This document shows positions 1 through 64,000 of a stretch of 64,000 bases of DNA, one piece after another. The DNA is from Simkaniaceae bacterium (lineage in GTDB: Bacteria > Chlamydiota > Chlamydiia > Chlamydiales > Simkaniaceae), in the NCBI GenBank assembly GCA_050248615.1, contig JBFWSA010000002.1, positions 1 to 64,000 of the forward strand. The letters are read 5' to 3'. Under the pieces are notes generated by a model that saw only the letters and a list, made by a program, of their open reading frames with translations, searched no databases and had not been told where the DNA came from. Position 1 is the stretch's first letter, and every line of letters begins with the position of its first letter. Position numbers and translations under genes: made by a program.

Positions 1-153
1 GCAAAAGTCCTTCATGGAATTTTTAGCGTCAAAGTTCCCGGGCTTGAGCTGCCGAAAAAGCACACTGTATTGCATTAATACAGCGTGCTTTTCGGCGGTT
101 CAATCGCGGGTCTTTCACGCAAAAATTACTGCAAGGACTTTTGCAGTCAGGCA
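1..153. mobile_element. Palindromic MITE-like element, family A (left end cut by window edge)
   Basis: Near-identical to the reverse complement of 28260-28420. Ends in AAGGACTTTTGCAGTCAGGCA and has a central hairpin CTGTATT-gcatt-AATACAG. Confidence 0.9.
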
Positions 154-450
154 CTGAGTGCTAAAGAATATGAAGTGTGGAGAAGTACCATTGCTCCGGG
201 GGGACAAACACCGAGACACATGCATGAAACAGAGGAGATCTTCGTGTTTCTCTCAGGGAAAGGGAAAGTCATTGTGGGAGATATAGAGAGCTATTTTGAA
301 GCTCCCTGCACAGTCATTTGTCCTGCCCATATCGAGCATCAATTTTTCAATGTGGGAGATGAGCCCAGCGATCAAATCGTGATCCTTGGTATCGCTTCAA
401 CGATTGTCGATGCCGATCACGCTGTGATGCACCTCCCTTGGAGAAATTAA
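85..450 (+). CDS. Cupin-2 domain protein (ABP1-like box A); 5' part replaced or interrupted by a family A element
   Basis: EVWRSTIAPGGQTPRHMHETEEIF (cupin motif 1, HxH...E) and P..IEHQFFN (motif 2). The first 23 codons are element-derived. Confidence 0.75.
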   Translation: MLFGGSIAGLSRKNYCKDFCSQALSAKEYEVWRSTIAPGGQTPRHMHETEEIFVFLSGKGKVIVGDIESYFEAPCTVICPAHIEHQFFNVGDEPSDQIVILGIASTIVDADHAVMHLPWRN

Positions 451-1031
451 TTAAAGTAGCTCACGAGCCCTTCTTGGGTCGGCTTCATTGACTTTTCCCC
501 TTCTTTCCAATTCGCAGGGCACACTTCCCCATGCTCTTCATGGAAAATCAAGGCATCTAAAAGGCGGAGGGCTTCATCTACAGAACGTCCTAAGGGAAGA
601 TCATTGACCAGCTGATGACGAATGATTCCTTCTTTATCCATCAAGAATAACCCGCGGAAGGCAACTCCTGCCTCTTCACTTAAGACATGGTAATCCCGGG
701 CAATCCCTTTATTTAAATCGGCAACAAGAGGGTAGGTGACACCTGCAATCCCTCCTTTTGCTTTAGGGGTATTGACCCATGCTAGGTGAGAGAAAACACT
801 ATCCACAGAGCACCCAATCACTTGGGCATCACGCGCTTCAAAGTCTCTAAGCCTCTCTTGAAAGGCATGCAATTCTGTTGGACAGACAAAGGTAAAGTCC
901 AACGGATAGAAAAATAAAACCACATACTTACCAGAGAAAAGATCGAGAGAGAAATTCTCGACCATTTTTCCATTGGCAACAGCCTGTGCTTTAAATTGTG
1001 GAGCTTTTTTTCCAATCAGTAACGAGCTCAT
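447..1031 (-). CDS. ahpC: 2-Cys peroxiredoxin (AhpC/TSA)
   Basis: FFYPLDFTFVCPTE and GEVCPANW motifs. Confidence 0.97.
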   Translation of the reverse strand: MSSLLIGKKAPQFKAQAVANGKMVENFSLDLFSGKYVVLFFYPLDFTFVCPTELHAFQERLRDFEARDAQVIGCSVDSVFSHLAWVNTPKAKGGIAGVTYPLVADLNKGIARDYHVLSEEAGVAFRGLFLMDKEGIIRHQLVNDLPLGRSVDEALRLLDALIFHEEHGEVCPANWKEGEKSMKPTQEGLVSYFN

Positions 1032-1060
1032 ATCAACCTCCTAGGATAAACGATCCATAA

Positions 1061-1133
1061 TATACTCAAACAATTTCAAAAGTTGGATTTTTGGCGCAGC
1101 CGAAAATCCAACTTTTGAAATTGTTTGAGTATA
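1061..1133. repeat. Palindromic element family B, internally deleted form
   Basis: 31-bp perfect arms (TATACTCAAACAATTTCAAAAGTTGGATTTT) around an 11-nt spacer; matches the left arm of 28050-28213. Confidence 0.9.
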
Positions 1134-1147
1134 CACTAAATAAGAGA

Positions 1148-1777
1148 TTAGCTAAAGAGTTCCTTTGCTCGGGGAAGCCATGATTCTGCTCCAATCGTGG
1201 TCGGAGGGCCATGGCCAGAATAGACGCGGGTTTCGGGAGGGAGTTTTTCTAATTTTTTTAATGATTTCCACATAGCAGAGGGATCAGCTGTAGGAAGAGA
1301 AAGTTTACCAATCGCACCTTTAAAAAGGGTATCTCCTGCAATTAAAATTTTCTCTTTTTCTAAATAAAAACAGACCCCACCTGGTGTATGGCCAGGAGTA
1401 TGGATAACATAGAGCTCTAAATGCCCCAGGTTAAAAATTTGCCCATCATTTAAATCATAATCGGGTTCTACACCCTCGATAGGAAAAGCAAGAGGCACCC
1501 CATCGCTTCCAGGAGTACGTACATTTTTCGCATCTAAGGGATGTACATAAACAGGAATATGAAATGAGCGCTTGAGAGCCTTTAAATCGGCAATATGATC
1601 CCAATGAGAATGGGTTAAAAGAATCCCTTCCATCTTGTAACCCGTTGCAGCTTCGGTTAGCACATCTAAACTCTCCGGTGCAGGATCAATAAACACCCCT
1701 TTATGGGTTTCACTGCACGCCAAAATGTAGGCGTTGGTTTGGAATGGGCCACAAGGAAATCCTTCAAGAATGGTCAT
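1148..1777 (-). CDS. MBL-fold metallo-hydrolase (glyoxalase II-like)
   Basis: THSHWDH, HTPGHTPG, GDTLF and GHG motifs. Start set at ATG 1777 (MTILEGF). Confidence 0.92.
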   Translation of the reverse strand: MTILEGFPCGPFQTNAYILACSETHKGVFIDPAPESLDVLTEAATGYKMEGILLTHSHWDHIADLKALKRSFHIPVYVHPLDAKNVRTPGSDGVPLAFPIEGVEPDYDLNDGQIFNLGHLELYVIHTPGHTPGGVCFYLEKEKILIAGDTLFKGAIGKLSLPTADPSAMWKSLKKLEKLPPETRVYSGHGPPTTIGAESWLPRAKELFS

Positions 1778-2549
1778 GTTTGACTGCCACCACCTCAAGA
1801 CGTTTAACAAAAAAGTGCAAACACTGGTTATGATCTAGGGGTTGCAGTTCCACAAACCGCTCAATCACTTCACTCATAAATTGTCTTCTTAAATCGGTAG
1901 GAATCGGTTGCACATAGGGAAACCAGTGACTAATAAAGTTTTGGAATACTTCTTTCGAAGGAAAAATATCTTCTTGTTCTATGACTTCTAAATAACGAGC
2001 CTCAAAATGATTTTCGGTAAGCAACGTTTCCAGCGTTTCTTTTGTAGGAAAGTTCCATCCCGTTACAAAATCTCTGAAATATCCACGCCATCTCTCTTTC
2101 ATCGAAACTTCATCCACAGCTTGCTGCAGCGCTTGAGGAAGCCCCATGGGGGTAGCGATCAGGAGCTTGCCACCCACCTTTAAACACCTATTTGCACCCC
2201 GTAAAAATGCGTGATGATCTTTCACCCACTGCAGCTTCTCAAAGGAGCGGAGATAATCAAACTCTCTTTCGCTACTGGGAACTTGAATATCCTTCACTTC
2301 AAAAAAAAGATGGGGGTGTTTTTCTTTCGGGAAATTCTTTTGAGCACTTGCAATCCGCGCCTGAGAATTGTCCCAAACACGGACCTCCCCTCGGGGAATC
2401 TGCTTCAGTAGCTCCGCACTCTCCTTCCCACTCCCACACCCAACATCGAGAACGGTTTCGTCTCCTTCAAAAACAAGGTATTCAGAAATTTTCGAAGCAA
2501 CCAAAGAGAAACTGATACAAAGAAAACAAAAAAAACTCACTATCCGCAT
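1764..2549 (-). CDS. Class I SAM-dependent methyltransferase (trans-aconitate methyltransferase-like) with signal-peptide-like N-terminus
   Basis: VLDVGCGSG and LKVGGKLLI motifs; hydrophobic N-terminus MRIVSFFCFLCISFSLVA. Confidence 0.85.
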   Translation of the reverse strand: MRIVSFFCFLCISFSLVASKISEYLVFEGDETVLDVGCGSGKESAELLKQIPRGEVRVWDNSQARIASAQKNFPKEKHPHLFFEVKDIQVPSSEREFDYLRSFEKLQWVKDHHAFLRGANRCLKVGGKLLIATPMGLPQALQQAVDEVSMKERWRGYFRDFVTGWNFPTKETLETLLTENHFEARYLEVIEQEDIFPSKEVFQNFISHWFPYVQPIPTDLRRQFMSEVIERFVELQPLDHNQCLHFFVKRLEVVAVKHDHS

Positions 2550-2745
2550 GACACACGCCTAAAGACAAAACTCTTCATAAGAATTTATCAATAGAATATT
2601 TTTGGCAACAAGAAGTTATTTGACTTTAGCTAGACGCTTCAGGGCTTTGCCCTATTTCTTTTTGAAATATTTTAACTTTTTTTCTAAAGATTGGCTCTTT
2701 TTGGCTAATTTTTTGATTCGTTTCATATTTTTACTAATGGGAATG

Positions 2746-2819
2746 TGCACCGGAGAGGACTCGAACCTCTAACCTCCTGGTCCGTAGCCAGGTACTCTAT
2801 CCAATTGAGCTACCGGTGC
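2746..2819 (-). tRNA. tRNA-Arg(ACG)
   Basis: Minus strand reads GCACCGGTAGCTCAATTGGATAGAGTACCTGGCTACGGACCAGGAGGTTAGAGGTTCGAGTCCTCTCCGGTGCA; anticodon arm CCTGG-CTACGGA-CCAGG; T-loop GTTCGAG. Confidence 0.97.
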
Positions 2820-2901
2820 TGAGTTGGATAGCCTCAAGATCGCATATCATGCTAGAGAAACTCTTTTCCCGCAAGAAGTTATTCAGGTATACTCTAGGGC
2901 T

Positions 2902-3459
2902 ATGATTGATTGGAATGAGCAGTGGGCGCTCCATGCGCCTAATTTTAAAAAAGGGTTAGCCCATGTCCACTTAAAGGACTATGGGGGTCCCGATAAAACC
3001 TATTACATGAAACCGGGCCCAGGTTTTGGAGATCTATCCCACCCTACAACGCAATTGATGCTTCATTTAATGCCGAGCCCTATTACAGGTCAGGTCATCG
3101 ATGTTGGATGTGGATCTGGAGTCCTCTCTTTGGCTGCCAAACTCCGGGGGGCAGAGGAAGTTTATGGTATCGATTGTGATGAGGAGGCCCTTTGCCATGC
3201 AAAGGAGAATGCAAAGCTCAATCAATTACACTGCACTTTTGGGAAATGCTTAGAGAAAAAGTTTGATCATCCTTTGATCCTGATGAACATGATCTCTTCT
3301 GAACAAAAATGCGCTTGGAGTGCCCTTCCACCGCTTCAAAGTTATACACTGATTCTATCGGGTATCCCCATCGAAGAGGCAAGACCTTTTGCTCATTATG
3401 GGACCATCCTAGAAAAGAGAGAGTGGAAGGGGTGGTTGGGGTTTAAAATCCAACACTGA
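2902..3459 (+). CDS. prmA: Short PrmA-like (ribosomal protein L11) methyltransferase
   Basis: DWNEQW, PGPGFGDLSHPTTQL and VIDVGCGSGVLS motifs. Start taken at ATG 2902. Confidence 0.75.
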   Translation: MIDWNEQWALHAPNFKKGLAHVHLKDYGGPDKTYYMKPGPGFGDLSHPTTQLMLHLMPSPITGQVIDVGCGSGVLSLAAKLRGAEEVYGIDCDEEALCHAKENAKLNQLHCTFGKCLEKKFDHPLILMNMISSEQKCAWSALPPLQSYTLILSGIPIEEARPFAHYGTILEKREWKGWLGFKIQH

Positions 3460-4543
3460 GCCGTAAATAGGGCCCTGCAAAGATCGCGCTGTCTTTTTCT
3501 TCCTGTGCACGGTCGGGAATCAATGAGCTAGGAATGAGACGAAAAAGAATGGTCCGGTTCATCTCCTCTACCTCCCAGTAAGTATACACCTTATAGCCCA
3601 CATTTAGCATGAGAGAAACGTTATTTTTGAATGCATATTTGTATTTAAGGCCGATGTTGGCATTGAGATTAGGGATCACTTGAAAATCGGGAGATTTATC
3701 CCAACGCCCTCCGTTAGAAGTGGGTGTAACAGCTCCGGTTCCACTCCAAAACGCGCTGTAATTACCTTGGGACCAAATTTTTCCAAATAAGGTCGCGATT
3801 TGAAGGGTAAAATCGAGACTCACATCTTGACTCCCTGTGGCTTTGGTAAAGTGAAACCCAAAATGCCACTGCAACTTTGGCCCCAAACCCCAAGCACGCA
3901 TCGTGCGCTGCGCTTTTAAATCTAAAGCAAAGGTGGAGGTCACTGTCCCAGTGTTATTAAAATTTATAAGCTCCCCTGCATCATGCATGGTAAAATAGTA
4001 ATGGAGTTCTTGATAGGTTAACCCGCCCCCCAGTCCAAACGAGATATGTTCATAGATGGGAAACAGGCGCGAACCGAGGAGGTCAATGATATGTAAATGG
4101 GCATGCTGATGCCCCCGATCATTTTGAATATTCCGTTGTTGCCCACTGGATGGAAGGACAAATGTGACATCCCGTTTTAACGTGTCGTCTCCATTATTTA
4201 AAATATAGGTATAAGTGAGGGAAAGTCCTGTCCGCGTTGGTGGAATGCGGTAGAGAGCCTCTAGAGTGAGCCCCCAATTGTATTCGGGGTTAATCGAATC
4301 GGTGCGGTGATTATTGACATCGACTGGAACCGTGAACATGCCAATGTTATAGAGTTGCGCTTGATCGGAATAGGTCGTAGAAAGGGAAGAGGTCATCAAA
4401 AAGGTTTCTGCGCTGAGCTCAACCGTTTCTTGTTCCCGGATAGATTCTTGATGCCGTTGCTTATAGGCTTGAATCTCTTCTTTTGTAAACTCAGAAGCAA
4501 AAGTGGATGCGAAAAAAAATAAACACAAACAAAAAAGCCGCAT
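3443..4543 (-). CDS. Outer-membrane beta-barrel, porin-like (Lpg1974/MOMP-like)
   Basis: Signal peptide, alternating beta-strand pattern, GLGP motif, C-terminal GPYLRLSVGF. Confidence 0.75.
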   Translation of the reverse strand: MRLFCLCLFFFASTFASEFTKEEIQAYKQRHQESIREQETVELSAETFLMTSSLSTTYSDQAQLYNIGMFTVPVDVNNHRTDSINPEYNWGLTLEALYRIPPTRTGLSLTYTYILNNGDDTLKRDVTFVLPSSGQQRNIQNDRGHQHAHLHIIDLLGSRLFPIYEHISFGLGGGLTYQELHYYFTMHDAGELINFNNTGTVTSTFALDLKAQRTMRAWGLGPKLQWHFGFHFTKATGSQDVSLDFTLQIATLFGKIWSQGNYSAFWSGTGAVTPTSNGGRWDKSPDFQVIPNLNANIGLKYKYAFKNNVSLMLNVGYKVYTYWEVEEMNRTILFRLIPSSLIPDRAQEEKDSAIFAGPYLRLSVGF

Positions 4544-4567
4544 TTTTTGTATTCTTGCGGCTTTTTT
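4531..4567. terminator. Bidirectional intrinsic terminator-like hairpin after groEL
   Basis: AAAAAAGCCGCA-N13-TGCGGCTTTTTT; overlaps the porin start codon. Confidence 0.7.
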
Positions 4568-4581
4568 GTTTTAAATCAAGA

Positions 4582-6553
<1,972 letters not shown>

Positions 6554-6590
6554 ACGTTTGCGCTCCTAAATCAATGGTTTTTTTATCAAA

Positions 6591-6620
6591 AGGATAAGGA
6601 CAGGGATTGCTTTTTGTCAA
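6591..6620 (-). promoter_or_regulatory. Putative sigma66/70 promoter of groES-groEL
   Basis: TTGACA-N18-TATCCT on the minus strand. Confidence 0.55.
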
Positions 6621-6625
6621 GAAAC

Positions 6626-6652
6626 TTAGCACTAAGAAACGATAGTTGCTAA
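6626..6652. promoter_or_regulatory. CIRCE-like HrcA operator
   Basis: TTAGCACTA-N9-AGTTGCTAA versus consensus TTAGCACTC-N9-GAGTGCTAA, just upstream of the -35 of groES-groEL. Confidence 0.75.
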
Positions 6653-7851
6653 TAAATCAAATATTTTTCTCTTAATTTTTTGAATTGTTCCCGCTCATCT
6701 TCTTGATAAGCAATCATTTTCCATGCCGCATAACGCTCATTTAAAAGTAAGCGATAGATCTCTTCGTTCCCATTTGCATGACAAAAAAGTTTTTTCTTCC
6801 CCCCATCTACCTTATCTAAATACCCCTTTGTCTGCTGCGGATAGAGACTCTTTAAAATGCCCATAAGTAAATACTGAACACTTAACGGACGATAACGGGA
6901 GATATCGGTCACTCGAATGAGGACCCCATGACACTCTTTCCCTTTGAGCGAGCCATAAAAGGGTCGGTAGTGGAAAGGGAAAAAATGGACACCCCGGAGT
7001 TTTTGACTGTTCAGCTTCTCGGCAAATAGATCTGCATCGATCCAAGGAGCCCCCACCACCTTAAAAGGGAGGGTGTATCCCACACCAATATTCACCATCT
7101 CGAGCTCCCCAAGAATCCCCGTTGATGCATAAAAAAGAGGAGTGTCCGCTTCAGGAATATGGGGGCTCGTAGGGATCCACGCCAGCCCTGTGTCCATGTA
7201 AGACATCGTCCGCTTCCATCCCTTCATTGGGATCACCTTCAACTGACATCCGATTTTATATTCCCCATTAAAAAAAGTGGCGAGCTCCCCAATCGTCATC
7301 CCATGGCAGTAAGGGACATTGACATACCCAATAAATGAGCGCCACTTCTCCTCTAACATCCCCCCATCAATGATCACCCCATTAATCGGATTGGGTCGAT
7401 CGAAGACATAGACAGGGATCTTCCGTTTTGCCGCTTCTTCCATGACATAGAAAAGGGTCGTTGCATAGGTGTAGGAACGCACCCCAATATCTTGAATATC
7501 ATAGATCAAAACATCAACCCCTTTCAGCATCTGATCATTAGGTCGACGTGTCTTTCCATGAAGACTATACACAGGGAGATGAGCGTTATTTCCATTCGCG
7601 GTGTTTTCTCCAGCATAGTGGTTTCCTTGCCATCCATGCTCAGGACTGAACAAAGCAACCAATTGCACACCTTTTTTCTGCAAAACCTCTGCCGTAGAAT
7701 GCAAGTGCTTATCCACTCCCGTGTGATTACTCACGAGCCCCACCCGTTTCCCCTTGAGTTCCTTATCTATCCCCTCTTTGACGAAGGTATCGACTCCTAA
7801 TTCTACAGCTCCCCAAACGGGTAACCACATTAGTAATAGTAACAAACGCAT
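6649..7851 (-). CDS. namZ: DUF1343 / NamZ-type exo-beta-N-acetylmuramidase, exported
   Basis: LFSPEHG, YDIQDIGVRSYTY, DRPNP, HGMTIGE and WIPTSPHIP motifs; signal peptide. Confidence 0.9.
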   Translation of the reverse strand: MRLLLLLMWLPVWGAVELGVDTFVKEGIDKELKGKRVGLVSNHTGVDKHLHSTAEVLQKKGVQLVALFSPEHGWQGNHYAGENTANGNNAHLPVYSLHGKTRRPNDQMLKGVDVLIYDIQDIGVRSYTYATTLFYVMEEAAKRKIPVYVFDRPNPINGVIIDGGMLEEKWRSFIGYVNVPYCHGMTIGELATFFNGEYKIGCQLKVIPMKGWKRTMSYMDTGLAWIPTSPHIPEADTPLFYASTGILGELEMVNIGVGYTLPFKVVGAPWIDADLFAEKLNSQKLRGVHFFPFHYRPFYGSLKGKECHGVLIRVTDISRYRPLSVQYLLMGILKSLYPQQTKGYLDKVDGGKKKLFCHANGNEEIYRLLLNERYAAWKMIAYQEDEREQFKKLREKYLIY

Positions 7852-7923
7852 AATGCATCCTTATTTTTGTAAAATGTTAGGTCAAAAACGATTTTTCGTG
7901 TAAAAAAACAAATACGGGGTGGT

Positions 7924-10900
7924 GTGAATATGTCTCATGAACCGAGTGAATCTCAAACCATGCATCAAGCACGTGACTTGTTATCAACAGTCATGGGCGC
8001 TCCCCTCACCCTCGATGAACGGGAAAAAAAAGCGATCGAACTGGCTGCTCATATCCTATCTGAATCCAATAGCCGCATGACAAAACAAGAAAGGAAGCGT
8101 TATGGAGAACTCCACCGCATGATGCAAGATCCTGTGGGAAAGGTTTTTATCACAGCCATGACTGATCAATGCTTCCGCAGCCACAATCACAAACGGATCG
8201 CAGATCAGATGATTTATCTCCTCAACCTCTACGGCATTCCCAAATTCTTTTCCCCCTTTAAAAGGCTCCAACTCTATCTTTTTAAGCTCTTCGGAGACAC
8301 TTTAGCAAACATCTTGGTTCCCATCGCGATCTTTACCCTCCGCAAAGAGACCGCAGCTGTCATCATCCCTGGAGAGAAGGGTCCTTTACTCCGCCACATT
8401 AAAAAAAGAAAAGGGCAAGGGATTCGCCTTAACCTCAACCATCTCGGCGAAGCCATTCTTGGGGAAGAAGAGGCTGTGCGTCGCTTAAACATCTATCTAA
8501 AAGACCTCAAACATCCTCATATCGACTACGTCTCCATTAAAATTTCCACCATCTATTCTCAAATCAACCTTCTTGCCTGGGAACGGACCCTTTCCGATCT
8601 TTCTACGCGACTTCGCCAACTTTATCGCGCCGCCATGGAAAATCCCATTACCCTCAAAGATGGGAGAAAAAGCTCCAAGTTCGTCAACCTCGATATGGAA
8701 GAGTACCGGGATCTCCATCTCACTAAAGATCTCTTCATCAAAGTTCTCAGTGAGCCCGAGTTTCATTCTCTCTCCGCAGGGATCGTCTTACAAGCCTATC
8801 TTCCGGACTCGTACGAAATCCTCAAAGAGATTACCGAGTGGGCCCTAAAGCGCGTCCAGAATGGGGGGGCTCCGATTAAAGTGCGGATTGTGAAAGGGGC
8901 CAACATGGCAATGGAACAACAAGAAGCCTCCATAAAAGATTGGCCTCAAGCTCCTTACACCACAAAAATTCGGACAGATGCCAATTACAAAAGGATGCTT
9001 CTCTATGCTTGCACCAGTCACCATGCCCGCGCTGTGCATATTGGCGTTGCTTCCCACAATATTTTCGATATCGCCTTTGCGATGCTCCTCCGCTTAGAAA
9101 ATCGTGTAGAGCACGAAGTCACCTTCGAAATGCTTGAAGGAATGGCCGACCATGTTCGTCGCGTGATTCAAGATCTTACTGGAGATATGCTCCTTTACTG
9201 CGCCGTTGCTACCCGAGAGGATTTTCAAAGTGCAATTGCCTATCTCATCCGTCGCCTCGATGAAAATACGGGAGCAGAAAACTTTCTGGCTCATAGTTTT
9301 GGACTCAAAGCAGGAACCAAAGATTGGGAAGTGCAATCTGCCTTCTTCTCAGAAGGGTGTAAATTGATTGAAACTGTAGAAAAAGAGCCGAGACGCAAAC
9401 AAAACCGCTTCGATCCTCCGATTCACCTCGATAGCAATGCCCCTTTTGAAAATGAACCCGATACCGACTTTTCCCTCCCCCAAAACCGGAAATGGGCAGA
9501 AGCCATCCTCACCAAATGGAAAGAGAAAACCATCGATCCGATCCCCCTTGTCATTGATGGAGAAGAGATTCATACCTCTCATCAAGAGAAAGGGTACGAT
9601 CCCACACAAATAGACCGCCCCTTCTACACCTACTCCCTTGCTAGCTGGAAAGAGATCGATCAAGCGCTGAATTGCGCTAAAAAACAAGAGCACAATTGGA
9701 AAAATATATCCGTAGAAGAGCGGTGTGAACTGCTCGCTGAAGTGGCCCAAACCCTCCGTGAAAAACGGGCCGATCATTTAGGCTCTATGATCGCAGATGG
9801 AGGCAAACTCCTGATGGAAGCCGATACCGAATTCTCCGAAACCATCGACTTCGCTGAATACTACCTCCGCTCCCTTCGACAACTCACCAGTTACTCCGAC
9901 ATCGCATGGACCCCCAAAGGAACCATCCTCGTCGCCCCCCCTTGGAATTTCCCCAACTCTATCCCTGGAGGAGGGATCTTCTCTGCCCTCCTTACCGGAA
10001 ATTGTGTCCTTTTTAAACCCGCCCCTGAATCGGTCTTAGCCGGATGGGAATTGGTTAAAGCCCTATGGGAAGCAGGTGTTCCCAAAACCGTGTTACAATT
10101 TATCAACTGCCCCGATGACCCTGTCGGCTCAAAACTCATTCAAGATGAAAGACTCAATGCCGTCATTCTCACTGGAGCTACAAGTACCGCTCACCTCTTT
10201 GCAAAAATGCGCCCTGGAATCGATCTCTCCGCAGAAACCGGCGGGAAAAATGCCCTGATCATCACAGCCTTAGCCGATCGGGATCAAGCCATCAAAGATC
10301 TTATCCACTCCGCCTTCAGTCACAACGGACAAAAATGTAGCGCCGCTTCTCTCGCTATTTTGGAAAAAGAGGTTTACGACGATCCCCACTTTATGAAACA
10401 ACTGCGCGATGCGGCAGCAAGTTTAAAAGTAGGCTCTCCCTGGGATCTCTCCAGTAAAATCACCCCCTTGATCCGTAAGTCAGTCGACCCCTTACTCCGC
10501 GGACAAACCACCTTAGAACAAGGAGAGTCTTGGCTCTTAAAACCGAGCTCCTCTCCCCACAATCCCAACCTCTGGACTCCTGGGATCAAACTCGGAGTCA
10601 AACAGGGAAGCTTTACCCAACGCACCGAACTCTTTGGCCCTGTATTAGGTCTTATCCGCGCCGAAAATCTCGACCATGCCATCCATATCGCCAATGCAAC
10701 CCCTTATGGTCTCACCTCAGGAATCCACACCCTCGATAAACGGGAACAGAAGAAGTGGCAACACCTCATTATCGCAGGAAACTGTTACATCAATCGGACC
10801 ATCACCGGCGCTATCGTCCGACGCCAACCCTTTGGAGGCTGTAAAAACAGTAGCTATGGTCACGGCTCTAAAGCAGGCGGCCCTAATTATCTCACCCAAT

Positions 10901-11550
10901 TCATGCATGCCAAACAAATCGACATCCCCAAAGAGAAATTTCCCGCTGGGGATTTTGTGAATAACTTAACCCGCTTTTTAGAAAAATTTGACCTGAGCGC
11001 AGAAGACTTAGGCTTTTGGTATGCGAGTGTTTCAAGTTACGCCTTCTTTTGGCAACAATTCAAACGGGATAAAGACCGCTCCAAAATTGTGGGAGAAGAC
11101 AACCTTTTCCGTTACATCCCCCATAAAAAACTCGTCTTACGCCTCACCCCCCAAGATGCTCCCATCGACTATCTTCGCGCTTTTGCAGCAGCCCTGACCA
11201 CCGAAACCCGCCTCGAAATCAGCTGGGAAAAAGGGGAGGATGAAAAAGTACGCCATGCCAATTGGGAGGCGATGCTCCCCATTTTCAACATCATTGAAGA
11301 GGATGAAGCCTCATTTGCAGAGCGGGTAAAAGGGGGGAAAATTAGACGGATCCGCATGCTCCACGAGCCCTCAGAAGCCCTCAAAAAAGCCGCTGCTGAA
11401 GGGGCTGCCTATATCGATCATGCCCCCGTACTCGCCAACGGCCGCATCGAGCTCCTCCATTACCTTCGCGAGATGTCTCTAAGTATTTCTTACCATCGGT
11501 ATGGCAACCTAGGCCTCCGTGAAGGAGAACTCCGCAAGCCTATTCTTTAA
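7924..11550 (+). CDS. putA: Bifunctional proline dehydrogenase / P5C dehydrogenase
   Basis: LDMEEY, RIVKGAN, ASHN, YLIRRLDEN, ETGGKNA, GQKCSAAS, ELFGPVL and QPFGG motifs. Confidence 0.96.
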   Translation: MNMSHEPSESQTMHQARDLLSTVMGAPLTLDEREKKAIELAAHILSESNSRMTKQERKRYGELHRMMQDPVGKVFITAMTDQCFRSHNHKRIADQMIYLLNLYGIPKFFSPFKRLQLYLFKLFGDTLANILVPIAIFTLRKETAAVIIPGEKGPLLRHIKKRKGQGIRLNLNHLGEAILGEEEAVRRLNIYLKDLKHPHIDYVSIKISTIYSQINLLAWERTLSDLSTRLRQLYRAAMENPITLKDGRKSSKFVNLDMEEYRDLHLTKDLFIKVLSEPEFHSLSAGIVLQAYLPDSYEILKEITEWALKRVQNGGAPIKVRIVKGANMAMEQQEASIKDWPQAPYTTKIRTDANYKRMLLYACTSHHARAVHIGVASHNIFDIAFAMLLRLENRVEHEVTFEMLEGMADHVRRVIQDLTGDMLLYCAVATREDFQSAIAYLIRRLDENTGAENFLAHSFGLKAGTKDWEVQSAFFSEGCKLIETVEKEPRRKQNRFDPPIHLDSNAPFENEPDTDFSLPQNRKWAEAILTKWKEKTIDPIPLVIDGEEIHTSHQEKGYDPTQIDRPFYTYSLASWKEIDQALNCAKKQEHNWKNISVEERCELLAEVAQTLREKRADHLGSMIADGGKLLMEADTEFSETIDFAEYYLRSLRQLTSYSDIAWTPKGTILVAPPWNFPNSIPGGGIFSALLTGNCVLFKPAPESVLAGWELVKALWEAGVPKTVLQFINCPDDPVGSKLIQDERLNAVILTGATSTAHLFAKMRPGIDLSAETGGKNALIITALADRDQAIKDLIHSAFSHNGQKCSAASLAILEKEVYDDPHFMKQLRDAAASLKVGSPWDLSSKITPLIRKSVDPLLRGQTTLEQGESWLLKPSSSPHNPNLWTPGIKLGVKQGSFTQRTELFGPVLGLIRAENLDHAIHIANATPYGLTSGIHTLDKREQKKWQHLIIAGNCYINRTITGAIVRRQPFGGCKNSSYGHGSKAGGPNYLTQFMHAKQIDIPKEKFPAGDFVNNLTRFLEKFDLSAEDLGFWYASVSSYAFFWQQFKRDKDRSKIVGEDNLFRYIPHKKLVLRLTPQDAPIDYLRAFAAALTTETRLEISWEKGEDEKVRHANWEAMLPIFNIIEEDEASFAERVKGGKIRRIRMLHEPSEALKKAAAEGAAYIDHAPVLANGRIELLHYLREMSLSISYHRYGNLGLREGELRKPIL

Positions 11551-11551
11551 T

Positions 11552-11580
11552 TAGACTTTTTCTTCAAATCTCTATATCAT
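11552..11580 (+). promoter_or_regulatory. Putative promoter of array gene 1
   Basis: TAGACT-N17-TATCAT; the same layout recurs at 12690 and 15931. Confidence 0.6.
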
Positions 11581-11608
11581 TTTTTCCCTTTAACTATGGG
11601 AGAAAGTC

Positions 11609-12649
11609 ATGAGTCAGGTTCAAAATAATGTTTTACACAATTTTATTCAGCCAGCCCTTTTTATGACTGCAGCTTACTTTGCAGGAACAAAGCGCTTCAT
11701 TGAAACATTTCCAGGAGCCACACAAAATGGACTCCTCCTTTCTGCAGGAATCGGAAGTGTTTTTGCGTTAGGAAGCCAAAAATTTTCCGATGACACAGAA
11801 ACCCCCTATCATAGCTTAGCGCGCGCTATCATCAGTTTAGCTCTCGGCGCCATCGTCGCCCCTTATGCTGCCAAAGCCCTAAAAGGACGCGCCGATATCT
11901 CCCTGCCCGCAGCTCTCCGTTTAACCCTGTTAGAATCTGTTTTCGCTGGAGCCCTTGCTGGGATCTCTTCCCAAATGCAAACGACAACGCCCCCTCCCCC
12001 TAATCCCACCTTGCAAGAGATCCATGCCGCCTTTGTTAACGAAAACGCTAAGTGGCAAGCCCTCTCGAAAGAAGAGCGTAGCGCAAAAGCCAAAGCCTTC
12101 TATGACGCAGATCTTCTTCCGATTGCCACTCGTAGCGACCTAGAGTTTGATGTTGATCCGTTCATCCTAGACCCCGATTTTGATTCCTTAAGTGCTAACC
12201 AACTCCGTTGGTACTACCTCACCCCCCATATCTGGTCCAAGCTTTCGATAGAAAAGCTCTCAGAACTCGCTCAAGCCCTCTGCGATCAAAACATCACTAC
12301 TATTGCTGCCATGAACCCAACCTTCCGCGATGCCCTCTCTTGCAAAGATGGTCCTCTAGACCTGCTGCACCCTTACTATATTGAGCACCCTTTAGAGTTT
12401 TGGGCCTTCCCTAATTTTCAATTCTTTCAAGTTTTACTTGAAAACGAGAGAGGGAAAATACCCAAAATCAATGACGCTCTCAAAGCTAGCACACCAGAGA
12501 TCATTGCAGAGCTCAGCGAACGCGCTGTGCGGGATCTCCATGAACGCTTAGAGGGGAAAAAACTCAAAACTAAATGGGAATCTCTCCAGCCTAATCAGCA
12601 AGAAGCTTTCAACTTAAGATTTGCTGCATTGGGGCTCAAACAGCTCTAA
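11609..12649 (+). CDS. Array paralogue 1: Inc-like putative membrane effector
   Basis: MSQVQNN start, four hydrophobic segments, FPGATQNGLLL and KGRADIS motifs shared with the six neighbours. Confidence 0.6.
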   Translation: MSQVQNNVLHNFIQPALFMTAAYFAGTKRFIETFPGATQNGLLLSAGIGSVFALGSQKFSDDTETPYHSLARAIISLALGAIVAPYAAKALKGRADISLPAALRLTLLESVFAGALAGISSQMQTTTPPPPNPTLQEIHAAFVNENAKWQALSKEERSAKAKAFYDADLLPIATRSDLEFDVDPFILDPDFDSLSANQLRWYYLTPHIWSKLSIEKLSELAQALCDQNITTIAAMNPTFRDALSCKDGPLDLLHPYYIEHPLEFWAFPNFQFFQVLLENERGKIPKINDALKASTPEIIAELSERAVRDLHERLEGKKLKTKWESLQPNQQEAFNLRFAALGLKQL

Positions 12650-12657
12650 AATTTTTT

Positions 12658-12684
12658 AATCCCTGCGTGCAAACGCAGGGATTT
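12658..12684 (+). terminator. Intrinsic terminator
   Basis: AATCCCTGCGT-gcaa-ACGCAGGGATT. Confidence 0.7.
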
Positions 12685-12689
12685 CCCTC

Positions 12690-12718
12690 TAGACTTTTTC
12701 CTCTAATCTTTATATAAT
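12690..12718 (+). promoter_or_regulatory. Putative promoter of array gene 2
   Basis: TAGACT-N17-TATAAT. Confidence 0.65.
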
Positions 12719-12753
12719 TCCCCTGATTTTCAACTAAACCCACGGGGACTAGC

Positions 12754-14625
12754 ATGAGTCAAGTTCAAAATAATACTTTACACAACTTCGTGCAACCAGC
12801 ACTGATCTTAGGATCTGCTTTTTTAGCAGGACGCTATATTGCGCACTTTCCAGGAGCTTCGCAAGGGGGACTTCTCCTAACAGCAGCTCTCGGAACAGGA
12901 ACTGCACTTGTGAGTCAAAAATGGGCTTCCGCTAACGAACCCCCTTTTTATAGCTTTATGCGTGTTACGGCTAGCCTGGCTTTAGGAGCCATCGTCGCTC
13001 CTTATGCTGCCAAAGCCTTAAAAGGACGGGCTGATATCGCGATGCCCGCAGCTCTTCGTTTTGCAGCTGTTGAAACCGTTTTAGCGGCTGTTTTAGCTGT
13101 TGTCTCTTCGCGCATGACATCCATGCACGCTGAGCATGCCAAATATGCTAATGATCTCACTGCTTGGAAAGCTCTAGAAGAAAAAGAGCGCACAGCCCTT
13201 GCAAAACAATTCTTCGCAGCCGATCTTCCTCCCCTTTCTCTAGAAAGTGCCGATCTGGAAGATCAAACGTTTGCAGATCAAAAAGCGTTCGCTCAACTGA
13301 CACCGAATCAGCTCCTATGGCATGCACAAATGCACCTCCATGTAAAAGACTATGAACCTGCAGACCTTTTTGCCCTGAACAGTGCCCTCCAAGCGAAAAA
13401 TCTCCCCTTAACCTTTGTGGAAGAAGCCCCTAGTCAAGATCTGATTGACTTTGCGAAAGAAAAAGATACCTGCATCACCCTTCTCCATACTTTCTTTACC
13501 CAGCATCCTGTGCTGTTTGCAAAGGGACAAGATGAGGATTTTGATGTGCATGATCTCTTTGATGGAAAAAATCCCATTCCTACTCTCCAAGACTATGTCA
13601 AAGCCCTTACGCCAGACGCAATCCGCACGCTCAGTCAAGTAGAGCTCAATGAAATCGTTAAAGGAATGGGAGGAAGACGTCCTCTCTTTAAAGCCAAAGA
13701 CCTTTCCATGGAGCAGATCCTCGTATTCAATGCGACAGCTCATGCACAAGGCGCTTCAAAGATTTGGATCGAGAACATCACTGAAGAGTGCGTAGCTATT
13801 GTAGAAACAAACGCCGCTGTCTTAGAGTGGGTCTACGCAGAGTTTTCCACTTCTCTTATTGCCTTTGGACGTATTGAAGAGGGCTTAAGAGATCGCTTAA
13901 ACGCCGCCTTTAGAGGAGCACAAAAAGGAGAACTCGCCCCTAACGAAAATCCTCAAGCCTTAACAGCTGCGGAAATTAAAGAACTCTCTTACCGCGATAC
14001 AGCTGCTTTAAAAGGTTTAATTGATAATAGATTGCGTTTATCTACAGAACAACTTGTTGCCTTAAATACAAGGGCTCATGAACACCGCATCTACACCACC
14101 TGGATCTGGCCCATCTCTCAAGAAGTGGTTGATTTAGTGAAGGCTGATCCTAGAACTTTAGCCTGGTGTGAAGCTGAGTTTCAGCGTTTCCCTGTAGCTT
14201 ATGCAGCGATTCCACAAGGTCTGAGAGATCAGCTAAACCCTCTCTTTCAAGCTCCGATTCAAGATGCTGCAGAGATTTTAAGAGGGCTAAAAGTGGGCGA
14301 TATCAACAGATTCAACCAACCAAACGCTTGGGATTGGCAAACATATTTTGCAGCCTATCCCGATGCTTGGAAGGGGCTTTCTAATGAAATAGCCACAGCC
14401 TTTGTAAATGCCTTTATCCGCAATAGTATTCAAATGTTGCCTTTGGACGATAGGGAGCTTGACATAGCTCGCTTACAGCTTCCTCGGGCAGACGCCGTCC
14501 CTGCTATAGAGGCTAAACATGGCAACAAGATCCGTTGGATCCTTGCGATTCATGCGAAGACAAACTTCTTGGATGACCAACAGCCCCTCTTAACCGCTCT
14601 TCAAAAAAGAGCTGGTGAACTATAG
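12754..14625 (+). CDS. Array paralogue 2: Inc-like putative effector with a duplicated ~110-aa internal unit
   Basis: Shared N-module; unit LS.EQ..xN..AH...WI..I..E.V..V...L.W..AEF...GLRD.LN present twice. Confidence 0.6.
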   Translation: MSQVQNNTLHNFVQPALILGSAFLAGRYIAHFPGASQGGLLLTAALGTGTALVSQKWASANEPPFYSFMRVTASLALGAIVAPYAAKALKGRADIAMPAALRFAAVETVLAAVLAVVSSRMTSMHAEHAKYANDLTAWKALEEKERTALAKQFFAADLPPLSLESADLEDQTFADQKAFAQLTPNQLLWHAQMHLHVKDYEPADLFALNSALQAKNLPLTFVEEAPSQDLIDFAKEKDTCITLLHTFFTQHPVLFAKGQDEDFDVHDLFDGKNPIPTLQDYVKALTPDAIRTLSQVELNEIVKGMGGRRPLFKAKDLSMEQILVFNATAHAQGASKIWIENITEECVAIVETNAAVLEWVYAEFSTSLIAFGRIEEGLRDRLNAAFRGAQKGELAPNENPQALTAAEIKELSYRDTAALKGLIDNRLRLSTEQLVALNTRAHEHRIYTTWIWPISQEVVDLVKADPRTLAWCEAEFQRFPVAYAAIPQGLRDQLNPLFQAPIQDAAEILRGLKVGDINRFNQPNAWDWQTYFAAYPDAWKGLSNEIATAFVNAFIRNSIQMLPLDDRELDIARLQLPRADAVPAIEAKHGNKIRWILAIHAKTNFLDDQQPLLTALQKRAGEL

Positions 14626-14646
14626 GGCTCTAAGGACCAATACAAA

Positions 14647-14677
14647 AAACCCTGGTGAAAGCCAGGGTGTTCTTTTT
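14647..14677 (+). terminator. Intrinsic terminator
   Basis: ACCCTGG-tgaaag-CCAGGGT followed by GTTCTTTTT. Confidence 0.6.
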
Positions 14678-14700
14678 AAAAACTTAAGGGGAGGACCCTC

Positions 14701-15897
14701 ATGAGTCAAGTTCAAAATAGTACTTTACACAACTACGTGCAACCTGCGCTTATTCTCGGATCCGCTTTTTTATCAGGACGTTTTATTGAGCACTTTCCAG
14801 GAGCTTCACAAGGGGGACTTCTCCTCACAGCAGCTCTCGGAACAGGAACTGCGCTTGTTAGTCAAAAAGGGGCTTCCGCTAACGAAACCCCTTTTTATAG
14901 CTTTATGCGTGTCACAGCTAGCCTGGCTTTAGGCACCATCCTGGCTCCTTATGCTGCCAAAGCCTTAAAAGGACGGGCGGATATCGCAATGCCCGCAGCC
15001 CTCCGTTTTGCGGCTGTTGAAACCGTTTTAGCGGCTGTTTTAGCTGTTGTCTCTTCGCGCCTGGCCCCTCAAGGTCCAGATCTTCAAGCCGAGCATACCA
15101 AGTATGCAAACGATGCAGGTGCATGGGAAGCGCTAACGGAAGAGGCCCGCACAACCCTTGTAAAGCAATTTTACATAGCCGATCTTCCGGCAATTGATCT
15201 CTCAGATGCTCCCATTAAACAGGAAACGTTAGCGCAGTACCGTGACTTTCCCCGCATGAGTGCCCATCAACTCTCCTGGCATATTGAAGAGGCTTATTAC
15301 ATTGTGGATTATGTACCCCAAGATCTTTTCGGGCTCAACCTTGCTTTAAAAAGCAAAGGGTTAGAGCTTGCTTTTGATGGAGAGGTCGATCAAGCTATGA
15401 TTGATTATGCTCAAGGAAAACCCGATTGCATCAACCTCCTCCATGAATATTACATGGAAAATCCTGTTGATTTTGTAATAGACTCCGAGGACTCTTTTAC
15501 GATTGGCGATCTCTTCGCGGGGAAACTCCCTATCCCCACACTCAAAGAGCACCTGCAAACCCTCGATGCACAAGAGTTCCGTTCTTTTAATCAGGACCAG
15601 CTTCAATGTATTTATGATGCCATTGAGGAGGGCTCTTCTCTGCAACAAAAAGATCTCACCTTAGCGCAACAAATCGCCTTTAATACAGAGGCGCATAGTG
15701 AAGGGGTCAACACCCTCCAGATCTGGCCGATCACCCAAGAAGTAGTAGACTTTATTTTAGCCGATGACGACACCCTAGAGTGGTTCCATACTGAATACAA
15801 GGAAAAGAGAGCGCAATTTGAACAAATTGAGAGCACCTTGAGGGCAACGCTTAATGCTCAATTCCTTATAAAAGGAAAAGAAGTCATTGTGACCTAA
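14701..15897 (+). CDS. Array paralogue 3: Inc-like putative effector
   Basis: First ~120 aa nearly identical to paralogue 2; one copy of the ~110-aa unit. Confidence 0.6.
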   Translation: MSQVQNSTLHNYVQPALILGSAFLSGRFIEHFPGASQGGLLLTAALGTGTALVSQKGASANETPFYSFMRVTASLALGTILAPYAAKALKGRADIAMPAALRFAAVETVLAAVLAVVSSRLAPQGPDLQAEHTKYANDAGAWEALTEEARTTLVKQFYIADLPAIDLSDAPIKQETLAQYRDFPRMSAHQLSWHIEEAYYIVDYVPQDLFGLNLALKSKGLELAFDGEVDQAMIDYAQGKPDCINLLHEYYMENPVDFVIDSEDSFTIGDLFAGKLPIPTLKEHLQTLDAQEFRSFNQDQLQCIYDAIEEGSSLQQKDLTLAQQIAFNTEAHSEGVNTLQIWPITQEVVDFILADDDTLEWFHTEYKEKRAQFEQIESTLRATLNAQFLIKGKEVIVT

Positions 15898-15930
15898 GCT
15901 CCCAGAGTTTAAGGAGGGGGTATATTTTAG

Positions 15931-15959
15931 TAGATTTTTTTTTCCCCCCTCTCTATAAT
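15931..15959 (+). promoter_or_regulatory. Putative promoter of array genes 4-5
   Basis: TAGATT-N17-TATAAT. Confidence 0.6.
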
Positions 15960-15985
15960 TCTCCCCAATTTAACGGAGGATTTTC

Positions 15986-17899
15986 ATGGCTAGCGTTCAA
16001 AATTCTTTTTTAAGTTGCAAGACCCTTTTAGAACCCACTCTCTATATGGGGCTCGCCCTTTTAGCAGGCTCTACCCGCCTGATTGAAGTATTCCCGGGTG
16101 CCTCTCAAGAAGGCCTCCTCCTAGCAGGAGGGATGGGAAGCGCGTCTGCACTCCTCTATAATCGGATGTTTCATCACGAAGAACATAGCTATTTCAGAAC
16201 CCTTCTAGGAAAGGCAACGCTGATTGCTTTTGGAACCCTCTGTACAACGCTTATCGCCAAACCCTTAAAAGGGCGCGTCGAAATCCATTTCCCTTCAGCT
16301 GTAAAATTTGCCTTTGTGCAGCTATCAGTGGCTACAGTAACCACCTACCTTCTGCAAGAATCAGAACTCCAGCGCAAACACCGCCTCTACTCGGGAGCAG
16401 AGCAAAAAGCATGGCGTGGGTTACCAACAGACGAGCTTACAGCTCTTGTAAAAGAATTTTACGAAGGGGGCCTTCCCGCAATTAGCTTGTTAGAAGCACA
16501 AATTGGATGTGATTTCTTTGATCCCTATGACACTCTCATGGCGAATCTCCATCAGTATACTAAGGAGCAACTCAGCTGGTACCGGGAACTTCTTTCACAG
16601 GGTGGCTCTGATGAAAAATGCTTCTCTTTTATGAAGAGATGCACCGATGTCGGACTTCCGATGATTTTCTTCCCGATGGGTGAAAACGTGTATCACTTTA
16701 TCGAGAATAAGCCCCACTACATAGACTTAGTCTATGCGCAGTTTAAAGAAACCCCTATCTTCCCGTTTTTTTGTAAAGCAGACTTTACCCCTCTCTTCCA
16801 AGGGAAGCCTCCCCTTCCCTCTTTTGAAGAGGTCGTGAAAACTCTGGATGTTTCTCAAGTAGAAGGAATGGACCCTCAAGTGGTGATCATGTGGCATCAC
16901 GCCTTTAGAGATCAGAACCCTATCCATTGGGGCTATCTAAGTGCACCGATTCAGACCGCTTTTGTAAAGCGGTTCTTTGAGCTACAAGCCACACCCCCTA
17001 ACCTCTTCTTAGACCCTTCCCTAGATAAAGGGTGGCTGATTACCTACCTCAACGAAACGCCCGATCTGAGCAAGCATGTTTTTAATCTCGAATGGCTCCA
17101 CGTATTACTCCGAGAATCTCCCCAAGGGATCTCGTTTAAAAAAGTCTGCTATCTGAATCAAAATTGGCCAGGTATCATCCCTTATCCCATCACGCCTACA
17201 TGCATTGCCAAAGCAAAAGAAGATCCTGCACTTGTTGAGACGCTTAAGAGACAGTTTCAACATGCTAAATATGGAAACGATTTTGGCTTTCTTCAACTTC
17301 CCCTAGAGCAGCAAGAAGAACTCAGACAGGTGTTTGATGACCAAGCTTACCTTCTCCCCTACCGGGTAACACCAGAGCTCATTACGCAAGCAGAACAACA
17401 ACCACAACTTCTGGACCAGTTAAAAGGGCTGTTTGATCGAGGGATGGGAAGAGATTATGGATTGTTTGATTTGAGCCCCCCTGATCAAGAGAGATTACGC
17501 TTAGCTTTCGGTCATGATGCCTACCTTCTTCCCCAAAAATTGACCTCTGAGGTGGTTGCATCGGCACTGGAATCCCGAGAACAGCTGCAACTCCTAATGA
17601 GGCAGTTTCAAAGGAGTGAGCACCACTTTGATTTTGGGTTCTATGCCCTCCCCCTTGAAGACCAAATCGCTTTACTGAAGGCCTGTGACACGCCTCAGCA
17701 CCTTCCCCCTTTCCAATTATCGCCCGCGTTAGTCGCAAAAGCAGAGCAAGATCGAGATATCTTAGGGTTTCTTATCAACCAACATTATCATGCAGGGGGA
17801 AGAAACTTTGGCTTTAAAGAATTGCCTAAGGAAGACCAAACAAAATTAAGAGCCCTGTTTGAAGCTGAAAGGGCTGCACACTACTTACCTAAAGAATAA
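15986..17899 (+). CDS. Array paralogue 4: Inc-like putative effector with four ~60-aa QF..D[FY]GF repeats
   Basis: Shared N-module; repeats anchored at NDFGF, RDYGL, FDFGF and RNFGF. Confidence 0.6.
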   Translation: MASVQNSFLSCKTLLEPTLYMGLALLAGSTRLIEVFPGASQEGLLLAGGMGSASALLYNRMFHHEEHSYFRTLLGKATLIAFGTLCTTLIAKPLKGRVEIHFPSAVKFAFVQLSVATVTTYLLQESELQRKHRLYSGAEQKAWRGLPTDELTALVKEFYEGGLPAISLLEAQIGCDFFDPYDTLMANLHQYTKEQLSWYRELLSQGGSDEKCFSFMKRCTDVGLPMIFFPMGENVYHFIENKPHYIDLVYAQFKETPIFPFFCKADFTPLFQGKPPLPSFEEVVKTLDVSQVEGMDPQVVIMWHHAFRDQNPIHWGYLSAPIQTAFVKRFFELQATPPNLFLDPSLDKGWLITYLNETPDLSKHVFNLEWLHVLLRESPQGISFKKVCYLNQNWPGIIPYPITPTCIAKAKEDPALVETLKRQFQHAKYGNDFGFLQLPLEQQEELRQVFDDQAYLLPYRVTPELITQAEQQPQLLDQLKGLFDRGMGRDYGLFDLSPPDQERLRLAFGHDAYLLPQKLTSEVVASALESREQLQLLMRQFQRSEHHFDFGFYALPLEDQIALLKACDTPQHLPPFQLSPALVAKAEQDRDILGFLINQHYHAGGRNFGFKELPKEDQTKLRALFEAERAAHYLPKE

Positions 17900-17922
17900 C
17901 CAAATCCTGTGAGGACGTTATT

Positions 17923-20900
17923 ATGAGTTCTGTTCAACCCCCTCTACTCAGTCGCAAAACCTTAGTAGAACCCGCTCTCTACATGGGGCTCGCCCTATTA
18001 GCAGGCTCTACTCGCCTGATTGAAGTGTTCCCGGGGACTACGCGTGGAGGCCTCCTCCTAGGGGCGGGGCTTGCCAGCACCTCCTCATTGATTTATAACC
18101 GCACCCTGCATGATGACAGTCATCACTACTTCAGAACCCTTTTGGGAAAAGCAACCCTCATCGCCTGTGCAACCCTCTGCACCACTCTCCTTGCCAAATC
18201 CTTAAAGGATCGTGCCTCTATTTCTCCTCTTGCAGCAGCAAGATTAGGGGCGTTACAAGTGGCGATTGCGGCGGTAACGACTTTCCTCAATCAAGAATCA
18301 GAACTTCAGCGCAAACACCGCCTCTACTCGACTACAGAGCAAAAAGCCTGGCGCCGTTTAGAACTAGAAGAGCGCTCAGACCTTGCTAAAGCATTTTATG
18401 ATGCTGGACTCCCTGCCATCTCCCTTTTTGAGGCTCCCATCGACCCTAGGGATCGCTTTGATGAAATGGAAGAGGTGATGACAAATCTCAATCGCTACTC
18501 CAAAGAAGAACTCAGCTGGTACCGAGAATTCACAGAGTTTCATGAGACAGAGACATTCTTCCGTTTTGCTACCCGGTGTGTCGAACTGGGACTCTCCCCT
18601 CCCCTTCTTGAGCACTGCCGTGGGTACATTGAGGATTGTATCGAGGAAAATCCAGCTTACAAAGCATCTCTCTACCAATGGTTTCAAAACGACCCCCTCC
18701 TTTATCTTAGCAATCATTTAGACGTTGCCCGTTTATTCCCAGATAAGCGCCCCCTTCCCTCCTATGAAGAGGTTCTCAAAACTCTCGATGCTTCTACAAT
18801 CCCAGCCCTCCCCCCTGAAAAACTTAACGCCTGGTATCGCTGGTTCCGCGATCGGGGAGGTTGGGACGCCCAAAGCGAACCGGTGCGGACTGCATTTGTT
18901 CAACGCTTTGTCGAATTCGACGCCATGCATCCAGAAAGGCAGTTTATAGCCTTACCAGGAGATTTAACTTGGTTTAGAATTTGGTTTAAAAATCTTACCG
19001 ATGAAACTTTAAGTGAGCCCCCCTCAAAAAGTATGCAAGCGTGGTGCGTAGCACTCCTCCCCACCTTAGATCCCCAGCCCGAAATCCCTGCAGACAAAGC
19101 TCTCGCACTATTTGCCAAATACCAGATTGCCCTTCCTTTAGAGCTGACACCCGAACTCGTAGCTATTGCTGGTGATACAACTTCTGAACAGGGAGCGCGC
19201 GTTCTAGCCCATCTGCAACAGCAGTATCAACATCGAGACTATGAAAACGATTATGGCTTCTCGAAGCTTTCCTTTGCCGAGCAAAAAGCTCTTAACGCTG
19301 CCTTTGGGCACAAGGCTGACCATCTGCCTGGCTATACCCTCACTGCTGAAGTCGTTGCAGAAGCGCAGCGAGATAAGGAGCTGCTCCGCTCTTTAAAAGG
19401 ACAGTTCGGCTATTATGCCCACCACAATGACTACGGCTTCTCGAAGCTTTCCTTTGCCGATCAAAAAAACCTCAAAGGACTCTTTGGAGACGAAGCAGAT
19501 CGTCTCCCTGGCTACACTCTCACTGCTGAAGTCGTTGCAGAAGCACAGCAAGAAGAAGGACTTCTTACCTCTCTTAAACAACAATTTCAGGGCTATGGGG
19601 AAAAGGATTACGGTTTCTCAAGCCTTTCTTTTGCGGATCAAAAAGCCCTCAAAGTTCTCTTTGGAGAGGACGCAGGTCGCCTCCCTAAATACCATCTAAC
19701 GGATGATGCCGTTGTTGCTGCCACCACAGATCCCAAACTTCTTGCAGCCCTTATAGAGCAATTTACTCAACATCGCTGGGACAACCGCGACTACGGATTC
19801 TCAGAGCTTTCGGCTCAAAATCAAGTAAAACTTAAAGAATTATTTGGAAAGCACGCACAATCCCTACCCTCTTACCCCCTTTCTCATGACCTCATTGAAC
19901 TCGCTCAAGGTAACGCAACGCTTACTGACTCTCTAAAAGCTCAGTTTAGAAATCGGTATGGGAGAAGAGAAGATTATGGTTATTCTGAACTTGACTTTGC
20001 CGATAAAAAAGCCCTCAAAAAACTTTTTGGCTTAGAGCAAAATCTTCTCCCTCCTTATCCCCTCTCTCATGACCTCATCGCAGCAGCTCAAGGGGATGAG
20101 GAACTCATAGCCTCTCTAAATGCCCAGTTTGAACATAGAGAGAGAGAAGATTGTGGCTACTCTCAGCTCACACTGGACGATCAAATCCTCTTAAAAACCT
20201 TAGTCGATGAAGATGCTCAGCGAAACCTTCCCCCCTTTCTTTTAACAGCTGCATTAGTAGAAAAGGCTCAGGGAAGCCCTGATCTTGTTGCTTGCTTAAA
20301 AGTACAATTTACCCCTTCTCGTTATCATCAAATGAGTGGGGATTTTGGTTTCCTAGCTCTTCCTGAAGTCACTCAGCAAACCTTACGCGTTTTATTTGGT
20401 GATGAGGAAGAACTTCTCCCCTTGCGCATCACTTCAGCAATTGTTCAAGAAGTCCAAAGCAACCCCGCTCTCGTTAAGCGCTTAAAGAACCAATTTGCGC
20501 ATGGTGGTGGAAACGACTTTGGATTCTTTGCTCTTGACCCTATCGAACAAGCGACCTTTAGAAGTTGTTTTGTTGAGAATAGATCTGACTGGAGCGATCC
20601 CTTTAGAGCCTATCACATTCCTTACCCCATCACCCGTGAGTTGATTCAAGAGCAAGAAAGAAACTTTACCCTTAAAGACCATCTCATAAATCAGTTTGAG
20701 AACCGAAATCCTCAATATGATTTTGGCTTTTATGCGCTAGATCTCCCCACACAAAATAGACTCAGAACACTCTTTGGAGAGGACGCTACTATCCCCTATC
20801 AGTTCACCCCCGAGTTACTCCGTGCAGTACAAGGAAGCCCCCAGCTTAAGGACGCCCTTACTCGACAATTAGGAGGTTATGGAAGAGAGGATAACACTAG

Positions 20901-21171
20901 CTTTACCCAGCTCTCTATCCAGGATCGCCTCGCTTTCATTGCGCTTTATAAAGATGAGGAATACCCCCCCCATTTCCCTCCTTTCCAACTCACAGCCGAA
21001 GTGGTGACCCTTGCGGAAAGAAACCCCGATCTCGTTGCCCTTCTAAAGAATCAATTTGGTGGATGGGGACAGAAAGAGACCTATGGATTTCAGGAACTCT
21101 CTAAAGAGCGACGCGGGAAACTCAGAGAACTCTTTGGTGAAGAGGCCTATCGACTTCCTGAAGAAGTGTAA
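17923..21171 (+). CDS. Array paralogue 5: Inc-like putative effector with eleven ~60-aa repeats
   Basis: Shared N-module; 11 repeats; DNA near-identity at a 180-nt offset (19261 vs 19441, 19331 vs 19511). Confidence 0.65.
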   Translation: MSSVQPPLLSRKTLVEPALYMGLALLAGSTRLIEVFPGTTRGGLLLGAGLASTSSLIYNRTLHDDSHHYFRTLLGKATLIACATLCTTLLAKSLKDRASISPLAAARLGALQVAIAAVTTFLNQESELQRKHRLYSTTEQKAWRRLELEERSDLAKAFYDAGLPAISLFEAPIDPRDRFDEMEEVMTNLNRYSKEELSWYREFTEFHETETFFRFATRCVELGLSPPLLEHCRGYIEDCIEENPAYKASLYQWFQNDPLLYLSNHLDVARLFPDKRPLPSYEEVLKTLDASTIPALPPEKLNAWYRWFRDRGGWDAQSEPVRTAFVQRFVEFDAMHPERQFIALPGDLTWFRIWFKNLTDETLSEPPSKSMQAWCVALLPTLDPQPEIPADKALALFAKYQIALPLELTPELVAIAGDTTSEQGARVLAHLQQQYQHRDYENDYGFSKLSFAEQKALNAAFGHKADHLPGYTLTAEVVAEAQRDKELLRSLKGQFGYYAHHNDYGFSKLSFADQKNLKGLFGDEADRLPGYTLTAEVVAEAQQEEGLLTSLKQQFQGYGEKDYGFSSLSFADQKALKVLFGEDAGRLPKYHLTDDAVVAATTDPKLLAALIEQFTQHRWDNRDYGFSELSAQNQVKLKELFGKHAQSLPSYPLSHDLIELAQGNATLTDSLKAQFRNRYGRREDYGYSELDFADKKALKKLFGLEQNLLPPYPLSHDLIAAAQGDEELIASLNAQFEHREREDCGYSQLTLDDQILLKTLVDEDAQRNLPPFLLTAALVEKAQGSPDLVACLKVQFTPSRYHQMSGDFGFLALPEVTQQTLRVLFGDEEELLPLRITSAIVQEVQSNPALVKRLKNQFAHGGGNDFGFFALDPIEQATFRSCFVENRSDWSDPFRAYHIPYPITRELIQEQERNFTLKDHLINQFENRNPQYDFGFYALDLPTQNRLRTLFGEDATIPYQFTPELLRAVQGSPQLKDALTRQLGGYGREDNTSFTQLSIQDRLAFIALYKDEEYPPHFPPFQLTAEVVTLAERNPDLVALLKNQFGGWGQKETYGFQELSKERRGKLRELFGEEAYRLPEEV

Positions 21172-21182
21172 AAAAATCTGAC

Positions 21183-21214
21183 TCCAGCTCTAAATCTTTA
21201 GAGCTGGATTTTTT
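21183..21214 (+). terminator. Intrinsic terminator
   Basis: TCCAGCTCTAAA-tc-TTTAGAGCTGGA followed by TTTTTT. Confidence 0.75.
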
Positions 21215-21265
21215 CTTAGGATTTCTTTACACTATGTTAACTCTTAAAACTAAGATTTGGGGATC

Positions 21266-30020: not shown

Positions 30021-30893
30021 TCAAGAAAACTGTGCTAAGATTTGCTGCCAGCGGGGAAAGATTCGGGATTTGTCTTTAATATAGAGGAGAATCTCTTCAA
30101 GAGACTTGGTAGCAAATAGCTGAATTTCAAGATCCGTTAAACGAATGGCAAGGGGAAAAGGATCTTTTTGCTTAGGAAAAAGATTTTGGAGGGTTTGGAA
30201 GGTTTTCTTCAAAATCCGCTGGTCTTTTAGGAGAAGAACACAGCGAATAAAGCAATCAGCCAGGGGGAGAAAGGGAACCCCTTTGAGTAAAAGGAGAAAG
30301 GGGGTATTCCAGAAGAAAAGCGCTGCGACTTGCATAGCCAGTGAAATAAAAATCAGTGAGATAAAGAATAACACTTGGCTGGGTTTGCGATAAAGGGGGC
30401 CTAAGAAGCGGCGCCATTTTTGGGGAGCGTTCCAGTAGGCTAGGATTTCTTCAAAACGGGGTTCCTGAAAGGCAACTCTTAGAGCATGCACGGCTTCATG
30501 CTGAAGGACTTCCTCTTGAGTATAAAAAAGAAAATGCCCTTTTTTAAACCCTTTGCGGAGTTGAACGATAGGAAAAGAAGCCCCTTCAGGTGTGGTAAAA
30601 GTCCAGGAAGCTCCCCCTTGCCAAGGAAGGAGACGGTGATTGGAATAGTGTAGAGGAATCCAGTGGAGATGGGCGCGGAGTCTATTGAAATCAGCGATTA
30701 GGGGTCCATATTTTTGATCTTGTAATAGCTGCTGAGAGTGGGTTTTCAAGATGTCAAGCCGTTTGACAAAGGCCTCTTCTGTCTCATTAGGACCAGGAAT
30801 GAACCCCTCTTCCCCCAAAGCCTTCAGCGCCTCTAACCCTATCATTTTTTCAATTTGCGGATCGACCGGTATTGGACGATGAGACAGGCGCAC
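30021..30893 (-). CDS. Hypothetical membrane protein with HExxH motif
   Basis: EEVLQHEAVHALR...FEEILAY; two C-terminal hydrophobic segments. Confidence 0.6.
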   Translation of the reverse strand: MRLSHRPIPVDPQIEKMIGLEALKALGEEGFIPGPNETEEAFVKRLDILKTHSQQLLQDQKYGPLIADFNRLRAHLHWIPLHYSNHRLLPWQGGASWTFTTPEGASFPIVQLRKGFKKGHFLFYTQEEVLQHEAVHALRVAFQEPRFEEILAYWNAPQKWRRFLGPLYRKPSQVLFFISLIFISLAMQVAALFFWNTPFLLLLKGVPFLPLADCFIRCVLLLKDQRILKKTFQTLQNLFPKQKDPFPLAIRLTDLEIQLFATKSLEEILLYIKDKSRIFPRWQQILAQFS

Positions 30894-31924
30894 AACACCA
30901 AATTGGCCGATAAGATGACAGCATTAAAAAGGAGAATTTGATTATTTTTACGAGAGATAGAAATCAGGCGGCGTCTCACATTCCGTTCAAACTTGGTTTC
31001 GTCTTCAAACCATGTCGAAGCGTAGTAGTGATGTGCAAAAAGGGCAAAGTCATCATCAATCCGGTTAAAATAGGCAGCAGGGAAAATGATATCTGTATTT
31101 CCCTCTTGATCGGCTCCACTTTTCACGGCATCTTCAAAGGCAATAAAAGAGCGCTGAGCTACGCGGTAGATAATCGACTCTTTATCATCTCCTGGATAAG
31201 CCATCCCCACCTCATCCCATCTCTCTTTAACCCTGTCGATCGCTTTTTGCATCACAGGATGCCCAGGTTTTACACCAATGATGTTATTATTAACCGAGAT
31301 CGAGCTACTGAGAATGGGTTTATGGGGGGGTTCTAAACCACAATAGAGATCAAAGTTGTAGTGAAAAGGGGAAAAAGCCTTGAAGCACCGTACATCATGG
31401 TCAACGTAAAGCCCTCCCTCTTGATTTAAGATTTCATACCGAAGGAGGTCTGATTTTTCTGCATAATTATCGGACTGCTGAAAGCAATCTTTCAGTTTGG
31501 TAAATTTAAAATCTGTTACAAGATGCATCTCCATGGAAGGGTGGGGAAGGGCTCGGCGGCGATCTGTCCAGAATTTAAAGGTCCAGTTGGGGTGGTGCTC
31601 AACCCATGAGCGGACATTTTCAAGCGATTCTTTGGGGAAAGGGTTGGGTCCTAACCAAATAAAGTGAATGACTTTAGGAATTCTCACCTCTTCTTGCTTG
31701 AGAAACTGCAGGTCTTTGTTTTTGGTGTAAATGTCTTTAAAGCGATGAATGTTTTTAAAGTCTTCATGGGTCTCGACAAATTTCCACACACTTTTATTCG
31801 ACCCCATCAAGGTATTGAAATCATCGGACTGTTTCACGTGGCTTTTCTTTTCACACGCAGTCATTAAAATGATGAGGAGAATGATGAAGAGGATTTTTAA
31901 ACCCAAACTTAAAGGAGCTTTCAT
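30842..31924 (-). CDS. GT32 (DXD, Och1/Sur1-like) glycosyltransferase, lipoprotein-like
   Basis: IPKVIHFIWLG and SDLLRYEIL..EGGLYVDHD motifs; lipobox-like LMTAC; C-terminal TM. Confidence 0.85.
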   Translation of the reverse strand: MKAPLSLGLKILFIILLIILMTACEKKSHVKQSDDFNTLMGSNKSVWKFVETHEDFKNIHRFKDIYTKNKDLQFLKQEEVRIPKVIHFIWLGPNPFPKESLENVRSWVEHHPNWTFKFWTDRRRALPHPSMEMHLVTDFKFTKLKDCFQQSDNYAEKSDLLRYEILNQEGGLYVDHDVRCFKAFSPFHYNFDLYCGLEPPHKPILSSSISVNNNIIGVKPGHPVMQKAIDRVKERWDEVGMAYPGDDKESIIYRVAQRSFIAFEDAVKSGADQEGNTDIIFPAAYFNRIDDDFALFAHHYYASTWFEDETKFERNVRRRLISISRKNNQILLFNAVILSANLVLCACLIVQYRSIRKLKK

Positions 31925-33030
31925 TGTGTCTTCTTCCTTTTAATCTCTCTGTTAATGAGAAAGTATAAGCTAAAGCACCCGATCAATGCAAATAGACTCA
32001 TTAATTCTACATGGATGATCTTGGCATCTCGGTTACGGAGATGGCGCAACATTTTTTGAAAAAACTGCTCGTTGGGGGTTTCATTTAAATTGTTCCAGGT
32101 CGTCCCATAGAGGTGCTCGGAATAAAAACCGGGGAGGTTCCCCTTGGGATAAAAGTAGCAGGCTGGAAAAATAATATCGGTATTTCCGGGTTGATTGAGC
32201 CCTTTTTCAAAGGCATGGGTGAAAGCAATCAGTGTCCGGTGGGTCACACGTCGTGCTTGCACCAGAGGATCAGATGCGGAAAATTTTTCTGTTACGGCAT
32301 CCCACCTTTCTAAGACTAGGCGTATCGTTTCCTGTAAAGCAGGGTGGCGGGGTTTTGCTCCAATGACACCAATCCCTGCAGTGAGGGCTAGGGAATCAAT
32401 TTCCTCATGAGGCATTTCGAGTCCTGCATAAAAATCATAACCCGTATGGAGGCCGTGGAAAGGGCGGACACAAGCCGCATCATGATCGATATAAAGTCCC
32501 CCTTGTTGATAGAGGATCTCATAACGCCAGATATCAGCTTTTTCTCCCCAGTTTTTGGATTCTTTAAATTTATCCTGCAGAAATTCAAAGTGAAAATCTT
32601 TTAATTGCTTCACTTGCATCCCATTACAGGGGGGCAAACGTTTTCGATCTGTCCAAAAGTTGAATGTCCAGTCTGGATGATGGGCCATCCATGTACGGAT
32701 GTTTTCAACCGATCCAGAGGGAAAAGGTTTAGGTCCAATCCAGATCAGATGGATGATTTTGGGAATTTTAAAACTAGGGTTAGAATTAAACTGATGTTTG
32801 TAATTTTTTTTGTAGAGAGTTTTAAAACATTCAAGATCTCGATAATCACGCTTTGTTTGGATGTAGTTCCAATTGCTTGTATCACTTCCTTCTAGTTTTT
32901 CAAAAGAATCTTCCAGGGTCAAATGAGAACTTTGCTCTCTTTTGTTGCTGTTGCTCTTCATATTCTGAGAGAATACGTAGAAAAAAACGAGGGGGCAAAC
33001 AAATAGGAGGATAAGGATTTCTTTTTTCAT
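31921..33030 (-). CDS. GT32 (DXD) glycosyltransferase, paralogue of 30842-31924
   Basis: IPKIIHLIWIG and ADIWRYEILYQQGGLYIDHD motifs; N- and C-terminal TM. Confidence 0.85.
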   Translation of the reverse strand: MKKEILILLFVCPLVFFYVFSQNMKSNSNKREQSSHLTLEDSFEKLEGSDTSNWNYIQTKRDYRDLECFKTLYKKNYKHQFNSNPSFKIPKIIHLIWIGPKPFPSGSVENIRTWMAHHPDWTFNFWTDRKRLPPCNGMQVKQLKDFHFEFLQDKFKESKNWGEKADIWRYEILYQQGGLYIDHDAACVRPFHGLHTGYDFYAGLEMPHEEIDSLALTAGIGVIGAKPRHPALQETIRLVLERWDAVTEKFSASDPLVQARRVTHRTLIAFTHAFEKGLNQPGNTDIIFPACYFYPKGNLPGFYSEHLYGTTWNNLNETPNEQFFQKMLRHLRNRDAKIIHVELMSLFALIGCFSLYFLINREIKRKKTQ

Positions 33031-33085
33031 AAAAACCTACCCTGTTTTAAAAATTGCGGGGTCCTTGGGTAATGCCTGAATAGGT

Positions 33086-34717
33086 TCATTTTTCCCTTTT
33101 GATAAATTGGGGTTCATAATTGATTTCAATCTCACTATTTTCTAATCCCTTTAGGGGGACTATATCCATTTTTAACCCTTGTTGAAAGGCTGTCAGGAGA
33201 TCTTTGGTTGAAATATTTGTCTTCTTCTCATTGATCCACTCATTGGCACTCACAATATTCAGGGGAAGGTTCACAACTTTTGAGCGCTCGTAGTATAACC
33301 CTATTTGGGATAAATCTGCATGCTCATTCCACAGCGCTTGCAAAATATTCGGGTTATGAAACTTCATGCAGAGAAAATAGGGATAAATCTCTTCTTTCCT
33401 AAACAGGGTCATATTCACTGAATTGGGGCAGGCCCACGCCCCCTTTCCTGTAGAAAATTGCCAAGCAAAGATCCCCTCCTGAAGGGGAATCGTATGTTGT
33501 GGAGGGGAGTCGAGATGATTCCCTAAACGAAAATAGAATCCATAGGCCCCTGTCTGTTTCATCAATTGGACAGCCTCTTTCATATCGATGGTGTCTCGAA
33601 CGATATTATCATCGAGTGCAAAGGCGACATAGCGGGCTGTGGATACTTGCCTATCAAAAACAGCTTTTTGGACAAGGGGAGAAAAATCCTCATAGGGAGC
33701 TTCAAAGGATTGTTTGATGTAAGTGACTTGAGGAAAATCTTTTTTCACCTGCTCATACCCTTCATCATAGGATTCATTCTCCGCGCGGTAGATGACATAG
33801 AGGCGGTGAAGGTTTTTAATATAGGTATTTGCAGACTCTAAAAAAGCATAAAGCTGAAGGGGGCGATTATAGGAAAATACAACAATGTCTACATGTTCAT
33901 CATCCCTAATAAAATTGTGTCCAGGGAGATCTCTGTGGGGGGCATAGGCCATGAGTGCCTTCACTTCCTCAGAGGGAGAGAGGAGCTTAGCTCCACTTAA
34001 ATAAAATAGGTTGGGGGTGAAAAAAGCATGTTCTCTAGCAAGTCCTTTGAGGGGTGCGTGGATGATTTTTTCTTTACTTTCTGTAAGGAATCTCCCCTCT
34101 TGCACAAACTCTTGAAGCTTGATCTTTTGGAAAAGTCCCACATAAAAAGTCCGCAATGTAGAATGATTTTTTCGCTTCTCATAGGTAGGGTAATCGAGTG
34201 CAGAGGCTTCTGTAACCCAAACATCGGGATTAGCATAGAGGTGGTTGAGTTCATTTAAGACATTTTCATGAGCTAAAAATTCTTTTCCTTCTAAAAGGAG
34301 GGCGATTTCATGGCTTTGACACGCATGCAGCGCTCGATAAAACACTTCTAAAACATTTTGATCTTTAGTGGGGCGCAGGAGGGTGTGATCTCTAAAGGGA
34401 TGGCGACTTAAGACATTTTCCACTTTTTCGTAGCTTCCATCTGTGGAGCCTCCATCGATATAGATGAGACGGAAAGGATCATAATTTTGGTTTAAAACAG
34501 AAACCAATGTTTGCTCACAGGTAGAGGCATTATTATAGGCGTGAATCACAACGACAAAGGGGGCTTTTTTCAGGATGGGATGGGTGGCATAGATCGGTTT
34601 CAGAGACCCTACTGCCATCTTGTTTACTAAAACTTTGACTTTAATTTCTCGGTATGAAAAACCTAGGGTAAACCCGATAGCAATGAGAACTAAAATAAGG
34701 AAAAACCGCTTCATCAC
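33086..34717 (-). CDS. Membrane-anchored two-domain GT2/GT-A-like glycosyltransferase
   Basis: IDGGSTDG; second domain DIVVFSYNRPLQL and FALDDN. Confidence 0.78.
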   Translation of the reverse strand: MMKRFFLILVLIAIGFTLGFSYREIKVKVLVNKMAVGSLKPIYATHPILKKAPFVVVIHAYNNASTCEQTLVSVLNQNYDPFRLIYIDGGSTDGSYEKVENVLSRHPFRDHTLLRPTKDQNVLEVFYRALHACQSHEIALLLEGKEFLAHENVLNELNHLYANPDVWVTEASALDYPTYEKRKNHSTLRTFYVGLFQKIKLQEFVQEGRFLTESKEKIIHAPLKGLAREHAFFTPNLFYLSGAKLLSPSEEVKALMAYAPHRDLPGHNFIRDDEHVDIVVFSYNRPLQLYAFLESANTYIKNLHRLYVIYRAENESYDEGYEQVKKDFPQVTYIKQSFEAPYEDFSPLVQKAVFDRQVSTARYVAFALDDNIVRDTIDMKEAVQLMKQTGAYGFYFRLGNHLDSPPQHTIPLQEGIFAWQFSTGKGAWACPNSVNMTLFRKEEIYPYFLCMKFHNPNILQALWNEHADLSQIGLYYERSKVVNLPLNIVSANEWINEKKTNISTKDLLTAFQQGLKMDIVPLKGLENSEIEINYEPQFIKREK

Positions 34718-34882
34718 GCGCTCCTTGATAAAAAATCTTTTTTAAGGATGGTAACTTATTCGATTTCGTTTTCTGATTCAATAAGAAATTCCTTCCTTGG
34801 GACTATCAAAAATGATTGAAGCTTGAAAATAATGAATAAAATTAAGTAGCCTGAAAAGCTTATTATTTATTTTACTGAAGAT

Positions 34883-37453
34883 ATGGGAAAAGGAAAAACC
34901 TTAATCATCGTTGAGTCTCCGACTAAGGTAAAGACTCTCAAAAAATTTTTGGGTAATGCTTACCATGTGGAATCTTCGGTAGGTCACATCCGCGATTTGC
35001 CTACGCGGGGCTTTGGAATTGATCTGGAAAATGACTTTGAGCCTCAGTACGAAAATCTTCCTGATAAAAAGGATGTGATTGACAAACTGAAGAAGACTGC
35101 AAAAGAATGCGATACCGTTTATCTCTCTCCCGACCCCGACCGCGAAGGGGAAGCGATTGCATGGCATATTGCACATATTTTGCCTAAAGGCCCTACTGTC
35201 CAGCGTGTGACGTTCAATGCGATTACTAAAGATGCTGTAAGTGAAGCCCTCAAGCATCCCCGAAAAATCGATATCTCTTTGGTGAACGCCCAACAAGCGC
35301 GTCGCTTACTCGATCGTATGGTGGGGTATAAAATCTCCCCGCTGCTCCAAAGACGGATTAAACGGAGTGGATCGGGGGGAAATCTTTCTGCAGGGCGTGT
35401 GCAGTCCGTTGCTTTAAAGTTAGTTGTCGATCGAGAAAAAGAGATTGAGGCCTTTGATCCCGTTGAATATTGGAATATTTCTGCAACTCTTCAGCAAAAC
35501 CCTAAAGAACGCTCTTTCATAGCAGCCTTATACTCTATTGATGGAAAAAAGGTAGAAAAAGAGGCCATCAAAGGAAAAGATGTCGCCCTTATTCCCAACG
35601 AAATCGAAGCCAAAAAGCTCGTGACCGCTCTGAATCATGCCACATTCAAGGTCTCCCACGTCGAAAAGAAAGAAAAGAAGCGCCACCCCGTTCCTCCCTT
35701 TATCACATCTACTTTGCAACAAGAGGCGAGCCGACACTATGGTTTTGCGGTATCCCGTACGATGGGAATTGCTCAAAGCCTCTATGAAGGGGTTGACCTC
35801 GGATCAGAAGGGACAGAGGGATTAATCACCTATATGCGTACCGATTCTGTGCGCGTTGAGCCAGAAGCAATTAATAATGTGCGTAAACTCATCGATGGAG
35901 CTTATGGCAAAGAGTACCTTCCTCATAGTCCCAAGGTCTATTCTACAAAGAAAAGTGCGCAAGATGCCCACGAAGCAATCCGCCCCACGAATTTAAATCA
36001 CCCTCCCGATGTGATCAAATCCTACTTAACGCCTGATCAATACAAACTCTATGTACTCATTTGGAGACGCTTCCTCGCCTCTCAAATGAACCCTGCTATT
36101 TATGATACAGTTTCCTGTGAGATTGTGACCGACCAAAAACTGGTGCTGCGCTCTTCAGGTTCGATTATCAAATTCAAAGGGTTTCTAGCGGTTTACGAAG
36201 AAAAAGAAGACCGCGATGAAGAGGAAATCATGCAAAGTGATAGTGACAGAATCCTCCCTCCCCTCGTCGAAGGACAAGTGCTCAAGCTGCTTGAAGTGAA
36301 TTCTTCTCAATCCTTTACCAAACCCCCTCCTCGTTTTACAGAAGCCTCTCTTGTCAAAGAACTGGAAAAATCGGGAATTGGGCGCCCTTCAACTTACGCT
36401 TCTATCATGAATAAAATCCATAGCCGTGCCTATACAACAAAAGAACGTCTCGCTCTAAAACCCACTGAGCTAGGTAAAATCATCGCACAAATGCTTGAGA
36501 ATCACTTCAACCTCATCATGGATATCAAATTCACCGCACGGATGGAAGATGATCTGGATGAAATCGCAGAGAGTAAACAAGACTGGCGAGAGTTTTTAAA
36601 AGGATTTTGGGAAAAATTTGTCCCTGTTCTCGAAAAAGCAGAGAAAGAGGCCTTTGTCCCCAAGCTCATGACCGATATCAACTGTCCCAAATGCGGGAAT
36701 AAGCTCCAAAAAATCTGGTCCCGTGATAAATATTTCTATGGCTGCTCCAATTACCCCGATTGCAAGTTCACTGTTTCGATCGAGGCTTTAGAGTTTAAGA
36801 AAGAAGATTACGCTGACAATTTTGACTGGGATCAACCCTGCCCCAAATGCTCGTCCCCAATGAAAATTCGTTTTGGGCGGTTTGGAGCCTTTTTAGGTTG
36901 TGAGCGCTACCCAGATTGTAATGGGATTGTGAATATTCCTAAAAAAGATGAGCCCCTTCCTGAAGAGATGCCCAAATGTCCCGCGGTAGGATGTGATGGG
37001 GATATTAAGCAACGGCGCAGTCGGTTTGGGAAACCTTTTTTCAGCTGCTCTAATTACCCTGATTGCGACGTGATCGTTAACCAGTTGGATGATTTAGAAA
37101 TGAAATATCAAAATCATCCGAAAACACCCTATGTAAAGAAAACGAAAAAGGGTGTGAAGAAGGTTGCTGCTAAAAAAGCTACAAAGAAAAAAACGGCTAA
37201 AAAGAAAACAGCAGCAAAAGGAAAGCCCCTCGCCCTCTCTCCTCAACTAGCAGCTGTTGTCGGAGCAAAGGAATTATCACGTCCTGAGGTCACCAAAAAA
37301 GTGTGGGAATATATCAAGGCTAAGGAGCTTCAAGATCCCAACAATAAACGCCTGATTGTTCCGGACAATAAGTTGGAAAAAGTGTTTGGACACTCCGATC
37401 CCGTCGACATGATGAAATTGCCCGGGATCTTAAGTAAACATATCAAGAAATGA
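34883..37453 (+). CDS. topA: DNA topoisomerase I with Zn-ribbons and C-terminal SWIB domain
   Basis: IVESPTK, DPDREGEAI, SAGRVQS, LITYMRTDS, CPKC repeats; SWIB domain LSRPEVTKKVWEYIK. Confidence 0.98.
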   Translation: MGKGKTLIIVESPTKVKTLKKFLGNAYHVESSVGHIRDLPTRGFGIDLENDFEPQYENLPDKKDVIDKLKKTAKECDTVYLSPDPDREGEAIAWHIAHILPKGPTVQRVTFNAITKDAVSEALKHPRKIDISLVNAQQARRLLDRMVGYKISPLLQRRIKRSGSGGNLSAGRVQSVALKLVVDREKEIEAFDPVEYWNISATLQQNPKERSFIAALYSIDGKKVEKEAIKGKDVALIPNEIEAKKLVTALNHATFKVSHVEKKEKKRHPVPPFITSTLQQEASRHYGFAVSRTMGIAQSLYEGVDLGSEGTEGLITYMRTDSVRVEPEAINNVRKLIDGAYGKEYLPHSPKVYSTKKSAQDAHEAIRPTNLNHPPDVIKSYLTPDQYKLYVLIWRRFLASQMNPAIYDTVSCEIVTDQKLVLRSSGSIIKFKGFLAVYEEKEDRDEEEIMQSDSDRILPPLVEGQVLKLLEVNSSQSFTKPPPRFTEASLVKELEKSGIGRPSTYASIMNKIHSRAYTTKERLALKPTELGKIIAQMLENHFNLIMDIKFTARMEDDLDEIAESKQDWREFLKGFWEKFVPVLEKAEKEAFVPKLMTDINCPKCGNKLQKIWSRDKYFYGCSNYPDCKFTVSIEALEFKKEDYADNFDWDQPCPKCSSPMKIRFGRFGAFLGCERYPDCNGIVNIPKKDEPLPEEMPKCPAVGCDGDIKQRRSRFGKPFFSCSNYPDCDVIVNQLDDLEMKYQNHPKTPYVKKTKKGVKKVAAKKATKKKTAKKKTAAKGKPLALSPQLAAVVGAKELSRPEVTKKVWEYIKAKELQDPNNKRLIVPDNKLEKVFGHSDPVDMMKLPGILSKHIKK

Positions 37454-38733
37454 AGCTCTCTCTTCAAAGCATTCAGCGCTTTCTCGTTTATTGTTTTGTT
37501 TTTTTTGGCCCCCTAGGCTCTCTCCTTTCACCTGCCTTCATGCCTAAGGCTTTTCGTTTTTACCATCTTTTTTTAATCTTCTCTCCTCTCTTTTTTATCA
37601 GAATCAAAGCATATCAATGGAAAGCCACTCTCTCTTTTATCCCTTTTCTCGCTTATTGTTTTGTCTCTGCTTATTTTACTGAAAACAAACCCTTGATCGA
37701 AGAAGGGGCTCATCCATTTTTTCGGTCAGGACTCCTTATCTCTCAGTATCTTTTTATGTTTGGGGCAGCCTTTTGTTTCCCTGCCCTTGAAAAAGGACGC
37801 CTTTTACGTCTCTATTTAGGGGGAATCTTTTTTTCGCTTATAGCAGGATATATCCTTTTTTTCGGATACTACGAAGGGTGGATCTCGTGGAAAACGCTTA
37901 ATCATTTTTGCGTAGAAGCTCAGATGGCATGGAATGTTTTGCGGTTTGCTCCTGGCTCTTACGCCAATGAGTATGGTAATGTGTGTAGCTTTGTATTAGC
38001 GGTTCTCATCCTTCTCTTAGCAGAGAGAAAAAAGTTTTCTTTGTGCCTCTATCTCCTCTTTATCCTTACCTTCATTGCTTTGGTTCTTACAACGACACGT
38101 GCAGCCTATTATTCTTTTGCAATCACCTTTGTGTATCTATGTCTAGTCTCTAAACCTGTACGACGATTTTCGATAAAATTTATCGTATTAGGTAGCCTTC
38201 TCATCGGTATCCTCAAGCATTATACTTTCGATTTTTTGTATGTTCTTTTTGGAGGAATCAAAGCGATCAGCTTAAAAACAGGTTCGAGTGGAACGCGGAT
38301 CACGGAATGGGTGAAGGGGTTTGAAGAGTTAGGAAGTGCGGCTGTTTTCGGAACAGGTTTTGGAAACAATATCGCTTCTCATAATGTCTATCTAGAACTC
38401 CTCTATGAAGTGGGAATCGCCGGATCTCTCCTTCTCCTTATTTGCTTGGTCTATTACTTTAGTGAGCACCACTTGCAGATAAAAAGAGCCTTTTTCAGTA
38501 GAGCAAAAAGCCAGGAAGAGAGACTCTACACTCAGATTACTTTAATTGGCCTGCTCCATATTTTTCTGTTTGCACTCACCAACCATAATATGCACCACCA
38601 TCTCACGTGGATGACTTTTCTCTTCTTTAATCTCTCTCTTTTTAGGGAAAAAGCGCTTTCTCCTGAAGCTCTGAAAGACGGTGCATTGCGTCACGATGAC
38701 ACACCACAACATGCTCTCCGCTTTTTACAATAA
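37450..38733 (+). CDS. O-antigen ligase/polymerase (Wzy/WaaL-like) membrane protein
   Basis: Multi-TM; LTTTRAA, SSGTR, FGTGFG and SHNVYLELLYEVGIAG motifs. Confidence 0.8.
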   Translation: MKLSLQSIQRFLVYCFVFFGPLGSLLSPAFMPKAFRFYHLFLIFSPLFFIRIKAYQWKATLSFIPFLAYCFVSAYFTENKPLIEEGAHPFFRSGLLISQYLFMFGAAFCFPALEKGRLLRLYLGGIFFSLIAGYILFFGYYEGWISWKTLNHFCVEAQMAWNVLRFAPGSYANEYGNVCSFVLAVLILLLAERKKFSLCLYLLFILTFIALVLTTTRAAYYSFAITFVYLCLVSKPVRRFSIKFIVLGSLLIGILKHYTFDFLYVLFGGIKAISLKTGSSGTRITEWVKGFEELGSAAVFGTGFGNNIASHNVYLELLYEVGIAGSLLLLICLVYYFSEHHLQIKRAFFSRAKSQEERLYTQITLIGLLHIFLFALTNHNMHHHLTWMTFLFFNLSLFREKALSPEALKDGALRHDDTPQHALRFLQ

Positions 38734-39637
38734 GGAGATCTTTTACCCCTAAAGTGGTGATTCCCTCTCCAAAAACAAGGCACTCTTTAGTAGCAATCGC
38801 TTGTACATTTCCACTTAAAAAATTTGCATTCTCATCTTTAGGAAGCATCTTACTGATACGGTCCCAGGTGCCTAAGTCTGACCACAATGAAGGGTAGGGA
38901 ATCAAGACTATATGGGAGGTTTTTTCCATCAGGGCATGATCAATGGAAAGGATTGGGAGGTCGGAAAAGTGCTGGAGAGCTTTTTCATAGGGGTATCTAA
39001 ACCACTCAAAAAATTCAGGGGCATGTTGTCTTAGTTCCTGAAGGAATGCACCGATTTGAAATACAAAAATCCCCGCATTCCAATAGCAGTTACCCTGTAG
39101 CAAGAGGGTTTGCGCTAGGGGGAGTGCTGGTTTTTCAATAAAACTCGTGACCCGAAGGACCCCTTCCCCTTTTTCTGTCTGAATATAGCCATACCCTGTT
39201 TCTGGATAGGTAGGGGTGATCCCAAAAGTCACAATAACTCCAGTTGCTGCAGCTTTTTTAGCAACAGGAAGTAGCCGTTGAAAGTCTTCTGCGTTTTCAA
39301 AATAGTGATCAGAAGGACAAACCACACAAAGAGACTCTTCCCGTGCTCCCATTTTGTCTATTAGATACTTCAAACTCAAGCAAATCGCAGGAGCTGTATT
39401 TCTCCCTTCTGGCTCGACAAGAATGGCATCTCCAAAGGAAGGGCCCAATTGTTTTTGGGTGATTTGAAAATGTTTCTGATTTGTCACCACTAAGACTTCA
39501 GCTTGAGAAAACCGATTGACGGTCTGTTGAAGAAGCGATTCTCCCCGGTCAAAATCGAGGAATTGTTTAGGGTAAGCTTCTGAGGAAAGGGGCCAAAGGC
39601 GTTTACCGCTTCCGCCGGCAAGAATGATGACTTTCAT
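38642..39637 (-). CDS. manC: Mannose-1-phosphate guanylyltransferase (no PMI domain)
   Basis: ILAGGSGKRLWPLS, EPEGRNTAPA, PSDH, TGYGYI, FIEKP and WSDLGTW motifs. Confidence 0.92.
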   Translation of the reverse strand: MKVIILAGGSGKRLWPLSSEAYPKQFLDFDRGESLLQQTVNRFSQAEVLVVTNQKHFQITQKQLGPSFGDAILVEPEGRNTAPAICLSLKYLIDKMGAREESLCVVCPSDHYFENAEDFQRLLPVAKKAAATGVIVTFGITPTYPETGYGYIQTEKGEGVLRVTSFIEKPALPLAQTLLLQGNCYWNAGIFVFQIGAFLQELRQHAPEFFEWFRYPYEKALQHFSDLPILSIDHALMEKTSHIVLIPYPSLWSDLGTWDRISKMLPKDENANFLSGNVQAIATKECLVFGEGITTLGVKDLLIVKSGEHVVVCHRDAMHRLSELQEKALFP

Positions 39638-40749
39638 CGCACTGCTTGGTTTTTAAATTCGTTATATTTTTCATCTACAAGGGCTTTAAATTTGATCCTA
39701 AAATGTTCTTCACGAAAATTTTCTGCATGTTTACGAATCAGTTTAGGGTCAAATTCCCGCTCTTCAAATGCCTGTACTGCTTCGATAATACTGGATACCG
39801 TTTGCTCTGGAAAAAATAGGCCCGATCGATTTTGTAAGACTGTTTCTAAAGCACCCCCTTTCCCATAGGCAATAACAGGAGTTCCACAAGCTTGGGCTTC
39901 AACGGGAAGAATTCCAAAATCTTCGAGAGCTGCAAAGACAAATCCTTTCGCATTTTGAAGATGTGTGCGTAGCACTTCATCCCTTTGATAGCCCAAGAGT
40001 TCCACATTCTTTTTAGCTTTTTCTTTGATCTTTTCATAATCAGGCCCTTCTCCGATCACAACCAGTTTTTTGTCGGGCATCTTTCCAAAAGCTTCCACAA
40101 TTAAATCGATCTTTTTATAGGGGACAAAACGGGAAGCTGTGACGTAATAATTCTCTTTTTTTTCAACCAAGTTAAAATAATCGACATCAACGGGGGGATA
40201 AAGCACTTGAGCTTCTTTCTGGTAGAGGTTTTTAATACGGCGCGCCACATAGTTTGAGTTGGCAACATAAGCATTCACCCTTGAAGAGGAGTGGGCATCC
40301 CACATCCGTAAATAGTGAAGAAAAAACTTAGCGACAACCCCTTTCAATCCACTTTTGAGTTCTGATTCACGTAAATATTGCTGATAGAGATCCCAAGCAT
40401 AACGCATCGGAGTGTGACAATAACAAATATGCATCTGGTCCGCATGGGTAAGGACTCCCTTAGCAATAGAATGAGAGGAGGAGATCACGAGGTCATAACC
40501 CGAAAGATCAAACTGTTCAATCGCAATCGGGAAAAAAGGGAGATAGGAGCGGTATTTCTTTCGTGCTCGGGGAAGCTTTTGAATAAAAGAGGTCTTCACT
40601 TGCATGCCTTCAAATGGAGTTCCTCTCAACTTTTTTGTATCTTTGACTAAAGTATAAAGATCAGAGGGAAATGTTTTTGCAAGGGACTCTAAAACCTTTT
40701 CGGCTCCGCCAACCGTTGTGAGCCAATCATGTATAAGGGCAACTTTCAT
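39634..40749 (-). CDS. GT4 glycosyltransferase (WbaZ-like mannosyltransferase)
   Basis: HDWLTTVGGAEKV, YCHTPMRYAWD and EDFGILPVEAQACG motifs. Confidence 0.9.
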   Translation of the reverse strand: MKVALIHDWLTTVGGAEKVLESLAKTFPSDLYTLVKDTKKLRGTPFEGMQVKTSFIQKLPRARKKYRSYLPFFPIAIEQFDLSGYDLVISSSHSIAKGVLTHADQMHICYCHTPMRYAWDLYQQYLRESELKSGLKGVVAKFFLHYLRMWDAHSSSRVNAYVANSNYVARRIKNLYQKEAQVLYPPVDVDYFNLVEKKENYYVTASRFVPYKKIDLIVEAFGKMPDKKLVVIGEGPDYEKIKEKAKKNVELLGYQRDEVLRTHLQNAKGFVFAALEDFGILPVEAQACGTPVIAYGKGGALETVLQNRSGLFFPEQTVSSIIEAVQAFEEREFDPKLIRKHAENFREEHFRIKFKALVDEKYNEFKNQAVR

Positions 40750-41816
40750 TGTAATAGCTTCCTAATCAATTCGAGGTGTTTCTGAGCTGTCTCTTTCCAT
40801 AAAAATGTTTTCGCATGCTCTTTCCCCTTTTCGATCCATTTTTTTCTCAGGGTCTCCTCTCTCCAAAAAGCTTGCATCCCCTGTGCGATCGCAAAAGAGT
40901 CCAAAGGTTCTACGTAGTATACCGCATCTTTACAAACTTCTTCAAGACTCGGAATCTTGGATACAATCGCTGGACACCCTGCACTCATCGCTTCTAGAGG
41001 AGGAAGTCCAAACCCCTCATAGAGGGAGGGAAAAACCAAAGCAAACGCTTGCGCATAGAGGCGAGATAAATCCTCTTCTGGAACATGCCCCAAAATTTTC
41101 ACCCTTTTCTCAAGATCAGGAAAATGGACCAGCCACTTGTTGACGTCCTCCACATGGCGTAAGCCCTTACCACTTCCTACAATCAACAAATCACAATCCG
41201 CTTTTGTCTCTGAAAGAAAATGGGAAAATCCCTCTAACACTCCCTTGAGATTCTTATGAGTTTTTTGATTTCCCACAAAGAGAAAATATTTTCTTGGGCT
41301 ACGCTCCTCTGTCGGATAAAAAAGATCTCCATCTACTCCATTAGGAATAACGGTGATTTGACTTTCTCGAGCCTTTGTCAATCTCAGGAGTTCTCTCTTA
41401 GAAAATTCCGATACGGTAATAATCTGGTCGCTTTTTGCAATTGCTTGAGAAGTAAAGAGATGGGCATACATTCTTTCCAAAAAACCTAAACGGGAAGCCT
41501 GGGCCAAATGAAAGACATCAGGGAGAGTCACTAATCGTTTCTTTGCTCGGATGGGGAAAAGAGGAATGTTAAAATGAGGGGTCCAAAAAAGATCACACTT
41601 AGGAATGATAAAAGGGAGTTTCACTTGCTCTTGAATCGAATAGTCGGGAACGCCACACCGGAAGATCTCGATCCCCTCATGCTGGAAATTGCAAGTTGGG
41701 GGAACGAGAAGGGTCATTTTCAGATCGTCAAAAGAAAAATGTTTGAGAAGATTGCGAAGATAGGTCCCAATCCCCCCGATTTCTATTTTTCTTGCATCTA
41801 AACAGACCGTTTTCAT
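40746..41816 (-). CDS. GT4 glycosyltransferase (MtfB-like)
   Basis: GGIGTY and FPSLYEGFGLPPLEAM motifs. Confidence 0.9.
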   Translation of the reverse strand: MKTVCLDARKIEIGGIGTYLRNLLKHFSFDDLKMTLLVPPTCNFQHEGIEIFRCGVPDYSIQEQVKLPFIIPKCDLFWTPHFNIPLFPIRAKKRLVTLPDVFHLAQASRLGFLERMYAHLFTSQAIAKSDQIITVSEFSKRELLRLTKARESQITVIPNGVDGDLFYPTEERSPRKYFLFVGNQKTHKNLKGVLEGFSHFLSETKADCDLLIVGSGKGLRHVEDVNKWLVHFPDLEKRVKILGHVPEEDLSRLYAQAFALVFPSLYEGFGLPPLEAMSAGCPAIVSKIPSLEEVCKDAVYYVEPLDSFAIAQGMQAFWREETLRKKWIEKGKEHAKTFLWKETAQKHLELIRKLLQ

Positions 41817-41855
41817 CCATAAATACTAGGGAGATTTTAGATTAAATTTCTACCT

Positions 41856-42019
41856 GAACCTATCCCACTAATCTATTTAAGGGGATTTTTTTAGATTTTT
41901 CTTGAAGATTTTTTCCCTTCATTTTGAGGACATTGTCCAAGAGACAAGGCCTCAAAATGAAGGGAAAAATCAGCAGAAAAGGCAAAAAAATACTGGAAAT
42001 GGATTAGTGGGATAGGTTC
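41856..42019. mobile_element. Palindromic MITE-like element, family E (164 bp)
   Basis: 18-bp perfect TIR GAACCTATCCCACTAATC / GATTAGTGGGATAGGTTC; inner hairpin TTTTTCCCTTCATTTTGAGG / CCTCAAAATGAAGGGAAAAA. Confidence 0.88.
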
Positions 42020-42102
42020 CTAAAAATCTATTTGTTAGTGAATTTTTTTTTTAGGATCGGTTACCCTATTCAAACGACTTCGGTACACAAAAGGTAAACG
42101 TT

Positions 42103-44001
42103 ATGAAAAACTTTTTTTTTATTGCCCCCTTGATTCTTTTCAGTCAGTTGTTTGGAACAGGGACCTTTCCCCCTTTTCAAACGGAAGATGAGGTGACCGC
42201 TATTGTCTCTTTTTTAGTTTCAGATGGTAACTTTCAAGAAGAGAGTGGTACAGGGGTGACTTATGTGGGAACAACAGAGGCTCTTTCTGGTGTCAGACTC
42301 CCCTTAAGTTACTATAGTACTGTTGCCTATTGGGGAGAGTATGTCCCAACAACAGTCACTCCCTCACAAGGAAGCCCCTTAGATGTAACAGATACGTTTC
42401 ATAGTGATTACACACTGACCCCTGATCCCAATACAACGGGCGGCAAACTTCAAACAGAAAGACTGAATGTCTACAATGGAACGGATATTTACGATGCAGC
42501 TTGTTGGCAAATTGGTCTCGCGGTTGCAGCCAAAGCAGGGATTCACCCCCCTTCAGGAATTGAAGGGCTTTTTGATCTTACCAATAACCAAAACCTCCTT
42601 CTCCAAATCGGCTATGATGGGAATATTCCTCCTACAAACCCTCCCCCCACAGAAGGAGCTAACCGTGCTGTCTCCAATCAAACCTTCGACTATTACGGAA
42701 ACACGATTAAAGATCCTAAAAATGCTTACTTTTTTCGGATGGTGACTCAGAATTGGCTTTCCACAGACCCTTTTATGGGAACTCCATATATCAGCCACAT
42801 TACAGCTGTGGGGCTTCCCTCGAATCCCCGCTATAAAGCCGGCATTGTAACGTGGATGGATTGGAAACCCATTACAGGAGAAAACGCATGGGCATTTTTC
42901 ATTGGGCCCCTCCAAACCGAACTGCTCAAACAACAATCCCAAGGAGCCGACTGTGTCCCTTTTAATGCGCCTGCAGTACAAAATGCGCTGAATGTCTTAG
43001 TCGCCTTTTCTTACATGCAGTCACCGTCAACAGGGGCGATGTACTATGCTGTAAAAGGATCTTTAGGAAACACTGGGAGTGGAACGGTAGACTACCAAGT
43101 GTCGACAGAGAACAATGCATCCACTCTAGCTGGACTCATTGTATTAAAAAAAATTCTCCAAGATGAACTGCAATACGATCCGAATTTAACTGCAGATCAA
43201 AAAAGTCAAATTCAAGAAGCTCTCGCCACCATTCAGATAATCATCTATGGAAAAGATGGCAAAAGTGGAATCTTAGGATACATGCAAAACTATGCTTGGG
43301 ACAAAACCCACGGGATCTTCTATCAAGGAGGAGTGGCAGATAAACCCGGCCAACCCACTTGGTCACCCACTGTGGAACCCAAAGCTGTTGATGTAAACAC
43401 TTGGGGCGTCTCCGTTCTAGGGCAACCTACCATTGATAGCTGGTTTGGATTTGGAACAGCCTATAATATTTGGCAAAACGTCAAAGAGTGGGGAGCCTTT
43501 TATGGCCCTCAAAATGCCCTTTGGGGTGTGGGATATTCTGACCAAGACAACAATGGAAAAGGAGGGGATTACCAAAAAGGAATCATCTCTGCTGAGTGGA
43601 CTGCTGGCGCCATTAATATGGTCCGTGTTTTGATCACGCAGTACACCGCTGTGGAGTCGTCTTCAAAATATTCCCCTCAAGAGCAGCAACAAGCAAAACA
43701 ATTTGTAGCAGCACTGCAAACCGATCATGATAGCATGGTGAAATACCTTCTCACCTTAAGAAGTGACCAGTATGCTGAAACAGAGGCCTACACTCCTGTG
43801 CGTCCAGAAAATTATAACACCCTGGTGCCTATTTCCTCTGGACAACTAGCCTTTATTTATGCTAGCAAACGGTATATGATTCCCTTTGGCTGGTTTGCTA
43901 ATCCCCTTCCTAGTACCACTTCCACTTCTTGGTCTTTAATGCTCCAATATAATTATAATCCCTTCAATCCTGACGGGACCTATGGAGCGTATACCTGGTA
44001 A
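42103..44001 (+). CDS. Secreted protein, probable six-hairpin (alpha/alpha)6 glycosidase-like fold
   Basis: Signal peptide; motif series YDAA, GENAW, STENN, AVDVNTW, AEWT, P..STSW. Confidence 0.5.
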   Translation: MKNFFFIAPLILFSQLFGTGTFPPFQTEDEVTAIVSFLVSDGNFQEESGTGVTYVGTTEALSGVRLPLSYYSTVAYWGEYVPTTVTPSQGSPLDVTDTFHSDYTLTPDPNTTGGKLQTERLNVYNGTDIYDAACWQIGLAVAAKAGIHPPSGIEGLFDLTNNQNLLLQIGYDGNIPPTNPPPTEGANRAVSNQTFDYYGNTIKDPKNAYFFRMVTQNWLSTDPFMGTPYISHITAVGLPSNPRYKAGIVTWMDWKPITGENAWAFFIGPLQTELLKQQSQGADCVPFNAPAVQNALNVLVAFSYMQSPSTGAMYYAVKGSLGNTGSGTVDYQVSTENNASTLAGLIVLKKILQDELQYDPNLTADQKSQIQEALATIQIIIYGKDGKSGILGYMQNYAWDKTHGIFYQGGVADKPGQPTWSPTVEPKAVDVNTWGVSVLGQPTIDSWFGFGTAYNIWQNVKEWGAFYGPQNALWGVGYSDQDNNGKGGDYQKGIISAEWTAGAINMVRVLITQYTAVESSSKYSPQEQQQAKQFVAALQTDHDSMVKYLLTLRSDQYAETEAYTPVRPENYNTLVPISSGQLAFIYASKRYMIPFGWFANPLPSTTSTSWSLMLQYNYNPFNPDGTYGAYTW

Positions 44002-44009
44002 TGAAAAAT

Positions 44010-44034
44010 AGGCCCCAAAAACTTGGGGCTTTTC
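44010..44034 (+). terminator. Intrinsic terminator
   Basis: GCCCCAA-aaac-TTGGGGC then TTTT. Confidence 0.65.
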
Positions 44035-44089
44035 CTCTTGCAAAAATGGATATTCTGGATTAAAGTGGAAGTTTTCAAGGAATCATCTT

Positions 44090-44911
44090 ATGCATGTTTT
44101 TATTCCTGGAGGAGCAGGATATGTTGGCTCTCTCCTCATCCCTGCACTCATTGAAGCAGGATATGAAGTCACGGTTTACGACCTATTCCTTCAAGGTGAA
44201 GCCATCTTTGAACCCATCCAAGATCACCCCAAGCTGTCACTGGTGAAAGGAGATGTACAGGATCTTAAGCTCATGGAAGAGGCCTTAAACGGGTGTGAAA
44301 CTATTCTCCATTTAGCCTGTAGTTTAGAAAATCTTGAAACGACCTCTTTTGAATCCTTTGTACAAATTGCCAAAAGAAAAATCGCTAACCGTTTTATTTT
44401 CACCTCTTCTTTTGCTGTTTACGGAAATGTAAAAAATAGGACAGAGGAAGCTTCTCCTTATCCTCTATCTTCTTATGGTAAGTATAAAAATGCCTGTGAA
44501 AAAATCTTAATGGAGCATAATAACACCCGCTTTTCCTGCTCAATCCTACGCCTCGGAAGTGTTTTTGGTGCAGCTCCTGGATGGCGTCCTCAAAGGAATC
44601 CTGTAGAAACAGGTCCGTTTGAACATTCCCCCTGGCTCCATATTCGCGATTTAGTTGAAGTCTATCTGCAGCTTCTTAAAACTCCCTCACATCAAACAAA
44701 TGGGGAAATTTATAATGTGGGATACCATTCCCTTTCTCCCACAAAAATCCTAGGCCAAGAAGAAGTTTTCCCCTTCTCTTCAAAAAAAATTGAAAAACTC
44801 TTGAACTTTTCGCCTCGCTTTTCATTAGAAGAGGTGAAGGAATCGGCTGAAGAAAATCCCCTCACCGAGCTCCTCAAAAGACAAAAAAGTAGAGCCGCCT
44901 ACCGCTATTAA
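44090..44911 (+). CDS. NAD-dependent epimerase/dehydratase (SDR), apparently shortened
   Basis: GGAGYVG and YGKYK motifs; 273 aa. Confidence 0.8.
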   Translation: MHVFIPGGAGYVGSLLIPALIEAGYEVTVYDLFLQGEAIFEPIQDHPKLSLVKGDVQDLKLMEEALNGCETILHLACSLENLETTSFESFVQIAKRKIANRFIFTSSFAVYGNVKNRTEEASPYPLSSYGKYKNACEKILMEHNNTRFSCSILRLGSVFGAAPGWRPQRNPVETGPFEHSPWLHIRDLVEVYLQLLKTPSHQTNGEIYNVGYHSLSPTKILGQEEVFPFSSKKIEKLLNFSPRFSLEEVKESAEENPLTELLKRQKSRAAYRY

Positions 44912-44986
44912 CCTGAGTTTTGGGTTTTTTTCTCTTGCATACAAAAACAGATTCATGGGATTTTAAACCCCTAAAAGATGTAGCTT

Positions 44987-45955
44987 ATGGAAAATGAAAG
45001 CTTAGAACTCGATCTATTTTTTGAGATCCTACGGATTCGAAGAATTGAAGAAACCATTGCTGATCGCTATGCAGAACAGAAGATGCGTTGCCCCATGCAT
45101 TTTAGTATCGGACAAGAAGCGATCGCTGTGGGAGTCTGTAAAGCGCTTGAAAAAAAAGATGCGATCATCAGTCACCATCGTTGTCATGCCCACTATCTTG
45201 CCAAGGGGGGTAACCTCAATAAAATGATTGCGGAGCTCCATGGGAAAAAAACAGGATGCTCTTTTGGAAGAGCAGGCTCCATGCATCTTGTCGATTTAAA
45301 TGCGGGAATGTATGGTTCGACAGCCATTGCTGCCAATACTATCCCTATTGGAGTCGGTTTAGCACTAGCTTCCTCCCTAAAAAATGAAAAAGAGATCACA
45401 ACGATCTTCTTTGGAGATGGCGCAACAGAAGAAGGGGCTTTTGCAGAAAGCCTCAATTTTGCCTCCCTGAAAAGCCTCCCCACCCTGTTTATTTGTGAAA
45501 ACAACCTTTACTCCATGTACTCCCCTCTTTCAGCGCGGCAAAGCAAAAAACGCGATCGCGTTAAAATCGCACAAGCGAATGGTCTTTTTGCCTCCCATGG
45601 AAATGGGAATGATGTAGAAGAGGTTTATCGACTCACTCAAGAAGCCATCCATCATATCCGAACCCAAAAAGAACCCGCCTTTATTGAGCTGGATACTTAC
45701 CGTTTCCGCAGCCACGTGGGTCCTAAAGAAGATGGTGAAGAGTGCCGCCCAGAGGCAGAAGTCAAAGCATGGAAAAACACCTGTCCCCTCAAAGTTTATG
45801 AGAAAAAACTCCTTGATCAAAACATTTTGACCTCTGCAATCTTAGAGTCAATGGAAGCAAAAGTAGCTGCAGAAATCGAATATGCTTTCTCCTTTGCCGA
45901 AGAAAGCCCCTATCCTGAGTTTGATCTTGATTATGAAAAACCCTATGCAGAGTAA
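44987..45955 (+). CDS. TPP-dependent dehydrogenase E1 alpha subunit
   Basis: IGQEAIAVG, HRCHAHYLAKG, FGDGATEEG...CENN and YRFRSH motifs. Confidence 0.92.
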   Translation: MENESLELDLFFEILRIRRIEETIADRYAEQKMRCPMHFSIGQEAIAVGVCKALEKKDAIISHHRCHAHYLAKGGNLNKMIAELHGKKTGCSFGRAGSMHLVDLNAGMYGSTAIAANTIPIGVGLALASSLKNEKEITTIFFGDGATEEGAFAESLNFASLKSLPTLFICENNLYSMYSPLSARQSKKRDRVKIAQANGLFASHGNGNDVEEVYRLTQEAIHHIRTQKEPAFIELDTYRFRSHVGPKEDGEECRPEAEVKAWKNTCPLKVYEKKLLDQNILTSAILESMEAKVAAEIEYAFSFAEESPYPEFDLDYEKPYAE

Positions 45956-45960
45956 GTCGT

Positions 45961-47034
45961 ATGGAAAGAGAGCTCAAGTTTAATGAATCCTTACTCGAAG
46001 CCCATACCCAGTTATTAGAAACAGATCCTTCTGTTTTTCTTTTGGGTCAAGGCGTTGTAGACCCCAAAGGGGCCTATGGAACAACAATTGGTCTTGAAGA
46101 AAAGTTCGGGAAAGAACGGGTAATGAATACCCCTTTCTCAGAAAATGCCATCATGGGGATTGCTATCGGGGCTGCGATTAAGGGAATGCGTCCCATTCTC
46201 ACCTTTAAACGGGTGGACTTTCTCCTCCTTGCTATGGATCAGCTCATCAATAACGCGTCGAAGTGGTACTACATGTTTGGGGATCAAATGAAGGTCCCTC
46301 TCGTACTACGTCTCGTCATTGGAAGAGGATGGGGACAAGGCCCCCAACACTCTCAATCTCTTCATGGCCTTTTTGCAGCGATTCCCGGATTAAAAGTGGT
46401 CATGCCCTCTACCCCTTACGATGCCAAAGGGCTTCTCATCAGTGCCACAAAAGATAATAATCCTGTTGTTTTTCTTGAACACCGTTGGCTCCATCACACC
46501 CATGGCCCTGTTCCTGAAGAAATGTACGAGGTTCCCATTGGAAAAGCTCACATCATCCAACAAGGGAATGATCTGACATTAGTCACATGTTCTCATATGT
46601 CACTTGAAGGAAGGAAAGCTTGTAAAATCCTTGAAGAACAGGGCGTCTCTGTGGAGCATATCGATCTCCGTAGTGTCAAGCCGCTTGACAAAGAGACCCT
46701 TATTAAATCTGTACGCAAAACCGGAAGACTCCTTGTCGCTGATCCCGACTGGAAATCTTGCGGAGTTGCTGCTGAGGTCATTGCCTCACTTTCGGAAGAG
46801 GCCTTTAATGATTTCAAAGCCCCTCCAGCCCGTGTCACCTATCCCGATCGTCCCAGTCCTTCCAGCTGGGCCCTTGCCAACCACTACTATCCCTCCGCCA
46901 AATCAATCGCCCTCCAAGCCTTCCGCACCCTCCGCATGCCCTCCAAAGCACAACACATCCTTGAAAAACTTCTCGAGCACCGCAATTCTGCCCCCCTCGA
47001 CGTCCCCGACGCCTCCTTCACCGGCCCCTTCTAA
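45961..47034 (+). CDS. TPP-dependent dehydrogenase E1 beta subunit
   Basis: TPFSEN, GMRP, GPQHSQ, PYDAKGLL and IDLRSVKPLD motifs. Confidence 0.92.
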   Translation: MERELKFNESLLEAHTQLLETDPSVFLLGQGVVDPKGAYGTTIGLEEKFGKERVMNTPFSENAIMGIAIGAAIKGMRPILTFKRVDFLLLAMDQLINNASKWYYMFGDQMKVPLVLRLVIGRGWGQGPQHSQSLHGLFAAIPGLKVVMPSTPYDAKGLLISATKDNNPVVFLEHRWLHHTHGPVPEEMYEVPIGKAHIIQQGNDLTLVTCSHMSLEGRKACKILEEQGVSVEHIDLRSVKPLDKETLIKSVRKTGRLLVADPDWKSCGVAAEVIASLSEEAFNDFKAPPARVTYPDRPSPSSWALANHYYPSAKSIALQAFRTLRMPSKAQHILEKLLEHRNSAPLDVPDASFTGPF

Positions 47035-47068
47035 CAAGAAATTTGCAGCAACCTTATATAATAAAGTT

Positions 47069-47953
47069 ATGACTCTTTTAAAAACCCGATCTTTTCTTTG
47101 TTATAGATTTTTTCCTTTTTGGTTTTTTTTTATTTGTAACTTCTCAAAAATCTATGGAAAATACTGCCTGATTAGTACAGAACACTTTCCAACGATTGGT
47201 ATGTTTGCTGCAACAAATTTAGTTATAGGGCAAATTCATTTGTATGAAAGAGGAAATTTACCTGATTATCAAGGATTAAAAGTAGATTTTGGTCAGCATG
47301 GTCTTTATTACGAATCTGATCATGGTCCAAATTGGTGGAGTTATTTTTTTGAGCCGGTTTCTCTTGGAATAACCTCTTCTTCTCCTTTCTATATGTCCTG
47401 GGAGGAAGGGTGTGATGCTTTTCGAGCAAAAAGTGCTTTACCTAGAGAAAAAGCTATTACGTTGGTCAAAAAATATATTCGAATTCAACCACATATTCAA
47501 AAAAAGGTAGAATGCTTTGTAGAAGATCATTTTTATGGAGATTATATAATAGGCGTTCATTATCGAGGCACTGACAAGCACTCTGAAGCTCCTAGAGTAG
47601 ATTACAATGTTATCATTGCTGCAGTAAGAGGTCAAATCCCTAAAGAAAAATCCTATCAAATTTTTGTTGCCAGTGATGAACAATCATTTGTAGAAAAGAT
47701 GCAACAAGAATTTTCTTCTCAAATCGTAACAAGAGATGTACATAGAGCTATAGGATTAGAGGGGGTTCATTTTTCTGATCATAATGGCTATCAATTGGGA
47801 GAAGAAGCTTTGATTGATTCACTATTACTTTCAAAGTGCGATCTATTGATTCGTACGAGCTCAAATCTTAGCTTATGGTCTACCTATTTCCAGCCTCATA
47901 TTCCTGTCATTTTATTGAGTGAGCGTTATGAAAAGTGTGCAGAGCCCGAATAA
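47069..47953 (+). CDS. NodZ/GT23-like fucosyltransferase
   Basis: IGVHYRGTDK, IFVASDE and IDSLLLSKCDLLIRTSSNLS motifs. Start moved to ATG 47069. Confidence 0.8.
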   Translation: MTLLKTRSFLCYRFFPFWFFFICNFSKIYGKYCLISTEHFPTIGMFAATNLVIGQIHLYERGNLPDYQGLKVDFGQHGLYYESDHGPNWWSYFFEPVSLGITSSSPFYMSWEEGCDAFRAKSALPREKAITLVKKYIRIQPHIQKKVECFVEDHFYGDYIIGVHYRGTDKHSEAPRVDYNVIIAAVRGQIPKEKSYQIFVASDEQSFVEKMQQEFSSQIVTRDVHRAIGLEGVHFSDHNGYQLGEEALIDSLLLSKCDLLIRTSSNLSLWSTYFQPHIPVILLSERYEKCAEPE

Positions 47954-47980
47954 TAAGGACGATAGGCATGTAGAAGCACT

Positions 47981-49600
47981 TTATTGAATATGTAATTGAT
48001 GATCCATCAAAGCGGCAATTTTCTTCTGATGAGTAATGACTAGAAGGGCGCGCTTTTTTGCAGCAGCAAGGACATTCTTAATCGTTGCAATTCCCATTTC
48101 TTCATCTAAGCTAGCTGTGGGTTCGTCAAGAATAAGAATAGGACTTTGTTTTAGAAGAGCTCTTGCAATGGCTATTCTTTGTTTTTGCCCTCCAGAAAGT
48201 TTGTCGCCTCTATCTCCTACAATCGTATCTAGCCCTAAAGGAAGGGCCTCAATAAAGGAATAACAGTTAGATGTTTTAAGGGCTTTTAACACGTCTTCTT
48301 CAGAGGCTGAAAGATTCCCGTACAGCAAGTTATCCCGAATAGATCTGTGAAATAAAGAGGGGTTTTGGGGAACAACTGCAAACACATTTCGAACATCTAC
48401 CTGAGATAGGGCGTTGATTGAAGTTCCATCTATCTCTATCTTTCCAGTTTCTGCTTGGATATGGGACAATAAGAGATGTATTAAAGTGGTTTTTCCAGAA
48501 CCAGAAAGTCCAGTAATCGCAAGGCTTTTCCCAGGACTCAAAGAAAATGATAGATCTTTAATCAAAGGAGTGTCATAACCAAATGTCACATTCTTTAGTA
48601 AGAGGTGTCCTTTAGGAATAAAAGATTGATTCTTTGCTTTCTCCTCTGGAATTTCTGAAAATAACACCTCAAGGTTCTCCTTTACTCTTCCAAACTCTTC
48701 CTTAAAACGGATTACTTCCATGCTTAAATACCAAAGGAAACTTGTAAGATTTAATAACAACATAATCACGAGAGTCAGGGATCCTAAAGAGAGCACTTCT
48801 TTTTCCCATTCTAAATAACTAAGAGTGAGAGTGGTTATGAGCATTACGAGACTGGATCCCCCTAGAACCCATCGTACTTTTTCTAGGTAATCTTGAGCTT
48901 TTTGAGTGGCGTTTAGTTCTTCATCAAGATAACTCTTGAGGTAGTTTGATTCATGGGTTTCTCTTGAGAATGTTTTTACGGCAAAAATATTGAACAAACT
49001 ATCCAAAATGCGTGCTTGAAGATTAGAACGAGCTTCTGCAGAAAGCTGAGTTTTTTCTAATGAGCGTAATCCCATTTTCCATGTTACCCAAAGATGAAAA
49101 GTTATCCAACATAGAAAAATTCCTCCCAGTTTTGGACTTATCAAGGTGATTAAGATTAGAGAAAAAAAGAGATGAGAAAGGATAGGAATAAAAGAGGAGA
49201 GATAGATTGACAAAAGATTTTCACTTCCTAGAACTGCTCCTTGAATTTTATCTGCTAAATTTCCTGAAAAGTGTCTTTTAAAAAACGAAAGGGGGTACTC
49301 GTTGACATGATTTGTAAGCTTTTCATACAGAGCTGTGCGAATTGGTGGTAGGGTACGAATAAGAAGTCTTCCTTGGATGCGCATGCAGATTTCCATAACT
49401 CCCCAGGCAATCACAATGAGAATCATCGATTGAAAAATAACTTTAGGAAGAACTTCTGAGTAGTAAGTGGTGTCGATCATTTTTTTAACGAGATAAGGAG
49501 TTAAAATGTCTCGTAAGGACCAAAAAAAACCCAGGAAGACAATTAAGATCAATCTAGTTTTAAAAGGTCTGAGTGTTGAGAGGAGAGTAGATTTGAGCAT
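47981..49600 (-). CDS. ABC exporter, fused TMD-NBD
   Basis: About six TM segments; GLSGSGKT, LSGGQKQR, ILDEPT and THQ motifs. Confidence 0.92.
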   Translation of the reverse strand: MLKSTLLSTLRPFKTRLILIVFLGFFWSLRDILTPYLVKKMIDTTYYSEVLPKVIFQSMILIVIAWGVMEICMRIQGRLLIRTLPPIRTALYEKLTNHVNEYPLSFFKRHFSGNLADKIQGAVLGSENLLSIYLSSFIPILSHLFFSLILITLISPKLGGIFLCWITFHLWVTWKMGLRSLEKTQLSAEARSNLQARILDSLFNIFAVKTFSRETHESNYLKSYLDEELNATQKAQDYLEKVRWVLGGSSLVMLITTLTLSYLEWEKEVLSLGSLTLVIMLLLNLTSFLWYLSMEVIRFKEEFGRVKENLEVLFSEIPEEKAKNQSFIPKGHLLLKNVTFGYDTPLIKDLSFSLSPGKSLAITGLSGSGKTTLIHLLLSHIQAETGKIEIDGTSINALSQVDVRNVFAVVPQNPSLFHRSIRDNLLYGNLSASEEDVLKALKTSNCYSFIEALPLGLDTIVGDRGDKLSGGQKQRIAIARALLKQSPILILDEPTASLDEEMGIATIKNVLAAAKKRALLVITHQKKIAALMDHQLHIQ

Positions 49601-49677
49601 TGTACAAGAGGGTTGTTTGATTATAAATAGAGTAATTATTCTTTTACTTTAAATGCAACTCATTCTAATTTTATAGT

Positions 49678-50490
49678 ATGAGATTTGTTTTTCTAATCAC
49701 AGGGAGAAAAGCCCTCCCATTTGCAAAAAGATGTATTGATTCAATTCTAGGACAACAAAAAGAGTTTTCTTTTGATTGGCTTTATGTCGATGATGCTTCC
49801 GAGTATTCACGGACTGAAAAAGAGTTCTTACTTTCGTTGATGGAAGGGAAAGTTCTATTTCTAGGAAAGCGTCATTATCAGGTCGGTGCCATTCATCAAG
49901 GAATCCAAAAAATAGAAGATCCCTATAGCATTATTTGTTTGATAGATGGAGATGATTATCTTTTGGGAGATGCATTAAATTATATTGCAAAGGTTTATGA
50001 AAATCCTGATATTGCTATGACATACGGAAATGTTCTCTTAGATTTTCGCCCTTATCAAGATCCTATGTCTCATTACTTTTTTGACAAAAAAACTGTTAAT
50101 ACAGAGTATTCCGATATCATTTGGAGAACCCAATCATTTCGAGAAGATGGTTTTCGGTGCTTTCATCTTCGTACTTTTCGTCGGTGGCTTTGGGATTATA
50201 TTGATCCTAAAGGCTTCTGCAGAAGAGATGGAACTCCCATTCGCGCCTCTGGTGATAGCGCCTTTATGTATCCAATGTTGGAACTCTTAGGTGATAAAAA
50301 ACATGTAATGTTCATCGATACGCCTCTTTATGTCTATCGCCTCCATATGGGAAATGTTCATAATCATGATAAGAAAAGCCAAACTGAAGACTTGGAATAT
50401 ATTCGCTTTGAACTTTCTCCTTATTCTCCTATAAATCGCTTGGAATTACAAGGACGACTGAACCAAGCCAAAGATCTTATTAAAGAGTAA
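49678..50490 (+). CDS. GT2 glycosyltransferase
   Basis: YVDDAS, IDGDDYL and LYVYR motifs. Confidence 0.82.
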   Translation: MRFVFLITGRKALPFAKRCIDSILGQQKEFSFDWLYVDDASEYSRTEKEFLLSLMEGKVLFLGKRHYQVGAIHQGIQKIEDPYSIICLIDGDDYLLGDALNYIAKVYENPDIAMTYGNVLLDFRPYQDPMSHYFFDKKTVNTEYSDIIWRTQSFREDGFRCFHLRTFRRWLWDYIDPKGFCRRDGTPIRASGDSAFMYPMLELLGDKKHVMFIDTPLYVYRLHMGNVHNHDKKSQTEDLEYIRFELSPYSPINRLELQGRLNQAKDLIKE

Positions 50491-50494
50491 AATT

Positions 50495-52234
50495 ATGTGT
50501 GGGATAGGAGGATTTGTTGGGGATGGGTTTTCTAAAGAAGCACTAGCTTTTATCCTTCGTAATGTCTGCGAAAAGCTCTCTCATAGAGGACCTGATTCAA
50601 TGGGGGTTTTTATTAAACCTGGGGTTGCTTTTGCTTCCACACGTCTTGCTATCCGGGATCTTGAAAAGGGACAGCAACCTCTCGAAAAAGAAGAGATTGT
50701 TCTTATTTTTAACGGAGAAATTTATAATACCGATGACCTACGCAATCGATGTAAATCAACGTGTTGGAAAACAGAAAGCGATACAGAAGTTGTTTTGGAG
50801 GTTTATCGGCACTTCGGAGAAAAAGGATTCCAGATGTTATCAGGAATGTTTTCGTTTGCGATTTGGGATGAAAAAAAATCAAGTCTTTATCTTGTTCGTG
50901 ATCGTTGGGGTGAAAAGCCTCTATATTATACTGAGACCAAAGAAGGGGTAGCTTTTGCTTCTGAACTAGGGGGACTGACTCCATGGCAGCATTTGAATTG
51001 GGAGTGGGATGAAAAAGATCTATGGACGTTTTTAAAATATAGCTATATCCCAAGTCCCTTCTCGGGATGGAAGAATGTTAAAAAACTCCAGCCTGGTTGC
51101 TATCTTCATTGGGAACTAGGATCGAAAAAGCTAAAAAGATATCACTTTCCGAAGATTAGTTTGAATCAGCAATCTCCAGAGGTTTTATTGCAAACAATTC
51201 GACAAGCAGTACATCAATGCGCGGTATCAGATAAACCCGTTGGAGTATTTCTAAGTGGGGGTTTGGATTCTTCTACTATTGTCACACTGCTAAAGGAAGT
51301 CAAGGGAACGTTTCCTGTATATTCCATCGACTGGAAAGAGAAAGATTTCTCAGAAAGCTCTTATCAGAAACTCCTATGCCAAAGTCTCGATCTCCCTCAG
51401 AAAGTCATCTATTGTACGTCTGAATTCATGACTCAATACTTCGATTATATCGTTTCTTTGTATGGAGAACCTTTTGGTGATGAATCGATGATTCCGACCC
51501 ATTGTATTGCTCGACAGGCAAAAGAAGAAGTTGATGTTGTTTTAACAGGGGATGGTGCAGATGAATTTTTTCATGGATATGAGCGCTATTTTTTTAATCA
51601 TTCTTCAGCAGAGTATACTGATACTTTTTCCCCTATTGATCAATCAACTTGGGAGCTTATCTTTAAAAAGGAATTTCATCACCAAACATTTCGATCCCAA
51701 CTCGATTATTCGACAGAATGGGGAATAGAAAGAGATAAAACACTGAGAGATCGTTCCTTAAGAGATATGCTTTCATATTTACCAGATGATATATTAACAA
51801 AAATAGACCGTGCTACCATGGGGGTAGGTCTTGAGGCAAGAGCTCCCTTTCTTTTACCAGAAGTTACAGCGATTGCTCTCAGTTCTTCTCTTGATCAGTT
51901 GCAAGATTTTTCAAAAATATGTGGGAAAAAACTTCTAAGAGATGCGGTGAATAAGATACTTCCTGAAACAATTCTTCTACGTAAGAAACAAGGGTTTGGA
52001 GTTCCATTAGGTAAATGGTTTCAAGATGATCTCCATCTCTGGATGAAAGAACGTTTGATGTATGGGGCATTAAATCAATTGGGATGGTTCTCAAAAAAGG
52101 GGCTAGAAATTCTTTGCCAATTTCCTCTGAGATATTCACGCGCCATCTTTAATCTTTTAGTTTTGGAGAGTTGGATAGGTAAAAATAATTGTTTGCAAAA
52201 TAATCTTTATAAATCTAAATTTTTTGTAAATTAA
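50495..52234 (+). CDS. asnB: AsnB-type glutamine amidotransferase (asparagine synthetase family)
   Basis: MCGIGG, HRGPD, FNGEIYN, SDTEV, FLSGGLDSS, TGDGADE and EARAPFL motifs. Context suggests a tailoring enzyme. Confidence 0.9.
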   Translation: MCGIGGFVGDGFSKEALAFILRNVCEKLSHRGPDSMGVFIKPGVAFASTRLAIRDLEKGQQPLEKEEIVLIFNGEIYNTDDLRNRCKSTCWKTESDTEVVLEVYRHFGEKGFQMLSGMFSFAIWDEKKSSLYLVRDRWGEKPLYYTETKEGVAFASELGGLTPWQHLNWEWDEKDLWTFLKYSYIPSPFSGWKNVKKLQPGCYLHWELGSKKLKRYHFPKISLNQQSPEVLLQTIRQAVHQCAVSDKPVGVFLSGGLDSSTIVTLLKEVKGTFPVYSIDWKEKDFSESSYQKLLCQSLDLPQKVIYCTSEFMTQYFDYIVSLYGEPFGDESMIPTHCIARQAKEEVDVVLTGDGADEFFHGYERYFFNHSSAEYTDTFSPIDQSTWELIFKKEFHHQTFRSQLDYSTEWGIERDKTLRDRSLRDMLSYLPDDILTKIDRATMGVGLEARAPFLLPEVTAIALSSSLDQLQDFSKICGKKLLRDAVNKILPETILLRKKQGFGVPLGKWFQDDLHLWMKERLMYGALNQLGWFSKKGLEILCQFPLRYSRAIFNLLVLESWIGKNNCLQNNLYKSKFFVN

Positions 52235-52254
52235 AAATATTTAAGGACGTTGTT

Positions 52255-53181
52255 ATGAAAGTATTGGTCACTGGCTCTGAGGGACTCATTGGCTCTTCTT
52301 TGTCTATTGCTCTTTCTCGTTTAGGAATCACAACTCTCGGGTTCGATAATAAATTAGAGCCTCACCACCCTTATTACGGAGATATTCTAAACTATGAACA
52401 AGTGACTGAAGCTATAAATGATGTGGAAGGAGTTGTACATCTTGCTGCTGTCTCTCGTGTTGTATTTGGAGAGAAAAATCCCAAATTATGTTGGGATACG
52501 AATGTTGAAGGTACAAAGCATATTTTAGAAGCCGCTCTAGCCTCTCCTAAAAAGCCTTGGGTTCTGTACGCGAGTAGTAGAGAAGTCTATGGTCAACAAG
52601 AAGAACTCCCAGTTAAAGAAACAGCTCCCCTGATGCCGGTCAATATTTATGGAGATTCAAAGATTGCAGCAGAAAAAGCTGTAGAAAATGCAACGCAAAG
52701 AGGGTTAAAAGCATCCGTTGTCCGTTTTTCAAATGTTTTTGGAAGTGTCTGCGATCATTCTGATCGGGTCATTCCAGCATTTTGTTTAGCTGCAGCCCAT
52801 GGGACAAGGATAAGAATCGATGGAAAAGACAATCTCTTTGATTTTACGTATATCGATGATGTGGTTCAGGGAATTTTATCTTTTATGTATCAACTAAGTC
52901 AAAATGATGACCCTCTTCCTCCTATTCACTTTACCATGGGGCAAGCCACAAGCTTAGGAGAAGTTGCTTTCTTTGCACAACAAGCGAGCAGGCATTTAAT
53001 AGAAATCGTTGAAGCGCCCCCAAGAAATTATGATGTTGCCCGTTTTTATGGAGATCCTTCCCGTGCAGAAACTCTTTTGAATTGGAAACCTTGTGTGGGT
53101 GTGCAAGAGGGGATGCGTCGTCTTATCCATCAATACCGACTTGCTTCTCAAGTTGTTCAGAAAGAATATGCTTATCTTTGA
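52255..53181 (+). CDS. NAD-dependent epimerase/dehydratase
   Basis: TGSEGLIG, HLAAVS, ASSREVYG and YGDSK motifs. Confidence 0.9.
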   Translation: MKVLVTGSEGLIGSSLSIALSRLGITTLGFDNKLEPHHPYYGDILNYEQVTEAINDVEGVVHLAAVSRVVFGEKNPKLCWDTNVEGTKHILEAALASPKKPWVLYASSREVYGQQEELPVKETAPLMPVNIYGDSKIAAEKAVENATQRGLKASVVRFSNVFGSVCDHSDRVIPAFCLAAAHGTRIRIDGKDNLFDFTYIDDVVQGILSFMYQLSQNDDPLPPIHFTMGQATSLGEVAFFAQQASRHLIEIVEAPPRNYDVARFYGDPSRAETLLNWKPCVGVQEGMRRLIHQYRLASQVVQKEYAYL

Positions 53182-53806
53182 CCATCTTTTTGTGAGGCAT
53201 GCAGATCGCCCACCATTTAAGACAAACTCTTGGGGACATGATGTTTCCATTAGCCTCAAAGGAAAACAAACTTCGAGAGTAATGGGGAGACAACTAAGAT
53301 CCAATGATCTTAACTATGATCTTTGGAGTAGTCCCATCAAAAGATGCTTGGAAACTGCTGAATCAATTGGCATGGGGTTAGGCTGGAATAAAGAGATTAA
53401 GCAAAGTTCTCTTTTGGGAAATCCTGGATTTTTTATTCGAAACCCAGAACTGGCTTCTATTGTTTTTAAAAAATATCATCTTTCTCAATTGATTGATCTC
53501 TACCTTCAAAAGAAAAATCTTCCAGGTTTTTTTTCTTTTGAAAAAGGGTGTCAAAGAATGCTCTCAGCTTTAACAGATAAAAATAAATCTCCATCTATAT
53601 GGGTGACTCATGATATCTGTGTTACAATTTTAGCGTGCTTTTTATTCAAACGAATCACTTGTGAAGGATTCACTCCTAATTTTTTAGAAGGGATTGTCAT
53701 TAAAAAGGATGAAGAAGGATGGCTTGCATCCTATAAGGGGTGTAATACAAGAATTGACGAAACTGTATTTAAGGAAAAGTTTGTCTCAAACCGAAACCCT
53801 GCTTGA
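53168..53806 (+). CDS. Histidine phosphatase (PGM-like)
   Basis: VRHA, SSPIKRCLETA and VTHD motifs. Start taken at ATG 53168. Confidence 0.82.
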   Translation: MLIFDHLFVRHADRPPFKTNSWGHDVSISLKGKQTSRVMGRQLRSNDLNYDLWSSPIKRCLETAESIGMGLGWNKEIKQSSLLGNPGFFIRNPELASIVFKKYHLSQLIDLYLQKKNLPGFFSFEKGCQRMLSALTDKNKSPSIWVTHDICVTILACFLFKRITCEGFTPNFLEGIVIKKDEEGWLASYKGCNTRIDETVFKEKFVSNRNPA

Positions 53807-55410
53807 GAGCAAAGAGATTGAAATTCCTCTAGCGTTCTTTCTTTCCCACCGGTCATCACCCACATATTTAGGTTGAGTAGTCCTCCCCTCCCAGTATCCT
53901 TATCTAAAAGATTTTCGATGACATAAAGACGCCCAGTATTCTGGGTTACCTTTCGCACTTCCTTTAATATATGAAGGGCTCTTTTATCATCCCAGTCATG
54001 TAATACTCTTGATAGAATAATCCCGTCGAATGAACATTTTGGCCATTTTTTAAAAAAATCTAGAGCGACAAAAGTCAAACGTGGTTGAGGAATGCATTTT
54101 TCTAAAACTGAGGGACGATCTAAAACGACTCCTTCGAGATGAGAGTATTTTTCGAGAAGCATTTTTATAAGAGTTCCTTTTGATCCTCCAATATCTGCCA
54201 TTAACTCATGTCTTGTGCAATCGATAATCTCTCCGAAAGCTCGATAATCATTATATGCATAATGAGAAAGTGCCTGATGATAAAGAGTTTCTTTTTCTGG
54301 ATGGTTTTTAATATAGTCAAACCAGTTTTGGTGGTATGCATTCTCAAAAGAAGATTTCCCTTGTTGCAGAGAGATTGCAACTTCTCTCCAAGCCTGGAGA
54401 TGTTCTTCCATCCAAAGGGTTTGAGCGTAAGTAAGAGAAAGAGAGTGTTGAGGTGTGAGCAGTTCTCCTTTTTCTGATAGTTGCCATAGATTTTGGGCCT
54501 TCTTTACGTATCCTATTTCCATCAAAGCAAGAAGAACTTTTTCGATCATTGCAGACTTTAAAGTCATTTTGTGTGAAAGGTTTTCTAAAGTGCTTGGCAA
54601 AGATTCAAAAATTTGAAGTTTCTTTGCCCCTTCTAAAGCGTATAACTTCCAATAAGAAACTAAATCACTTGAAACTTCATGAAAAACATCTTTTCTTTTC
54701 GAGCAAAGATTCTGAATTATATCTCCTTTTTCATCGATTACCCTGAGTTGTCCTTCTTCATTTTCTACCCTTGCATATCCATTATAAAAGGGCTCAATCA
54801 TGACATACCTAGTCGAATAAAGAGGATTTCCTTTATGGTCGATATGAAACCATCCTAATTCATCTTTTGCTCTCGCAAATCCTTTATGAAAGCTATCTAA
54901 ATCCAAAAATCCCTTTGGGTGAATTTTACTCCCTTGACTATCGATATGGTAATGAAGGCCGTTCGTATGCTGCACAACCGCAACACCATCGTGAAAATCA
55001 CCTGCGTAAGAATAAGTCCGTGAGTAAAGTGCTTTTCCTTCTGTATTGATGTGGAAATAGCTTCCATCAAAGTCTCGGACAGTACAAAGGTTTTCTTGGA
55101 AGTTGCCACACCATGCATAACATCTTTCATAAATAGAAGATCCATCAGCAAAAATATGAAACCAACCTTTTTTATCAACTACTGTTGCACGATTACAGTA
55201 AAAGCCAAACGTTTTTTGATAACGCTTTTGGTAGAGAGGCTTTCCAATAAGATTAATATGAAAAGCACCTGAAAGATCTCTTACAGGAGCAATCCCAGGA
55301 AAGTGAAATTTGAGAACGTGAAGGAAACGATGAGAATATGCAGGTTTGCCATCAATAGTGTGATGAGTTTCATCTTGAGAAACTTCATATTTTTGCCAAT
55401 TCATCTTCAC
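53731..55410 (-). CDS. WG-repeat-like N-domain fused to a class I O-methyltransferase
   Basis: Seven HI..xG..LY...FH.G.A.V repeats; C-terminal DIGGSKG, DFF, SRVLHDWDD and GGKERT motifs. Confidence 0.85.
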   Translation of the reverse strand: MKMNWQKYEVSQDETHHTIDGKPAYSHRFLHVLKFHFPGIAPVRDLSGAFHINLIGKPLYQKRYQKTFGFYCNRATVVDKKGWFHIFADGSSIYERCYAWCGNFQENLCTVRDFDGSYFHINTEGKALYSRTYSYAGDFHDGVAVVQHTNGLHYHIDSQGSKIHPKGFLDLDSFHKGFARAKDELGWFHIDHKGNPLYSTRYVMIEPFYNGYARVENEEGQLRVIDEKGDIIQNLCSKRKDVFHEVSSDLVSYWKLYALEGAKKLQIFESLPSTLENLSHKMTLKSAMIEKVLLALMEIGYVKKAQNLWQLSEKGELLTPQHSLSLTYAQTLWMEEHLQAWREVAISLQQGKSSFENAYHQNWFDYIKNHPEKETLYHQALSHYAYNDYRAFGEIIDCTRHELMADIGGSKGTLIKMLLEKYSHLEGVVLDRPSVLEKCIPQPRLTFVALDFFKKWPKCSFDGIILSRVLHDWDDKRALHILKEVRKVTQNTGRLYVIENLLDKDTGRGGLLNLNMWVMTGGKERTLEEFQSLCSQAGFRFETNFSLNTVSSILVLHPL

Positions 55411-56458
55411 TTTTAGGGCTTCCTAAATTATTTGCTTTTTTTCGCATGTTGCATTTTTTGCATACTTCATTTTGGAGATAATTTTTTTGAAGGTTTTGAT
55501 ACGTCCTACTTAACCAAATATCTCCTATTGATTGGTTTTCGAGAGTTCCAAAGTCTCCTAGTTTTCTGCGGTCTTTGTCTGGAGCGCAACAGGGGTTAAA
55601 CCGCCCTTCTGCGGAAACCCAGGCCTCTTGACCTAAGAATGGACAAACTCCTTCAGGAATGAGCTCTTCGGTCGCATGCTCATCCAGTTCGTAAATATTT
55701 TCAAGAAAGACCTTTTTTCCATCTGAGAGCCGGTATTTTTCAGCAGTTTCTTGGGCAAGGCGTGCAATATTATTCCATTTTCGAATTGCTTGAGGACTTC
55801 TTCGCATTGACTCGTTTTTCATTTCTTTTGTAAAAACCCACAAATGGTGCCCTTTGACTCGATTTACTCCTAGAGAGGCAGCAAGTTTTACAACTTCTGG
55901 GATTTCTTCAATTCCTGTCTCAACAAAGGTAAGTTGAAATGTGATTCGACAAAAGTTGCCTCCATCTTGTGCAATAGTATCTCGCACTTGAATAAAATCT
56001 TTAACGTTCTGTACACGCTGCTCAAAATTGGAGCCAATCATGATGAGCTCCGAAGTTTTTTTAGTTGCCCCATTCCAGGAAATTTTGACATCCGAACCAA
56101 TAGGAACAATCTTTTCAGCCCATTTTGCGGCTCCATATTTTGGAAAAGTTCCATTTGTCGTGAGGTTCATTTTGACATCAAATTCATGACACAATTCGAT
56201 AATAGACTCAAAATGACGGTACAAAAGAGGTTCTCCCATTGTTGATGGAATAATTTCTCGGAGGGGAGTATCCTTTGCCTCTTCTAACACTTTACGGATT
56301 AACTGAATATCCATTCTCCGCCTCGGCCTTCCCTCTGCTTTACGTTGAGTTTGGCAAGTACTATAGATAGAGTGCTCCTCACACATGATACAACGGAGAT
56401 TGCAATCATCAGGGTTCGTGTCAAATGTGATACGCCAAGGACCGGGTTTCTGGATCAT
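55385..56458 (-). CDS. Radical SAM enzyme with SPASM/twitch domain
   Basis: CNLRCIMC, MGEPL, TTNG; C-terminal CPF...PCC...CKKC. Confidence 0.92.
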   Translation of the reverse strand: MIQKPGPWRITFDTNPDDCNLRCIMCEEHSIYSTCQTQRKAEGRPRRRMDIQLIRKVLEEAKDTPLREIIPSTMGEPLLYRHFESIIELCHEFDVKMNLTTNGTFPKYGAAKWAEKIVPIGSDVKISWNGATKKTSELIMIGSNFEQRVQNVKDFIQVRDTIAQDGGNFCRITFQLTFVETGIEEIPEVVKLAASLGVNRVKGHHLWVFTKEMKNESMRRSPQAIRKWNNIARLAQETAEKYRLSDGKKVFLENIYELDEHATEELIPEGVCPFLGQEAWVSAEGRFNPCCAPDKDRRKLGDFGTLENQSIGDIWLSRTYQNLQKNYLQNEVCKKCNMRKKANNLGSPKSEDELAKI

Positions 56459-57818
56459 AAGCCTTCCTACTCCTTAGGATTTGTTGATAAAGCGAAGTCA
56501 TGTGCTCAGCATGTTCTTCGATGCTTGGAATATGACCATCTGCTGACTGAATATATCCTTTAGACTGAATACGTGACAAAAGCTGAGGGTCCTTGATAAG
56601 AACATCCATTTGCTCTGCGAGTTTTGTAGGGGAGCGATGCTCAAATAATAGTCCATTGATTTTATGGTGAATATACTCTCTCATTCCTCCATAATCAGCT
56701 GTAATCACAGCAACCTGAGCTTCAAGAGCTTCATGTATAACAAGAGGGGAATTTTCTCCCCAAATTGAAGGGACCACAATAGCATCAATATGATTAAAAA
56801 CATCCAATACAATATTTGTGTTGGAATATCCTCCCATCCATTGGATCCTTTTCTGAACAGATAAAGGCATTTTTGAGACATAATCCTTTAAGGAATTTGT
56901 AAAAGGGTGAAGAGGAGAACCCCAAATTTTCAGCTCTGATTGGGGATGATTTAGCTTATGAAAGGCCTCCAATAAATGAAGAATACCTTTTGCTTGCTTG
57001 TGAGTTCCAATGTATCCAAAAGTGAAAGGCATGTTCTTCACCCTCAGCCTTCCGTGGAGTCTTTCTCGGTGAAAACCATAGTCTAGATAAACCATTTTTG
57101 AAGGAGAAATAGGCAGTCCATCCAAGAAGCGATTCATAAGATATTGGGAAGGAGCATGGAACAGATCAATATTTGGCAATATATCATTACGGATATGATC
57201 CATGCGACGTTGGACCCAGCCCGTCCAGTAAGAAATGTCTTCTTGGTTATCTTGAGAGCTAAAATATCTCCAGTAACAGTTGCGGGCACACTTTTCATTT
57301 TCTTGAGAGTCACAAACAGGATAGAGCTCTTCCGTCTTAGAATTGATGGTTTGCAGAAACTGTCCTCTTGGGCACATAAGCCAAAAGTCGTGTAGAGTAA
57401 AAACAATCGGTAATCCTAATTGATGGGCTTCGTAGACAATAGATGTAGAAAGATGATTGAGATGGCCAATATGGACAATATCAGGGTTGAATTCAATTGC
57501 GATTTTTCGAAATGCTTTATCAACAGCTGCATGTCGGTATCCATCTTTACTGTGGGCCATATTGATCCTAGCGATTTTTATTTCAGGACAGAGAGGATCA
57601 GAGCTCCAATTCACAGAGTATTCTTGTGCGTAGGCATTCTCTTCTCTTGTAAAAACAATGACTTCATGCCCTTGATGAACCAACTTATTGCAAAGGGTTT
57701 GAGAGTAAACTTCTGATCCTGCAGAATAAAGAGGTGGATAGCCATGGATCACTTTTAAGATCTTCAAAATACTTTCCTTGCAGAAAATTCTTAGGCAAAA
57801 GATATTTAGAAACTTCAT
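56421..57818 (-). CDS. GT4 glycosyltransferase
   Basis: HGYPP..AGSEVY, TLHDFWLMCP and PSIWGENSPLVIHEA motifs. Confidence 0.9.
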   Translation of the reverse strand: MKFLNIFCLRIFCKESILKILKVIHGYPPLYSAGSEVYSQTLCNKLVHQGHEVIVFTREENAYAQEYSVNWSSDPLCPEIKIARINMAHSKDGYRHAAVDKAFRKIAIEFNPDIVHIGHLNHLSTSIVYEAHQLGLPIVFTLHDFWLMCPRGQFLQTINSKTEELYPVCDSQENEKCARNCYWRYFSSQDNQEDISYWTGWVQRRMDHIRNDILPNIDLFHAPSQYLMNRFLDGLPISPSKMVYLDYGFHRERLHGRLRVKNMPFTFGYIGTHKQAKGILHLLEAFHKLNHPQSELKIWGSPLHPFTNSLKDYVSKMPLSVQKRIQWMGGYSNTNIVLDVFNHIDAIVVPSIWGENSPLVIHEALEAQVAVITADYGGMREYIHHKINGLLFEHRSPTKLAEQMDVLIKDPQLLSRIQSKGYIQSADGHIPSIEEHAEHMTSLYQQILRSRKAYDPETRSLAYHI

Positions 57819-57849
57819 TTTAGATCAATAGAAAATAGCTGGAAGTGCT

Positions 57850-58524
57850 ATGGCCGAGTTTATGGAACCAACGCTTATAACAGGTTTATTCTCAAAAAAT
57901 GGGAACGAAATTCCCGGAAAGATTTTACATGAAGCCCACACTTCTTTAAAAGTTAATAGTTGGTATAAAAGTCGTTTGCTTTTTCTTTCAGGAGACCGCT
58001 CTTCCACCTTAGCACTACAACAAATGGGGGTTCCAGTGTATCGAGTATTTGATGATGCCCCAGGTTTCATTCAACAGGCTCCAGTATTTCGAATGAAACA
58101 CTGGATGGTTTATCAGATGCTCAAAGAGCATAAAGAGATTCTTTGGATCGATTGGGATACAATCAGTTTAAAGCCCTTAGACGACGCTTTTTTTGAATAT
58201 TGTCGTCAAAAAAATACTCCTAAATTTGTTTTTATCCCAGGATACCATGCGACTGTTAATTGCAGTGTTTATTATGTAAATCAAACTTGGCTTTCAAGAA
58301 TGGAAAAAAGTTTTTATCTACCAACAAAATATCCAAATGATGAGTTGATGTGGGCTAATATTCTTCCGAAAGATATCACAAAACGAGATGAATACTGGTG
58401 GGGAGAAAGGGTTGTTAATGTATGGCTTGAGAGTGAGTGTTGTTGGGTTAAATCTGAAACTTACTTTGCTCATATTAAAACATTTGATTATATTAAACAC
58501 CTAAAACCTCAGAGAATATGTTAG
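57850..58524 (+). CDS. Hypothetical GT-A-like nucleotide-sugar transferase
   Basis: K...EILWIDWD (DxD), VNCSVYY and NDE motifs. Confidence 0.5.
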   Translation: MAEFMEPTLITGLFSKNGNEIPGKILHEAHTSLKVNSWYKSRLLFLSGDRSSTLALQQMGVPVYRVFDDAPGFIQQAPVFRMKHWMVYQMLKEHKEILWIDWDTISLKPLDDAFFEYCRQKNTPKFVFIPGYHATVNCSVYYVNQTWLSRMEKSFYLPTKYPNDELMWANILPKDITKRDEYWWGERVVNVWLESECCWVKSETYFAHIKTFDYIKHLKPQRIC

Positions 58525-58733
58525 AAGAAATCTTTCTTATTAAAGGAGATAAAGCCTCTCTGTCGTGAGACCAATGAGATAGCTACTAGACAAGAAACCC
58601 AGATAGACTATCTTCTGGAGATAAGGTACAACTGCTCATTTCCCTTCCTCTTTTGACAATTATAAACAACTGTTAAATCATTAATTATATTATTTTTATT
58701 TATTATTAAAAATATTTTTTTAATCTTTCGTGA

Positions 58734-64000: not shown

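Follow-up and report, generated by a model that had tools for sequence, protein, structure and literature searches.

A candidate alpha-solenoid repeat with variable loops in predicted membrane-anchored proteins of an uncultured Simkaniaceae bacterium

A tandem gene family and its two repeat arrays

The stretch of DNA analysed here (the window) comprises 64,000 nucleotides of contig JBFWSA010000002.1 from a Simkaniaceae bacterium. Between positions 11609 and 23776 it holds seven tandem paralogues, two of which encode arrays of a repeated unit of around 60 residues (Table 1). All seven have in common an N-terminal four-helix hydrophobic domain and a helical middle domain of ~275 aa, and the paralogues were found with a profile, the family HMM, that represents the first ~400 residues of the family. 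The numbering under which the 1082-aa protein had been introduced as paralogue 5 fits if the ORF at 11609-12649 is counted as the first member, for which the family HMM match provides the backing. The product of that ORF has no Pfam family at E <= 1e-2, and its best NCBIfam model, NF007311 (PTS cellobiose/arbutin/salicin transporter subunit IIBC; E 7.1e-05, residues 13-121), is sub-threshold at 21.5 bits against a cut-off of 722 bits. The C-terminal half of the 623-aa paralogue is a partial copy of the middle domain, where profile positions 284-399 match weakly a second time (aa 405-507), and the repeat HMM gives sub-threshold matches only to this protein. The genes at 14701-15897 and 22565-23776 are each 90% identical over their 5' 300 nt to the gene immediately preceding them. 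Six homologues of the repeat-less paralogue were found, all of them without an assigned name.

Both repeat genes are real and maintained. Near-identical sequence occurs in sequencing runs of 14 studies, and the reading frames are intact in strain contigs, with the exception of compensating 1-nt indels in contigs of low depth. A consensus scan found no terminator-like hairpin in the 23-nt gap that separates the two genes. Contigs from an RNA run (X15) cover parts of both genes at an identity of at least 99%, which is a hint only and does not imply transcription.

Table 1. Coordinates of the paralogous genes, repeat units and other features in the window
Feature	Position	Strand	Evidence or remark
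Paralogue 1, 346 aa; hydrophobic N-terminus and middle domain, no repeat	11609..12649	+	family HMM E 1.5e-71
Paralogue, 623 aa, no canonical repeat	12754..14625	+	family HMM E 4.3e-139
Paralogue, 398 aa, no repeat	14701..15897	+	family HMM; DNA repeat family D2
637-aa protein gene; hydrophobic N-terminus, middle domain, 4 repeat units	15986..17899	+	ORF and HMM
Four units, aa 398-637	17177..17896	+	HMM domain scores 71-88 bits
Boundaries of the four units	17177-17353, 17354-17527, 17528-17701, 17702-17896	+	
Mosaic patch in units 1-2 of the 637-aa gene	17207..17481	+	~10% nucleotide divergence between strains
1082-aa protein gene; hydrophobic N-terminus aa 1-124, middle domain 125-403, 11 units	17923..21171	+	ORF, HMM, AF2
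N-terminal hydrophobic four-helix domain, aa 1-124, two helix pairs (predicted)	17923..18294	+	hydropathy, AF2
Eleven units, aa 404-1082	19132..21168	+	HMM domain scores 66-88 bits; AF2, three helices per unit
Boundaries of units 1-6	19132-19323, 19324-19503, 19504-19680, 19681-19863, 19864-20046, 20047-20226	+	
Boundaries of units 7-11	20227-20415, 20416-20616, 20617-20790, 20791-20973, 20974-21168	+	
Mosaic patch at the unit 4/5 boundary, equal length, strongly diverged	19824..19929	+	104 nt in X5, X9, X13
Terminator-like hairpin, 11 pairs and T-run, just past the 1082-aa gene stop	21183..21208	+	consensus scan only
Paralogue, 403 aa, no repeat	21257..22468	+	family HMM E 5.9e-150
Paralogue, 403 aa, no repeat	22565..23776	+	family HMM; DNA repeat family D1

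The preliminary description of this locus had counted 11 and 4 tandem units of ~60 aa, and both the counts and the places are borne out, with unit lengths of 58-67 aa. Its consensus also agrees with the computed one, xPPYxLTxELVxxAxxxxxLxxxLKxQF-[loop]-DxGFxxLxxxDQxxLxxLFG. Column identity in the alignment of the 11 units averages 40%, and pairwise identities to unit 2 range from 27 to 71%. A profile HMM made solely with units of the 1082-aa protein, all 11 of them, retrieves all four units of the 637-aa protein, with domain E-values of 4.5e-18 to 1.2e-09 (Z = 12,973 ORFs); since it does so, and since independent metagenome proteins carry units as well, the repeat is, as judged from sequence, beyond chance similarity.

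At the DNA level the resemblance is less than had been claimed. Repeats 1 and 2 had been described as near-identical at an offset of 180 nt, which was taken to indicate recent expansion, but the similarity is patchy: the most alike pair, units 2 and 3 in the numbering used here, is 76% identical across the unit, and at offset 180 the longest exact run is 26 nt, with 81% identity over 19249-19368. A recent expansion is not supported by DNA sharing 76-81% identity. Tandem Repeats Finder, run on 14000-25000 at score 30, reported no array within the genes, and the repeat is detectable only at the protein level and as patchy DNA families. Comparison of the repeat profile with the middle domain by hhalign returned probabilities of 8.6% and 3%, and derivation of the repeat from middle-domain elements is a weak lead.

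Relatives and predicted fold of the unit

The repeat had been said by eye not to resemble ANK, TPR, LRR or Sel1, and the profile searches agree for the whole proteins and for the 15 single units alike, neither having a domain-level match in Pfam. Searched whole against Pfam at E<=1, both repeat proteins lacked any match to ANK, TPR, Sel1, LRR, HEAT, ARM, PUF, PPR or DUF7104; searched singly at the same limit, the 15 units gave no family better than E 0.028. No NCBIfam model matches either protein, and a PDB profile search gave no sequence match, the best being bacterioferritin at E 0.02 over 27 columns. The precomputed label Metallophos_C (PF14008) of the orthologues P0001 and P0002 was considered and rejected, there being no domain-level match to its 63-position profile: at 35.7 bits the score of the whole protein lies above the cut-off of 23 bits, yet no stretch passes alone, and among single units 2 of 15 match, at best with E 0.11. 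The whole-protein score arises because weak matches in the D-Y-G-F region add up.

The repeat is also rare. It occurs in 2 of 12,973 six-frame ORFs of its own genome, in 2 of 61 relatives and in 2 of 400 genomes of the phylum. Among 1.84 billion representative sequences there are 13 matches, nine of which share the family architecture, and the independent metagenome proteins have one to five units each (e.g., P0003, E 2e-102; P0005, E 7e-52); P0005 combines middle domain and repeats without a hydrophobic anchor. Eukaryote-like matches P0009-P0012 (zinc-finger-like, HET+DUF7104, ankyrin) were discounted, their resemblance to helix a being regarded as due to chance or analogy, DUF7104 fitting the fungal matches P0010 and P0012 and not the chlamydial repeat protein. 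Metagenome scans with the 1082-aa protein and with P0002, and a genome-contig scan with P0003, returned no relative, and a limited literature search found no description of the repeat.

The suggestion of a helical solenoid presenting one loop per unit holds up in the predicted structures, which are all-helical with a non-helical, low-confidence loop. The AlphaFold model of units 2-5 (pLDDT 88.4, pTM 0.81) has in each unit helices of 7-9, 10-12 and 17 residues and one non-helical loop, and in the full-length AF2 model the segments with pLDDT<50 coincide with the loops. Searched with VIA-align, the model of units 2-5 has no neighbour at Z>=5 among 48,161 representative PDB chains, nor among 994 Foldseek-ranked chains, weak matches of this kind proving neither difference nor novelty. 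The top VIA-align row is the MgtE N-domain (8gpv; Z 4.7, rmsd 4.3, 103 residues, or about two units), and Foldseek ranks the Pumilio RNA-binding domain first (3h3d; E 0.023, probability 0.97, TM 0.35). PUF proteins reach Z 2.5-3.2 in VIA-align and designed armadillo proteins Z 2.6-3.4, while one model unit aligns with RxLR121 and RxLR19 at Z 4.0 (rmsd 3.2, 54 residues). With the full-length model, Foldseek returned generic HEAT/ARM solenoids only (TM about 0.1), the N-terminal four-helix bundle dominated the VIA-align matches, and ESM Atlas gave no usable match. On the evidence of these models, the three-helix unit of ~60 residues is probably a previously undescribed alpha-solenoid repeat. No sequence model captures the repeat, and its confident structural model finds no neighbour at Z>=5; the proteins are therefore at present annotated as 'hypothetical' or wrongly as Metallophos_C.

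Membrane anchor, loops and strain variation

Inc proteins are encoded by Chlamydiae that possess a type III secretion system, have an N-terminal signal for that system and localise to the inclusion membrane, and their definition includes a bilobed layout of hydrophobic helices (PMC3048545). The genome is chlamydial by its match to the TopA-SWIB fusion model NF004966 (1389 bits, cut-off 868) and contains one FHIPEP export-gate gene (736 bits), taken here to indicate type III secretion. As to layout, AF2 places helices in the N-terminus of the 1082-aa protein at 11-29/31-35, 41-62, 69-93 and 102-122, so that connectors of 5 and 8 residues join the members of the first and second pair; Kyte-Doolittle maxima over 19 residues are modest in the first pair (1.0-1.4) and reach 1.6-1.7 in the second. 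The predicted arrangement fits the bilobed Inc anchor. According to the family HMM, the anchor module is present in 14 ORFs of the genome.

Because the N-terminal domain has this layout, export to the vacuole membrane serves as the working model, and we lean towards the reading that these are Inc-like, membrane-anchored and lineage-restricted proteins whose C-terminal part would display a host-binding solenoid. The main rival, to which we give a minor but real chance, is that export does not take place: the four-helix domain would fix the proteins in the bacterial inner membrane, and the solenoid would be an element in the cytoplasm or periplasm with a structural or spacer role in the envelope or in the developmental cycle. 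Secretion is something we infer, the N-terminal domain finds only generic four-helix or transmembrane bundles as structural matches (Z up to 9.0 in VIA-align), among them WbaP (Z 7.9) and ABC-transporter membrane domains (Z 7.2-7.8), and selection on the array is on balance purifying (dN/dS about 0.5), all of which would suit such an element. However, lineage restriction, tandem amplification and a fast C-terminus form a pattern typical of host-interface proteins and not of envelope housekeeping, P0005 does without any anchor, and the anchor layout agrees with the Inc definition. Against the favoured reading itself count the modest hydropathy of the first helix pair, the missing anchor and different loop chemistry of P0005, and the results on loop excess in P0001 and on selection given below.

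The 11 loops listed in the preliminary description are all present as written, save that loop 10 reads GGYGRED instead of GGYGRE, a matter of boundary choice, and their stated richness in H/R/Y/W/G is confirmed: these five residues account for 58/105 loop and 106/772 scaffold positions (55% vs 14%; Fisher p 1e-19). The loop is the main indel site within the unit, with lengths of 6-10 aa here and up to 17 in P0005. The loops of P0005 are Lys/Glu/Gln-rich, and the G/H/R/Y/W chemistry is therefore not a constant of the family. Abundant Arg, His, Tyr and Trp in the loops, three helices per unit as in PUF, and the Pumilio domain heading the Foldseek list could point to a modular nucleic-acid reader of the PUF/TALE/PPR type in which the loop of each unit contacts one base. 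This is very improbable, given that PUF proteins score poorly in VIA-align, that PUF, PPR and TALE models find no sequence match, that the array is acidic (net charge -30, pI 5.1) with 10 of the 11 loops at a net charge of +1 or less, and that loops of 6-10 and units of 58-67 aa are unlike a fixed-register code; the earlier analogy with the specificity positions of TALE proteins fails because loop length varies and the array is acidic, whereas TALE/PUF-type readers have units of fixed length, specificity residues at set positions and a basic surface for binding.

Little more can be said for the loops as metal-binding sites, built of His/Glu/Asp/Tyr, in an array acting as metal store or sensor, a reading to which we attach the same slight probability. 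Although His is enriched 8-fold in the loops (11/105 residues vs 10/772 in the scaffold) and every weak database match concerns a metal-related family (bacterioferritin, Metallophos_C, Metal_resist), those matches lie below domain thresholds and cover a helix-turn-helix segment rather than ligand residues, His is absent from 4/11 loops of the 1082-aa protein, the loops share no conserved position for His, Asp or Glu, and the P0005 loops are rich in Lys.

Divergence was estimated from nucleotide comparison with strain contigs and from protein comparison with P0001 and P0002. The view that variability and indels are greatest in the loop holds when units are compared with one another and when the comparison is with P0002, the more distant orthologue, where 27/79 loop and 85/600 scaffold positions are changed (p 3.5e-05; ~2.4-fold), so that divergence is 34% in loops and 14% in scaffold, with 5% in the N-terminal and middle parts. 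It does not hold against the closer orthologue, P0001, which displays no significant loop excess (7/79 vs 39/600). Raised variability is in any case expected of any surface loop.

Changes of other kinds affect the arrays. The orthologue P0004 has exactly one 58-aa unit fewer, in register (3 vs 4 units), and in the X5 contig 27 of the 34 differences in the 637-aa gene lie within 17207-17481, the remainder of the gene differing by well under 1%. Likewise, 17 of 48 amino-acid differences between the 1082-aa protein and P0001 fall within aa 634-669. At the level of sequence, strain differences in the arrays take the form of an indel of one unit and of mosaic patches. Changed codons comprise 24 nonsynonymous and 12 synonymous, and in the 3' part 45 nucleotide changes yield 27 amino-acid changes, for a rough dN/dS of 0.5-0.6; overall, the strain comparison carries no signal of positive selection. 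Localisation of variability inside a conserved scaffold might suggest that a diversity-generating retroelement acts on the loops as their dedicated mutagenic system, but this is the least credible of the alternatives, as the 96%-complete genome yielded no reverse transcriptase (PF00078), the X5 substitutions by source base (A 26, G 25, C 16, T 11) have no adenine-specific bias, and the differences cluster in patches that take in scaffold residues.

Proposed role and comparison with known systems

Helical repeat arrays are a main means by which intracellular bacteria bind host proteins. To our knowledge, nearly all recognised arrays fall into a few families (ANK, TPR/Sel1, LRR, ARM/HEAT), and the effectors of environmental chlamydiae are largely unknown. 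Under the favoured Inc-like reading, for which we infer secretion, topology, host binding and the part played by the loops as binding determinants, each unit would consist of helix a (LP-x-[YF]-x-[LI]-T-x-E-V-V), helix b (ending L-K-x-Q-F), the loop of 6-10 residues, a conserved D-[YF]-G-[FY] turn and a long helix c (D-Q-x-x-L-x-x-L-F-G). Conserved residues would form the core of the stack, and the loop, stapled at either end by conserved aromatics, would be free to vary. The type III system would export the protein and the four-helix domain would anchor it in the vacuole membrane, keeping the acidic solenoid in the cytosol of the host. One or more host proteins may be bound there, both by the row of variable loops and by those helix surfaces that vary. 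Between strains the arrays change rapidly, through gain or loss of whole units, replacement of mosaic patches (recombination or gene conversion), and substitutions in the loops.

A more speculative extension, which we put forward tentatively and think rather unlikely to hold in full, is that the array is a natural loop-display scaffold, in which a rigid three-helix solenoid would bear loops with chemistry like that of antibody CDRs (Tyr, Gly, Arg, His, Trp), and indels of units, together with patchwise gene conversion involving both units and alleles, would diversify it from strain to strain, so that an intracellular bacterium could retune which host protein or proteins its vacuole membrane captures. 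If true, bacteria would possess, built on a new fold, an equivalent of variable repeat receptors of the ankyrin or LRR kind. The catalogue of solenoids would in any event probably gain a new unit type, for which aa 468-708 (nt 19324-20046, units 2-5) represent a defined construct for structure work, and environmental chlamydiae a candidate host-interface family, although its taxonomic range is very narrow and its source uncultured. Should the loops be binding determinants, the scaffold may interest protein engineers.

Among known folds, the three-helix solenoids of armadillo and PUF proteins resemble the present array in having three helices per unit and an extended stack, with weak structural echoes. 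Their repeats are ~42 aa (armadillo) and ~36 aa (PUF) long, whereas the present unit has ~60 aa, a 17-residue third helix and a displayed loop of 6-10 residues, matches no profile and finds no chain at Z>=5. The WY/LWY modules of oomycete RxLR proteins likewise form arrays of the effector type, in which small helical bundles combine a conserved aromatic core with surfaces that vary; they belong to another kingdom, have no sequence similarity and differ in helix count and connectivity, and a Z of 4 is at noise level for helical proteins. The MgtE N-terminal domain, a right-handed helical superhelix, gives the best structural row, but Z is low, a sequence relation is absent and in MgtE the domain forms one regulatory module rather than a tandem array that can expand.

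Closest in kind are the Inc proteins themselves, with which the present family shares a chlamydial genome, N-terminal pairs of hydrophobic helices with short connectors, a mostly alpha-helical soluble remainder, and lineage-specific occurrence in paralogous clusters; helical repeats are found in some Incs, TPR being listed for CT484/CPn0602 (Dehoux et al., 2011, PMC3048545). The present proteins, as putative Inc-like proteins, differ in lacking a sequence relation to any named Inc, in the prediction of their four hydrophobic helices as one bundle and not a single bilobed domain, and in a C-terminal repeat that appears to be of a new type. The coding tandem repeats of IncA/ORF663 in Chlamydia pecorum are reportedly short and of low complexity, whereas the present unit is predicted to be a folded domain of 58-67 aa. 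Like the arrays described here, these repeats of Inc-type genes are reported to differ in number between strains (PMC3932018).

Repeat arrays and the gene cluster

The genome (2.04 Mb in 69 contigs, 42.9% GC) is chlamydial, as marked by the fusion of DNA topoisomerase I and SWIB (TopA-SWIB) at 34883-37453 (+) (NF004966, 1389 bits), a chlamydial hallmark, and it contains one FHIPEP export-gate gene. Seven paralogous genes lie on one strand between 11609 and 23776 of the window, and two of their products, p3 (637 aa, encoded at 15986-17899) and p4 (1082 aa, encoded at 17923-21171), end in tandem units of about 60 residues. With each unit delimited by D-[YF]-G-[FY] and the L-P ahead of it, the alignment of all 15 units has a mean column identity of 40% and the consensus PPYxLTxELVxxA...L...LKxQF-[loop]-DxGFxxLxxxDQxxLxxLFG. 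The preliminary description of 11 and 4 copies is borne out, its consensus agrees with that of the alignment, and its list of loops was reproduced. Because an HMM built from p4 alone recovers 4/4 p3 units (E 4.5e-18 to 1.2e-09) and independent metagenome proteins also carry the unit, the repeat is, on sequence comparison, no by-eye artefact.

Similarity among units is patchy at the DNA level. The most alike pair in p4 is units 2 and 3 (76% identity), exact matches at offset 180 extend over 26 nt at most, with 81% identity across 120 nt, and TRF called no tandem array in the repeat genes. The claims of near-identical repeat DNA and of recent expansion were therefore overstated.

Common to all seven paralogues and to relatives elsewhere are an N-terminal domain (about 125 aa, four moderately hydrophobic helices), for which structure searches return generic four-helix-bundle matches only, and a helical middle domain (about 275 aa) in which Trp, Pro, and Leu occupy invariant positions. 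The hydrophobic N-terminal module alone occurs in further ORFs, giving 14 ORFs of the genome in total (E<=1e-3). Judged by their 5' 300 nt, the paralogues form three adjacent pairs, which suggests that genes were duplicated in pairs or that the 5' ends, encoding the membrane anchor, were homogenised. A consensus scan placed terminator-like hairpins 3' of most cluster genes and none in the 23 nt that separate p3 from p4. The 623-aa paralogue (12754-14625) has no canonical unit; part of its own middle domain is repeated (aa 405-507 match profile positions 284-399 a second time), and by eye its W-P-I-[ST]-Q-E-V-V-D segments resemble a relative of the repeat that lacks the loop, a link for which hhalign gives weak support. 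One repeat-less paralogue gave a sub-threshold NCBIfam transporter match.

Coordinates of the repeat arrays and associated features of the cluster
Feature	Position (nt)	Strand	Description
Repeat array of p4	19132-21168	+	11 consecutive units, 58-67 aa each; aa 404-1082
Repeat array of p3	17177-17896	+	4 consecutive units, 58-65 aa each; aa 398-637
Terminator-like hairpin after p4	21183-21208		Consensus scan only
5' 300-nt pair, repeat family D2	12746-13045 and 14693-14992		90% identity
5' 300-nt pair, repeat family D1	21266-21565 and 22574-22873		90% identity
5' 300-nt pair, repeat family D4	15995-16294 and 17932-18231		71% identity

Elsewhere in the window, a long glycan-synthesis cluster (28490-57818) includes GT2, GT4, and NodZ-like transferases, a Wzy_C ligase-like protein, a nucleotidyl transferase, epimerases, asparagine synthase, a radical SAM/SPASM protein, and an O-methyltransferase with WG repeats. 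Two adjacent paralogous glycosyltransferases at 30842-33030 (-), of 360 and 369 aa, have a DXD sugar-binding region; they also match the TcdA/TcdB glycosyltransferase model over its first ~38 positions, with no stretch passing alone. The ORFs at 58734-62459 (-; 1241 aa) and 42103-44001 (+; 632 aa) match no Pfam family at E<=1e-5, and the former no NCBIfam family.

Comparison with known families and folds

Pfam lists no repeat family for the whole repeat proteins at E<=1, which upholds the earlier view that the unit does not match ANK, TPR, LRR, or Sel1 and answers the objection that it might be a described Pfam repeat. The sole Pfam score above its cut-off is Metallophos_C (35.7 bits vs 23), of which no single stretch passes; single units match it in 2/15 cases, at E 0.11 or worse. 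The PF14008 (Metallophos_C) label precomputed for P0001 and P0002, orthologues of p4, is best taken as a false positive because the score sums eleven weak matches in the D-Y-G-F region. NCBIfam holds no family for p3 or p4, and a profile search of PDB sequences returned bacterioferritin only (E 0.02, a 27-column helix-turn-helix).

AlphaFold2, given a small family alignment, modelled p4 units 2-5 confidently (pLDDT 88.4, pTM 0.81). Each predicted unit opens with a short helix a, followed by helix b; a non-helical loop then leads to a one-turn helix at GF-x-x-L and on to a 17-residue helix c. This all-helical arrangement with one loop per unit agrees with the helical solenoid proposed earlier. 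The full-length p4 model has pLDDT 74, the segments below 50 being the variable loops. For units 2-5, the top Foldseek row is Pumilio (E 0.023, TM 0.35), and VIA-align reached Z>=5 in none of 48,161 representative or 994 Foldseek-ranked chains, its top match being the MgtE N-domain (Z 4.7). Because the best Z of helical models in the VIA-align benchmark is typically near 14, the model appears unusually isolated structurally, which, like a low Z in general, is no proof of a new fold. On all tests made, with sequences and models, the repeat is not a known one.

Distribution and variation

The unit occurs in 2/12,973 six-frame ORFs of its own genome, in 2/61 relatives, and in 2/400 genomes sampled across the phylum; the second positive genome is of the same genus and has a single weak unit adjoining the same helicase gene. 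The same-genus locus L002 (G001:C23:1438-3860) is syntenic, adjoins the pcrA/uvrD-type helicase, and encodes family members whose units are only single and degenerate; by eye, its first reading frame is apparently broken by a stop. Among 1.84 billion representative proteins, 13 match the repeat, nine of them with the family architecture and 1-11 units. The other four are eukaryote-like repeat proteins, set aside as resembling helix a only. Two of these matches, P0010 and P0012, are fungal-type HET-domain proteins with 16-17 DUF7104 repeats (31 aa), whose helix start L-P-[VI]-T-x-E-V-V-x-A-A is common to helix a and which also have variable positions after A-A-G-N; the likeness is probably convergent helix capping. 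The hydrophobic N-terminus is present in 7/8 full-length relatives checked, the exception being P0005. Near-identical DNA was found in runs of 14 studies (landfill, freshwater, wastewater, biofilm, and sludge metagenomes) and in two runs labelled with single organisms. Contigs of an RNA-seq run labelled with a single organism ("organism B"; >=99% identity at 16285-16809, 18160-18975, and 20165-20320) hint at host association and possibly transcription, DNA carry-over being another possible source.

Across the family, indels in the unit are concentrated in the loop, which lies between conserved aromatic residues (in Q-F on its N-terminal side and in D-[YF]-G-F on its C-terminal side). The reported richness of the loop in H, R, Y, W, and G holds for p3 and p4, where G+H+R+Y+W make up 58/105 loop vs 106/772 scaffold residues (p 1e-19), His is 8-fold enriched, and none of the 105 loop residues is Leu, Ile, or Val; this chemistry is not universal in the family, as the longer loops of P0005 are rich in Lys, Glu, and Gln. 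Hypervariability is likewise seen in one comparison of two: p4 and P0002 differ at 27/79 loop and 85/600 scaffold positions (p 3.5e-05), and at 20/403 in the N-terminal and middle parts, whereas against the closer P0001 loops (7/79) are no different from scaffold (39/600).

In the orthologue P0004 exactly one 58-aa unit is missing, in register. In strain contigs from 4 of the 24 runs listed, differences are clumped in both genes: in p3, 27/34 lie within 17207-17481, and in p4, 45 sites fall in the 3' 1243 nt (3.6%) vs 3 in the first 1209 nt, with a 104-nt block (19824-19929) of the same length but diverged in 3/3 DNA strains. Changed codons are 24 nonsynonymous vs 12 synonymous, with 45 nucleotide changes yielding ~27 amino-acid changes; the rough dN/dS of 0.5-0.6 is relaxed, at a level where positive selection is not demonstrable. 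Since synonymous and nonsynonymous changes rise together, the clumping is as indicative of recombination or gene conversion as of selection. Retroelement-driven diversification of the repeat is unlikely because a genome search found no reverse transcriptase and the strain differences have no adenine bias. At 18542-18549, in the middle domain of p4, two low-depth strain contigs (X9 and X13) have a 1-nt insertion followed 5-7 nt on by a 1-nt deletion, which is either a local change of frame that is then compensated or an error of assembly.

Proposed function and relation to Inc proteins

In the proposed arrangement, conserved residues would build the stack of the solenoid and leave one loop per unit free. 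Protein-binding hot spots and antibody CDRs typically feature Tyr, Trp, Arg, His, and Gly, and the p4 array is acidic overall (net charge -30, pI 5.1). Together with the acidity of the scaffold, the turnover between strains, and the chlamydial context, these loop residue types make host-protein binding at the vacuole surface the most likely function, for which we infer secretion, topology, and binding alike. Rival readings would make the protein a component of the envelope that is not exported, a reader of nucleic acids, or a binder of metal, or would have it diversified by a retroelement. Best supported is an Inc-like membrane-anchored family, two members of which would carry a three-helix solenoid of a new kind. 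The N-terminal module is laid out as two helix pairs with connectors of 5 and 8 residues, the layout by which Inc proteins are operationally defined (PMC3048545).
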